A stretch of DNA of 64,000 nt, taken from Isurus oxyrinchus. Its lineage: Eukaryota. The notes under the pieces were generated by a model. The model was not told where the DNA came from and made no database searches. It worked only from the letters and a program-made list of their open reading frames with translations. The position numbers were made by a program, and so were the translations under genes. The DNA is taken from contig JANJGN010000005.1 in the NCBI GenBank assembly GCA_026770705.1, positions 76,012,001 through 76,076,000 on the forward strand, read 5' to 3'. Each line of letters begins with the position of its first letter. Within the stretch, counting starts at the first letter, position 1. Shown here piece after piece: positions 1-64,000 of this stretch.

Positions 1-1120
1 ACCTTGAGAGCATGCACTTCATTCTTTTTTGTGGTTTTATTCCTGTCAGGTACTCACAACTGGCATTTCCTAGCAACTGTAATGTTAAGTCAGTCCTCTG
101 ATTAAAGAGGACTTTTTGTTTTTATCTCTGATTAAAGAGTTTGTTTTAGGTCAGTTCCAACAGTATTTTGCAATGCCTTCGATTTATTCCTCTAATTATG
201 AATGCAAAAGTTTGTTGCTATTGCATCAGACTGGACCAAAAGTTAACTAATTGAGTTTGGGTTAGTGAAAATTGTTTCCTGATGCTGCTAAATGAAATAA
301 GTGGAAAGATTCCATTTGCTGACACACAAGAGCATGTATTTCCTTATACATCAGCAATAATCATTTTATATAGAACAAGTGAAGTGAGAAAGCTACACAC
401 ATCTTACTGTTTCAACTAGCTTTTATGGCCTGATATTTTTGCTCTAGACAATTGTTCACTAATTCTGTGTTGCCTTAAAGTGATATTTCTTCAACATTAA
501 AGTGTTTAGAAACGTTTTTTGTTGGTTTGGGGAGGGAAAATATGATTTCATCACTGCATGATGTGATTGTATACAATTGGAAACTGGTTTTTCAAGCATT
601 TTGCATGAAGATGGTAGTTTGGTAGTTTCAAGGTTATTGTGTGCTCTTAAATACATTGATATTATCAAACACTGTCTTCATGTACTTGAAATGCGAATAA
701 GGGTGCTAATTTTCTCAATTGTTTAGATTCTTACAATAATCAGTAAACATGATTTTAAAACACCCAAATGTTTCAACATGCAGAAAAATGAAGCATGGCC
801 ATTTGTAGGCAATAGTATTGATCACTTAATAATTCAGGTAAACAAATGCTGAAACCCCAAAAACATTTTTACAGATGAGCTAATTATGTTCCATTTCCCT
901 GTCATGCTGCAGCCCCAGGAAGAACAGCAACTATAGGACCCATTAGTGAAAGCAGGCTTTCTGCTGACAGACATTTAAATCCCTCTGACTTCCTTGGCAA
1001 AGTTCACCACATCCCCTTCTGAATTAAAAGATTTCCTAACTCCTCCAACAGCACTCAAGACAGTACTTCCATTTACTCTGCAGCAACAAAATCATCTGAA
1101 GGTACCATGTTGAGATCGAT

Positions 1121-1820
1121 GGGAAAAATTCTCCCTCCGTTGGGGGGGGGGGGGGAGGTGGGGTTGTGCAGGGGTGGGCAGGGGCAGGTGTAAATGCGAT
1201 CGGTGCCCCCAATTGGGTGCACGCCATCATTTTACGTGGGAGGGCCAATTAAGGCCTGCCCTGCATGATGCATATCCAGAAGTGCTGAGCGCTCCCTGGG
1301 CAGGTGAGGTGGATGTCCTGAGTCAGGGTCTGCACTCTTCAGTGCATGCGTGCAAAAGAGCGCAGAAATCTCCCTGAGGCACGGAGATCAGTTTAAGTTC
1401 TGGAATATTTAATAAAGGTGAAAAATTTTTTAAGGACATGTCCCCTCATGTGAAACTGTCACACGTTCTGGGACATGTCCATTAACTTTTTCAAAGATTT
1501 TTATTTAAATAATAAATCCTTCATGAAACCTCATCCCGCCCGTGGATGAGGTTTCATGAAAAGTGCAAAGGCCGCATGGGCTTCTCACCTGCCCTCCAAC
1601 CTTAAGGTTGGATGGGCAGCATTCTTAACAACTTTAATTACTTTGTTAATGGCCTCAATTGGCCTTTGACAGTTCAGCGCGGCTGCGCACCTGCTGAACT
1701 GATAATCTAAATTATGTGTGGTGACATCAGGACACCTGCCCGACATCACCGCGCATTATTTTACACGTTGGTGAGCAGGCCCTGGCCCTGCCCCTGCTCG
1801 CCAATAGGAAAATTCTTCCC
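1121..1820. mobile_element. Non-autonomous Harbinger-type MITE (~700 bp)
   Basis: Imperfect terminal inverted repeats GGGAAAAATTCTCC (1121) and GGAAAATTCTTCCC (ends 1820). Termini resemble the Harbinger TIRs at 26422/31156. GC-rich interior, no credible ORF. Confidence 0.65.
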
Positions 1821-2799
1821 TATAAATAGCACTAGTGGCAAAATTTGGCAAGCAACATCCCCATCTCTAATACTAACTAATCCACAAACTCAACTTACAT
1901 ATTTATTCATGCTTAAGATACCAGATTCAAGTTAAAACTACTCAACCAGGGTACATGAATGGTTACTCACTCCACAATTAGATAGTTTGTCCATGCACTG
2001 ATAAATATTCAGTTAAAACTCCACGGTAGCTTATCTTTATGTAAAGAAGTACATGTTCCTTTTATAAATTATGCAGTAACAGGTAGTAGTTTCTAATGGA
2101 AATACAACAGCAATAAGATGATGCTAGGAATATAATCTTGTAGAAACAAGCTAATCTCTTCCGTGATTTCACCAATCTTACTCTTCATGGATTTCATCTT
2201 ACACAATTAAAAACTGCGACAAATACAAGTTCACATACCTTTTCGATCCTAGAGTATATAAGTTGTATGCGGGTTCCTTATATGGTAAGAGATATAAATA
2301 AGGTTGATGTGATCCAAAGACATGCTACATGATTCTGCACTAATCAGTGTGGGAAATACATCAGTGTTACATCCTTGATCAAAGATTTGGAATAGGAATT
2401 GGCAAAGGAAGGAGAAAAATCAACTGACCATGTTCTACAAAATATGGAATAGACTACTGGGAATTGGCAGGAAAAAGTACCGGGTGCCCTCCTGCAATGA
2501 CAAAACACAAGGTAGCCAACAGAACTTGAGTATTTCTGAAAAAAGAGACATGCATTTTATCCTGCACTCATCAGGACAGATAAAGGAATGCCAACTTTCA
2601 AAGGGAACAACAATTTATACTGCATGAGAAGAGGGATCCCTTCAAATGAATATATGTAGCTTCTAGCAAGTGTACATGAGCTACAATGAGCCTGACTGAT
2701 AATCTTAAATTAGTTAAATCAGCCATGTAGTTGCAGGTTCAACTATGTCTTCTGTGAGCAGCACACTTACTAACATTTTCGTCGATTTCCATGAGAAAC

Positions 2800-3950
2800 A
2801 TGTTTTTGATGAAATGGCCCTTAACTTCCTACTCGTTGCATATTTCCAATAGGTAGATGACACATTTGATATATTTGAATATGCAGCTGCATTTAAGAAT
2901 TTCCTTGCGCACCTTAATGGGTTTCTATGCTCAAATTCACTTTTGAGATAGAGAAGTCTAACCAGCTCCCTTTCCTTGATAGGCTAGTTGAGGAAACACT
3001 AATGGGTTCTCTGTTATTGTCTATCATAAGCCTACCTTGGTCAATATATGCATTGGGATTCCTACAGCTCCACATGCTACAAGAGTGGCCTTATTAGCAA
3101 TTTCATAAATAAGGCATGAGCCATTTGCTCACCGTGCAAGCTTGACACCGAAATAAGGTGTATCAAGTCTATCCTGCAGGATAATGGCTACCCCAATCAT
3201 ATCATTGCTCACTCTATATTGTATATACTCATGACTGGGTCTAAGGACACAACTTTAGGATGTGAAAAGTGCCCAGTCTACATCAAATTATTCTGGAAGG
3301 ATAAAATATCTCACATATTTGAACAACAGATTGAGATAACCATTTCACGGTGCTGCTAACAGGATGTTGCCATCAAGCCAAAATTACATTCTACCACACA
3401 AATGAGTAATATGGTATATGAATTTCAGTGAGGTGTGATGCCAGGTATGTAGGCCAAACATCCCAATGACTGGATGTTAGTAGTAAACAGCACATTCCTT
3501 TGGCTGTCACAATAGGCAGAGCACTGACCATAATCAACAAACCCATGTTTGTAAAGCTTGGACCATAAAGTCTAACAATAGGTGTGATTCTGTGATTGAG
3601 TAACATTTGCTGAATAATCCTGAGTGTACTAAGAATTATATTAACAGCCAGTTTAAGAGTATCAGTTGGGCTTGCAATGTAGCTCAGCTATGCTTGCTAG
3701 AGCTACATATATTCATATGTAGGGACCTGTCCTCTGCAGGCAAAAGGAATTTGGCCAGACATTGCAAAAGCATGGGAGACAATAACCCCCTGGGGTGTTC
3801 ATCATGGCAGCATCTCGACCAATCAGACCTGACTTGCCAACCAATCAGCGCCTCTTTTCTCGTGTAGTGTAAATTGATGTTCCCTTTGAAACTTAGCATT
3901 CTGACATTTGTCCTGATGAGTGCAGGATGAAATGCATGTTTCTTTTTTCA
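2800..3950 (+). mobile_element. Decayed Penelope-like element (RT C-terminus, GIY-YIG region, hammerhead remnant)
   Basis: Frameshifted RT-like stretch (~2850-3200) and YVGQT-like GIY-YIG motif (~3446). A CTGATGA...GAAA hammerhead-core remnant sits at 3913-3932, at the 3' end. Confidence 0.6.
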
Positions 3951-5429
3951 GCAAAACTACAAATTCCATTTGTTTCCAAGACAGTGTATCAACAACCCTT
4001 CTTCCCAAGGACAATCCCACAATGGAACAAGCTGCCAAAGAAAATAGTCACTTGAAATCTTCAACACCAATCTTTAAATTATTTCCATTTATAAGTTTTC
4101 ATTATCATGACTGCCATTTCAGCTGTTCGTGTCTGGTTCAGCTAGCACTACCTATGTAAATGTTAGCAGAATATGGATATTAGTTTGTGATGCTGATTCA
4201 ACTAAAGCCGAAGCAGAAACATAATATGGAGAGTATGTACATTGAAAATAAGCTTGTCTAAATTGATGTCAGTCTGACATTTCTATTATTTCAAATCTTA
4301 CAATGGGAATTAAATCAGACATATTTTGTCCAGCTCCTTAAAAGTACTGTGCTGGAAAATTATGCACATGTAGCTAATGTCTTTAAATTCATGAAATGGT
4401 AAAATCAATTTAAATTCTAAATTCATTGACCCTTTTGAAACCACAGAATCACAGAATTGTTACAGCACAGAAGGAGGGCATTTGGCCCATCATGTCTGCA
4501 CTGGCTCTTTGAACAATCAACTCACCTGGTTCCATTGTCCCGCCTTCTCCCCGTAACCAAAAGAAAATAATTAAAATAACCAAAACTGAAATCTACCAGA
4601 TACACCATCGAGCCTCACATCCACATGTCGAAGTGTATAAACACTTCTCTGAAATTAGAATTCAAGATCAACAGAGAAATATTTCATAATAGAACTTTTG
4701 TGGGCTCACAGCATTAGGCACAAGCAAAGCTGTAAGTGCAGAGGTGGTATTTGAAGTTTTGTTAGACTTGGATATGCTGTTCTCTGTTTATACGGAGCTG
4801 TGTAAATGTCTATGGAAAGAAAAAAATCAATATGGATTTTGCTGGACAAAATCAGTGGTAGGTAAAGATCACTGAACAAAAAGAAAATCAAAGGCTTGCA
4901 GCGACTTTCAGTATTTTTGAATGTCTCAGCAGTTGTGTATTTGTCTGCCCTGCTGTTGTCTGATCATGCCCACACAGTTGCTGTTCCAATTACTTTTACC
5001 TGAAAGCTTCCTAAAAGTGGAGCCACAAACATGCTGTGCAAGACAATTCTAAATTTGTAGCTAAGAGAAGTAAATAAATTTGATGCAGTGTTCACATCCC
5101 TAATGGTTTTGACAGCAAGTCTGAAAACAATGTTTTTGTTGTTTTTTGTCTTGTTTGGTGATTGTTAGAAAGAAGTAGAATACACATAAATAGCTGTGTA
5201 AAACTGGTAGAAGTGAACATGGGCTACTGTTTTTTTCTGTATTGATACAAGCAATGCTTCCCCGAAAAGATGGCTTGATGGAAATTAGCAGACAAGCTCA
5301 GCTAATAAGGCCTTGTTAAAAACAACTTAAGAACCTCCTATAGAATTACCCAAATACAAGCAAAATGTGAGTCAGATAATGATAGTTAGATTAGACAATG
5401 AGAATAGCTTGAAGTCATTACGTATAATA

Positions 5430-5870
5430 TCAATGTCATGCCATGGATAGTATGAATATGGTGTGCAGTTCGAATGCAACAGGTATTGTGATTGTGATAA
5501 GTAACAAGAATATGATAGATAGTGTAAATGTGATAAGTAATGTGAGTACGATGTAAGGCTTCAGTGTGTTAGGTGCCATGGTTGTGATTCGTGGTGTGAA
5601 AGTGCTGAAGGTGTAAATATGATCAGTAGGGTAAATATGATGGGTCGTGTGAATGAGATGAGTAGTTTGAACATGATTAATATAAATGTCATGAGTAATG
5701 TGAATGTGATGAATTCTGTCACTGGCTTAAGTTGTATGAATACGATGAATAGTTTGAATATGGTTAGGATGATTTTACTCAGTAATGTGAATGTGATAAA
5801 TGGTGTGAATTTGATGAGTAGGCTCAATGTGATTATGTGAATGTGACAAGTAGCGTAAAACATCATAAAT
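5430..5870. repeat. Degenerate ~18-bp minisatellite (GTGAATGTGATGAGTAAT-like)
   Basis: Recurring GTGAATGTGAT(G/A)AGT motifs. They produce spurious Met/Asn-rich (+) and His/Ile-rich (-) ORFs. Confidence 0.7.
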
Positions 5871-6477
5871 AATTGGGCCTCAACCAAAGTGCTGACTCCA
5901 TACCATATATTTTGTTAAATAGGAAAATTGAACTCATAGCACATTATTCATGCACATCAGACACAGAAGTGTGTTCAAGAGCCTACAATTGTGGAAGCTT
6001 TTCAATTTTGAATGCAAATTATATTGATACCATAAAAATGCAATAAAAGAAACAGGAAATGCAGTGTAGTTCTTAGTGAAGTTGCTTTTTAAAAAGTGCT
6101 CAGAAAATTGCAATGAGAGGCCAGAAAAATGACTTTGTTTTTAGGTTTGTGTAAAAATCTCATGGCAATTTCAAGAGAGCCTCTGAACATGCACAATTGC
6201 AGGAAACTCACACATTGATCTCTATAGCTTGGAACAGGGCAGGTTTCATGGCTAGAAATTCATTTGGGTAGAAGTGTCGATGGACATAAAAAATCTAGAA
6301 GATTTAGACATATTGTAATTATGTGCATGACTCATTTCTGGCCAAAATTCTGTGATCTTTTTGGCTACCTAAATTTCCCATTTACTCATATTTCTGGTAC
6401 AAATATAAAGAAAATTCAAGGCCAATGAGCAGCAGGTCTGTGATTAATAGAATGGGTGTGATGAAAAGTTTCAATGT

Positions 6478-6830
6478 AAGAACATAAGAAATAGGAGCAG
6501 CAGTAAGCCCATCGAGCCTGCTCTGCTATTCAATAAGATCATACGAGATATTTTCCCTCAACTCCAGCTTCCTGCAATATCCTCAAATTCCCTAATTCCG
6601 TAGTACCCAAAAATCTGTCAGTCTTTATCTTGGATATAATCAATAACCAAGCATCCACAGCCCTCTGGCTTAGAGAACACAATATTCCAGATATGGTCTG
6701 AACAAGGGCCTGTAGAATTGCAGTAAGACCTCTTGCTCTTAAAGTTCAATCCCTTTGTATGAGGTCTAACATACCATTTATTTTCTTAATTGCTTGCTAT
6801 ACCTTCTTGTTAGCTTTCTGTGATATTAAT
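6478..6830 (-). mobile_element. CR1 LINE 3' fragment (antisense)
   Basis: Begins AAGAACATAAGAAATAGGAGCAG, the reverse complement of a CR1 3' tail, followed by decayed ORF2 C-terminal sequence. Confidence 0.6.
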
Positions 6831-6859
6831 GCCTTTGTTGAAGGATCTATTGGCTTCAT

Positions 6860-8450
6860 TGTAGCCAACTTTGCTGATGATACAAAGATAGGTAGGAAAA
6901 CAAGTTGTGATATAAAGAGCCTGCAAAGGGATATAGATAGGTTAAGCAAGTGGGAAAAAAATAGCAGAAGGAACATAATATGGGAAAATGTGGGATTGTC
7001 CACTTTTTCAGGAAGAATAGAAAAGCAGAATATTATTTCAATGGAGGGAGACTGCAGAATGCTGTGGTACAGAGGGATCTGGTTGTCCTTGTACATGAAT
7101 TACAAAAAGTTAGCATGCAGATACAGCAAGTAATTAGGAAGGCAGATGGAAGTTGGTCTTTATTGCAAGAGCAACGGAGTATAAAAATAGGGAAGACTTG
7201 CTGCAGTTGTGCAGAGTATTGGAGAGATCATATCTGGAGTACTGCGTACAGTTTTGGTCTCCTTACTGAATGAGGGATATACTTTCATTGGACGAAGTTC
7301 AGCGAAGTTTCCTGGGCTAATCGCTGAGATGAAGGTGTTTGTCTTATGAGGAAAGGTTGAGCAAGTTGGACCTTTATTCATTGGAGTTTAGAAGGATGAC
7401 AGGTAATCTCATTGAAGGATCTAAGAATCTGAGGGGGCTTGGCAGGGTAGATGCTCGAAGGATGGGCTGGAATTTACATGCCCACTGGCCACATTTTCAG
7501 CAAGGGATGAAATTGGCAGCCCACCTGCCCATATGTAAATAAATAATTAGAGGCCAGTTTGGCTTGCTAACAAGCCTATTGATCTGAATAACATGCTGCC
7601 CAACCCAGAACATAGTTGGTGTGGGCAGTCGGATGGGATTGAGCAGGCCAATTTTAAAGGCCTACATGAGAAATGACGGGAAGGAAGGATGGGCACTACA
7701 TTTGGGGGGGTGCCCTCCGTGAATCGGGGGCATTACCCCCTCCCCTCCTTCTGCCCCACCTGCTCGAGAGAACCCAGTTCCCTACACTCCCCCTGCCCCC
7801 TTCCTGGATTCTGGGAAATGTCTCTACCCTAAAACCCCAGAACCGCTTGAGGCAGTCATGATCTTCCTCAGGCCTTCTTCCTGCTATCCCTGCAGTACCC
7901 ACTACTCAACCCTGGTGCTGCCATCAATCACATTGGCTGGCAGCTCCCAAGTGTGAAACTTCCTCCCGAGTGAGGATGCAAGGCCACTGTCCACCAATTT
8001 AGCTCTCTGGCAGCGTGTTTTGGCTGTTGGGTGGGCTGACATGGAGTGGATCAGCTTCTGGCTGACTTTACTTCGCGGGAGGTCGAATAGTCTGCCCCCT
8101 ATAAAATGCAGGCTGATGTTTCCTCTCATGGGGGAATCTAGAAGTAGGGGGCACAAATTAGAAATAAGGAGTTTTCCATTTAAGATAAGATGAAGAGGAA
8201 TTTCTTTTCTCACATGGTACTTAGTCTTTATAAGACTCTTCTATAGAGAATAGTGGAGGCTGGGTCATTGAATATCACCAAGGCTGAGTTAGACAGATTG
8301 TTGATTGAGAAGGGAGTCAAGGGTAATGGGGAACAGGGAGGGAAGTGGAGTCAAGACCACAATCAGATCAGCCATGATCTTATTGAATGGTGGAGCAGGC
8401 CTGATGGGCCAAATGGCCTACTTCTGCCCCTTTCACTTTTAATCTTATGA
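6860..8450 (+). mobile_element. CR1 LINE 3' part, interrupted by a MITE
   Basis: FADDTKIG RT motif (~6870), LQRDIDRL, and SYEERLSKLDLYSLEFRR. 3' UTR ends ~8450. Confidence 0.85.
7464..8098. mobile_element. Harbinger-type MITE inserted in CR1
   Basis: Interrupts CR1 ORF2 between DARRM and MFPLMG. Starts GGGCTGGAATTT and ends with TCTGCCCC-like degenerate TIR. Confidence 0.5.
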
Positions 8451-8559
8451 GTTGTGTACAATGACACCCAGGTCCCTCTCAATACTAACATTTTCCAGTC
8501 GCTTGCTAGCTTACTCTCATGTTCTCTTTTTCCTGTTCTTTATCAATTTCTTGATGATT

Positions 8560-9125
8560 ATCTCTATGATTATGATGACCGTAATGAGTAATGTGAATGT
8601 GATGAATATAAGTAAATATATGTAGCATAAACGTTATGAGAAGTTTGAATACAATTATCAATTTGATAATTACTGCGACAGCAATGAATAATGTTACTAT
8701 GATGAGTACTCTGATTCTTTGAATGTAATGAGTCGTTTGAATGCAATTAGTATCAATTTGATGAAGTGTGTGAATGTGTTGATTATGTGTTGAGTAGTGT
8801 GAATTTGGCAAGCAGCGTGAATGTGTCAGTGCATGTGGCAAACAAAGTAATTGTGATGAATAGTGTCAATATGACAATAGTTTGAATATGATTAAGTGAA
8901 TTTGATGAGTAAGTGAATATGATGAATTATGTGAATGTGATGAGTCATCTGATTGTGAATAACAGTGTGAAAGTAATTAATTGTGCAACTGCGATGAGTA
9001 ATATCAATGTAATGTGCAGTTTGAATGTAATAAATAACGTGAAAGATGAGTAAAGTGAATATATTGAGTGGCATGAATGTGATGACTTGAGTTAATGTGA
9101 TTGATGATGGGAATGAACGCATCAT
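8560..9125. repeat. Second block of the degenerate ~18-bp minisatellite
   Basis: Same GTGAATGTGATGAGT motif family as 5430-5870. A third remnant lies at ~20780-20820. Confidence 0.7.
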
Positions 9126-9960
9126 AAATAATTCAATAATTAGTAAATTCAACTTGCTGATAAAATTTAAATATTTGTAAGTCTGGGTTATATTGAACTA
9201 ACAGTGCAAAAATTCTGAAGTTTAATTATCTTGAAATGAAAATGACACAAAATGTAAACTCAACTTTTCATCTCAAGTAATCCAATATTTTAAAGCTGAC
9301 TTCCACTACTATGACAGAGATGTTAAAAGTTGTTAACGGAGCCTTTACTGGGACATTTGGATACTGTACAGAAAAACAGAGAAGCTGGTAAGTTATTTTC
9401 CATCAAATGCCATATGCAAAGTAGCAAAGAATGAAGTGCACAAGGAGTGGAAGATCTCTTTGTAAACAATTAGAATGTTTCTTTGCCTTCCACTTATGTA
9501 TTTTGGCCATTCAGTATTTGGTGTGATAGTAGTGGGGAAAAGGTATTTATTGCTTTATTGCTTATGTGTGATTAAATAAAGCTGAATATATTCTTGACAA
9601 GTTGCTAGCTAATGCTGACAGTAATTAAATTCTATTCTGTATAACTAGGGGCTATATGCATAATTAGTTTGAAATTGCACTTTAGAGAGGATTATATTAC
9701 TTACATATTAATTTTCCATAATAATAGCATGAATCTTTCTGTGGACCATATTTTGGAAAGTTATTAATTGTATTAGTATTCCAGATGGTACATGAAATAA
9801 CTGGAAATATATTTCTTTTTGGATCTATTCCAGATGTAGCTGGACCGTAGTGAAATAAATGTGCTAACAGTTTAGGGAGATATCAAGAAGCATGTCACAG
9901 CATGAATAAGTAATTAAAACTGGGCTGTTGGGGCCTCCCCTAATTTCTGCTCAGGTTTTG

Positions 9961-10600
9961 GACATAGGAACAGGAATAGGCCATTCACCCCTTTGAGCAA
10001 TTCAGCCGTTCATTTAGATCATGGCTTATCAGTAAACAAACTCCATATACCCATCTTTACCTCATATCCCTTAATACATATGGATAACACAAATCTAGCA
10101 ATCTCAGATTTCAAATTAACAATTGATCTAGCAATTGATGATGGGAATGAACGCATCATTGATTTCTCCCACCCTTTGTGTGTAGTAGTGTTTTCTAATT
10201 TCACTCCTGAAATGCCTGGCTTAATCTTTTGACCATGCCCCCTAGCCCTAGACTCTCCAACCAGTGGAACTAGTTTCCCTCTAACCAACCCATCAGTTCC
10301 CCTTAATATCTTGAAAACTTTGATGAAATCGCCCCTTAACCATTTAAATTCCAGGGGATACAACCCTCATTTATGTAACCTCTTCTCATAATTTAACCCT
10401 TGAAATCCAGGTTGCAATCTGATACATGGAAGCTGGACTCCCCCCAAGGCCAATACATCATTCTTAAGGTGTGATGCCCAAAACTGCCTGCTATAATGTA
10501 GGTGCGGTCCTAATAATGCTTTACATAGCTGAAGCATGACTTCCACCTATCTGTTTTCTAGTTCTCCCAATGTAAAGGCCAGCATTCCATTAGCCTTTTG
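9961..10600 (-). mobile_element. CR1 LINE 3' fragment
   Basis: Minus-strand ORF YPLEFKWLRGDFIKVFKILRG...GESRARGH is typical of the CR1 ORF2 C-terminus. Confidence 0.8.
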
Positions 10601-10834
10601 ATTATGTTGCGTCACATTTTAGTGATCTACACACGTGGAGCCCCCTGGTCCCTGGGGGGATATTGGTGTCCAGATCATTGTAGAGGCACTGGAATCTCCT
10701 GGATGGAACCATGGCTTGCAAGACCCTGGAATTACCTGTTCCAATATTTTTTGATTGTTTATCATCCTACAAGGAAAACTGGGGGAACTGAATGCAGAAA
10801 TGTAGGTTACCGAGGTGCTTTTCACCAATTCAAT

Positions 10835-13560
10835 GTGTGGAATCATCCCAGAGTTGCACTAAGTGCAGTAGTGGGAAGTTAAAATGATGTTTTACCCTCC
10901 GGCCGTAATGGTAGCTTTTCATGCCGTATCGTTCCGAACACGCCACATTAATTATGCATTTCCAGGAAACACGCCATTTCCATGGTGGGTGGGCTCTCAT
11001 TCACCCACCGGTCATCACCTCACCGATTCAGCACACCAAGTGTGAGCACACACATCTCAGTGCTTCCAGCCCATGACTGCAGCAAAGAAGACATGACCCT
11101 GAAAGGCAAAATGATTGGAACCCCCAGGTTCAATTATGTGTCCCTCGAGCACCTTTTGGACACAGTGGAGGCCTATGGTGATGTCCTCTACCCTCATTCT
11201 AGCCACAGGATGGGCAGCAACCTCAATAATTTGGCTTGGGAGGCGGTGGTAGTGGTGGTCCGAGCCAAGGCCCTGCAAAAGAGGACAGTCACCCAGTGCC
11301 GCAAGAGGATGAATGATCTCCTCCATTCTGCCAGGGTAAATCACTCTTTCATCACTTTCACCTCACACACTCATAAAACCATCACACATCCACAGGGCCC
11401 TCACTTACTGTTGGTTCAAGGGGCATCACCACATATTCATTTTCCTCATCCTGTCCATTGGACCACTCACCACCCACACATGCCAGGCATACTTATCATC
11501 TGGGCTAGTAGGTGTCCTTTTCACACCCTCCCTTTCTCTATTCATGCAGGACATGCTGGCACACAACAACAGGGAGAGATCACAGACCGGTGGAGAAATG
11601 CCTGAATTCAAGGTCCTCACGGACCTGGAAAACAGAGCCATCCAGCTGGCCAGCAAGGATCTGGACCATTCCTGTGCTAACGGTGAGGTTGACGGTGCTC
11701 TACCAAGTGAGGATCTAGCAGGGCAACATCCATTAGACAACCATGCTGTGAGTGATGTGCCCTCTTTTACAGGCCATTGCCATGCACTAATTATCTCCCC
11801 TTGCTTTTGCAGGCATGTCTGAGAAACAACTGATAGAGTCCCAGCACCTCCAATCAAATCTCAAAGAAAACTCTGAAGAGGAATCTGGAGAAACACTCCT
11901 TAAAGTCCCATTACAGCGCTCAGCCACACCCTCCACCAGCACAGAGACATACACCTCAGTGGGACCTAGCTTTAGAGTAGCCTCGGGATCACAATCTGGT
12001 GAGTACATCACACTGTCTGATCCACAGCAGATGGTGGCAGGGACTTCCCAGGTATCCGGCATTTGGAGGACTGCTGGAGACCAGAAATTTGCTGAGTCCG
12101 AGTTAGATGATGAGCTTCTGGATTCAGTCATGTCACAGTTGCTGGAGCTGCAAAGGCAAGCTAGGGAACATCAGGAAGGGATGTCCGCTGCACTCCTCAG
12201 ATTTCAAGGCACGATGGAGGAGTCCGTTCGCCTTCAGGCTGTAGTGATAGCGCCAGCATGCCAACACACCGAGGTCAACACTGATAGGATGGCAGCCGCC
12301 ATGGAGACCTTCGTCCAGGATGTCACTCCTGCACTGCTGTGCTGGCTCAATTCCATCGCTGGCCATTGTTTACCACCAACAGTGTGTACGTGAGAGAGGT
12401 GCGGGGCAGTTCAATCTCACTCCAGTTACCCATTCTCCTCAAGAAGTCAGCCAGGGACCCTTCAGCACCCATAATGAGGAGGATCAACAGGTGTACCACC
12501 TGGGGCTATCCACCCTGGTTACTCTGGGAGTGTTTGGCTCATCCGAATACCCTCTTCCTGTAATCCCAGCAGCTCCAGCTCCACAGGCCGAGAAGGGTGC
12601 CACTGCCACAAAGCAGGTCCCTGAAAGCAGGCTGGGGCCCTCTAGGCCTCAGCCCTCCAGAGGACTTCCACCAAGGTCATCACAGACAGGGCGTAGCAGT
12701 TAGCAGACTGCCCCACCTCCGCTGTGGATGGCTGGGGAATACCAAGATGTAGCAGCAGGGTTAGGAAAGTTAAGAAGATATATTTGTACAGCCTGGGCAT
12801 GTGTCTTAATCACTTGTACATATTGTTCACTATTGTCAATCAACTCCCAAGAATGTCTCCCTGCCTATGGCTCCTTGTTCTCAGAGCAGTGTTCATGTCA
12901 CTCAGATGTGAAACCTTTCTGCACAAGATAAAGGTAGGTGTCTCAGTCCAGGGCCTCTTCCTTGTGGTTTGTATAGCCTTCAGACTAAAGTGATGGTCTG
13001 GCCTCTCACTTTCTGGACACATTACTGATGCCTGCATCTGTGAAACCTGCCAGAATGGAGTGGTCAGGCGTCAAAAGGTGCCATCATTCTCTCTGTGTGC
13101 TCACAGCACATTTAAGCTGGGCTGGCCCCCATTTCTTCAGCATCTGTGACCAGTGACTCTGCTCCTAAGTGCGTCAGGTGCTGAAGGCGGACAAAGAATC
13201 ATATATTTTTAAAGTTTCATGATTTGACCCTGATCATAGAGCTCAAGTGAGCTGCCATGGTCAGACAGGAGTCTGACATCCTCAGAGGCTATGTGAAGAT
13301 CTGTGGAGTGTCCTCAGTGCATGTCGTCATCATCCTCCTGCAATTGAGCGACTTTTAGGGCCTTCACTGCGTCTCCATGACAGGTGCCTTATCACAAAGG
13401 GTAAGTGCGTTGCTATAAGCCAGACTAGAGTCATGCGTTCATCGATGCAATGTTAGGATCTATGGTGTCTCCCCACTGCATGTCATCCTCATCCTCCACA
13501 AAACTAGCAGCTATGAGGGCCTCCCGAGCACACCTGTCTCATCTGGCCAGTGTCACGGCC
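10835..13560 (+). mobile_element. PIF/Harbinger element, left part (Myb/SANT gene kept, transposase mostly lost)
   Basis: Left end 10835-11040 aligns by eye with 56273-56470, and 12735-13560 aligns with 56482-57330. Contains the Myb/SANT gene. Confidence 0.75.
11093..12703 (+). pseudogene. Harbinger Myb/SANT (MSANTD-like) DNA-binding gene, 3 exons, one frameshift
   Basis: Trihelix motifs PRF...LLDTVE...AWEAV...KRTVTQCRKRMNDL. In-phase GT-AG introns at 11336-11549 (phase 0) and 11707-11812 (phase 1). Frame shifts near 12360, and the alternate frame runs to 12703. Confidence 0.7.
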
Positions 13561-15157
13561 TCATCTCCACCATTGTCACCTCCTCACACTCATCCCTTCA
13601 TCTTTATCCCAGGCCGGGGAGGGGTGGGGCACATCAGTCCACTCTCAGTCGTGCCCAGTACATTGTGCGAAGAGCACGGTCAGTGCCTTACTCACGGCAG
13701 TCTGGGGGGTTTCTGGCATTGTACTCAGCCACAGATGGCACAGTCACTGTCAGGGGAGGCATCTGCAACCTATAGGTTGGGAACAGATAGTATAGGGTCG
13801 GGCACTCAATGGTCTCATGGTGGGGAGGTCCCGATAGATCCCAGTACGTTAAGTTTCAAGATGGGGAGGACCATCACGTCAAACAACATAGGGATAACAA
13901 AGGTATATCTGCCACAATAACAATGGGATCAAGGAGAGTAATCGGAGGGAGGGAAACCTGAACGTTTTGCTCCTTCAGGACGATGGGAGGGATTTCCATG
14001 GTCTGGTAATAAAACCTGAGGACCACCATCTTGGAACCTGAAGCAATGGAGCAGTGAAAAATGAAACTTCAATCAATGCTGCTGGGGAGGACGACTTCTG
14101 GAAGGAATGTTTCACAGCACAGGGCAGCCAATTAAACAGGCACCCATCTGAAATCTGTATTCCCAAATGAGGAGGAATGCACAGCTGAGGCATGTGAGGC
14201 GATAACGAGCCATCAATCTAAAAGTGCGTTCATACAAGATTAATTCCGATTAGTTCTAATTATCAATATCTGTGCAGTAACCCTTTACAACAATCTGGTT
14301 GGGGCTTGGCCTAAATAGCCAAGTGGTGATGGTACTGGGTTTGTAACCCCAAGATCGAGAGTTCAAATCTCACAGTGGCAAACAATGTAACTTCATCTGA
14401 AACAGATGGAAATGGGTTTGTACTCGAAAGAGTATCAAGAGTTCAAATCTCACAATGGCAAACTATGAAACAATGTAACTTCATCTGAATAAACAGATGG
14501 AAACGGGTTTGTACTCGAAAGAGTATGAAGAGTTCAAATCTCACAATGGCAAACTATGAAACAATGTAACTTCATCTGAAACAGATGGAAACGGGTTTGT
14601 GCTTGAAAGAGTATCAGGAGTTCAAATCTCACAATGGCCAACTATGAAACAATGTAACTTCATCTGAATAGGAACAGATGGAAATGTGTTTTGGCCTAAA
14701 TGGCCAAGTGGTTATGGTCCTGGGTTTGTAACCCCAAGATCAAGAGTTCAAATCTCACAATGGCAAACAATGTAAATTCATCTGAAACAGATGGAAACGG
14801 GTTTGTACTCGAAAGAAATCAAGAGTTCAAATCTCACAATGGCAAACTATGAAACAACATCTGAAACAGATGGAAATGGGTTTGTACTCGAAAGAGTTTC
14901 TGGGTTTGTAACCCCAAGATCAAGAGTTCAAATCTCACAATGGCAAACTATGAAACAATGTAACTTCATCTGAAACAGATGGAAACGTGTTTGTACTCGA
15001 AAGAGTCACAGGTGCAAAGCCACTTTGAGCTTGGCCTAAAATAGCCAAGTGGTTATGGTACTGGGTTTGTAACCCCAAGATCAAGAGTTCAAATCTCACA
15101 ATGGCAAACTATGAAACAATGTAACTTCATCTGAAAAACAGATTGAAGACTAATTTT

Positions 15158-15288
15158 GGCTTGGCCTAAATAGCCAAGTGGTTATGGTACTGGGTTTGTA
15201 ACCCCAAGATCAAGAGTTCAAATCTCACAATGGCAAACAATGTGGCTTCATCTGAAACAGATGGAAACGGGTTTGTGCTCAAAAGAGT
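15158..15288 (+). mobile_element. Representative tRNA-Thr(UGU)-derived SINE-like monomer
   Basis: Pol III A box TAGCCAAGTGG, anticodon arm CTGGG-TTTGTAA-CCCCA, B box GAGTTCAAATC. 3' hairpins TCATCTG-AAA-CAGATGG and, in most units, CTC-GAAA-GAG. The acceptor stem is poorly paired, so it is not a functional tRNA. Confidence 0.8.
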
Positions 15289-15816
15289 ATCAAGAGTTCA
15301 AATCTCACAATGGCAAACTATGAAACAATGTAACTTCATCTGAAAAACAGATGGAAATGTTTTGCTTGGCCTAAACAGCCAAGTGGTTATGGTACTGGGT
15401 TTGTAACCCCAAGATCAAGAGTTCAAATCTCACAATGGCAAACTATGAAACAATGTAACTTCATCTGAAACAGATGGAAATGGGTTTGTACTTGAAAGAG
15501 TTACAAGCTTTAGCTTGGCCTAAATAGCCAAGTGGTTATGGTACTGGGTTTGTAACCCCAAGATCAAGAGTTCAAATCTCACAATGGCAAAACTATGAAA
15601 CAATGTAACTTCATCTGAAACGGATTGTGCTCGAAAGAGTATCAAGAGTTCAAATCTCACAATGGCAAACTATGAAACAATGTAACTTCATCTGAACCAG
15701 ATGGAAACGGGTTTGTGCTTGAAAGAGTATCAAGAGTTCAAATCTCACAATGGCAAACTATGAAACAATGTAACTTCATCTGAAACAGATGGACACGGGT
15801 TTGTGCTCGAAAGAGT

Positions 15817-15937
15817 GCCTACGGCCATACTAGTCTGAAAACGCCCGATCTCGTCTGATCTCGGAAGCTAAGCAGACTTAGGCCTGGTTAGTACTTGGAT
15901 GGGAGACCGCCTGGGAATACCAGGTGCAGTAGGCTTT
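15817..15937 (+). rRNA. 5S rRNA, full mature length (probable retrocopy)
   Basis: GCCTACGGCCATAC...GCCCGATCTCGTCTGATCTCGGAAGCTAAGC...TTAGTACTTGGATGGGAGACCGCCTGGGAATACCAGGTGCAGTAGGCTTT. Starts at +1 and ends at UUU, with no 5S spacer DNA on either side. Confidence 0.97.
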
Positions 15938-16677
15938 AGCTTGGCCTAAATAGCCAAGTGGTTATGGTACTGGGTTTGTAACCCCAAGATCGAGAGTTCA
16001 AATCTCACAATGGCAAACTATGAAACAATGTAACTTCATCTGAAACAGATGGACACGGGTTTGTGCTCGAAAGAGTATCAAGAGTTCAAATCTCACAATG
16101 GCAAACTATGAAACAATGTAACTTCATCTGAAACAGATGGAAACGGGTTTGTACTCGAAAGAAATCAAGGGTTCAAATCTCACAATGGCAAACTATGAAA
16201 CAATGTAACTTCATCTGAATAGGAACAGATGGAAACATGTTTGTAGTCAAAAGAGTTACATAGCCTGGTATAATCTGTCTGGCTTTTGGGCTTGGCATAA
16301 ATAGCCAAGTGGTTATGGTACTGGGCTTGTAACCCCAAGATCAAGAGTTCAAATCTCACAATGGCAAACTATGAAACAATGTAACTTCATCTGAATAGGA
16401 ACAGATGGAAACGTGTTTGTACTCGAAAGAGTTACAAGCTACACTGGGAGAATTTATAAATAATCAAGAGTTCAAATCTCACAATGGCAAATTATGAAAC
16501 AATATAACTTCATCTGAAACAGATGGAAATGGGTTTGTACTCGAAAGAGTTACACCCAAGTCAACCTGATTCTTGGCTTGGCCTAAATAGCCAAGTGGTT
16601 ATGGCAATGGGTTTGTAACCCCAAGATCAAGAGTTCAAATCTCACAATAGGAAACAATGTAACTTCATCTGAAACAG

Positions 16678-17745
16678 ATGGAAACAGGTTTGTACTCAAA
16701 ACAGTTACTGTGGTTACCAAGGAAACATTTGTTACCCCTCCGTCCTTTTCAGTGGTTGGCGGAGAGGAGGGCTGTGGCCACAGGGGTGACCAGGATCGGG
16801 GACATGCTGGGTGGCGGAGGACTGGGCTGGATGCTCCCGCGGGAGTTGGCGCGATGCGCGTCTGTGAGTGTCCAGGTCGCAGCCAATGCCATCCAAGACC
16901 TGAGAACGGTTGTGCTCGGACCCGACGTTATTTTGGGTCTTGAGGTGGCCCAGGCGCGTGGTGGTCTTCCGTCTGAACGTTCCCCTGTTCGGACAGAATT
17001 CCACATTGGCCCCAAGCCCCGAACCCTCCCTCGGGTGCTGGTGCCCCGCAATATGAGCCGCCTCGGGGACATGCCCTCCCTGCCTTTTGGCACGGCAAAG
17101 AGGGGCTTTTTGTACAGACTGCTGCTGCACACCTTCCATTTTCTTGCCCTTGTCCGCCGCCCGGACATGCCCTGGCGTGCCTTGTTGCCGTCCGGTGGTG
17201 GAGGCCCCCGATGGGAGGCCCTCTATGGAGGTGTCCTCCCCCTTTCTATCGGGGACCTGGGTTGGAGGGTGTTGCATGCATCAGTCCCCTATAATAAGAG
17301 GATGCATAGGTTCACAGACTCTCAGGACACGTGCCCTTTTTGCGGTCTTATGGAGTCCGTGGACCATGTATACATAGGGTGTTGTAGGCTGCACTCCCTT
17401 TTTAGTTATTTGAAAAACCTTTTATTGATGTTTTGTTTGCACTTCAGCCCCACACTCCTGATCTATGGGCACCCGGTGCGGAAGGGGGTCGGGAAGGAGG
17501 AGGACCTCCTCGTGAACCTGCTCCTGGGCCTGGCCAAGTTGGCCATTAACAGGTCCAGGCAGCAGGCGATCGACGGGGGAGTCCCGCCCGATTGTTTGTC
17601 CCTCTTCCGCGGCTACGTTCGCTGCCGGATGTCCCTGGAGAGGGAGCACGCGGTGTCTGCTGGCACTCTCGAGGCCTTCCATGCTCGGTTGGCACCGCGG
17701 GGACTGGGGTGTTTTGTTGACCCCTTTAATCACATTTTGATTTAA
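16678..17745 (+). CDS. Open frame covering Tx1 ORF2 C-terminal (zf-RVT-like CCHC) domain; first ~20 codons come from the SINE unit and junction filler
   Basis: 355-aa ORF with no stops and a C-X2-C-X7-H-X4-C motif. It lacks APE and RT domains, so it is not autonomous. Confidence 0.55.
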   Translation: METGLYSKQLLWLPRKHLLPLRPFQWLAERRAVATGVTRIGDMLGGGGLGWMLPRELARCASVSVQVAANAIQDLRTVVLGPDVILGLEVAQARGGLPSERSPVRTEFHIGPKPRTLPRVLVPRNMSRLGDMPSLPFGTAKRGFLYRLLLHTFHFLALVRRPDMPWRALLPSGGGGPRWEALYGGVLPLSIGDLGWRVLHASVPYNKRMHRFTDSQDTCPFCGLMESVDHVYIGCCRLHSLFSYLKNLLLMFCLHFSPTLLIYGHPVRKGVGKEEDLLVNLLLGLAKLAINRSRQQAIDGGVPPDCLSLFRGYVRCRMSLEREHAVSAGTLEAFHARLAPRGLGCFVDPFNHILI

Positions 17746-17854
17746 AGTTTGTAAGTTTCCTTTAAACTTTGTTCTTGGTTTTACAGCTGACCTGAATTAG
17801 GGGCTGTGCCTGATTTATCCCAATTTTGTTGATTTGGTTTTCATATAAAAGATC
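16737..17854 (+). mobile_element. 5'-truncated Tx1-clade (L1 group) non-LTR retrotransposon
   Basis: GC/CpG-rich. Uninterrupted ORF2 C-terminus with DLGWRVLH, zinc knuckle CPFCGLMESVDHVYIGC and LLLGLAKLAI. Short T-rich 3' UTR ending TATAAAAGA. Confidence 0.88.
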
Positions 17855-19439
17855 ATCAAGAGTTCAAATCTCACAATGGCAAACTATGAAACAATGTAAC
17901 TTCATCTGAAACAGATGGAAACGGGTTTGTACTCGAAAGAAATCAAGAGTACAAATCTCACAATGGCAAACTATGTAACAATGTAACTTCATCTGAATAG
18001 GAACAGATGGAAATGGGTTTGTACTCAAAAGAGTTACAAGCTACACTGGGAGAATTTATAAATCAAGAGTTCAAATCTCACAATGGCAAACTATGAAACA
18101 ATGTAACTTCATCTGAAACAGATGGAAATGGGTTTGTACTCAAAAGATTTAAAAGATTATCAAGAGTTCAAATCTCACAAAGGCAAACTATGAAACAATG
18201 TAACTTCATCTGAATAGGAACAGATGGAAACAGGTTTGTACTTGAAAGAGTTACAAAACAAATCAAGAGTTCAAATCTCACAATGGCAAACTATGATGCT
18301 TGTCCTGGTGAAGTCTTTAATAGACAAAAATTTTTAAATAGCCAAGTGGTTATGGTACTGGCCTTGTAACCCCAAGATCAAGAGTTCAAATCTCACAATG
18401 GCAAACTATGAAACAATGTAACTTCATCTGAATAGGAACAGATGGAAACATGTTTGTACTTGAAAGAGTTACAACAATCTGGTTATTCCCCTCTGTGATA
18501 GCAACTCCAAAAACAAGTGGGTACCTGATAAGCAGGAGAAGCCTTTTGGGAACACTCCCTCAGAATCTCATCGCTGCCACATTCAGGGATGAGAATCCTA
18601 GGCCCCCAAAAAGAATCTAATGGCCTCACAGAATATCTACCCTCATGTGTTTTGCAAAGGATGTAGTCATTCAATCCACTGAATGAGTAATGTGTAAACT
18701 GGAATAAATGCAGGCCAGCCATGTGCCTGGCCAAGTCCATCTCTTAGCAATAGGTTTACTGAGATGGGGGAAAGGCAGGGGTGGGGTTTGTGGGGTGGAG
18801 GAGAAGGATACTGTGACACAGAGTGTTCATAGCCATGGCCACGATTGCATTGGCTAACAGGTGTCTGTACTGTAAGCAAGCCCCTAAAGCCACAGTCACT
18901 CACTAGTCAGTGACAGAAAAAGAACCTTCAGAGGCTGCTAACTGATATTTTTATTTCAGCGATCCAATAGGCAGGAGAACATGAAGAAAATGGAGGCTGC
19001 ATTTAACGCTGTCTGCATCATCACAAGGCAGGCAGGAGTGTGCACGATTTCTGAGTATGACCTTTTAGATTGCAGGCCCTAAGGGATGACAGAGAGTACA
19101 TGGAGATGCGCATCTATATCTCTCCTAGTGCATCGTATCTTCACTTTTCCACAATGCAGATTAGCCGAGGGACTACATGAGCCTCCATCTTACACAGCCG
19201 AGAATGAACATCATTTATAATTGCAATGCTTGTCAACAAGATGTCTCGCACAAGTACGTTTTAAGGGTGACTCATGACTGATGTTGGAGAACTGAGAAGG
19301 AACACACTCTGTGATGAGATGGCTTCACACAACGTGGACAAGAGTCACGTGATGTGAGATCAGCAATAAGTGGGAGGAGGCAACATAGTGTGACCTCTAA
19401 TAGATCACAACACAACTCAGCATTCAGAGGAGGAGTGCA

Positions 19440-20120
19440 CAAGAGGAGATGTGGAATGGGTCCAATTGTATTTACATAAGTGGAAAGCATACACATTTGG
19501 TGAACGTCCATGCCATCATTGTACTCCTATTATTTTTGATCCTCCTAACCCTGCCGCTATGTCTAGGTGCTTCCCTGACATCCACAGCAGAGGTAGATGC
19601 AGCCTTCTGACTTCTATGCCCTGCTGTCTGTGATGACTTTAGCAGACGTCCTGTGGAGGGCCAAAACTTGGAGGTTCTCAGACAGCTTTGGGTCTCCTGC
19701 TGTTGGGCAGGTGCAACCTTCTTGGCTTGTGGAGCTGGAGGTGATGGGATCACAGGTAGAGGGGATTGGCATCAGAAGGACACTCCCAGGGTCACCTGGA
19801 CACTCCCAGAGACACCTGGCAGATGGCCCTGGCGTGTCCAGCTACTGGTCCTTGTCCCTATGGGTGCCCGAGGGGCCCTGATTGACTCCCTAAAGAGAGG
19901 AGGCACCTGGAGTGAGATCGAGGTGTCCTGGCCCCCTCTCACATAGCCGCTGATAGATCCCACCAATGCCTAACAATGATGAAGTGCAACTCCTGGTGCA
20001 GTCGAAAGTCTCCATGGCAGCCACCATCCTATCAATGTTGACCTCCGTGCCCTAGCATGCCAGTGCCAGACTGAACGTGGAGGGACTCTTCCATCATATG
20101 TTGCAATCTGTGGAATCCAT
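19440..20120 (-). pseudogene. Harbinger Myb/SANT gene last-exon remnant
   Basis: Minus-strand peptides (PPAPQAKKVAPAQQQ, TEVNIDRMVAAMET-like) resemble 12260-12760. Confidence 0.55.
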
Positions 20121-20819
20121 CTGACAGCTCTAGTGGAGGAGTCTAATACTTACTCCTGTCCCTCTTTCTTCCAATAGCTGGTACAACTCTGCCTGGGCTA
20201 ATCTCCCCCCAACGTTTTACCTGCAGACCAAGGGAGACAGCTAGCAAGATGCCCATAACCAAACTCTGCCTTTCTTCTGATGATGCCAGTGAGACCTCCA
20301 GTAAACTAGAGCAGAATGGCACTCACTGATTTTAGGTAAAGATCTCAGCAAATTTCCAGGGTAAATGTTGATAGAGTTTTAGTGAAATCTTGACAAGGTG
20401 TCTCAAAAAGTTTCCTGGTCTGTTTCAAAGGTTCTCTTCGAATTTCAAACAGCAAGGCAACAGAAAAGTGATAAACCTTTAAGTCGCAATGGAAATCCTC
20501 TTTAATGATTGGTTACTCCCAATAAGCTGGTAGCTGTTGGAAAAGGCCTTTGATCACTAAAATGCCATTCAGGCTTGTTGCACTAACAGGCAATTTAAGA
20601 GGCAATCAGTGGCTTAACAATGCTCCAACTGCTCACTTCAACTCTATTCACAAGGTGGCACCTTGTGCTAAATGTGGATGAAACCAATGTTTCAGTTTAA
20701 GATTCCATCTTGGCTGTCTCCGAGGCTCTTTAGCACCTACAGTATCTGAGGAAAATTGTCCCTTCTTATTTCTGTCACTGTATGAATATAGTGACTAGTA
20801 TGAATGTGATGAATAATGT

Positions 20820-21950
20820 GCCACAAACTAATGAGAAAAATAGAGGGGAACAAATTTGCAGGGAAATTACAGAGAGGCTCAAGCATGTGATAGTTGGAGA
20901 TTTTCATTATCCTAATATAGACTGGGTCAGCAATAGTATAAAATGCAGATTGGGGAAAGAATTTCTGTTGCATATTCAGGAGAATTCTCTTCAACAGTAC
21001 TTTTCCAGGAAGCAGGCATTGCTAGATAAGGAGAATGAAGTGAGTCAAGGGCATCAGGTGTTAGTGGGGAAATATCTATGGAACAGTGACATTGTATCAT
21101 AATATTTAGAATTTATATGGAAAGGGACAGGGAGCAATATACAGTAAAAACACTTAATTGGAGGAGGACCAATTTCAATGGGGTGAGAATGGATTTTTCC
21201 TGGGTAAATTGGAATCAAAGACTGGCAGGAAAAACTGAAATCAAATAATGGGCTGCCTCTAAAGAGGAGATGGTTTGCGTACAGTCCCAGGAGGTGGAAA
21301 ATAGTTTAACTGAAACCAGAGCTCTCAGGTTTCTCTTCATGCTGGGAAAACTTTTAGAAATGATAATTCGCGATGCACCTAACAGTCACTTGGATAAATA
21401 TAGATGAATTAAGGAAGGCCAGCACATGTTTTGTCAGGGCAAATCACATTTAACTAAATTGTTTGAGTTTTTTGATCAGGTAACAGAGAGGATTGATGGG
21501 GGTCATGTGGTTGAAGTGGTATATCAGGACTTCCAAAAGGCATTTGATAAAGTGCCACATAACAGGTTGTCAGCAAAGTTAAAGTCCAAAGAATAAAGGG
21601 GACAGTGGCAACATGGATATGAATTTGTCTGTGTAACAGGAAATAGAAAGTCATGATGAACGGTTGTATCACAATCTGAAGAAGGGTATACAGTAGGGTT
21701 CCCCAGGAGTTGGTATTAAGACTACTGCTTTTTTTGATCTATATTAATGACTTAGGCTTGGGTGTAGGTAGCACAATTTCAAAATTTGCAGATAGTATAA
21801 AGCTTGGAGTACTGTGAACTGTCAGGAGGATAGTGATAAACTTTGAGAGGACACAAACATACATGTGGACATGTGGCAGATGCAATTTAAATCAGAGAGG
21901 TGTAAAGTGATACATTTTGGTAGGAAGAATGAGGAGAGACTATATAAACG
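20820..21950 (+). mobile_element. Decayed CR1 ORF2 (APE end and RT)
   Basis: VIVGDFHYPNIDW APE motif, DFQKAFDKVPH, GVPQ and FADS motifs with deletions and frameshifts. Confidence 0.85.
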
Positions 21951-22320
21951 TGTCACGAAGCTATTAAGGTATATAATATTATTGGAAATGCTTTTTAAAT
22001 AGAGGTTTAGTCTGTGGGTATGTCTTAATTTGATTAAAACCAGGTAGTCTGGATGCTTTGATGTATACTAGTTTTGAGATGGAAGAGAGGTAGAGTGCAT
22101 TTGCATTATGTTATATAGAGCATTCAAGAAGGGGAGTGAAATCTGTCACCTAGCTAGCAAAGACCAAGCAATGTTTATATTACTAATATAATTGGTACTA
22201 TGAAAGGGGTTTTATTGTTAGAAGAGGTGGAGTTCCAAGGGCTGGTGATACAATGAGAATTCACATTCATTGAGATGTGCTAGACATAACAGATGCATGT
22301 AAATTGTGGCTTCAACTGGA
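21951..22320. mobile_element. Probable LTR fragment
   Basis: Starts with TGTCACGA exactly where the CR1 sequence breaks off. No matching right end seen. Confidence 0.35.
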
Positions 22321-22829
22321 CGGAACATTTGGAGTCTTGAACGGTGGTGAAAGAGGAGGCAAAAGGTCAGCTGTTATATGTCCTGTGCTTTTTAAAAAAT
22401 TGTTCATGGGATCTGGGCATTGCTAGCTAGACCAGCATTTATTGGCCATCCCTAATTCCCTTAGAGAAGGTGGTAGTGAGCTGCCCTCTTCCCCTGCTAC
22501 AGTTAACCAATTCTCTTTGAAAACCATGATTGAATCTGCCTCCATCACTCTCTTAATCAGAGCATTCCAGATCATAAATCCTCGCGGTGTAAAATAGTTT
22601 GCCCTCATGTCACTTCTAGTTCTTTTGCCAATTACTTTAAATCTATATCCTTTGGTCTGCCACCAACAGGAACAGTTTCCTCTACCTACTTTGTCTAGGC
22701 CATTCATGACTTAGAACAGTTCTAGCAAATGTCCTCTCAGCTTTCTTTTTTCTAAAGTGAACAATCCCAGCTTTTCCAAACTATCCATGTAACTGAAGTC
22801 GTCATCCCTGGAATTATTCCATGTGTTTT

Positions 22830-24350
22830 AGGTACCCCCACAGTGCTGTTAGGAAGGAAGTTCCAGGATTTTGACCTAGTAACAATGAAGGTATGGCAAT
22901 ATATTTGCAAGTCAGGATGGTGAGTGGCTTGGAGGGGAACGTGCAGGTGGTGGTGTTCCCACCCATCTGCTGGTCTTGTCCTTCTAGGTGGTAGAAGTCA
23001 TAGGTTTGGAAGATCCTGTCAAAGGAGCCTTGCTGAATGAAGCAGTACATCTCGTAGATGGTATACACCACTGTCACTGTGCATTGGTGGTGGAGGGAGT
23101 GAATGTTGAAGGTGGTGAATGGGGTGCCAATCAAGTAGGCTGCTTTGTCCTGGATGGTTTGAATGTTGTTGGAGATGCACTTATCAGGCAAGTGGAGAGT
23201 ATTCCATTACACTCTTAACTCGTGCTTTGTAGATGGTGGACAGGCTTTGGGAAGTCAGGAGGTGAGTTACTCGTTGAAGGATTGCTAGCCTCTGACCTGC
23301 TTTTGTAGCCATAGTATTTATATGTCTGGTCCAGTTTAGCTTCTGGTCAATGGTAAGCCCCAGGATATTGACAGTGGGAGATTCAGCGACAGTAATGCCA
23401 TTGAATGTAAGGGGGAGATGGTTGGAAGAGGATGGTCTGTTGAAACAGGGGCTGGTGGAATGGAAAGTGAGGATAAGGGGAACTCTATCGTGGTTCTGGG
23501 AGGGAGGGCAAAGCATGAGAGTAGAAATGCGCGAAACAGGTCGGAAATGTCAAGGGCCCTGTCAGCCACAGTGGGGGCAATCCTCAGTTGAGGAATATGG
23601 AGGATATATCAGAGGCATTGGTATGGAATGTCGCATAATCAAAACAGATGCAACAGAGATGAAGAAGCTGGAAGAATGGAATTGAATCCTTACAGCGTAC
23701 AGTGTGTAATGAGGTCAATGGGTTTATAATGAATATTTGTTGATAAACTTTTATACAACACCGATCCTGCCTCACATGGAGGGTTATGTTGTTCCTGCCT
23801 GTTATGTCTGATCTCTGTCAGCTGTCACTCAGCCAATTTCCTAACCAAGTCAATAATTTGATTTCTGTCCCATGAGCTTTAACTTTAGTTAATAGTCTCT
23901 TATGATAGATTTTATGAAATACCTTCTGGAATGCCATATAAATAATATCCTTAGGCATTCCCCTGCCACTATTTTAGTTATCTCTTTGAAAAAAATCAAT
24001 CAGATTGATCAGATGTGACCTATTCTTTACAAATCCATGTTGGCCCTTTCTCAGCAGCTGAAAGTTTTCTAAGGTATTCAGTCATCCTATCCTTATTTAT
24101 CATTTCTAGCAATTTCCCTTCAATCAATGTTAAACTAACTGCCCTCTAATTACCTGGTCACTATGTCACGATTCTTGAATAGCAGAGTGGCATTCGCAAT
24201 TTTCAAACCTAAAGGAATGATCCCTGAATCAAGGGGCCTTTAGGAGATTATAGTAAGGACATCTGCAATATCCTCACCTACTTTATAATACTTAAATAGA
24301 AACAATCTTTTCTTGGTGATTTATCACTCTTTAGTGCCATTAAATTCTCT
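22830..24350 (-). mobile_element. Mosaic of decayed CR1/L2-group LINE 3' end, Penelope fragment (~23440-23700) and CR1 RT fragment (~23790-24350)
   Basis: ILGLTIDQKLNWTRHI and LSTIYKARVKSVMEYSPLA (LINE). CKDSIPF..L and QNHDRVPLILTFH match the Penelope at 59240-59480. Confidence 0.7.
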
Positions 24351-24499
24351 ATTATTATTATCTTGCTTATGGTTATCATTTTGGTAAAAGTGTGAGAACA
24401 GGTGCTAAGTGGGTGCTATGCGATTCAGACATACCGTCTCCGACTTACCCCATGTGGATTTCAACTGAAATTCCATCCTTCTTGTTTCGAACCCACCAA

Positions 24500-24770
24500 G
24501 GATTATTATCTGCTCCTATCACTGCTTTCTTGTCCCTACAACCACACCACCCCCCTCCACTTCTCTCCCCCCACCCAACCCCCACCCCCACCTTAAACCA
24601 GCTTATATTTCACCCCTCTCCTTAGATTCACCCAGTTCTGTTGAAGGGTCATGAGGACTCGAAATGTCAACTCTTTTCTTCTCCGCCGATGCTGCCAGAC
24701 TTGCTGAGTTTTTCCAGGTAATTCTGTTTTTGTTTTGGATTTCCAGCATCTGCAGTTTTTTGTTTTTATG
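24500..24770 (+). mobile_element. Solo Penelope pseudo-LTR with hammerhead-like motif (24634-24672)
   Basis: Similar to 60370-60590. Motif reads AGTT-CTGTTGA-AGGGTC-ATGAG-GACTC-GAAA-TGTC-AACT. Confidence 0.8.
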
Positions 24771-25249
24771 CCTACTTGAAAATCTGGTTTCAACATGCTT
24801 ATTTAGACTACTAAAACTTGAATTTGCCTGGGGGCGCTAAAACGGAGACATCTGCAGGTTTAGTAGTCCAGGACTGTGTCGATGGAGTTTTCATTAGTAT
24901 GCTGGCTGACACACAATGGCACATCTCAAAATTGTTCAGGTGCCAATGGAGAGAGTGCACAGCTTCTCAGTCATGGTACTCGATGTAGTGGCGGAGGAAG
25001 TCCAGATGAGTAAGGATGTCCTGCATCTGCAGGGTGGAGGAATCCGCTCCGAACTCCTGTCTCCCACTCCTCCTTTACCTCTCCTCCTCTTCCTCCTGCT
25101 GCTCTTGTGGCTCTTAAGCAGGTGAAAAGAGGCCCCAGAAGTAGTAACCAATATCTAGAAGAGTAGATGAAAAAAGGACAAAGATATAGTAACCTCTGTC
25201 TAGAAAAGCTGTCCAACCGAGTCCACTCTGTGACTCCAGAACAGAACTA

Positions 25250-26400
25250 TCACATTCTGAGAGAAATTGAAGTGTAACATCACAGGAAAACAGATAAGTG
25301 ATTGGTTGGTGAACATTTTGCTTGTTTGCCTTTAAAACTTGTAATTTATCAGTAATTGTAAGGTTTTATACAGTAAGGTTCAGTAGCTATCGTAAAGGTT
25401 GTTGGGAGTAGCAATGTTTATTAATTACAAAGTAATTAAGAATAAATTAATTAGTAATAAAGATGGCAGGACAGGTGATATGTTGTGGCTGCAGAATGTG
25501 GGAGCTCCTGGACTCCACTGGGGCAAGCATGTCTGGAGTTAGTGTCTTAGGCTTGAGGAGATTCGGCTCAGAGTCATTGAGCTGGAGGCTGAGCTGCAGA
25601 CGCTGTGATGCATCAGGGTGGGGGAAAGTTACCTGGACACTTTGTACCAGGAGTCAGTCACACCCTTCAGTACAGGATTTTCTGATTTGGTCAGTGGTCA
25701 GGTTGTCAGAGGTAGCACATTTTGTTAGGAAGAATAGAGAGATCATTTATTCCTTGGAAAGAGTGAGTCTAGGTGGGGTAGAGGGACAAAAGGATTTCAG
25801 TGTACAACACAATCACTGAAAGTTGCACCACAGGTTAGCAAGGCCTCAAAAATGAACTGTTATGTTTGAAAGCAGGGAAGTTATTCTAAACCCATATCGA
25901 ACATGGTTAGACCACACTTGCACAGTGCATGATTCTGGGGTCAACATATTTTAACAATAATGTGGAGGCACTGGAGGGAGTGCAGAGAGGATTTACAAGG
26001 ATGTTGCCAGATACTTATCAGGAAAGGATGCATAGGATGGATATCTTTTCTTTCATTAAAAGAAACCTGAGTGATGGCCTAATAGAGGTCTTTAAAATTC
26101 TGAAAGGTCTTGATAGAGTGGATACAGAGAGAGTGCTTGTTTAACGTGGTGACCAAGAAACCCAATAGGGAATTCAGAAGAAACTTCTTAATCCAAAGAG
26201 TGGTGAGAATGTGGAACTCACAAAAATAGAGAGTGATTGAAATGAATAGTATAGGTGCAATAGTGGGAAAGTTGGCAAACATATGAGCAAGAAGTGAATA
26301 GAGGGTTATACTGAAAGAATTAGATGAGGAAAATTGGGAAGAGGCTCAAGTGGAGCCAGCATGGATTGGTTGGGCTGAATAGCCTCTTTCTGTGCCATAT
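25250..26400 (+). mobile_element. Internally deleted CR1 (ORF1 start fused to ORF2 3' end)
   Basis: MAGQVICCGCRMWEL ORF1 zinc-finger start, then an abrupt switch near 25700 to ORF2 C-terminus (EALEGVQRGFTRMLP, LIEVFKILKG) and 3' UTR. Confidence 0.75.
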
Positions 26401-26849
26401 ATTTAATGAATGTAATCCTATGGCCAGAATTTTCCTGTTGGTGTGTGGGGATGGGCCCCGTATGTCTTCACGTAAAATGACGAGCGGTGACGTTGGGTGA
26501 TGTCCTGATTTCACCGTGTGCCTTCGCGATATTTTGCGCATCAGATATCATCGCATGCCCGCCATTAATTAACGGGCCTCTTAAGGCCCTTGAGGTACCA
26601 AACGACAGCGATTTTTCGGTGCCTTTGCAATCTTCGGGTCGGCGCATGGGTGCAACGGGCAGGTGGGTAGGACACATTTGTATAAACCTCATCCACGGGC
26701 AGGATAAGAGGGCTCAGTGGGGTGGCTAGTGTGCTTTGTCAAATATTGATGTTTCAAAGTTACTGATACTTGCCTGCGTGATCTTTAGTGCTTCAAAACA
26801 CATACCTGCTGTTTGGTCTGTACTCACAACCTTCAGGTCAGCACCCTGC

Positions 26850-28139
26850 AGTGAGGAATCTTTTTTGGGCCTGCAGGTTTCAGGAAGCCTTCCCTTAGAC
26901 TGGGAATAGGAACTGAACTCTCCATTGGAGGCACCTCCTCTGAGGAAGAAGGGAGGGCTAGAAAGGAGAGGAGGCCAGGAGTGTACATTCAGCCTCCAGG
27001 GGAGCCACCTTTGGGAGGACAGACCTAGACACAAGGGGCACAGGGCCAAGAGGTAGACCAAGGTGGAAGGGGTCGCAGAGGATGCCACTATCCTGCTGCC
27101 AGGGTTTACAGGCAGCGAAGCAGCTACCTCAAAATGTCTGAGGTGCAGTGCCAAAGGAGGCTCCGTCTCTCAAGGGAGACAGTTAACAGTATCTGTCAGA
27201 TGATTGGGCCTGAGATCTCCCCTAACTTTTTGGTGGACACCCCATACCAGTGGCTCTAAAGGTCACAGCTGCCCTCAACTTCAATGCCTCTGGCTCCTTC
27301 CAGGGTCAATGGGTGATCTTTGCGGTGTCTCCCAATCAGCTGTCCACACTTGTGTCAAGCAGGTTACAGATGCTCTGTTCAGGCGTGAAATGACCTTCAT
27401 CCACTTCCATTGGGACCAGGAAAGCCAGACACTGTGAGCCAGAGGCTTCACGGCCATTGCTGGCTTCCCCCGCATCCAGGGTGCAATAGATTGTGCATAC
27501 ATGGCCATCAAGGCACCAGCAGGTGAGCCCGGTGCCTTCGTCAACAGGAAGGGCTTCCACTCCATGAACATGCAGATAGTGTGTGACCACAGGATGCTGA
27601 TTTTACAAGTCTGTGCAAGGTACCCTGGCAGCTCCTACGATGCCTACATCCTCAGACACTCCCAGGTGCCGGGGCTCTTCAGTGCTCCGGCTCGGCTGGA
27701 TGGTTGGCTTCTGGGTGACAAGGGCTATCCCCTCAGAAGGTGGCTCATGAAGCCTCTATGCCATCCAATATCAGAGGCTGAGCAGCTGTGTAACAGGAAC
27801 CACACCTCCACAAGGGCTGTGGTGGAGAGAGCCATCGGTCTTCTCAAGATGCACTTCCGACGTCTGGAACGCTCAGGGGGAGCACTCCAGTACTTCCCAG
27901 ATCGTGTGTCGCTGATAGTGGTTGCATGCTGCCCTCTCCACAATCTTGTACTGGAAAGGGGGGTTGCTGTGGATGATGAAGACATCGACGTAGTTGTTGT
28001 GGATGCACACGATGAGTCCAGCAGTGAGTCTGAGGATGAGCACGCACAGGGAAATGCTGGGGGGGTAGATGCTGACCCGTGCATATTCCAGGGAGGCAGG
28101 GACACCCGGGAGGCTTTAATCCAAAGAACCTTCAGCTAG
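26850..28139 (+). pseudogene. HARBI1-like DDE transposase (disrupted 5' half, 212-aa intact C-terminal ORF)
   Basis: GAIDC, NRKGFHSMNMQIVCD, YPGSSYD, LLGDKGY and VVERAIGLLK motifs. In-frame TGA at 27435 and upstream frameshifts. Confidence 0.9.
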
Positions 28140-29882
28140 CACACCACAGATGGGTCTCCAGGACAAGCCGGGGCTGCAGGCTCCATTTTCGATACCTTAG
28201 TGCAAAATCTGCCTGGTCAGGAACATTAACTAAGGGCCTTATTAATAAAGCTGAATGTCCCACAATACATTAATAACATTTTTGGAAACCATCCACCTGC
28301 AGAAGATAAGAGACGCCCTCACCCATGATGACATATCCGAATTTAATATTATAACCAAACAAACCTAAGGAAACAAAATGACAAAGGTGTTAAGAATCAT
28401 TCCAACTCATAAAGACCTCATTGTGGGCCAACACAAAAGCACCAGTGATAAACCTGTGGTGTTCCTAAGGTGCCTTATGTTTACATTTTCGGGTGCTACA
28501 TATTGGTGCTGACCCCTCACTGGGAGTGGCATCTTAGACAGCCTGCTGACCCTGCTGTCCTGTTGGCCTCGATGACCTTGGCGGTCATCCTCTGCATGTG
28601 GAGCCTGTGCTTGCCCTGTCTGAGAGGGAGCTGCCAGTTCCACAGTTGGCATCTCCCCAGTCGCCGCAGCCTCACTGGATGCAGCAGTCACTGGCAGACC
28701 TCATCTGGAGCACCCTGAGAGGAGACCTCAGGCTTGACAGGCAGCTGCTGCACTGACATGAGGTCGCTTCGGACCTCCTTGCTCACCGATGGATGTGCAC
28801 CGAGCTGGGAAACTGGATGCCCAGGCCATCTCCCACGCTGGCACTGACCAGCTGAGGTCAATGCTGATGTGAGGGCTTGCTGGTCGGAGCACGTCCCAGG
28901 AAGCCCTGATTGGTCTCCTGGAGTAGTCTCACCACAAGAGTCGCCACTCTTCCCATGGAGGACGCATGGTGCTCGGCCATGAGGCTCATTGCTTTGGCGA
29001 TAGTCTGCGTAGACTCCTCCACCACGGACACCAAGGCAAGCATAGCCTCATATATCTCCACTAGATGCTCCCGCACACCCGGCTGCATTTCCTGGGTTTG
29101 CTGCGTCATGGACAATTTCAGAGGCACATCATCAGGCACCGACTGAGCATGCACCTGGTCCCCTTCAGTCCTCCGACTGCTGGCACCATGGGCACTCTCT
29201 GTCTCTGCCAGTTCCTCCAGCGACTGTGAAGTGCCCTCGCTATTGTGCCCAGGGACATTAGCCGATGTTCTAATTGCCACCGAGGTGCTAGTATCTGTGC
29301 TGGTGATGGTGTGATGCTGGTGAGACCTCAGGGCCCTCAGGTGTGAGAGGGGGCCTCTGCTGCTCCTCTTCCTGGCCCTGCTCTGCTGGTGCTGAAAGGA
29401 AGAGCAAGGACATTGGATTAGTTAGCGTGGAGACAATGTCAATGTGCATCCCTGTCCCCCAGTTCATTATGCATTCATCCTTCCATAAGCAATGCTCAAG
29501 ACATGTTGTAAACTTCAACCTCTGAATATTCAGCACTGCCATGGCTGTTGGGAGAACAATGGTGGCCTCACTGCTGGGCAAACATACCTGCCCGTGGCAC
29601 CCCAGCCTCACCAACATTGGTGGACCTGGGTGCATGGCGCCTCTCCAAATCCTGGGCCTCCTGCTTGAAGCGGCTGAGAATCGGCAACCGCGCCAGGCTG
29701 CTGTGAGTCCTCACCTGCTTGGCGGCATTATGTACATTCTTCTGTTGAAGAGGAGAGCAGGGCATTGATTAGTGCTACTTGTACCTGGATTCTCTTCGTG
29801 GATGGCCCACCCCAACCAGAGTGGACATTGCAGGACTCCAGTGCCTCTTTACTCTGCTGCTACCAAACATTCACACAGAGAT

Positions 29883-30117
29883 AAAAACAAAAATAGCTGG
29901 AAAACCTCAGCAGGTCTGACAACATCTGCAGAGAGGAATACAGTTAACGTTTCGAGTCTGTATGACTCTTCATCAGAACTCAGTTCTGGTGAAGAGTCAT
30001 TCGGACTTGAACGTTAACTGTGTTCGTCTCTGCAGATGCTGTCAGACCTGATGAGTTTTTCCAGCTATTTTTGTTTTTGTTTCAGATTTCCAGCATCTGC
30101 AGTATTTTGCTTTTAAC
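29883..30117. mobile_element. Palindromic pair of Penelope pseudo-LTR ends inserted in a Harbinger intron
   Basis: 29883-29980 is the inverted copy of 29982-~30078. Flanked by TCACACA(G/A)AGAT direct repeat at 29871-29882 and 30118-30129. Confidence 0.85.
29942..29980 (-). ncRNA. Minimal type I hammerhead ribozyme
   Basis: Minus strand reads AGTT-CTGATGA-AGAGTC-ATACA-GACTC-GAAA-CGTT-AACT: intact CUGAUGA/GAAA core, stem I AGTT/AACT, and palindromic stem III as known for Penelope-like elements. Confidence 0.8.
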
Positions 30118-31299
30118 TCACACAAAGATGACTGGCCTGTCCCCCCACCAACCACCTCACCATCCCTTGGCCAAATGCTGCCTACATCATATTAGGCACC
30201 AGATGGTCTAACCTTCCATAACAAGGAGGCACATGCACGTGGAGTGCAGAGGACAGCAGATTGCCACCTTGAATCTCCCCTCCCAGCATGTCATCACCCT
30301 GACTTTGACATGTACTGGAGTTCCAGCACTGCGCCTGGTCCAGCTCCTCCAGGTTGCCACCAAAACAGTAATGTGGGTCTCAGCGTACCACATGCTAGGG
30401 TGGCAGAACCCATCTCTTCACCACCCTCTCAGGGTGACCTTGGCATGGGCAATATCTGCTGGCCCACCCAGTGAAGGACACATGCTGTCAATGATTCAAT
30501 GCAGTTACTACGCTCAGACTTGGGGGTGGGGGGTGGGGTGGTGGGGGGGGGGGGGGGCACCAGGAGTGAAAGCTGGGTTAAGTGACCAGTGCCAACGTGG
30601 TACTCAGTCTTCCTGAGCACAATAGGTCATTAAAGCGCTTGCGACACTGGATCCAGGTGTGCCGCACCACGTTGTGGGAACTCACCACCTCCACCACCTC
30701 TTCCCAGGTATGTTTGGTCATGTGGAGGGGCCTCCTCCTCCTGTCCTGGGGTACGAGGACCTCCTGCCATGTTGCCACCTGTTCGAGGAGGGCACCAAGG
30801 CAATCGTCTGAAAAACGAGGGGCTCAGTGCACCCCTGCCCTACCCTCTTGCCTGTCCTGCTCACCAGCAGCTCTCTAGGAAGCTCTTCCACTGGCCATGA
30901 TTCACAGCCTTTGAAAGGCTGAAGCAACTTTTTTAAAACAGGCAGCTGGGTCGCCATTGGGCTTGGAGGTCATTGCAGTCCCACCACCGCCCGCCCACTC
31001 CCGCTGTCCTTGGGAGCTGTGATTCACGCTGGATGGGCTTTAGTTGGCTCGCCCGTGTAAAATGGCAGCACAGACCCGATCACTGGCAGCAACCGGGTCC
31101 ATGCCCACCCGCACCCTCTCCCATTCTGCCTGCCCGATAGGCAGAAAATTCTGCCCTTTGTATATAATCCCCAGCAGTGCTATTTAAAGGCCTATCTTGC
31201 AAATAAAGTGTTTATGAATTACCTTTGCTTTTGTAAAGTTTGTGGAAGTACTGTGGTGTGTCCTTAGAGGAGTTTGGGTGGTTTGTGGGATTTTGAAAG

Positions 31300-33900
31300 G
31301 AGTGTTACTGATTCTGACAGGGAGGACAGAGAGGTTTTTTTTGCCTTATGTATAAAGCCTCCTTTTGGGTTGAAAACTGACAGGGACATGGAGCTGAAGT
31401 TGCAGAGAAGGGAAGCTGTGCACAGAGGATTTTCCACAGAAGGCCTTACACAGCTAAGTTTTTCAGGGAGCACACCTCACTTGCACCCCAGCCAGGAACA
31501 GTGCCATTCCCCAGGGAGGTGATCACAAAACTGTGTCAACAGACCTAGCCTCATAGCAAGGACGAGGACGAGGACGAGGTTTCCAGTCTACTAAAGTGCA
31601 GTTAGTGAGCCGGCCAGGCAGGAGGGTAGGGCAGGGTACACTGTGCCCCTCGTTTTTCAGGTGATTGCTTTGCTGCCCTCCTGAGGAGGTCGCAGCACGG
31701 CGGGAGGTCCTCGTACCTCAGGACGGGAGGAGGAGGTCTGCTCACATGACCAAACGTGGCTGGGAGGAGGTGGCGGAGGTGGTGAGCTCCCACGATGTGT
31801 TGCGGTGCACATGGATCTAGTGCTGCAAGTGCTTTAATGACCTGTTACGCTCAGGAAGGGCGAGTACCATGTTGGCAAGGACTGCCTGTAGTCATAAAGT
31901 TCACTTTCTCTCTCAACTTCTTTGCAGCCAGGTCCTTATAGGTGAGAGCAAGTTACATTGCCAACATTTCCCAGTTTGCCATCCATCTTTGTACCTGAGA
32001 GGTGCCATAGGTCCTATATGAACAGAGAGGAGTCCGCATTATCTCTCGAAGCAGAAAGAGCATAGGATCATAAGAAATAGGAGCAGGAGTAGACTACACA
32101 GCTCATTAAGCCTGCTCCACCATTCAATACTCTCATGGCTGTTCTTGGGCATCAACTCCAAAGAAACAGAAGGATGGGCATGTGGCGGAGGGATTCCAAT
32201 GGTGTAGGGAGCCATTGACTGTATGCATGTGGCTCTGCCGGTTCTTACCTCAAAGGTTTCTGATCTATTAAAGTGCAGTTGGTGAATAATCATATACAGA
32301 CCATCATGTGAATGAAAGCTTACTATCCTGACAGCCATGACACCTTCATCCTGAGGCAGTCTGCTGTGATCTCTGTGCCACCATGAAGAACCAGAACCTG
32401 ATTGTTTGGAGAGAAAGGCAGACGATCCCTCAACCATCTGACGATGACGTGATCCATCCTGCCGGCTATAATGGAGAAGACCATCAGCATTCTCAAACAA
32501 CAGTTCTGCTGCCTGGACCCCTCCAACATTTGATGAAGTGTGTCCAAATTTCCTTCATAACCTTGCGATTATGAGGGCACAGATTTTGCCACCATGGTGG
32601 TCAGTCACTTCAGCAGGCAGAGGAGGCCCCTTTTTTCTGGGCAGATTGTCTGTGAGTGCATACTGAGTATTCGGTTTCCTTAAGACATCGCCATCTTTCA
32701 ATCCTTTCTTTTATTTATTGGATGTGGGCATCACTGGCTAGGCCAGCATTTATTGCCCATCCTAATTGTTCTTGTTTAGAGGGCATTTAAGAGTAAACCA
32801 CATTGCTGTGGGTCTGGATTCACATGTAGCCAGACCAGGTAAGGATGATTGAAGCAGATAGGTTTTTAAGGCAATCAGCAATGGTTTCATTCGATTTTTA
32901 ATTCCAGATTTTTATTGAGTTCAAGTTCCACCAATTGCCATGGCAGGATTTGAACCCAGATTCCTCAGATCATTATGCTGGGTTCTGGATTACTAGTCCA
33001 GTGACAATACCACTACACCATCGCCTCCCTATTTGCTGTGAATCATCACAGAGTCCTCTAGGACAAAATCTTGAACTAAAAGGAATCAACAAAAAATATT
33101 TCCAGAACAACTTTATATAGTACATTAATACATACAAACCTGAATTATTCATTTGATAGTAGGTTAGTGCTCCACTGAAACCCTCTGGTGTGGTGCGTCA
33201 GTAATCCTAGAAGACAGATTACTGGACTGCCTCGAGTGCCTGCAAGCTTCCGTGAGCATTGAGATCTACAGCCATGATAATAGCAGTCTGAGCCTGTATA
33301 TGGCAGCAAACATGAATCTCATGAACTCAGTCTAAGCTTCCATTGCAGCACTGAGACATAGTGTGGGTTCCCCCAATTCTGCAGTGGAAAGCGAGATATC
33401 AGCCATCAGAAGGTGTATCATGTGTGAGTCCACAGTGTTGCCATGAAGTTGGCCCACCACTCCTACGCTGGAAAGCATGGGCTCCAAGCTTTGCATGATG
33501 CTGTGTACCACTTTAGAGCTAGGGTCCTCCATGCTCCTTGACAGTGGCAACAAGTGATCTGACAGGCCAGCCAATGCACCAATCATCTCTGTGTGCATTC
33601 TTATCAGCATTCTCCTGTAAACTACTCGATCAAAGTCCTCAACTTAGCACCCTATAACAGAACCCATATCCAACCTGGTACTCCAGTAAGATGGCACATG
33701 AACAATCTTTTCCGCCTGGCTTAGCTGCAGCCTATTCGTGCTAGGTGACTCACCACGTGCAGATCCCAACTCTATACTGTTCTCTGAGATATGTGCAGTA
33801 GTAGTATCTGAAATGATGGTTCTATTTGTCAGATCAAGTGAGGGTGCTTCCTTATCAGAGGTCTCTAGCAGCTCTTGTCCTTCCTCAAGAGGCCACAGGG
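31300..33900. mobile_element. Old, heavily decayed Harbinger (transposase + strand ~31350-32650, Myb remnant - strand ~33160-33900) with nested inserts
   Basis: GAIDCMHVAL at ~32207 and SHDTFILRQS at ~32332. Nested inserts are an inverted Myb exon copy, a CR1 tail and a SINE. Confidence 0.6.
32710..33029 (-). mobile_element. tRNA-derived SINE
   Basis: Reverse complement starts GGGAGGCGATGGTGTAGTGG (A box) and has GGGTTCAAATCC (B box). The 3' tail is shared with LINE ends at ~22405-22450. Confidence 0.7.
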
Positions 33901-34769
33901 CTGGTGAAGGGGGTATATGAAAGTGTAATTGCAGAGGGGAGGTTGGGGTGAGGGAAATGAAGTGGGGTGGGAAGCAAAAGGTCCATAGTCACATCAGCCA
34001 TAGCTTTTACTTCATGCCACAGAGCAAGATGAGAATTGAGATGGGTTTTGAGAAGGGTCCTAAGGCAGGAAAATACCATCATTTTGTTTTTATTCATTCT
34101 TAGGATATGAGCATAACTTGGAGGTGAACTTTCATGTTGCAATATACCTTTGCATCTGCTGCCCTTTTTCTTCTAGGTAGTCAAGGTCATGGGTTTGTTG
34201 TGAGTGTTGGCGCATTACTGCAGTGCCTCTTGTAGATAGTATACATTCAAGCCTCTGTGCATCAGTGTTGGGGATGGGTGGTCGGTGCAGCTGGGGGAAG
34301 GTGCAGAGAGGATTTACAAGGACGTTACCAGAAATTCATGGGTATATATATCAGGAATGGATCCACACAGCTGCCTTAGGACAGCCATTGCCACTGGGAG
34401 CCCTCCATGAGCCACAGAGTGCACAAATAAGGGCCTCCCACCAAGACTATGGGGATGCTACCAGGCTCACCTGGCAGTCTCTCCACTTGGCTGAGGGCCC
34501 ATCCACTGCTGGTAAAACGGCAACAGCAGTGGGAAGAGGCCATTAATTGGCCTTTAATGGCTCCATTGGCCTTTGGGTGGGAGGGCTGTTCTCCACCTTC
34601 CCTGCCACTGTTAAAATGTCTTGCCGATAGGAAAACAGTGGGCATCCACCCCTGCCTTCCCTCGCCCTTTTATGCACCCCACCATCCACAGTCTTGCCCT
34701 ACACCACCCTCCACCTGTCTCCCAGCCCCTCCCTAGCGTGCTAGTGGTAAAATCTAGTCCCTTGAATCA

Positions 34770-35140
34770 TACGGTTGTGGATTCAAGCTCCTTTACAGAA
34801 CTGAACAGATAATTTAAGGTGACACCTTGGTGCAGCACTGAAGGAGTATTTGCAGATGTTGTCTTTCAGATGAGATATTAAATTGAGATCTTGTCTGCCG
34901 ACTTAGGTGAGCATAAAAAATCCAATAAAACTATTTAAAGAAGGGCAGGGATTTCTCATGATGGCCTGGTCAATATTCCTTCCACAGGCAATATTGGGCC
35001 ATTCATTTATTTGCTGTGTGCAAAATTGGCTGCCTCTTTTGCCAAAATAACAGTAGTGATCAGACTTCACAAGCAATCCACTCTTTCAATTGTACTTTGG
35101 GATGTCCGGATGTGCTATATAAGTGCATCTTCTTTCTTGC
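34770..35140 (+). mobile_element. Deu-domain SINE remnant (AmnSINE/SacSINE-like)
   Basis: GTCTTTCAGATGAGATATTAAA...AAATCC..ACTATTTAAAGAAGGGCAGGGATTTCTC resembles the Deu core as I recall it. L2-like tail GTGCTATATAAGTGCA. Confidence 0.55.
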
Positions 35141-35149
35141 TTTCATTCA

Positions 35150-35970
35150 CAGGAGACTGAAACAAGACAATCTATGAACCATCCTTTGAATTATGGTATT
35201 TCATATGACTTTCCACTTTTGACAAGTGAATGCCTTTGTCACCTCCCGACTCAAATATTTCACAGCTGAACTAGTTACGCTCCAACCTTAGCTAAAATTC
35301 TGCTGGCCATTATCTGTGATGAAGTTACCTGTGTTCTCTTGTGCTCTTGCATGCATGGTTTCAAACCTCATCATTATCACTAGTTTGCCAATGTGGACTT
35401 AATGAGCTAAATGTCTTCCTTCTATGCCATAATAACTCTGACCAAGACTTGTTTAATCATCATAGCTGTCCTTCATTGGATCCTGCTCCTCCAACGTCTC
35501 AAATTTAAAATGATCATCCTTTTGTTTAAATCCCTCTATGGCTTCACTCACCATATATCCATAACCTATTCTGGGCCACAACACTCCCCTCATTGCTCTC
35601 TGTTCCTCTGACTCAAGTCTCTTGTACATGCTATATTTTTGCCATACCATTGTCTGGTGTGCATTCAGCCACCTCGGCTACATTCTCTGAAACTTCATCT
35701 TTAAACCCACTGCTTCTCCACCTCCCTTTCTGAGCTCTCTTTTTCACCAACTCCCATCTTTGCATTTTATTGCTCTCTTCACCCCAACATTGGTAGCTTT
35801 GTCATTACCCACACTCTTATAATCTCTCCCTAAACCTCTCTGCCTCACCACTTATCTCTCCTATTCTCCATCAAACCTACCTTTTTGAAGAAAAATTTTG
35901 GTCATCCTCCTAATCTCCTCTCCATCTGTCATCGCAGTGTTCATTTTCTTCTGTGAAAAATCTTGAGATT
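35150..35970 (+). mobile_element. L2 LINE 3' remnants
   Basis: LHW...RLKFKMIILLFKSLYG is typical of the L2 ORF2 C-terminus. Confidence 0.6.
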
Positions 35971-36079
35971 TTTTTTTGTGTTAAATGCATACTCTTGTTG
36001 TATGTTGTTGTATAAGTGTATTTCTGTAGAAGTTGTACACCTTAGAGATTCGATAAACAGGTGGCATTAGGTATATGGC

Positions 36080-36830
36080 AGCTGGGTTGTGAGTAATTTC
36101 AGTTTCCTGCAGGGGTGTGCCTATAATAGCCTCTGCTGTAATGAATGCTGTCATCTTCTCCTCAAAGGGTGTCACTGCCTTCTGGGTATCAGTACCACCA
36201 TCTGTGCCAGTGCACACAAGGTGATTATAGATCATGTTTTCCAGTAATAGAAACAGGCTAACTTAAGCCAAGATAATGCCATCTTCCACTGGCTACTGTG
36301 ATCTCTCACCCTTCATTGAACACAGCGCGAGTGCAATATTTCTTTCTGATGTAGCTTCCTAGTTACATACAATACCACTTAGATTTATTTAAGTAACTCA
36401 CTGTAACATGCCATATGTAGTGAATACTTTCCTTTACAATTCAGCTGGTCTTACTGTATAAACGAAGGTTGCCAGTCTTTCATCCTGATAGTTTCATTGA
36501 CCTTTTTGAAGTCATGGAACTTTCTGTTTATAGCATTTCAAGTTTTGTTTGGTGGATTGTTCCTAGATATTTTCATGATTTCTTTCCATAACTTTTCTTG
36601 CTTTGCACAGTCTCTTTCCCTAGCCCCTAAATTGCTGCTCTTATTTTGAACGCAGTAACATTTCAAGATATCTGTTAAATAAGCGAGTCTTCTGTTAGTA
36701 AAATCAACCATTGTTCTAAATGTTTATTGTTCCTCAGGCTACAGCTACGTAAAAAAAATATGATAATGTAACTTGGTAAGCAATGTGTTAACTGCTTCAG
36801 GTCTGTGAAACGTTTTTTTTTATGATACCT
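36080..36830 (-). pseudogene. Divergent AT-rich Myb/SANT (trihelix) gene remnant
   Basis: Manual translation gives KQEKLWKEIMK...T*NAINRKFHDFKK (~36495-36610) and a second-exon-like TDGGT...TPFEEK (~36150-36210). Confidence 0.45.
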
Positions 36831-38999
36831 GTATCTAAATTGGAAACTCACTGCTGGATGCATTGTATGGATTCACTATGTTTGTAACCACCATCAGAAA
36901 ACCCTTGCTCGCACCTGTACCTTCACAAATCCATATAAACCTACATGTTACTTTTTTCAAGAAGGCAAATGTCTGAGGAAATTACAACCTTATCACTATG
37001 CAAAGTCTGAAACATTGAACAGGTTGATTGCCCAATATTGAGCCTTAATCATTCTTACAATTAATTCACTTCGAATTATGTTAAGACATATGTGTATGTG
37101 CACCATGTCTGGCTGTTGGGGTTGGAAAGTGTATTATTTTGAATAACATCATATCAGTTCCTTTAACTGCCATTTCTAGAGGAAAAAAACATGAGATCAC
37201 TATATGCTTGTGTTATTGACATTATCTTGTGCATGCTGTTGCTATGGAGAAAGCACAGTTAAATGAGTGTGATGCACTGCACTGTAGAAAGTGGGCAATG
37301 TTCCACAATGATCTCTGTGACCTGGTTTATTGTAAAGTTGAGGTTGTCCTCTCTAGAGAAATTTAAATCTGTTAATTTGCATGATGATCCACATTTTCTA
37401 CCTGTTCAAGAAATATTCAAAATCTTTTCTGTACATTTAAAACACAGTGCAACCTAAGACATTGGTTCACTGAGCACATCAACACAGTAGAAAGATGTGA
37501 AATATATATTGCAATCTTATTTCCTTAGGCTAATAGTAAAAGCAGACCTAAATTAGACCCGAGGGAGTCTAGAACAGAGACAAGAATCAAAAATTGTGAT
37601 GCAAAGTCTGTTATCTGAGATGATCTGAAGAAAAGATTGTGAATACCAATTCCCCCTGTTCTGAATGAAGGTAGCATCAATGAGGTCATCTAGCTACAGT
37701 GCTTGTGATTGTTTTGTTTCTTGGAATGGAGGCTGAATTGCAAAACTTAGCCAGTCCATGTATTTATTTTTGCATAATAAGAATATAAGACAATAAGTAA
37801 AAATTGCACAAATTAGATGCCTTTTTGATTGCTAGCAGCATAAAAAGATTAAGATAATTTGCACCAATTCACAAGTCACATGCTCTTAATAGTACAGACG
37901 ATTCCAGCAATTTTTATTTAGTAAATGATTGTAGCCTACCAACTAAGGATACAGTATTCCATTGCTGCCTAATGACATATATTACAGAGATCCCTTTAGG
38001 ATTCCTGTACGCTTTTATCTAACAACTTATTTCTGTTCTCATAGATTGGATGATGCAAAATTGGGCTTGGTAGTAAATGATTTGGCATTATGGGTGCAAC
38101 TTTGGGGACATGTGCGTGCGCATTTCTGCCATGAATCACACCTGACATCATATTGGTGAAGATGTTAACATGTGTACCTAATGTCTGCTGGATGTATGCA
38201 AAGCAGGAGGATCATGATGCGAATCAGCATGCAATGTTGGACTGGCGCCAGCACTGCCACTTTGGAGCTTCACAATCCATGGACAACCTCTGTTAATCTC
38301 ACAAAGCTGAACATGCATTGAACAGCATGTAAAGCACCCCCATAAGCTCATTAAAAGTAATCATCCACTACTTACAGGTAAATTGCTGATTGAATTCTTC
38401 TTGACTGTTGCTACAATTCCTCAAGTTTAATGCTTTCTAAAGTTGTTTCAAGTTGTAAATGTCTACAAGGAGTTGTGTGTCAGGTACAGAAGGAATTTTC
38501 ACTGACGTCAAGACTTTTGCATAAACCAGTTGCTTCTACACATGGTGGCATTATAGGGCTTCCTCTAAGAATTGAACATGGCTGGAAGATTGACAAGAGG
38601 CCACACACTGTCATGTTATTATAACAATATAATACCTTGGGCTTATTTACTGTACAAGACACAGTGGATAAATACATTGTGGGTTCATTTATTTAGACCA
38701 GGCACATGAGAACAGCTATACATAGGTATAGAGCTTGAAGGCATCAGAATTGTGTGAGTGTTCTGCTCAAAGCAAGAGTGAAACTAAGACTGGATCACAT
38801 GCCATATTACCCTTTTAGAGAACTCATGCTGATATCCCTTAAAGGTATATTACAACACATATTCTTTTTGAATATACTTCCCCCTCCTTGCAAAAAGGTA
38901 GGTTCATATTTAATTACCACTAGATAAGTGCATAGAACTGATTAACCTATGAGTGTCTAAAGTGTAAAGGTAATCTGCTAGTATGCTTAAGTTTAATGT

Positions 39000-41893
39000 T
39001 GGTAACCTTGTCTGGAGGTTCTTTAATTACTTAGAGTAATCTGTGGGATTGTCATTCTTGGATATTATTCCTGGTTGCACTTGGGATCTTGTCCTAAATA
39101 AAATAGGACTGCTGGGGAGCTGGATTGGATCTGATTTGTCCTCGGTTACTTTCACTGTTGTGCCTTTGTGTGTAGTGACTTCATAGGACCTTGGTTCTGA
39201 ACAAATCATTGCACCTCGCCTGATTGCCATGTATCTTCTGTTGGATCCTGGATACAAACTAATTGTCCTGCCTGTAAACTTGGCAATGCTATACCTGTAT
39301 TTTTATTGTGTGCATTGGTCATTTTCTTTTCTAGTTTTAAAAGCTGCTCCCTTGTATCAGAGAGAATAGAATGGGAAAGAATAGGTAAATTGTTATGTGC
39401 TGGTCTGCCAAACATGTGTTCTAACAGTAATGGAATATTTGCACTTAAGATGTGTCACTCTCAGATATAACATTGCAATGTGTAGATCTTGCTTGATCTG
39501 TCTACGCTTGAGAATTAGGGATTTCACCCTGAGAATCATTTCGTTCAGCTAGGTCATTACACCTAGGGTAATGAGGAGAAGAGGTAGTATGATCGATATT
39601 CCACATCACACACATGACCTGAAATGACTTATCAATAAATCTGTAATGATCTATCTAGGCACACTAAATAAACTGAAAATAGCACTTAGAGTGTGCACGC
39701 CAGCTGTGCTTGACAATTATGCAATTATCGAATAATTGGGTATTTGGTAAAGTAGCCAACAATGACAATGAAGTCAGTGCCATGGACATGGAAGAGGTTG
39801 GATGTGATTTTGGACTAAGGATGGTAGGAACTTCATATGGAATCAATGGTGCTTTGTGCATTGGCATGCACTTCATGAAAAGTCTTCAATTTCATTGTTC
39901 ATACCCAGCAATAGACTGTCCCTCTTGTGAGTCTTCTCATTTGATCTATGCCCATGGCTGAGTGAAGAAGTGGTTGAAGAATATCAGATTGCAAAGATAC
40001 CAGTATGATGATCTGCCTGCCTTTAAAAATGACACCCTGGGAGATAGCTAGATCGTCGCGATAAGGCCAAAAATGGCCTCACGTGTTTGTAGACATGCTG
40101 AATTGAATCTGGTCATCCTTCAATTATGGTTTTCCATGGTTTCTGTGGTGTAGAATCTTTTGCCATTTCTTCTTGCAGCTCCTGGCATTCATGTTGTACA
40201 AAATGTACCAGATCAATTTGGAGAACACCTTCAAGTTCAATGTCAATTAAGTCAACTTCTAGATCTAAGGATACATCTTCTGTTTTTGCTGGGTTAGGCA
40301 ATCTGCTAAGTGTACCCAATGTGATCATCAAGTTACCTGGCTTGTACATGTTCTCACAGTCGTAACCTTGAATCTTTATCAAAAAATATTTCAATTTTGG
40401 TCATGCACTGGTCAATGTTTTTTGACAAATCATTGAAGGATGGCCTGATTCAATTCAGCATATCCACAAACGTGTGAGGCCATTTTGGTCTTATTGGGAT
40501 GATCTAGGCATCGCCTGGGGAGTCATTTTTAATAGCAGGCAGGTCATCATAATCTTTGGGACCTGATATTCTTGTGGTTGGCCTCTAACAAAAACCTTTT
40601 GCCAAATAGATAGGTATGAAAATATATGATTCCAAACATGAAAGCTAATGTTTCCTGCTCAATGTTGGAGCAGTTGGAATTGCATTATAGGTTGCATTAT
40701 GGATAGAGATTTTGAAGCAAATGCAATAATTTTGCCATTTTTAGTATAGACACCCTCAGACCTTTCTGTGAGGCATCTATCTCCAGGGTAATTGGCTGTC
40801 TAGGATCTTTAAATTGCAATGTCGATGTTTCTGTTAATGACTATTTCACTGTTTCAAAGAGGTGTCGGTGGTATTCATGCCACAGGAAAGACTTGCTTGC
40901 ATCCTTGCTCAATAATTCCCTTAGTGAGGATGATTTTTCAGTGAAATTGGTGATGTATGGAGACAAGAAATTAAAGAGACCTAGAGATCTTCAAAGATCG
41001 TCTTTATCTTGAGGAGCTGGCATGGCCTTAATATCTCCTATTTTATTAGGAGTTAGACATATACCAGCACTGGAATAAATAGAGCTGAAGAAATAAATCT
41101 GCTGCACATTGATGTCAGATTTCAGACCGTTGAACGCCAATCCTTCATTATATGCTGACTGTATCAATAAGTGCACATTATGGTCATGTTCTTGCTTTGT
41201 TCTTCCTAAAATAGCTATATTATCTGCAATACAGATGCATTCTGGTGCAGTGTATGTAATGCAGTCCATGTGAGCTTGAAATATATCCTGGATAACAGAT
41301 AGCTCAAAAAGAAATTGTTGAAAAAAGTGCTGAAGTTGCATTTAAACGTTATGGATTGAGGCATACTTTTAGTCATCTCTTTCTTTATGACACATGTGAT
41401 TGAGATACACCAGTCTGTGTGCTCTTGTACTCTTCTAATGATTCTGAATTTCTCCATTTTGTCTAGTTCGACCTTCAGTTCGTCTTGTATATGGATGCTG
41501 CATTTACATAGTGGATTGGTTGACGGACATGCATCCTCCTGCAAATGTAATGTTGCAGCTCCCTTGAAATTGCCAATTAAATTATGAACTGAGGTGATAG
41601 GAGTAGTTTCAGGGGTTGATCTACATTGTAATGTCTGACTGATTCAATGGATTGTTACCAGCGTAAGATTCCGTCAGGATGCAGGTCCGTCAACTGATCC
41701 ACCACACAAATGTAGCATCCACGTACAAGATGAATTGAAAGTTGAACTAGACAAAATGGAGAAATATTGGTAGTTTTCTGTTTTGATGCCTTTTTTTCAG
41801 GTCAGACCTGCAAACTTTTTTGAAGTTGATTTTCGGAGAATTTGGAGTCCTTCACAGCTGCCACCATGTTGTAAAATTCCACCTCTGATACCA
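39000..41893 (-). mobile_element. Decayed Gypsy LTR retrotransposon pol (RT, RNase H, integrase)
   Basis: LDKMEKFRIIRRVQEHTDWC, IADNIAILG, YKPG...LSRLP and MFGRP motifs. PBS-like TGGTATCAGAGG at 41893-41882 next to a putative LTR, and a polypurine tract at ~38878-38889. Confidence 0.85.
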
Positions 41894-43869
41894 TGTTTTA
41901 TGTTGGTTGTGATTGGCTAAAGGACAATTGCAGAGACATAGATATGTCTGAATAATAACTGGCTTATTGGATGAACATAACTATATGCAGATATACAAGT
42001 ATTACTCAGCCTAAGCCATGAACTTTTTCCTTCTTGACTCTTAGTCTCGTGTCTCTTACATTATCCTGTAAACGGTACTGTTTCTCCAGTCCCACACATT
42101 AACCCTTTCAACCTTGAACACAAGTCTGTCAAGTGACCACCACATAAATGCAGCATCCACATTCAAGACAAACTGAAGTTTGAAATAGACAAAATGGAGA
42201 AATACTGAATCATTAGAAAAGTACAAGAGCACACAGACTGGTGCAGCTTAATCACATGTGTCATAAAGAAAGACATCATTAAGAGTTCCATAAGTTTGCT
42301 TTCCAGAAGCAACGTTGCGGAGAAGTTGTGAGAAAAACAATGAACATTAACATCATGACCTTACCTTTAAGTTCTCTTAGGGAATTGTCATCAAAATTCA
42401 CCAGATATGTCACAAAAGACCAAGTTTTCAATGGGGACAAAATCGAATATTGTATACTCACCACAGAACCCCCAGCCTCTGATCTGACCTTGTAGCAACA
42501 GTATTTATATGGCTGGTCCTGTTAAATTTCTGGAGAAGTTTCTCAGGATGTTGATGGTGGGAGATTCAGTGATGTTAAGCCATTGAACATTAAGTGGAGG
42601 TGCTTAGATTCTCTTTAGTTGGAGATGGTCATAGTCTGGTACATATGTATCATGAATGTTACTTTCCATCTATCAGTGCAAGCCTAAATGTTATCAATTA
42701 CTTATAAGGATTTAAGGACATAAATCAGCAACAGGAATCAAAGTGGGCAAAGTGTAGGGGTGGGGGAACGGGTGAACGTGGTAATTTTAATGTAACAGTG
42801 GAAAAATGATAGAATCGAATCTGTGATTCTGTCCAAGTTACTTTCTATTGAACTTTCATATTCTGTAATGAAAGACTGCAAGCTGTATTAAAAATGAATT
42901 GATTTTATTCAGTTACACATTCAGTGTACATGTTTAGCGTGTTCAGCTGTCACATTTGCACATTGAGTCCCATAAATTTCTCTGTTTATTATAAATATGA
43001 CCAGTCCCTAAGTGCTGTTTTATTTGAGGTTATAGTACTTGCGATCCCCTGCATAGCCAAGTGACAGCTTATTAGGAATGTGGGAACCTTTCCAGCTGTA
43101 GATTTGATGATCTTTCCAGCTGTAGATCTGCATAAATTTCAGTGATCACATTTGCTGTGATTAGTGGAGAGTCATTGCTTTTAGAGATGGTGTTAGCTGT
43201 TGAGCTTGCATGGTTATATGATGGCATTGAAGTATGGTAATGTGAATGCTGCTGCTGTGGTGCTACATCATACTATTGCTGGTGAGCATCTCTTCATGAC
43301 CTGTGTGACTTTTGAGAATCTCTTTGTTTACAGGTAGCCCATAAACATACTCTAAGCAAGTTAAAGCCATCCACGATTATCACTTGGAGATTGAACCCCA
43401 AAATTTCCATGGCATAATGAATGGATATCTTGAGCCTTTACTTCTATTATCACTCACTTAATGGCAGAACACAGTGTTTACAATTAGTGCACTATTACAT
43501 TACTCATAAGAAAATTCACGGTGTTAGAATTCTTCACACAATCCAATCCACATTCTAAGGTTGAATCAATGACTGGTCATTCCTGCTGCTCACAGGTATT
43601 GAATGCTGGGAAATTACAAGCTTCTATAGGGTTGGGGATATTCTTGAAGCAAAGAACAATGATATCAAAATTGATATGGAATGAAACCTGGAAGAACAAA
43701 GAGGATGGAAATTCAAACTTTGAGAGCATTAGCTTGTGTGCATAAGCATTCTGAATAAGTTGTAGTTTATGAAGGGCGATGGGTTAGGACTGCATTCAAA
43801 TCTCAGCAATGGTAGAGTAGAAGGAGACAATGCTTTGAAATTGAAAAATATTAGGATCGGCATTGTGAG

Positions 43870-45560
43870 GGGCTCTCACACAGTGATGGGTCTCCTATGT
43901 TGCTGCAGTACCTTGAGCCATTGCTGTCACTGGTAGAGGAGTCGTTGTCACCATCAGGAGCCCCCTGAGAGGAGCCCCCAGTTACAGGCAACTGTTGCTC
44001 ATCCACCATCATGGGATTCAATTTTACATCCCTGTTTACCTGAGAAGGATCAGGACCTGATGAAGACTCCAGGCGCCTTGTCCCCTTCCTGCATTGGCAC
44101 TGCCTGCTTGAGCTCAATGAGAATGCAATGGCTTGCAGATCTGCACATATACCAAGCATCCCCTGACTATTCCACTGGTTCTTGCTCCACATGAAAATGT
44201 CAGTCTCTCAATGGAGGAAACCATGTGTGCAGACAAGAGGGAGATCGCAGCACTCGTGGCTTGGATGGCCTCCTCCACTGACCTTGCCAGATCACACATA
44301 CACTCTGGTATTTCTGCCAGATCTTCACCCACCTCCTGCTGTAGATCCAGATCTTATGGATGACTTCAGAGGCTCTTCATCAGCCTGGGGCTCAGCACCA
44401 ACCTGCACTCCCACTTTTCTCTGAGAGTCAGAGGCCTGGACTGTCACAGCCTCTGACAGCTGGCCTGGCACTTCTTTGATGCTCAAACCGGTTTGTGCTA
44501 CTGTGTTAGCCAAGGTGCACATACCCACTGAGTATCTGAACTGGTGGAAGGTGCAGAGCAAGGATGAGATGGTGCAGCCTCTGAGGTCCTCTCCTCTTCC
44601 TCAAGGTTGCACCTATCCCTCATGGCTGGTAGTTGCTGGGACCGATGACTGACCTATTGGAGAAAACAGAAAGATGAGCACTACTCAACATTGTAGATGA
44701 AGAGAGAAATGCGAATATTGGATGCTGGACAGACAACTTTGCCCTGTAACCCCAGATTGATGCTGTCCCAGCATTTGCCCAACACATACACATTCCCTTC
44801 CACTGCACCAGTCACACAGCCACCCACCTAACCAAATGACAGTCCATTGTATTCTCACCCATCTCACCGCAAATTTCAGCCTCTCTGTGGCCAAGGGATC
44901 TGCACCCCTGGTGACTAGCCAGCTGCAGGTTGTCCTCCTCTAGCTGCATTATAACTGCCAGGTTGGGCGTTCACCGACCAGTCCTTGCCCTCTCCAGGGT
45001 GCCATGGGTTCTTTTCTCCTGTGAGAACAATGGGAGAATGGTAATTTCATTATCAGGGGGTTGCAAACCTTCAGGGTAGGGCACACAATTAATGGTGCCT
45101 CCCTTCTCCACACAGCAGCGTTCATTGCATGCCATCCAACTTAACCTACCATCATGCCACCCATGAGCCCCTCAAAAGCAGATAAAGGTGCTGAAGCTCC
45201 TTGAGTAGGCGTTCTGGCTATGGACTGGTCATTGCTCCATTTCTCAGGCACCCACTTCCCATGCATATCACCCTCGTACCCTCCCACTAGTGAGCACCCA
45301 CATCAAGAGTTAGCTTTGTCACTCACCCTTGCAGAATGGAGAAGGTCATTCACCTGCTTGTAGCACTGTAACCAGGTCCACCAAGCAACTCCACTGCTAC
45401 TGACCTCTGCCATCACTATCCAGGCTTGCTGGTCTGGCAGGGAGGCCTCCTCTTCCTATCCTGCAGGAAGAGAACCTCCCACATTTTGGTCACAGCCTGG
45501 ACGGGGACACTCAGGGAGTCATCATCTAACCATGGGGCCATCTGGTGTCTCAACTCCTCC
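43870..45560 (-). pseudogene. Harbinger Myb/SANT gene remnant (multi-exon)
   Basis: Minus strand AW..VAEV..SGVAWWTWLQCYKQVNDL followed by a GTGAG donor (~45325-45430). Last-exon coiled-coil segment is similar to 28858-29280. Confidence 0.6.
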
Positions 45561-46839
45561 ATTAATCCTTACAGCAGATGCTATGGGGGTGGGTCACTCT
45601 GATTCTTATTATTTTGTCCATTCAAAGAGTTTGCTGTAAATGTGTAACAACATTACATGACTGCTAATTACAGGCATGCTCATCTTTTGTTTAATAAATA
45701 TGCTTTTTATAGAAAGCTTAATACCAGCTTTGATGTGATGCTCCACTAATGTGACTGGAATGAGAAATTTTGAAGTCCTAACATAAGCTCAACAGTTAAA
45801 GGCAACTATGTGAGATGTTCATTTCTCCGAGGCAGGTTATCAAATTTACCTAGATACGTACCTAGAAACGTTTTCTACAATATCAAACATATTGTTGCCC
45901 CTTTATTTTACACCTGTGCTAATTTTATTGGCTCTGCTGTTGACAAGGGACCTTACTGGCCAAGAACAAGGGGCTGACGATAACATCCACATCGGCTGAA
46001 ACAATTACAATGCTGGGGAGACTGCCTGTAGTGTCACCTTTGTTCCACAGTCTTTTTTTTTATTTTCTTGCTGAAAAAAATACCTATAGAAATGCTTGAC
46101 ATTATCTTTACCAGGCTTTGCTGTCCTTACCTCATTTTCTATTTCAGCTTTCCTCAGGAAATGTCAGCCCAGGCTCGCTGGTAACACCCCCTCCTTTGAG
46201 TCAGAAGATTTAAGCAGCAATCCAGAATGTGATCATATAATCTAGTCTAACACTTCAATGCATTTTTCAGGGTAACAAGCAGTTGGCAATAAATATGGCC
46301 TTGCCAGCTTTGACTCACATCCTCACAACTAATAAAAATAAGAAAATGTCAGAGAGCCTGTATTTGAGGAAATAAGCAAATTCAAGTCAGAGTGGAGGCA
46401 TGGGCCTCAGAGTTAACCCAGCACAACAGATGGCAAGGGGTCAGGGAAAGGTGGGGCGCGGGGGTGATGAAAATAGAAAATGCGAAGCACGTTCACAGCC
46501 CACTTCGTACACATACCTTGTTGTTTTTTTAGGCAGTGGCTTTTGAGGTGTTCAAGTGCCAATGATGTTATACTTACTTCGCTACATTTGTCTTCATCCA
46601 AATGCTGAGCACATGCATCAACTGCATCTGAAGGTACAGATGAAAATTGTTCATATGTACATGATATATTTCTGGGCAGTCACATGTTTAAACATGTCTA
46701 CTGGATTAATGGGGATGGAAGGATCATGAGTCGGCAAGGGGGATATGATGGGCTATTGCGGGTGATTGGGGAACATGAATTAACATTAAGTTGGCATGGA
46801 GGGCACGAGTAAGACCATTTGCACTTACCCTTCAAAAGG

Positions 46840-49260
46840 GTATAGATTAGAAAAATCAGGTTGCAAAGGTACTATAGATGAGGAGTTCATAAAATGTTTT
46901 CGGGATAGTTTCTTAGAACAGCATGTTCTGGAGCCAACCAGAAAGCAGGCTATACTAGACCTGGGATTGAGGAATGAGATAGGATTAATTGATAACCTCC
47001 TGATGAATGTGCCCCCAGGTACCAGCAATCATAATATGATTGAATTTTACATTCAGTTTGAGGGGGAAATGAGTCTGTTCAAGGTTAGTGTTTTAAACCT
47101 AAATAAGGGCAATTATGAGGGCATGAAAACAGCTAAAGTGAATTGATTAATGAGGTTAAGGGATATGTCAATAGAGGTTCAGTGGCAGACATTTAAAGGG
47201 ATATTTCAGGATACACAGAATATATACATTCCAATGAGAAAGAAAAATTCCAAGGGGAACCATCATCTGTGGTTAACTAAAAAAGTTAAAGATGGTATCA
47301 AAGTTAAAGAAAAAGCATATAATTATGCAAAGATATGTGGCAGGTCAGAAGATTGAAAGGAATATAAAGAACAGCAAAGAATAACAAAAAGATCAATAAG
47401 GAGGGAAAAATTAGAGTATGAGAGAAAGCTAGCTAGTAATATAAAGATGGATAGTAAGGGTTTCTACAGATGTTTAAATAAGAAGAGTAAACAAAGTGAG
47501 CGTTTTTTCTACAGAAAGTGTGCCCGGGAATTGATAATGGAAAGTAGGAAATTAAACAGATATTTTGCTTCAGTCTTCACTATGGAGGACACAAGTAACA
47601 TCCCAGAAATAGCTGTATTTCAGGAAATGGAAGTGAGGGAGAAACTCGGGAAAATTACAATCACCAGGAAAGTGGCATTGAGCAAATTGTTGGGGCTGTG
47701 GGCTGACAAATCCCCAGGTCCAGACTGACTTCACCTGAAGGCCTTGAAAGAGGAGGATAATGAGATAGTTGGTTTTAATTTTCCACAATTCCCTAGATTT
47801 GGGGTATGTTCCATTATATAGGTAAATAGCAAATATAACTCCTTTATTCAAAAAGGGAGGGAGGCAGAAAGCAGGAAACTAAAGGCCAGTTAGCCTAACA
47901 TCTGTCATAGGGAAAATGTTAGAAGCAATTATGAAAGCAGTTATTGTAGGGCACTTAGAAAAATTTAAGGCAATCAGGCAGAGTCAACATGGCTTTTTTG
48001 AAAGGAAAATCATGCTTAACCAATTTACTGGAGTTCTTTTAAGGAGTCCCATGTGCTCTGGATAGAGGTGGATGTACTGTACTTAGAATTCCAGAAGGCA
48101 TTTGATAATGTGCCACATCGTAGGTTATTGGAGAAAATAAAAGCTCATGGTGTAGGGATTAACTTATTGACAATGATAGAAGATTGTCTAGCTAACAGGA
48201 AGCAGAGTTGGCATGAATGGATCATTTTCTGGTTTGCAAGATGTGACGACTGTTGTGTCACAGGGATCAGTGCTGGGGCCTCAACATTTTACAATTTATA
48301 TATATGATTTGGATGAAGGGACCGAAGGAATGGTGGCTAATGACACAAAGGTAGGTAGGAAAGTAAATTGTGCAGAGGACGTAAGGAGGCTACAAAGTGA
48401 TATAGATAGGTTATATGAGTGGGAAAAGATCTGGCAAATGGAGTATAATGTGGCCCAATGTGAAATTGTTCATTTTGGCAGGGAGAATAGAAAAGAAGCT
48501 TATTATCTAAATGGTGAGAGATGGAGGAGCTCTGAGATTCTGTAGGATCTGGGTGCCCTAGTGCATGAATCACAAAAGGTTCATATGCAAGTGCAGCAGG
48601 TTATTAGGAAAGCTAATAGAATGTTATCATTTATTATGAGGGGTATTGATTACAAAAGTAGGGAGGTTATGCTTCAGCTATACAGGGTATTGGTGAAACC
48701 ACATTTGGAGTATTGTATACAGTACTGGTCTCTTTATTTAAAGAAAGATGTAAATGTATTGGAAGCAGTTCAGAGAAGGTTTACTAGACTAATATCAGGA
48801 ATGGGCGGGTTGTCTTATGAGAAAAGGCTGAACTGGTTAGGCTTCTATCCACTGGAATTTAAAAGAATAAGAGGGGACTTAATTGAAACCTTTAAAATCT
48901 TGAAAGGTCTTGACAGGGTGGATGTGGAGAGGATGTTTCCTCTTGTGGGAAAATCTAGAACTAGGGGTCACTATTTAAAAATGAGAGGTTACAAATTTAA
49001 GACAGATGAGGAGAATTTTTTTCTCTCAGAAGGTTATGAGTCTTTGGAACTCTTCCTCAAAAGGTGGTGGAAGCAGAGTCTTTGAATATTTCGAAGACAA
49101 ACCTAGATAGATTCTTGATTAACAAGGGATGAAAGGTTATTGGGGGTAGGCAGGAATGTGGGGTTGAGGTTATATTCAGACCAACCATGATCTTATCGAA
49201 TGGCAGAGCAGGCCAAAGGGGCTGAGTGGTCTATTCCTGCTCCTAATTCGCATGTTTGTA
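46840..49260 (+). mobile_element. CR1 LINE ORF2 pseudogene (APE C-terminus to 3' UTR)
   Basis: [42 protein letters not shown] and PHLEYCIQYW motifs with several frameshifts and stops. Confidence 0.95.
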
Positions 49261-50476
49261 TGTATGTAGATTCCTGAATTCAGACCATGGTTCATAGACT
49301 GATCTCTGAGGGGCCTTGAACCATGGAATCATTTGGACACCTGAAATCGGATCCTGCCCAACATTTTTAAATGGTTCTGGAGTTGGAACAACTCCGTGAA
49401 AATCTGGGCCTACATTGTCTGTCTTTAATGCTTGCCTAAGAATTCCTATTCCCCCTTAAAATAACTTAACACACCAAAAGATTGCAAAGACTTCTCTTGC
49501 CCTAAAATATCCATGGTGTGGTAACTGGAGGTATAGTCACTCCCTCCTGGCAATCACGGGTCAGGGGGTTTTCTGCGGTGGCTTCAGCCAGTGAGCATGG
49601 GGTGAGGCTTTTTCAGATAAGAAATCTGCCTGAGCGTGCAAGCACTGAAAATGTCTCTGTAATAAAGTTTAACCTTTGGCGACGAGGGTAAAATCAACTT
49701 CAACCCTGCACCTCACCTGTTACTATGAGTAAATTGAATAAATTGAATAAAAATGCTACTGTTTAGAAGAATTGACCCATATGATGCTAGTATTGGAGAT
49801 TGGAGCCAGTATGTTGAGCGCCTTGGATTTTACTTTGCAGCAAATGAAATAACTGCCGCAGAAAAGTAGAAAGCAATCCTCTTAAGCGTATGCGGCAGTA
49901 AAACATATAACTTGATTCAAAACCTGACTGCCCCGAGCACGCCCAATTCCAAGTCATATAGTTAGTGGACCTAGTGAAAACACACTTCCAGCTGAAGCCA
50001 TAATGCAGCGCTTTAAATTCAATTCAAGAGTTCGGGCTCTGGGAAAGTCCATCACAGCCTATTAAGTGAACCTCAAGCAGTTAACAGAATACTGTGACTC
50101 TGGAGTCCTTTTAAACAATATGAAGTGGGACTTGTTGGTATGTGGAGCCAAGGATGACACCATATGGTGCCGAAGTCAATATCGATTTTAAACATGCCCC
50201 AAGAAATCTCCCTCGCCATGGAAAGTGCTGTGAAAAATTCCAGGCTTTGCAACACATGAATAATGACACCATACTTCATGTTGAGTGGGAACCTGCTGCC
50301 GAGGGTGGCTTGAAAGCCAGACCTGCAGCATTAAAGCGCGATTCATTGGCCACTGTGAGAAATGTTAAGAACCCTAATAGCAATGCTTCATCATCGATTT
50401 CAAGACGAAATTGCTATACATGTGGAGGTGACCATGGAGCAGATACCTGTAAATTCAAAGAAGCAGCATGCCATTA

Positions 50477-50598
50477 CCCAGAATGGAGAAACAGTTCGGA
50501 CCAGTACTCTTATTTCCCAGTTTTAACTAGTGTTCCATTTTAAGGTATACAAGACCAGTATTTTTATTTCCCAATTTTTATTGATTTTTCATTCTGGG
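50477..50598. mobile_element. 122-bp MITE with TA target duplication
   Basis: TA|CCCAGAATG...CATTCTGGG|TA. Removing it restores the CHY-CHKKGH...C zinc knuckle. Confidence 0.8.
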
Positions 50599-50829
50599 TA
50601 CTGTCATAAGAAGGGGCACATGGTTCAGCAATGCCAGAAGAAGTTGAAGCAGTCTGCGAAACAGCAAACAAACATGATAGAAGTAACGGATACAGCAAAG
50701 GCTGAAGCTGCTGCTCCTGACCTTTACTCCTTATGTAAAGTGACTGCTGTGAAGACCAAGAATGAGAAACCATTGATAATAGAAGTGGATACTGGTCTCA
50801 ACTTTGGTGGTAGGAGAGCACACTTTCAG

Positions 50830-51680
50830 CGTGGTAACCTGTAACTAGAGGAGTGTCACAGGGATCAGTGCTGGGGCCACAGTTATTTACAATATATATT
50901 AATGACTTCGATGAAGGAAATGAATGTCCTATTGCCAAGTTTTGCAAATGACACAAAATTAGGTGGGAAGGCAAGTGTGAGGATGACATAAAGAGTCTAC
51001 AAAGGGATATAGACAGGTTAAGTGAGTGGGCAAAAACTTGGCAGATGGAATATATTGTGGGAAAATGTGAGGCTATGAATTTTGGCAGGAAGAATAGGGG
51101 AGTTAAATATTATTTACATGGAGAAAGACTGTAGAAAGCTACAGCACAGAGGGATTTGGGAGTCCTCGTGCATGAATCTCAAAAAGCTAACATATAACTG
51201 CAGCTGGTAATAGGGAAGGCAAATGGAATGTTGACCTTTATTTCAAAGGGAATAGAGTATCAAAATAGGGAAGTCTTGCTAAAACTATACAAGGCACTAG
51301 TTAGACCACACCTAGAATACTGTGAGCAGTTTTGGTCTCCTTACCTAAGGAAAGAAATACTGGCATTGGAGGCAGTCCAGAGAAAGTTCACTAGGTTGAT
51401 CCCAGATATGGAGGGATTATCTTACGAGGAGATTTTGAGTAGGTTGGACCTGTACTCATTGGAGTTTAGAAGAATGAGAGGAGACCTTATTGAAACATAT
51501 AAGATTCTTAGGTGGCTGGACAGGGTAGATGACAAGAGATTGTGGGAGAGTCTAGGACCAGAGGGCAGAATCTCAGAGTAAGGAGTTGCCCATCTAAGAC
51601 AGAGATGAGGAGCAATTTCTTCTCTCAGAGGGTAGTGAGTCTATGGAATCCTTTACCGCAGAAGTCTTTCAATGATCAAT
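50830..51680 (+). mobile_element. CR1 LINE fragment nested in Gypsy
   Basis: QGSVLGP, FANDTK and LYKALVRPHLEYCEQFWSP motifs. Confidence 0.88.
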
Positions 51681-52400
51681 GGGCACTCCGGGTTTGTGGC
51701 TCCCATTAATGATGTGTCTACACAAGAATGTTTGCACAATCTGACACTCTCACCTCTGTGCACTGCATTCTTACCATCGTCAGAGACCCCTGCCTCTCCA
51801 TGGCGGCACTCTAGCTCCAAGGCAACCATTTCATACCATGTCAAGATTAGGAGTTTTGAGGGGTCTCCGCAGGTCCTTGACCTCTCAATGGTGTTATTGA
51901 TTCTCTTATCCTGAAAGGATATAGGAGCATGGATTTGTCCACTCTCTACCTGCAGCACCATTGCAGCCTGGCCAACCCCAACTGAAGAATGCCTTGCAGG
52001 ACACATCTGCTTCGTGGCCCTCGGCCCGCAAGGCACTCAGGCCAAGCAGCCAGGGTTCACCCCCTTGGTCAGATCGGTGTCAGTGACAGTTGGCACATAG
52101 ACTCTAAAACCCCTGAGCTCCATGGGGTGATGACCAGCCCTTAACACACTTCCATACTGATCCATGCCAACTCGGCACTCACCCTTGCTAAGCAAGCAGG
52201 TCATTGAGTCATTTATGGCACTGCATCCATGTGTGCCACACAGTGTTGTGGCTGCTGACCTTGGCTGCCACCCCTTCCCAGGCTTTTTTAATCAGGCTTG
52301 GTGGCCTCCTCCTGCCATCCCTCGGTATGAGAATATCCCGCCTGGCAGCGAACTCCTTCATGAGGACTTCGAGGCCGCGCCCACCAACAATTAGAACTGA
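51680..52400 (-). pseudogene. Harbinger Myb/SANT exon 1-2 fragment nested in Gypsy
   Basis: Minus strand KKAWEGVAAKV...TWMQCHK*LNDL (~52195-52290). Confidence 0.55.
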
Positions 52401-54556
52401 ATAGCACGTCGAACGAATACATAACTATTAACACACACAAGGGCCTCTATGAGCACACTCATTTACCCTTTGAAGTTCCATCAGCATGCGCTAGTTTCCA
52501 GAGAACAATGGAGATTCGTTCGCAAGGACTTCCCCGAGTGGTAATATATTTGGATGACGTTCTTACCTCTGGGTGAACCGAGACTGAACCTGGAGGAGGT
52601 GCTAAGAAAGCTCATGGAAGCTGGGATATGGTTAAAGAAGGAAAAATGCACCTTTCACGCACTAGAAGTTACTTACCTGGGTCACAGGGTGGATGCCATG
52701 TGTTTATATCCGGTAGAAGATAAGGTTCAGGCAATAAAAGATGCAACATCACCATCCAACATAACAGAACTCAAGTCCTTCCTGGGTATGATCAACTACT
52801 ATAGCTGCTCCTTATCTGACCTATCAAATGTTTTGGCACCATTACACTCGCTGTTAAAAATGGGTTCACAACATGAAGAAGCCTTTGTGAAAACAAATAA
52901 ATTGCTGCATTCGTCGTCTTTATTGGTACACCACGACCCATCGAAAGATCTGATATTAACATGTGATACCTCTCCTTATGGTGTAGGAGCCATGTTATCA
53001 CGTAAAATGGAAAATGGATCAGAAAGGCCCATTGGCTATGCCTCGAGAACCCTTTCCCAAGCTGAGAAGGGCTATTCTCAGTTAGAGAAAGAAGGATTAT
53101 CAGTAGTGTTCAGTGTAAAAAAAATTCACCAGTACCTACCATGGATGACATTTTATCATTGTGTTGGACCATAAACCATTAATGGGATTATCAGTGATGA
53201 CAAGGCCATTCTGCCAATAGCATCAGCAAGAATACAACGCTGGGCTCTGACATTATTTACATATGAGTATACTTTTATGTAATGCCCTGATTTACACATT
53301 GCAATGCAGTTGCACTCAGTCATCTCCTAATACCAGATAGTATTGTAAATATTCCCATATTTACAAGAATTAGTGACAGGCATTAACAGCCTGGTCAGGC
53401 ACTGTCTCCACTGTCAGCAACAACAGCAAGTTACCTGTTTCAGCTCCCCTACATCTGTGGGAGTGGCCTGGTTGACTCTGTGTTCGACTACATATTGATT
53501 ATGTAGGACTATTCTTAGGTACCGTGTTCTTGTTAATTATGGATGCACATTCAAAATGGATGTACAAAGTCAAATCACCAACGTGGACCATAAATATCGA
53601 GAAGCTACGTCAATGTTTCAGCATACATGGCCTACCTGTAATTGTCGTTTCAAATAATGGTACAGCCTTTAGCAGCGCTGAGTTTCAGAAATTTATGTAT
53701 CTGAATAGAATCTGACATATTAAAGCAGTCCTTTTGCAGCCCTCATTGAATGTCTAGCTGAGAGAGAAGTACAAACTTAAATCTGGTATGAAAATATTTA
53801 TCAGAAGGCACTCTGGAATTTCGACTTTCCTGGTTTCTCTTCAATTATCATACAATGCCATATTTGACTACAGGTTCAACATCGTTGGAGTTATTAATGA
53901 AACGTTGTCTGCGTACACGTTTACACTTGGTGTTTACGAATTTAGAGGGGAAGGTAGTACAGAACCAGAGTAATTAAAAATTTAACTAGAGTATACACAG
54001 TAAGGCTTGCACATTCACTGTAGGTGACACGGAATACGTGGAAAGTTTCGGCAGTGGGCCCTGCTGGGCTCCAGGAGCCATTGTATCAGAGGCTGGTCCA
54101 TTTTCATTCTAAGTGCAAGTGGGAGATAGAATCATCTGTAATCACATGGATCATATCCATGCCAGAGAGAAATTCCAAAAATTAACTGATCAACCTATGA
54201 TTAATGTTGAACCATCGACTCCTGAGGTATGTGGTCGACCTAGAATAGATATTCCAGATGTTTCAGAGGAGTTGCCATATCCTGAACTGTCTAATTCCAA
54301 TGACGTGTCTCATAGTGCTGTCAATCCTGTTCAGGAATCTCCAGTGATAGAGCTACGGCACCCTAGTATATGAAGAGCACCTCAGAGACTTGATTTATAA
54401 TCACCTGAAATTGTATGTATGCTTGTCGGGTTGTTTACATGTTTTTCTGTAAAGGGTAATTTAAAAAAAAATTAAAGGGGGAGGAAATGTGGTAACTGGA
54501 TGTATAGTCACTCCCTCTTGTCGATCATGGGTCATGTGATGTACTGCAGTGGCTTC

Positions 54557-55462
54557 TGTTGTAATGTAGCAGATGATGTGTGCCAGGTGGACAAAATCAC
54601 AAGGGAAATTTGGTGGTGCTATCATAACAGTTTTGCAATTTATATTTATTATGAGAAGATGTGTGCACTGAATTCAGAAGTAATAAGTCCACCAAGACCT
54701 TCAGAGATTTAAAAAATTGAAGTAAAATATTTACTAACAAAATATAATATTTCAAGCACATATATAAGACTACAATTGCTATGATAACTCCTAAAATTCC
54801 TAATTGACCTGACTCCCAGTTACACCCCCTTTAAGGCAACAGTCCAAAATAGATTATAGATTTAAAACAGAATCAGCAAGTTAAAACAATACCCACTTAA
54901 CAGTGAAATTCCAATTGGCTTTTCCCTAACTTCAGTTTCGTTATATAGCAGACTTATGTACAAATGGCTGGAGGCTTCATTAAGGCTACTTCACACTCTA
55001 CGTGGCCTTCTCTCATGTATCCTTTCATTCTCCTATATATATATATTTACATATTAAACATATATATATGTTTCTCTCTTTTTAATATGTAAATTCTACT
55101 GTTCCATATGCCTTTGAAACTGTATCTTCCTCATAGTATAAAACCTTTCATGTTGCCAATATTAACAATAACCTTTGGGAAAAATAAACATACTCCTTAG
55201 CCTTGCTTATCTGGCTGGTTGTAAACAGAGTAAGATCCCTTTGAAATCCAACAAGCCCTTCACACCTTACATGCTAAGCCAGCATCCATGTTTACTCATT
55301 AGCATGTCAAACACCTAGCTTCTTTTGATGATTTCAAGCTTGCAGTCTACTTTACTTCAAGTGTAATTAACTCACACAGACAGACGCAACTATACTTACC
55401 CCCATAAACCTACTTTACAATAAACCAGAAAATATTATGAAAATTATTATACTTTCATCACA
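54557..55462. mobile_element. Solo LTR (~906 bp) inserted in the Gypsy 3' LTR
   Basis: TG...CA ends with a 4-bp CTTC duplication (54553-54556 and 55463-55466). The host LTR sequence resumes immediately after it. Confidence 0.8.
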
Positions 55463-56272
55463 CTTCAACCAAGTGAGCTCTTAGTGTGGGCAATCCACAG
55501 GATGGAGCTTTTTCAGCTAAGATATCTGGTCGAGCATGCAAGCAGTGAAAATGCCACTGTACTAAATTTAACTGTTTCTTGATTAAACTAGTCTGCTCCA
55601 GAGAATCATCAAACATTGTATGCAATCTCAACAGTTACAATGGAACGTTGTTCACCAGAGAATTCTGTTACTGGCACCACTGAAGTTCACAAAATCAGGG
55701 AATTGAGTCTATATGATTGGAAGTCCAACAGTTTGGGACACATCTGTGGCACACAGCGAGAGTCTGTGGAATATGCTGTTGGGGGGAGGGGAGAGAATAC
55801 ATCACTAAAGAAATTCGAGATAGGTGAGATGAGCCTATTAAGGGATTCAAATACAATTTTAAATATTGAATCCTATCAACCTTGTAGGCGACTGCAGTAA
55901 AACAAACTTAACAAGTTATGGGAATGTATTATCAACGATATAAGGTATATATTAAAAAAATGTACTATTAACTGAATATTGGTCAAATTTTATCTGAAAT
56001 ATTGCATAGAATATTGGTCATCGTATGTTAAAAAAGGCAATGTGCCCCATGACAGTCGCTTCATAGAGCAACATAAATGAAGCTGATCCTGGCAATATAA
56101 GTAAAGGAAAAGTATAAGAAGTAGGGACTGTTCCCATTAGAAGCGAGATTCCAAAGTAATCTAATCAAAATTTAAAAATTATAAATGGTACTGGTAACAT
56201 TGATCCAGATGGTTGGTTTACACTGTCCAAAGGTCGCAACTAGAAGATATAATTTCATAATTCAGAAATTAA

Positions 56273-59200
56273 GGGCAGGATCATCTCAGATTTGCATTAA
56301 GTGCGGTAGCATATGGTAAAACGATGTTTTACCTGCCGGCTGTAATGACAGCTTTTCATGCCGTTTCATTCCAAACCCACTACATTAATAATGCATTCCT
56401 GGGAAATACACCATTTTGGGCAGGCTCTGATTTGCCCACTACACTATCACCTTGCCGCTTCAGCACGCCGGGCACCATATTGGGGAGCACCAAGATGTAG
56501 CGGCAGGATTAGGAAAGTTAAGAAGGTGTAGTTGTACAACCCGGGCACAGGTGTTAATCACTTGTACATACTTTTCACTATTGTCAATCAACTCCCAAGA
56601 GTGTCTCCATGCCTATGGCTCCTTGTTCTGATGAGCAGAGTCGGTTTCATTCAGATGTGAAGCCTTTCTGTACAAGATAAAGGCAGGTGTTTCAGTCCAG
56701 GGCCTCTTCCCTGTGCTTTGTGCAGCCTTCAGACCAAATTAATGGTCCGGCCTCACGCTCCCTGGACGCATTACTGCTGCACATGGACGGTGCTTGTCAT
56801 TGCTCCAGAATGTTGTGGGCAGGTGTCACAGCACCTTTAAGGTGGGGCTGGCCCCTATCTCTTCAGCATCTGTGACCAGTGATGCTGTGCTACTGAAGGG
56901 GTCAGGTGCTGAAGCCAGACAAATGATCAGATGCTTTTAAAGTTTCTTGATGCGTCTCTATGATGATCACAGGGCGCAAGCGAGCTGCCCTTGGCCAGAC
57001 AGGAATCAGACATTCTCAGTGGCTATATTAAGATTTATGGAGTGTCCTCATTGCATGTCGTCATCATCCTGCAATCAAGTGACTTGATTGAGGCTTCCAC
57101 TGCATCTCCATGACAGGAGCATTATCACAGAGGGTATGTGCGTTACCATAAGTCAGACTGGACTCAAACTTCATTAGATGCAAGGCAAGGATCTATGGTG
57201 TCTCCACATTGTATGTTGTCATCACCCTCCACAAATCTAGCAGCTATGAGGGCCTCTCAAGCATGCCTGCCTCATACGTTCACTTTGCTGCAGTCTGAGG
57301 CTGCTGCAAGGGTGTCATCAGCCACGGCCTCTGTGAGTAGCCCTCGTCCCCGAGAAGCCATCCCTGCAGCTCCTATGGACCCTGGAAGGCGTCAGGGATC
57401 TGTGACCGACTGAGAATGTAGGAGTCGTGCACACTCCCTGCAAACCGTATGCAGACCTGCAGGATGCATTTCTGGTGGTCATGCACAATCAGTGCATGGA
57501 ATACGGTGCAGTTGATATAGTTGACTCTGTGTTGCGATGGAGATCTGAGTACCATGTGAATGCAGTCAATGGCACCCTTCACCTGTCGGAAACCCGAGAC
57601 CTGGGCAAATCCAATTGGTCTTGCATCCTGGCTGTCCTGGTCCTGGGTGAAATGTACAAAGTTGTGTGCCCTCGTGAAGATAGATCTGTGACCTCATGGG
57701 TGCCTTTGTGGGTGGAGGCTTGTGATATCCCACAGAGGTCTGTAGAGCCCTGAAAGGAGCCACTGGCTTAAAAATTGAACACCACAATCACTTCATGGCC
57801 ACTGGCAGTGGATGCCCTCCATGTCCCTGTGGTACCAAGTTCTGCAGTAGCAGCAGATGGGACTGGCCAGTTCCCTAGACATGTGCAGTCTTCGGCAACA
57901 CTGGTTCTCAGTCATCTGCAGGAATGAAAGGCGGCATCTGTAGACCCCGGCTATAGCTAGGTGCCAACGGCTCACTGTGGCTTTTTGGCAGTGTTTACGG
58001 GAGCCCCAGACACCTCTTCTTCCTGAGGGTGCTACTGCTCCCTCCGCACAGCCAGATGCCTCCGTCTCTCTATTCTCAGTTGCTTCACTCTCTGTAAGCC
58101 ACAAGATCACCAGGCTCCATGATCCTGACATACTCCTCCTGCAGGATGAAGGAGAAAGAGAGATATATCGGTTAGCATGGGTGTACTAAGAACCTGCCTC
58201 GATTAAGTCTGAAGGCCCCTTAACACATCCCAGAGAGTGCTGGCCACTACTTGGATGGCCAGAGATTAGTGCGTTGCTTGGCTGTCCAAAACCCCACCTT
58301 CTTCCGCCTCACTCCACCTGACCGATTGGCAGCAGCTTTGCCCATTGGACTGCATGCTGTGCTCTCAGCTCAGGTGCAGGGCTGCACTGTTAGTTTGAAC
58401 CATGTGGGGGGCTGGTCCAAATCAGGATGCTGACATTGTAAGAGGCTACGTGCACCTTCACCAGTGACTGCTCCATGGCCAGCTTTAGCAAGGAGATTGT
58501 ACAGCATGTCCAGTCGCCCAATTGTTCGGCAGTCCACTAAAACACTCATTGCTTTGCCGTCTGTGCCTGAGATGTCAAACGCTCTTGAGCACTTGTTGGC
58601 ACTTTGATGCCTCTGCGTTGCTTGAGTTAGCAGATAAGCTAGCAGCCAGACTTCAATCATGTCAAAAATAAAAATAAAAATACCTGGAAAAATGCCCAAC
58701 CGCCTCCTCTTCACCATGGATATCCAATCCCTCTACACCTCCATCCCATACCAGGATGGTCTGAGGGCTCTCCGCTTCTTCCTTGAACAGAGGCCCGAAT
58801 AATCCCCCTCTACCACTACACTCCTCTGTCTGGCTGAACCTGTTCTCACACTGAACAATTTCTCCTTAAACTCCTCTCACGTCCTCCAAATAAAAGGTGT
58901 GGCTATGGGTACCTGCATGGGCCCCAGTTATCCTTGTCTCTTTATGGGGTATGTGGAACATTCCTTATTCCAGTCCTACTCCGGCCCCCTTCCACAACTC
59001 CTTCTCCGGTACATTGATGATTACTTCAGTGCTGCTTCATGCTCTCCTCTGGACCTGGAAAAATTTATTAATTTTGCTTCCAATTTCCACCCCTCCATAA
59101 TTTCACATGGTCCATCTCGGACACTTCCCTTCCTTGACCTCTCTGTCTCAATTTCTGGTGATAGTCAGTTCACCAACATTCATTACAAGCCTACCGACTC

Positions 59201-61216
59201 CCACAGCTACTTCGGCTATAGCTCCTCACACCCCGCTTCCTGTAAGGACTCCATCCCATTCTCCCAGTTTCTTAACTTCCGTCGCTCTGTTCTGATGACG
59301 CCACTTTCAAAAACAGTTCCCCTGAAATGTCTTCCTTCTTTCTTAACTGAGGTTTTCCACCTATGGTGGTTGACAGGGACCTCAACTGTGTCTGGCCCAT
59401 CTCCTGCGCATCCGCCCTCACACCTTCCTCTCCCTCTCAGAACCATGATAAGGTCCCCCTTGTCCTCACTTATCACCTCACCAGCCTCCGCATTCAAAGG
59501 ATCATCCTCCGCCATTTCTGCCAACTCCAGCATGATGCCACCACCAAACACATCTTCCCTTCACCCCCTCGGCAGCATTCTGCAGGGATCGTTCCCTCCG
59601 GGACACCCTGGTCCACTCCTCCATCACTCCCTGCACATCAACCCCCTCCCTCGGCACCTTCCCAAGCAACCACAGAAGGTGCAACACCTGCCATCTGCCC
59701 CTTTACTTTCCGTCTCCTCACTGTCCAAGGGCCCAAACACTCCTTTCAAATGAAGCAGCATTTCACTTGCACTTCCCTCAATTTAGTCTACTGTATTCGT
59801 TGCTCCCAATGCAGTTTCCTCTACATTGGAGAGATTAAAAGCAGATTGGGTGATCACTTTGCGGAACACCTTTGGTCTGTCCGCAAGCATGACCCAGACC
59901 TCCCTGTCGCTTGCCATTTCAACACTCCACCCTGTTCTCATGCCCACATGTCCGTCCTTGGCCTGCTGCATTGTTCCAGTGATGCTCAACACAAACTGGA
60001 GGAACAGCACCTCATCTTGCGACTAGGCACTTTACCGCCTTCCAGACTGAATATTGAGTTCAACAATTTTAGATCATGAACTCTCTCCTCCATCCCCACC
60101 CCCTTTCCGATCCCCCTCTTTTTTATCCAATAATTTATATAGATTTTTCTTTTCCCACCTATTTTCATTATTTTTAAATGTATTTCCATCCATTGTTTTA
60201 TCTCTACCTTTTACCCTTTTTTGATTCCTTCACCCCACCCCACCTCCACTAGGGCTATCTGTACCTTGCTTGTCCTGCTTTCTACCCTTAATTAGCACAT
60301 TTCTTAGATAACATCACCACCTTCAACACACCTTTGTCCTTTTGTCTGTGATATCTTTTGGTTATCTCTACCTATCACTGGCCCTCTATCCAGCTCTACC
60401 TGTGTCCCCCCCCCACTTCAAACCAGTTTATATTTCACCTCTCTTCTATTTTTACTTAGTTCTGTTGAAGAGTCATACGGACTCGAAACGTTAACTGTGT
60501 TCCTCTCCTCAGATGCTGCCAGTCCTGCTGAGTTTTTCCAGGTATTTTCATTTTTGTTTTGGATTTCCAGCATCTGCAGTTTTTTGCTTTTATCTTAGCT
60601 CCAATCATGTCAATGTGGCTGCACCTGAACTGTCTCAGCTGCACAGGAATTGTCGCTTTATACAAGGTTTCCCTAATCCATGATCTCTTCCCTCGCCCAT
60701 GCCCCCCACCCCGTACATACTTTTGTGCTAACTTCAACCATGGGGTAACCCTTGCACCTCCAACCCCCACAACGTGCCTCAATTGCACGGTAGCCTTCCC
60801 CACCTCCTCCAACATGTCTCAACCTTGAAGTCCAACAGGCGATCCGGCGAGCACTCTGCAGCGTTACTGTGTACTCACCTACGAGATTCCCTCAAAGTGT
60901 TACCTATGAAGTGCCTGCCTTTAACATGCTGTTGTAAAACATGGCGGCATGCATCAACACCAACGTGGGCGGAAAATCCAGCGACATGGTGGGGGGGAGC
61001 GATTCCGGCGAGCTGGGCTTATAATGATATGCAGATGTATTACAATCAGGTTCCCGACATCCAATGGCGGGAAACGCAACCCGCCATCGGCGGGCGGAGT
61101 GGACAATCACAAACTGGTTTCACGACGTCGTGAAACTGATTTTTTGTCTTCTTGCCATATTGTCTGCTCACGCCATCGAACATGCCTGATGCCAGCGGGC
61201 ACAGACGATTCCGCCC
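56273..61216 (-). mobile_element. PIF/Harbinger element (Myb gene deleted, decayed transposase) with both ends
   Basis: TIRs GGGCAGGATCATC and GACGATTCCGCCC, with TAA TSD at 56270-56272 and 61217-61219. Minus-strand GAIDCIHM and GSVHDSYIL. Splits an older CR1 remnant. Confidence 0.9.
58666..60601 (+). mobile_element. 5'-truncated Penelope-like element (RT, GIY-YIG, pseudo-LTR with hammerhead-like motif 60458-60496)
   Basis: LFTMDIQSLYTSIP, GVAMGTCMGP, RYIDD and NLVYCIRCSQCSFLYIGE motifs. Short inverted pLTR piece at the 5' junction. CAATCATGTCAA duplicated at 58654-58665 and 60602-60613. Confidence 0.93.
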
Positions 61217-63273
61217 TAAGATTAAAAGGGAAAGTCAGTCAGGATTACTTCACACAAAATGTAATAGGCATGGAATAAATTGTTAAAGAAAGTTAATGAG
61301 ATAAATAGTATTAATTTGTTAAAGACACTTCCAGAAAGGTAATGTTATGAAATAGTGTCCTCAAACAATGCATATCGGAGATTAAGCATTCACTCCCGCA
61401 ACCTAACTTTGGTAACTTTGGGAGATGCATAATCATGCTGAGTTATGTAGCCACATTCCTGATATGTGTTCCTGGGGTCCAAGGATTCCTCAGTAAGTAT
61501 AGTGTGTGAAATTACAATTTAGATTCTTGTGACAAAGGAAGAATTTGATCAATGTGGTTAGAAAGCAGACTTTAATTTAATCTCTTAAATAGCTGCTGAT
61601 TATTAACCGTGATTTTTGCTGATTATTACCAAACACCATAATGTGACTGCACCAGTGACCTGTGGTGTTCATTTCTTCTGTTGACCTGTCAAAAGTAAAT
61701 GGTGAGCATGAATGAAAACATATTTCAATTTAACATTGAAATTATTCTAACATTGCAATACCCTTGAATATTTTATGAAATGTAAACTGCTGCAATGCAG
61801 AAATTATGATATCTGATACCACATTCTGATTAAATTTAGAAATAAGGATAATGAATTGTGATGAGTTACTTCTGGGCTGACAATGAGAATGACACTTTGG
61901 AAAAATGATGTAAGGAGCTATTTGTTTGCCACCCCAGCATCTTTGTAACAAACAGCAATGCGGCTAATGTGGATCTGAATTTTAACAACCTTATAATGAC
62001 AGAATAGTAGCATATTCCTCTTTTAACTGCACATCAGTACCATCATTTTATGAAGTCTGGCAACATGCCACATAGGCACACAGCAATACACGTTAAAGAT
62101 TCCTGACCTGTCATGCGGACTGATTTATAAGCCTGACACCTATTCCGTCTTAATCAGTGCCAATACTTCAAAGAAACTAATCCATCATTCCTTCAGCTGG
62201 ACAAAGGACAGTGCTTACTAAAACATACAACTATCACACTGCATACTTAATTTACAATTATGAAATTATGAATAACCAAACATATCATTGTCCTTTATCA
62301 GGTATATGCAAACGCAAATGATGTTATATTTACTTGGATTGCTACATTTGCCTTGATTAAAATGCTGTGCACATTCCTCGATTGAATCTGAAAGTTCAGA
62401 GGCAAATTGTCTATACGTGCCTAATTTTTACTGGGCAGTCACATGTTTAAACATGTTATATCGAGTTCTTAGCAGCCTCTAGGTCTATGACATTACTTGT
62501 AAAGTAGATGAATTAGCTGGTTCAGGCTTCCAAATATCCACAACTGAATAATTCAGCATGTAATCAGCACCCCACCCTTGTTAAAGCACTTTCAGTCATT
62601 TTTTAGATCATGGAACATTCTTCATTTCCATTGCTAGATCTGTTGTGTGGCTACTGCCAACAAACCTTCCTTCCTTTTACAATTCATCAAGCAGCTTAAT
62701 GCAATTAATTGGACTAATACTCAGCCATAGTCAAGAGGTTGTTGTCGGTGTAAAGCATTGCATGGGTGACCATTGAATACAATTCCCAGGATTTCAAGGT
62801 TCGTGCAAGGTCCTAATTATGGGAATTCCTTTCAATGATATCAGGATGGAAATTCCAAGAGGCCCTTTTGAGGGTCAGGATTGGGTGCCATGAACTGAGT
62901 GCCTGTTCCAACCAGAAGGCCTGAAGCTAGCCTGAAATTGGGCCTCAGGCTTCCTTAACAATACTTGAGCAACCCAGAGGCATCTGTCACACCTCCACAG
63001 GCAGCTCAATGTTTCAAAAGATCAATGTCAGAATCTGAATCAGAATCAGTGCAGGAGGAGGCCATCGTGTCTGCACCGGCTCTCCGAATGAGCAATTTAT
63101 CTAGTGCCATTCCTCTGTAACCAAGCTAAGGTGGGTGGAATAGGGTGAAGGAGAATGGGAGGGGGAGGATTGCTGCTTGGAACAGCCTTTAAGATTACTG
63201 TAGTGCCAGGAAAACACCTGGCTCCACATCAAATCTACAAAATGACATTCAGCTTTGGCTTGCTTTGCCACCA

Positions 63274-64000
63274 GGGGCATAATTTTTAGCTCAGTGGGCG
63301 AGCATGCACCCGACCTGCTTGAGTAGTAAATAAAGTGCGTTGACATCAGCCGACTCTGGCGATGTCAACACGTACTCTCGCGATATTTCACTAGGTGGGT
63401 GCACGATGGAGATGGAGGCGCGCCCTCCATTAATTAATTGACCAGTTAAGGCCCATGAGACACCAATTGTCTCCAACTTTACGTAGCCCATGTGATTTTT
63501 AGGCTGTCGCATGGGCAGGTGGGCAGGCTGCAATTAGCTAAACCTCATCCATGGGTGTGATAAGAGGGGTCAGTGGCCTTGTCAAAGCGATTAGTAAGGA
63601 GTACGGGATTTCACTTGCTGCTGGTTGCTTCTGTGAACAGGACAGCTTCATCTCGCGTCAGAGCTTCATTCAGAGATTTTTGAAGCTTTAGTTCAGGACC
63701 CAATGTTGTTTTCCAGGCCCTCAGGGGATTCACACCACATGGGCCCTTCCAGGTATCAGACAGCCTTCCCTTATACTGCTAATGGGGATTGTGGTCTCTG
63801 CTGAAGGCACCTCCTCTGAGGAGGAAGAGAGGTCCAGAAGGGGGAGGAGGCCATGAGTCCCTATTCAGCTTCCAGGGGAGCCACCTGTGGGAGGAGAGGC
63901 GTTGACACAAAGAGCGCAGGGCCAACAGGAAGTCTAAGATGGAAGGGCCCGCAGAAGATGCCACAATCCTGCTGCCAGTGTTTACAGGCGGTGATGCAGC
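63274..64000 (+). mobile_element. Left end of a Harbinger related to the 26422 copy (runs off window)
   Basis: 63540-64000 aligns by eye with 26685-27125, the transposase 5' region. Confidence 0.75.

Follow-up and report, generated by a model that had tools for sequence, protein, structure and literature searches.

The SINE SINEU-3 and the LINEs Tx1-Mar/Tx1-9_AMi are known from crocodilians, the SINE being moved by a Tx1 LINE (Kojima 2015, PMC4494074). As described there, a DNA-transposon site is preferred as target (Tx1-9_AMi in Harbingers), tandem copies sandwich a target-site duplication (TSD), 5′ additions arise by template switch, and Tx1 elements with small-RNA-derived heads occur (PMC4494074). 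In the R1 arrays of Drosophila ribosomal DNA (rDNA) a 14-bp TSD lies between copies, which results from re-insertion at the 5′ TSD, and arrays average two to three per unit in the richest species (PMC2718515). LINE-1 chimeras with U6, U3 or 5S fuse a small RNA to a retroelement within one TSD, by template switching or ligation (10.1101/2025.02.02.635956). SINE multimers of bivalves and of the jerboa SINE Dip take the forms TSD-(SINE-TSD)n and TSD-(SINE)n-TSD with 4–15 units, with nearly half of the Dip copies found in multimers that reach eight units (PMC11481361, PMC10702118). Traits of these systems recur in the shark SINE family described below; TSD-separated copies like those of R1 are found, for instance, at its loci L152, L158 and L145.

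The window (the whole 64,000-nt stretch of Isurus oxyrinchus DNA that was analyzed) contains a 4.2-kb insertion at 14285..18484, which is a chain of DNA copies from at least 13 different RNAs. Its pieces are all co-oriented:

14285..14300, + strand: 5′ TSD (or 15 nt, starting at 14286, when its first T is assigned to the SINE as last base)
14304..18469, + strand: SINE array, 26 segments of a 138-nt tRNA-Thr-like tailless SINE
15817..15937, + strand: full-length 5S rRNA copy with 3′ TT
16164..16289, + strand: SINE tail and 3′ trailer of the C21 locus (L165)
16433..16462, + strand: trailer of the C2 locus (L133/L163); its first 15 nt are the TSD at the source, and it stops at the ATCA of the source
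16551..16575, + strand: trailer of the C4 locus (L246), TSD and flank up to TTCTT
16706..16734, + strand: trailer starting with TAC, no match among the family loci examined
16735..17854, + strand: 5′-truncated Tx1 LINE comprising the ORF2 end (with zf-RVT) and the 3′ UTR
18035..18061, + strand: trailer of the C2 locus for the second time, attached to ATCAAG in another register and behind another tail haplotype
18148..18158, + strand: Tx1 3′ end alone, last 11 nt
18469..18484, + strand: 3′ TSD, whose TAC(AA) start matches the 3′ end of the SINE RNA

The earlier note on this DNA had described about 26 head-to-tail copies of a tRNA-Thr-like unit, a complete 5S copy and a Tx1 3′ fragment within one enclosing TSD. 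This anatomy stands, and the 11-nt piece adds a second Tx1 fragment. Eleven segments start in the head (unit positions 1–32) and 15 at or near position 51 (ATCAAGAG). The head reaches 30 bits against the Rfam tRNA model (gathering threshold 29), has A and B boxes, and carries an anticodon loop UUGUAA, read as Thr-UGU. The 5S copy at 15817–15935 covers positions 1–120 of the 120 in Rfam. As Rfam matches tRNA and 5S only, no ribozyme or other structured RNA was found in the unit; the whole unit folds no better than shuffled sequences (z −1.1), the tail modestly better (z −2.3 to −2.7).

The direct repeat is a true TSD. The sequence TTACAACAATCTGGTT is present only at 14285–14300 and 18469–18484, and among up to 3000 random pairs of 30-nt windows none had 15 or more nucleotides in common (longest, 10). 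In L112, a paralog of the host sequence with 99% identity across 302 nt of the 5′ flank, the two flanks adjoin a single copy of TTACAACAATCTGGTT without interruption; the site is likewise empty in 18 more distant host copies. A GGG that follows the 5′ TSD is missing from the empty site. Across the family, an automatic TSD call was obtained in 52 of 85 closed arrays (none in 33), with a length of 14–15 nt in 34 of these 52.

The array is a long example of a pattern present at thousands of sites in the genome. Dispersed, TSD-flanked copies of the SINE number at least 29,241 (exact 25-mers). In an unbiased sample, the first 20 of 41 listed clusters with flanks of about 700 nt, 12 of the 20 loci taken in positional order are multimers, with a mean of about 3 and a maximum of 8 units per locus, sizes that are lower bounds. 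The longest chains in the family have 26 to more than 40 units. No account of this SINE family was found in the open literature; since Repbase, Dfam, subscription journals and supplements lay outside the search, the family may already be catalogued.

The spacers between the units, which had been thought unique, turned out to be derived from the family itself. All three of those searched genome-wide (of about 10 in the array) consist of the TSD and 3′ flank of SINE loci on other chromosomes (C2, C21, C4); one of them occurs twice in the array and 12 times in the genome, the two others have one match elsewhere each. The C21 piece even has the tail haplotype of its source L165 (119A, 120T, 128G, 131A and an ATAGG insert), and its trailer is the TSD of L165 plus flank up to the T-run. 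On these three traced cases, the spacers are 3′ read-through tails of other SINE loci. Those at 14997–15028, 15144, 15353, 15502, 16706 and 18297 had no match among the family loci examined. Of 156 spacers that precede heads, 47 have a TTT run no more than 4 nt from the joint, versus 1 of 28 before position 51. That trailers end at the T-runs of their sources would be consistent with transcription of the SINE by Pol III.

The 5S RNA is cargo. Its +1 in the array adjoins a SINE tail, and one extra A links its 3′ TT to the next SINE head. Throughout the family, 56 junctions of 5S to SINE heads carry variable G/A-rich linkers of 0–5 nt, and 20 of the 27 5S copies examined start at position 4 or before. 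Minimal chimeras of the form TSD-5S-SINE-TSD exist at five loci (L169, L173, L185, L192, L194), and 5S within the TSD has non-rDNA flanks that differ at each locus. The exact SINE-tail|5S+1 junction is found in the array alone; this and the locus-specific flanks speak against a 5S rDNA repeat unit or 5S targeting as its origin.

The Tx1 piece, joined in the array to SINE position 51, is about 97% identical to full-length copies and corresponds to approximately 5817–6936 of a 6.9-kb natural copy. ORF2 of this LINE has endonuclease and reverse transcriptase domains (APE and RT; Exo_endo_phos, RVT_1) and 49% identity over 99% to Xenopus Tx1 (YTX2_XENLA); by this similarity the LINE is placed in the Tx1 clade. 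For the zinc knuckle of ORF1, the match to zf-CCHC is weak and below cut-off. SINE and Tx1 both lack a poly(A) tail, have a common 3′ end and join targets by TAC/ATC microhomology. In type A Tx1 3′ ends, all of the top 30 join ATCA and 24 continue as full SINE 51–138. In type B, the LINE finishes in the last 12 nt of the SINE itself, ACTC(G)AAAGAGT (of 74, 4 by strict and 4 by looser criteria). The shared 3′ ends support the proposal of the earlier note that a Tx1 reverse transcriptase (RT) is the likely enzyme. Its further proposal, a Tx1 that targets small-RNA genes, is not supported: 5S sits inside the TSD as cargo with non-rDNA flanks, and the enriched target is the Harbinger site TGCAAC|TACA. 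Among the first 30 of 567 exact matches to this site, three are filled by the SINE or young Tx1 and two by older Tx1-like ends. Because most insertions lie outside the Harbinger site, target specificity appears loose.

Both of the junction classes noted before, at the head and at position 51, hold family-wide. Of 295 segments that follow a spacer, 254 begin at the head and 23 at position 51. Tails with the variant 127G run into ATC in 160 cases and into TAC in 4, those with 127A into TAC in 243 and into ATC in 41. Where a target starts with TTCA or TAAC, its join to the SINE falls on the TTCA or TAAC within the unit (L152, L153, L157).

Based on these data, we consider the array to be probably a multi-template retro-insertion, likely by a Tx1-clade RT, with at least 12 jumps from RNA to RNA at a single target site, made during one integration or a few. 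The Tx1 endonuclease would nick before TAC/ATC (best at TGCAAC|TACA), the other strand being cut 14–15 nt away. As the RNAs lack a poly(A) tail, the RT may start at any point where they match the end of the primer, be it the terminal GAGU-UACA, the internal GAGU-AUCA in multimeric transcripts, or a site within a trailer. On reaching an RNA 5′ end, it would add 0–5 untemplated bases and go on copying from the 3′ end of the next RNA. Acceptors would be Pol III RNAs with oligo-U ends (read-through transcripts of SINEs, 5S, tRNA), or the switch would use short homology. The finished chain would be sealed to the target, and arrays may later be transcribed in turn, which would spread blocks of multimers together with their trailers. 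Where the target site is good, a second priming at the regenerated 5′ junction could yield modules separated by TSDs. Some long arrays may, in addition, undergo duplication as DNA; the array at 14285..18484 bears neither mark. The absence of shared rare variants (0 of 14) and of inner TSD copies (none), together with a poor target context (TGCAAC matched at 1–2 of 6 positions), argues for serial jumping in one or a few integrations and not for a long-lived landing pad. That 26 segments lie in the far tail of the 20-locus sample counts against this explanation. The linkers between 5S and heads and the traced trailers do bear out the earlier proposal that reverse transcription made the array and captured Pol III RNAs by template jumps.

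Other arrays show re-priming of the same site. The outer TSD is repeated between modules in 25 of 60 scored arrays, though some of these repeats may derive from trailers of other hotspot loci. An array can hold as many as 10 internal TSDs (in L152 about 12 by eye, with rare variants shared 0 of 21), far above expectation from independent hits at about 10% site occupancy, and mini-cDNAs of 11–14 nt lie between TSD copies. L239 contains its own terminal haplotype and 35 nt of its own TSD and flank; L075 contains 7 nt of its own flank past its TSD. Outside the hotspot, re-priming tracks the TGCAAC context (6 of 7 versus 3 of 30, p = 0.0002, post hoc, with the best of seven registers per array and four long arrays added by hand); with the first nick register and hotspot arrays removed, the test is not significant (p = 0.13). 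The internal TSDs, the context result, the mini-cDNAs and the own-flank modules support reiterative target-primed reverse transcription, in which the Tx1/SINE enzyme would re-nick the regenerated target and capture the read-through transcript of the locus itself, leaving thousands of self-extending records of Pol III RNAs in the vicinity of the RT, with trailers that name active loci. We regard this as possible, if somewhat doubtful.

The earlier note had seen the locus as a landing pad. In one form of this reading, a short founder would have been re-targeted many times over generations at the internal or junction ATCA of the SINE, with homology sealing to the resident head that leaves no inner TSD. 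We consider this unlikely at the array, although site re-use does take place in other arrays. The own-flank modules of L239 and L075 indicate that later events at one site do occur in the family, and TSD variants are polarized in L147 and L158. The same trailer joined ATCAAG in two registers, so primers ending at position 51 existed, and nested re-insertion accounts for both of these joins as well as jumping does. The exact position-51 joins of 23 foreign spacers also fit a landing pad, and homologous sealing would hide a TSD. However, the array has neither internal TSDs nor a good context, and arrays show no age gradient with position (p = 0.46 for re-primed arrays, p = 0.88 for others). Rare-variant load varies between arrays (Kruskal p = 0.007), which fits a similar age of units within one array. 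Short 51–65 remnants of TSD length in other arrays would speak for re-targeting, but are a handful against about 250 non-head starts at position 51. Oligo-T head junctions with variable linkers require jumps in any case, and contigs of a related organism appear, by indirect evidence, to lack the whole array and not a part of it.

Primary Pol III transcripts have 5′-triphosphate ends that are poor ligation substrates, which counts against RtcB-type ligation of RNAs into a long chimeric RNA that is then copied once. Of the two mechanisms put forward for U6/L1 chimeras, one is ligation (10.1101/2025.02.02.635956), and the co-orientation of all pieces and the mostly full-length 5S agree with it. 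The variable G/A-rich linkers at 56 junctions and the microhomology joins inside trailers fit RT better, and we find ligation very improbable.

Amplification of a short founder array by unequal crossover, or as a satellite, is the explanation given for bivalve SINE multimers (PMC11481361), and repeated blocks with shared rare variants do occur in other long arrays (L144/L145, L146, L151, L075). For the array at 14285..18484 it is largely refuted and has scarcely any probability left: no rare variant is common to several units, no higher-order block repeats were found in the array, and the cargo comes from three other chromosomes. The earlier note, too, had rejected a simple unequal-crossover satellite. 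A SINE-derived satellite is rejected likewise, the distance between units (4.2%) being near that of random pairs genome-wide (5.1%). An assembly artefact uniting repeat reads is extremely improbable, since, even though none of the contigs compared spans the junction, the exact TSD with its empty paralog, the trailers ending at source T-runs and the like architecture at many loci speak against it.

Serial template jumping would have wider consequences. For this young vertebrate SINE, multi-template insertion, at a dozen or more templates per site, seems to be the usual route. The TSD of the source travels with each trailer, so that the genome may be read as a map of SINE copies whose transcription and copying went together; source-gene models and priming rules can then be tested with nothing but sequence. 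A Tx1 RT that needs no tail, primes by microhomology and jumps often would be relevant to retrotransposon insertion tools and RNA-seq enzymes.

The array resembles CRISPR arrays in its repeat-spacer look, and re-primed arrays, like CRISPR, regenerate a target copy on the 5′ side. The comparison made in the earlier note is apt for architecture only: the shark array has no cas genes, an irregular period, spacers that are its own family's trailers, no age gradient and no sign of a guide or defence role. Drosophila R1 arrays, as described, consist of a single element in 28S genes with no mixed cargo (PMC2718515); unlike such TSD-separated tandems of the R1 or SINEU type, the array has no inner TSD copies. 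Crocodilian SINEU-3 is reported with U1/U2 heads, poly(A) tails and short tandems (PMC4494074), whereas the shark SINE has a tRNA-Thr-like head, no poly(A), microhomology priming, chains of 26 to more than 40 units and foreign trailers. LINE-1 chimeras are described as two-part and occasional, with 5S often antisense and truncated (10.1101/2025.02.02.635956); the shark 5S copies are in sense orientation and mostly complete, and multi-part chains are usual. The units of bivalve and Dip multimers are near-identical, and their origin is put down to unequal recombination or left unexplained in these accounts (PMC11481361, PMC10702118), while the shark units differ from one another and can be traced to source loci of their own. 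The parts thus have precedents in R1, SINEU-3 and L1 chimeras; the scale and the traceable sources seem to be new.

The array lies between two copies of a 16-mer and consists of segments of a 138-nt unit, a tRNA-Thr-like tailless SINE, with two pieces of other origin:

14285 and 18469: the 16-mer, found at these two places only in the window
14304-18469: 26 unit segments, all in one orientation, with the final 1.1 kb of a Tx1 LINE among them
15817-15935: 5S rRNA, complete

In a check for chance repeats, random window pairs had at most 10 nt in common. At a distance of 1.6 Mb, a short paralog in inverted orientation (L112; L-numbers denote genome loci compared with the window) covers window positions 13999-14300 and 18469-19677, with 99% identity over the 302 nt of 5′ flank, and contains a single 16-mer with both flanks contiguous, i.e. 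an empty site. It represents a recent small duplication or conversion which predates or lacks the insertion. The host repeat also has 18 more distant copies, none of which carries the insertion. Taken together, these empty sites identify the array as an insertion with a true target-site duplication (TSD), as the earlier note had claimed; its proposal of an origin by reverse transcription is also upheld. In a related organism, contigs of three sequencing runs align to 14160-14300 and extend by 42, 148 and 42 letters, none of them SINE head (the 5′ tRNA-like part), which suggests an empty site there, though the paralog could also explain these extensions.

The window array belongs to a class found throughout the genome, of which it is a long example; the SINE from which it is built is young and dispersed. 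In the 5.0-Gb genome, a 25-mer taken from this unit has 29,241 exact matches, and the first 100 places form 41 clusters, which extrapolates to about 12,000 loci. Multimers make up 12 of the first 20 clusters (mean about 3 units, maximum 8), and loci chosen by identity, a size-biased sample, contain arrays of 21 to more than 40 units. A TSD was obtained automatically in 52 of 85 closed arrays, 34 being 14-15 nt long; 27 start with TAC and 5 with ATC. Other cargo includes tRNAs with flanks (isotypes read by eye) and U3, of which three snoRNA-like copies are interleaved with SINE units at L020:300-1232. L149 and L150 are independent arrays back to back on opposite strands, about 100-200 nt apart, each with its own TSD; L022 is arranged similarly with a gap of about 640 nt.

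The spacers, thought to be unique in the earlier note, are not. All three that were searched genome-wide correspond to the TSD and 3′ flank of another SINE locus, and are thus read-through trailers. The first has 12 genome matches and a source on chromosome C2; 8 of 10 other full-trailer copies end at or beside the ATCA of this source, followed by a new target or by SINE position 51, a recurrent internal start. The second ends at the T-run of its source locus on C21 and shares its tail haplotype including the rare 128G; two changes of the source at positions 66-67 are absent from the window copy. The third, from C4, ends at TTCTT.

Joints are of two kinds, end-to-end before heads and microhomology. 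The upstream piece is T-ended in 47/156 cases before heads vs 1/28 before position 51, and joints before heads carry short, variable linkers. The 56 junctions of 5S (several being multiples at one locus) have 0-5 variable bases, and 20 of 27 5S copies examined are near full-length. Five minimal TSD-5S-SINE-TSD chimeras must be single events. The 5S/head joints are the signature expected of end-to-end template jumping, reportedly a subject of R2 work. Tail variant 127G is followed by ATC 160 times and by TAC 4 times, 127A by TAC 243 times and by ATC 41 times; hence most joints of tail to position 51 came from source RNAs that were already multimeric, and the internal joint was the point of entry at ATC targets. 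At targets starting with TTCA or TAAC, the SINE entered at its own internal TTCA or TAAC.

In the window array, 11 headed starts together with 5S and the Tx1 piece imply at least 13 template 5′ ends. We consider that it was probably built by serial template jumping, during a single event or a small number of them, with its 26 segments, far in the tail of array sizes, counting against this. Nested insertions sealed by homology at the joins onto ATCAAG would be an unlikely alternative, which two such joins in different registers fit; no inner TSD was found in the array, and its target context is a poor match. DNA duplication is ruled out, since each of the 14 rare variants occurs in a single unit and the units differ from one another nearly as much as random pairs.

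The earlier note had envisaged a self-growing landing pad. This is unlikely for the window array, which lacks an inner TSD and a favourable context, and gains support in other arrays. The outer TSD is repeated inside 25 of 60 scored arrays, up to 10 times (in hotspot arrays, at the preferred Harbinger target, some inner copies may be foreign trailers), among them L152, where 0/21 rare variants are common to units. In L239, a unit with the locus's own terminal haplotype and 19 nt of flank past the TSD is joined to a tRNA 5′ end, and L075 has 7 extra nt ending at its own T-run; both modules require that a unit was already present there. In L110, L176, L178 and L191, TSD copies have mini-modules of 11-14 nt between them. 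In non-hotspot arrays TSD repetition tracks the TGCAAC context (6/7 vs 3/30) in a post hoc test that is not significant with the first register. No age gradient along arrays was found (p=0.46), and re-priming may therefore occur in bursts; several long arrays contain block duplications. Reiterative, self-capturing priming in this SINE/Tx1 family is a tentative proposal, somewhat more doubtful than not.

A single site downstream of a Harbinger transposase, TGCAAC/TACATCTTCTTAAC, hosts many arrays; among the first 30 of 567 exact copies, SINE or young Tx1 occupies 3 and older Tx1-like ends fill another 2. Insertions are mostly at other TAC/ATC sites, the window array included. A second recurrent target, TACAGCTCTAGT, lies within another repeat (L169, L177, L195, L244; three with a 5S-SINE chimera). 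The window itself holds decayed Harbinger elements with Myb/SANT and DDE_Tnp_4 pieces (10952-13600, 27438-28139, 56500-58700) and two degenerate, empty copies of the preferred target on the minus strand (near 12783 and 56531). An LTR-retroelement RT-RNase H fragment (52545-53174) and an ARAGORN call of tRNA-Thr(agt) (32936-33024) have no link to the array.

The partner Tx1 is about 6.9 kb long with two ORFs; ORF2, with APE endonuclease and RT, is 49% identical to Xenopus Tx1 over 99%, and its highest-identity protein matches belong to one ray and one shark, so that the genome is probably that of a cartilaginous fish. The top 30 3′ ends all abut ATCA without poly(A), 24 continuing into SINE 51-138. 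In a rarer type, found at TACA targets, the LINE finishes with the same 12 nt as the SINE (4 strict and 4 looser cases of 74), which is the classic shared LINE-SINE tail. All 30 5′ ends start with SINE positions 51-62, behind a SINE tail, SINE head or other Tx1; this 7-kb T-rich LINE would have to be transcribed behind Pol III heads. At L065:901-1000 and L081-L110, SINE 51-62 is followed by the TSD sequence of the Harbinger target, which suggests that an array of this sort gave rise to the master LINE. Full-length Tx1 copies run head-to-tail with a 7.1-7.4-kb period and SINE segments in between at C2:61.83-61.89 Mb and C4:126.99-127.02 Mb (L110, L099-L102; 9 and 4 copies among the matches listed). 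Tandem 5′-truncated pieces share an identical truncation point at L047, L201, L056, L073, L075 and L080, with the TSD between pieces in L047 and L201.

A literature search, with repeat databases and most subscription papers outside its scope, returned nothing on this SINE family or on traceable-trailer chains. For R1 (PMC2718515) and for SINEU-3 with Tx1-Mar (PMC4494074), successive copies have already been described as inserting into the 5′ TSD; small-RNA chimeras of L1 (10.1101/2025.02.02.635956) and SINE multimers in bivalves and jerboas (PMC11481361, PMC10702118) are likewise described. Instead of the CRISPR-like record proposed in the earlier note, the array is a new variant of Tx1/SINE behaviour of a known sort.

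Follow-up and report, generated by a model that had tools for sequence, protein, structure and literature searches.

The window, as we call the whole 64,000-nt stretch analysed here, contains a mixed head-to-tail array of 11 headed and 15 headless units of a tRNA-derived SINE, together with one copy each of a 5S rRNA, a 5'-truncated Tx1-A LINE and a Tx1 stub. A preliminary description of the locus had placed the unit starts correctly and overlooked a 15-bp duplication around the whole array (14286-14300/18470-18484). The features are as follows.

10952..13597, no strand assigned: decayed Harbinger-like element with a Myb/SANT ORF (10952-11605)
14286..14300, plus: founder target-site duplication, left copy, TAC class, 15 bp
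14301..18469, plus: mixed head-to-tail array, all components on one strand
14301..14433, plus: first SINE unit, full-length, with tRNA-like head, body and a tail ending GAAAGAGT
14434..14449, plus: earliest headless start, target ATCAAGAGTTCAAATC, an anchor match
14525, 14613, 14818, 15289, 15641, 15729 and 16077, plus: further headless starts
15817..15937, plus: complete 5S rRNA copy joined end to end, a SINE tail before it and a SINE 5' end after it
15938..16076, plus: full-length G-allele SINE unit, ending GAGT|ATC
16164, 16463, 17855, 17942, 18062, 18159 and 18262, plus: remaining headless starts
16433..16462, plus: transduced 3' trailer of the SINE, 30 nt
16706..16731, plus: trailer between a SINE tail and the truncated Tx1, lacking a duplication partner nearby
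16732..17854, plus: Tx1-A LINE, 5'-truncated; the C-terminal end of ORF2, which includes zf-RVT (stop at 17743-17745), is followed by the 3' UTR
17855..17866, plus: target sequence abutting the Tx1 3' end, duplicated over 11-12 bp at full-length copies
18035..18061, plus: second copy of the transduced trailer, ATC joined 3 nt earlier
18148..18158, plus: Tx1-A 3' stub of 11 nt, preceding the target
18470..18484, plus: founder target-site duplication, right copy, 15 bp
56481..61216, minus: second Harbinger-like copy with a DDE_Tnp_4 fragment at 57376-57693 (24.2 bits, cut-off 24.8)

With up to two substitutions allowed, the SINE anchor matches the window 26 times, always on the plus strand and within 14354-18377; the rest of the 64,000 nt and the minus strand hold none. 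Fifteen matches are headless and start exactly where first described, 11 are preceded by a tRNA head, and heads without a body number zero in the array. The head is tRNA-related by an Rfam match at 15944-16015 (30 bits, gathering 29) whose alignment puts 15989 at base 46, in agreement with the earlier placing of the junction at about tRNA position 46. ARAGORN predicted zero tRNAs inside the array; the anticodon of the first unit reads TGT by inspection. The fixed downstream boundary proposed for the headless units holds, but what lies upstream of them is drawn from a limited set instead of varying freely, namely the SINE tail (GAAAGAGT or GAAAGAA), the Tx1 end, an 11-nt Tx1 stub, or a tail plus transduced trailer.

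Exact SINE anchors number 30,941 genome-wide, local duplicates included, and about 41 of 100 SINE bodies sampled are headless. Interspersed copies carry founder target duplications, as expected of a tRNA-derived SINE (SINE2), and copies identical to the G-allele unit at 15938..16076 occur on many contigs. A search for orphan heads at 30 loci returned 23 point variants of the B box, two heads followed by another head and five followed by other sequence. For the described SINE families of fish and sharks, such as HE1 and DeuSINE, the partner LINEs are tabulated as CR1/L2-type, not Tx1 (PMC3747384).

The LINE itself belongs with Tx1. Its ORF2, a frame of 1,303 codons that is open in two copies (L035 and L039), matches Pfam Exo_endo_phos and RVT_1, as well as zf-RVT under its cut-off, and the nearest family-named protein among 8,000 candidates scored is the Xenopus Tx1 149 kDa protein (50% identity, 100% ORF2 coverage). 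A candidate zinc knuckle in ORF1 is a weak zf-CCHC match (E=0.005, under cut-off). Genome-wide we counted 2,544 Tx1-A 3' ends, again with local duplicates, and read the flanks of the first 100 listed: 92 abut ATCAAGAGTTC in the SINE, the enrichment that had been predicted, and seven of the eight off-target ends begin ATCA. Reversed-pattern controls gave 0 matches, which excludes chance as the source of these ends and of the SINE anchors. At the 5' side, an identical duplication of 11-12 bp was present at 30/30 ends examined and, in a larger set of 490 flanks, at 92 of the 100 listed first. Flanks and duplications together support the earlier reading of target-primed reverse transcription at a specific sequence. 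By the usage of PMC4494074 a family is target-specific if a preference appears in >20% of flanks, and Tx1-A, with 92 of the 100 listed and its duplications, lies above that value. The tail ATAAAAGATC, previously taken as the end of the family, has to be replaced by ...TTTAAAAGATT; the window copy has two substitutions.

Beyond the 3' end, the SINE body follows in about 81 of the first 100 listed, and about nine of the 100 listed run over the 11-mer into another Tx1; head+ATCAAGAGTTC adjoins the Tx1 5' end directly in 5/30. Among 81 truncated Tx1-A copies, a TAC-type duplication possibly brackets Tx1 plus body in 13, a plain ATC duplication was seen at one on-target copy (L045, ~30 nt), nine other ATC-type duplications are all off target, and 58 copies are without a partner. 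Roughly nine in every ten Tx1-A copies sampled sit at one exact spot in the SINE, and the mixed arrays built in this way are growing.

The preliminary description also held that the SINE carries the target of the LINE that mobilises it. This stands, but the SINE tail matches an older sister, Tx1-B, rather than the Tx1-A of the window: 17 of the last 20 nt agree by eye. Tx1-B inserts at |TACA, often inside a Harbinger-like transposon, and |TACA at the tail end forms a second site class beside the SINE-internal one. The coding end of the Harbinger-like element hosts 17/44 TAC-class founder sites, and both such elements in the window contain an empty Tx1-B target (near 12784 on the minus strand and at ~56531). 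The two subfamilies are ~94-96% identical within one genome; 46/48 Tx1-A copies fall in one young clade (100/99), Tx1-B is older (0.040 vs 0.022), and 1/59 of its copies lie within 1%. B-type 5' ends found by pattern number only nine. The 5' leader of Tx1-A is identical to part of the Tx1-B target. Tx1-A has likely switched recently from another target.

The first four target bases track the end class of the inserted RNA (ATCA, TACA, TTCA), also in the non-coding SINE subfamilies: the G allele of the SINE tail goes with ATC in 114/129 cases and the A allele with TAC in 247/320 (Fisher p=5.5e-24 with query-biased loci removed, for copies that are not independent), and at tailless heads ending AAGAG|TTCA (n=3) the duplications begin TTCA. 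TAC-class SINEs with verified duplications (0.023 and 0.020) are as young as ATC-class ones (0.021, p=0.90), although a few active B copies may nonetheless have mobilised them.

Off-target insertions inform on the site itself. A duplication, mostly of 13-16 bp, was recovered at 38/74 off-target Tx1-A junctions; the ATCA core of this set is a consequence of the search pattern. Upstream, ATCA sites have C-4 in 31/41 and T-6 in 21/41 (p=8e-4, short of the corrected threshold), and dispersed TAC sites have C-4 in 18/27 and T-6 in 20/27, so that both classes have in common C-4, T-6 to a lesser degree, and duplications of 13-16 bp. At 8 nt the apparent motif is short, and the SINE site mismatches it at -1; recognition of this motif by the endonuclease is not enough to account for the specificity. 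Site choice is bimodal. No graded resemblance to the SINE target was seen past +4 at off-target sites, which fits long homology or tethering, not short extended pairing.

We consider it fairly probable that Tx1-A, and very likely the SINE RNA too, inserts at base 46 of the head, at a site set jointly by a loose endonuclease and by pairing of the RNA 3' end. The endonuclease would nick T-N-C-N-N-N|W-W-C-A sites; Tx1 and SINE transcripts would read on into the adjoining target, and the long homology of RNA or cDNA so gained would prefer SINE copies over the bare motif, ~200-fold per site on a rough estimate. SINE cDNA reaching the head would pair with the head of the host copy and so leave head-body-body rather than an orphan head. 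The new target may have been founded when a B-like copy with an altered tail landed in a SINE. Tentatively, we go a step further: the target of Tx1-A may be inherited through the RNA and not the endonuclease, with the read-through target guiding every insertion. One copy in its own passenger SINE would then have redirected the entire lineage, which had targeted a Harbinger transposon, to the SINE, and a feedback loop would arise in which each fresh SINE copy adds a landing site.

Alternatively, the protein could have switched: still by target-primed reverse transcription, a change in the endonuclease (G156/V157 loop) or other ORF1p/ORF2p substitutions would have moved recognition from Harbinger to SINE, the tail changing alongside. 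The idea that A and B endonucleases do not differ was rejected once a second B-ended copy revealed G156E, which splits B (2/2) from A (0/12) four residues ahead of the L1 R155 counterpart in the same loop, although only these two B-ended copies span the endonuclease and one (L181) has an intermediate tail; sampling 40 more B 3' ends plus 5' ends had gained this single copy. L42F and several C-terminal positions also differ, and the Xenopus Tx1L endonuclease is reported to be almost target-exclusive, with R155 likely contacting DNA (PMC1950540). Yet SINE subfamilies that encode no protein hold distinct junctions at equal age, the beta-hairpin loop of the sole clean B copy (L147) is unchanged from Tx1-A, and L149 combines the B endonuclease signature with an A tail in the SINE target. 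With the short motif and its mismatch in the SINE added, a protein switch seems unlikely to us. The hairpin change S200L is present in L181 and L165.

Under tethering or accessibility, the particle would be attracted to Pol III-transcribed SINEs and cut the closest tolerated motif, the RNA fixing the first four bases only. Pol III tethering operates in Ty3 and TRE5, the insertion site falls between the A and B boxes, captured Pol III RNAs are abundant in the arrays, and both the bimodal site choice and the ~200-fold preference that the motif leaves unexplained would be accommodated. However, the parallel preference of Tx1-B for the Harbinger-like coding end is left without explanation, and true tRNA genes were absent, by inspection, from the 100 listed off-target ends; we rate tethering as quite improbable. 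Slippage or unequal exchange between the alike GGGTTTGTA motifs of head and tail, named beforehand as the refuting alternative, can be traced in tandem Tx1 fragments sharing a truncation point (L024, L049, L175) and in arrays with 18 matches (C1) or nine 5' ends spaced ~7.4 kb (C2). It fails as the main source of headless units, a role we deem highly implausible: the tail alleles of adjacent bodies (internal vs terminal) are unlike in 25/36 pairs, the 30-nt trailer of the window recurs on five contigs, and target duplications accompany both the Tx1 copies and the off-target ones. A secondary role as amplifier remains. For a satellite grown by local duplication, rejected likewise, neighbours are not more alike, the same 25/36 adjacent terminal pairs differing at the diagnostic allele. 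That the headless unit is just the last stretch of the Tx1 3' UTR, and targeting hence illusory, is the least credible reading, despite the bodies after most listed Tx1-A ends and the 13 possible brackets, since off-target copies finish at AAAAGATT with duplications of their own and Tx1 ends also meet another Tx1 or follow head+ATCAAGAGTTC directly; occasional co-transduction of a body is possible.

Target-specific Tx1 elements are already known, among them Tx1-Mar and Tx1-9_AMi (Kojima 2015, PMC4494074). As described there for Tx1-Mar and SINEU, a Tx1-clade LINE has its target inside another interspersed repeat, and the passenger SINE uses that target too, with tandems arising around a duplication; there a DNA transposon is targeted, whereas here it is the passenger SINE itself, so that each SINE insertion supplies another landing site. 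Tx1-9_AMi favours Harbinger elements, and so does Tx1-B. Unlike the systems described in that work, two such close subfamilies here have separate targets in one genome. Our searches, which covered the literature, returned no report of a target-specific Tx1 hitting its own passenger SINE. Insertion of Xenopus Tx1L, the nearest named protein to our ORF2, into Tx1D likewise involves an APE endonuclease and a fixed site within a repeat (PMC1950540, PMC4494074). Its specificity is ascribed to the endonuclease (PMC1950540), whereas the present family has a short apparent motif and ~8% off-target copies, and its opening target bases track the RNA end. For R1Bm and SART1Bm, the RNA is reported to carry downstream target sequence that anneals at the nick and makes priming accurate (PMC7265360); in those elements the endonuclease sets the site and annealing refines it, and here annealing would help to pick among sites and be inherited by subfamily.

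The states before (Tx1-B) and after (Tx1-A) the switch co-occur, with two open-frame ORF2 copies, few candidate residues and different last 20 nt, close enough for simple swaps to tell protein from RNA control. By contrast, a deep divergence separates the known target-specific LINE families that differ in target. If RNA does steer the site, this would be a natural reprogrammable, RNA-steered APE-type retrotransposon seen shortly after its switch, with a bearing on programmable retrotransposon insertion. The system further illustrates how a SINE turns into the safe harbour of its partner and grows into satellite-like arrays.

The arrays also capture other RNAs (5S, U6 and pre-tRNAs), joined end to end, as are SINE units with T-ending trailers; the 5S arrangement of the window is repeated at two other loci. 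Template jumping and RNA ligation, which are indistinguishable at the DNA level, could each produce such joins, and the trailer at 16706..16731 probably stems from a template switch or ligation. The structures resemble U6/LINE-1 chimeras, in which Pol III RNAs with U-rich ends lie ahead of truncated LINEs (PMC6789731), and also recall tailless retropseudogenes, which are internally primed, 3'-truncated and inserted at sites complementary to the end of their RNA (PMC5322556); unlike in both, events here accumulate at one self-renewing site and via Tx1 instead of L1. The 30-nt trailer lies behind a SINE tail on all five contigs that carry it, and the trailer-bearing SINE, of the A allele, ends at |ATCA on four of them. 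T-ending spacers were initially compared with a 'recurs in locus' control, which gave no significance (p=0.44) because that control contained duplicated whole units. A length-class test, selected after that one and to be weighed accordingly, gave an indirect hint of possible Pol III transcription of the SINE: at least three terminal T were found in 13/28 long trailers vs 7/48 duplication-length spacers (p=0.003).

We found that Tx1-A, a young LINE subfamily, almost certainly inserts at a specific site inside a tRNA-derived SINE. The window holds 26 copies of the anchor, the target sequence at base 46 of the tRNA-like head, with which the headless units begin, all on the + strand between 14354 and 18377; 15 are headless and 11 stand behind a tRNA-like head (Rfam tRNA). 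Anchor search reproduced exactly all 15 headless starts given in the preliminary description, and alignment to Rfam tRNA places the junction at base 46, where that description had put it approximately. No head without a body occurs among the array units of the window. The array is defined by these features:

14286-14300 and 18470-18484: 15-bp duplication bracketing the array
15817-15937: complete 5S rRNA
16732-17854: 5'-truncated Tx1 LINE

Because the duplication brackets the whole array, the array grew within a single founder insertion. Elsewhere the window carries an 89-nt tRNA-Thr(AGT)-like gene outside the array (32936-33024, - strand; ARAGORN) and an RT/RNase H fragment of an LTR-type element (52545-53174).

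By the features tested, the LINE belongs to the Tx1 group: ORF2 has APE, RT and zinc finger domains, is open over 1,303 codons in two genomic copies, and in one of these is 50% identical to Xenopus Tx1 ORF2 across its full length. Across the 4.98 Gb searched we counted 2,544 exact copies of the Tx1-A 3' end, against 0 for the control. The predicted enrichment of the target in Tx1 flanks was borne out, as 92 of the first 100 listed ends, all from contig C1 and counted by hand, run on into ATCAAGAGTTC (leading to a SINE body in about 81 cases and to a further Tx1 5' end in about 9, with 2 unclear); seven of the other eight start with ATCA. Identical 11-12 bases precede 30/30 best-scoring Tx1 5' ends; a pattern search for this end gave 490 matches, and 92 of the first 100 listed have these bases in front of them as well. 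The insertion postulated from one array is a real, genome-wide phenomenon, and the model is supported and refined. The LINE does not include the SINE body, since its off-target copies terminate at AAAAGATT and carry separate duplications, usually of 13-16 bp. Exact SINE anchors number 30,941 genome-wide, the first 100 comprising, by hand, 59 headed, 36 behind a SINE tail, 3 behind a Tx1-type end and 2 others; these and the Tx1-A flank counts take in locally duplicated copies and do not represent independent events. One contig of sequencing run X16, under a different organism code, spans a Tx1 end and the SINE target (window 17807-17925), and the targeting may be common to a related species.

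An older sister subfamily, Tx1-B, has 286 exact matches, shares about 94% identity with an A copy in the final 1.5 kb, and ends like the SINE (17/20 nt). Its copies and the SINEs with A as diagnostic tail base insert at /TAC(A), the slash marking the junction. Among the 44 founder TAC sites whose duplication could be recovered, 17 share a single position in a Harbinger-like repeat and 27 are dispersed. Harbinger-like copies in the window match Myb/SANT and DDE_Tnp_4, and empty Tx1-B targets lie in such elements at about 12784 and 56531 (- strand), where the nick, by reading, falls at the stop codon of an opposite-strand basic C-terminal reading frame. In a midpoint-rooted tree of the last 1.3 kb, a single clade with shorter branches holds 46 of 48 A copies (100/99). 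With midpoint rooting, the order from B to A is based on age (0.040 vs 0.022) and on the Tx1-A 5' leader, which is identical to part of the Tx1-B target. Most likely, the SINE began as a Tx1-B passenger and later became a Tx1-A target. One full-length copy (L181, 3' end at 7237) has an A-like and then a B-like end in its tail; it is a possible intermediate, in which case the A end could derive via internal priming.

Passages of PMC4494074 describe Tx1 families targeting other repeats (Tx1L, Tx1-Mar, Tx1-9_AMi in Harbinger) and SINEU, a SINE sharing its target with Tx1-Mar. Searches of the open-access literature turned up neither a Tx1 that inserts into its own passenger SINE nor near-identical subfamilies that differ by a switch of target, and passages of PMC3747384 and PMC8869645 name no such case. 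The family may already be catalogued, for example in Repbase; new relative to the Tx1 group are the target and the feedback.

The first four target bases go with the inserted RNA: ATCA junctions hold Tx1-A ends, G-allele SINEs and a 30-nt trailer (non-SINE nucleotides behind a tail), TACA junctions Tx1-B ends and A-allele SINEs, and TTCA junctions three tailless SINE heads. Across 452 tails, the G allele was found at GAGT/ATC (114/129) and the A allele at GAGT/TAC (247/320) or GAA/ATC (30). The head-only copies (L309, L317, L324) end in AAGAG/TTCA, a third junction class, with duplications of 14-16 bp starting TTCA. From 306 terminal junctions, 85 were used in three empty-site logos. Off-target ATCA sites (n=41) read T-N-C-A-M-Y/ATCA, with the ATCA core imposed by the search pattern and T-6 not significant after correction. 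At dispersed TAC sites T-6 recurs in 20/27 and C-4 in 18/27, and duplication lengths of both classes overlap. SINEs have no protein-coding capacity, and their TAC and ATC classes are equally young. These observations point to a single nuclease of loose specificity that would act together with pairing of the RNA at the primer. Annealing of RNA to target is proposed in parts of PMC7265360 for SART1Bm and R1Bm, and of PMC5322556 for tailless retropseudogenes.

Perfect motif sites number roughly 0.9 million genome-wide (extrapolated from 11 in 60 kb), compared with some 31,000-45,000 SINE sites. The motif is insufficient for the SINE preference, given a rough per-site excess of ~200-fold and a SINE site that mismatches it at -1. 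Since the logos show no partial likeness of off-target sites to the SINE target past +4, the extra preference is all-or-none. Read-through RNA would supply long homology and hence such a preference for both A and B. Counting against an RNA-assisted choice, G156E in ORF2 occurs in 2/2 B and 0/12 A copies, a comparison with only two B-ended endonucleases; position 156 lies four residues ahead of the counterpart of L1 R155, implicated in DNA contact in a section of PMC1950540. A and B also differ by L42F and C-terminal changes. The hairpin loop has the A form in the one clean B copy and is altered in two intermediate copies, and the SINE site holds one copy that combines the B signature with an A tail. 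Pol III tethering would likewise be all-or-none, but would account for A only. On balance we favour the view that the target switch was due mainly to RNA-assisted site choice; its strong form, a target inherited through RNA, is more tentative and may well not hold.

Slippage, named earlier as a possible full account of headless units, fails: in 25/36 adjacent pairs at the end of an ATC run the bodies carry different tail alleles, a base that local duplication would copy, so that headless units came from elsewhere, and the 30-nt trailer of window 16433 follows a SINE tail on five contigs, stopping at /ATCA on four, unique non-SINE sites included. This trailer is a 3' transduction from a single source gene. 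Local duplication is real but secondary in array growth. Satellite-like local amplification is seen in nine Tx1 5' ends at ~7.4-kb spacing (G000 C2:61831262-61890207) and arrayed ~430-bp Tx1-B fragments (G000 C1:28192271-28212979).

To build an array, the DNA would be nicked in front of ATC, Tx1 or SINE RNA would be reverse-transcribed, and a second nick would follow ~14 nt further on. SINE cDNA may pair with the host head, which would leave head-body-body; the alternative outcome of head, 12 bp and full SINE is seen at one locus (L322). The junction that is re-cut may be either head/ATC or tail/ATC. Full-length Tx1 has a duplication of 11-12 bp; plain duplication is almost absent from on-target truncated copies, many of which lie behind a SINE body or a tail with trailer (upstream tail in 37/81). 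T-run ends mark 13/28 long trailers vs 7/48 duplication-length spacers (p=0.003, post-hoc test), and 5S, U6 and tRNAs show joins of the same kind. These T runs and joins fit template jumping onto Pol III RNAs, or their ligation, as do the U6/L1 chimeras of PMC6789731. The same 5S rRNA type occurs in three independent arrays (window 15817-15937; L157 1175-1286; L196 3586-3702), each 3' end abutting a SINE 5' end. A full-length U6 snRNA lies immediately behind two tailless SINE heads (L303 1608-1714), and precursor-like tRNA copies, each flanked by a short leader and trailer, lie within SINE arrays (L082 1251-1322; L039 593-665).
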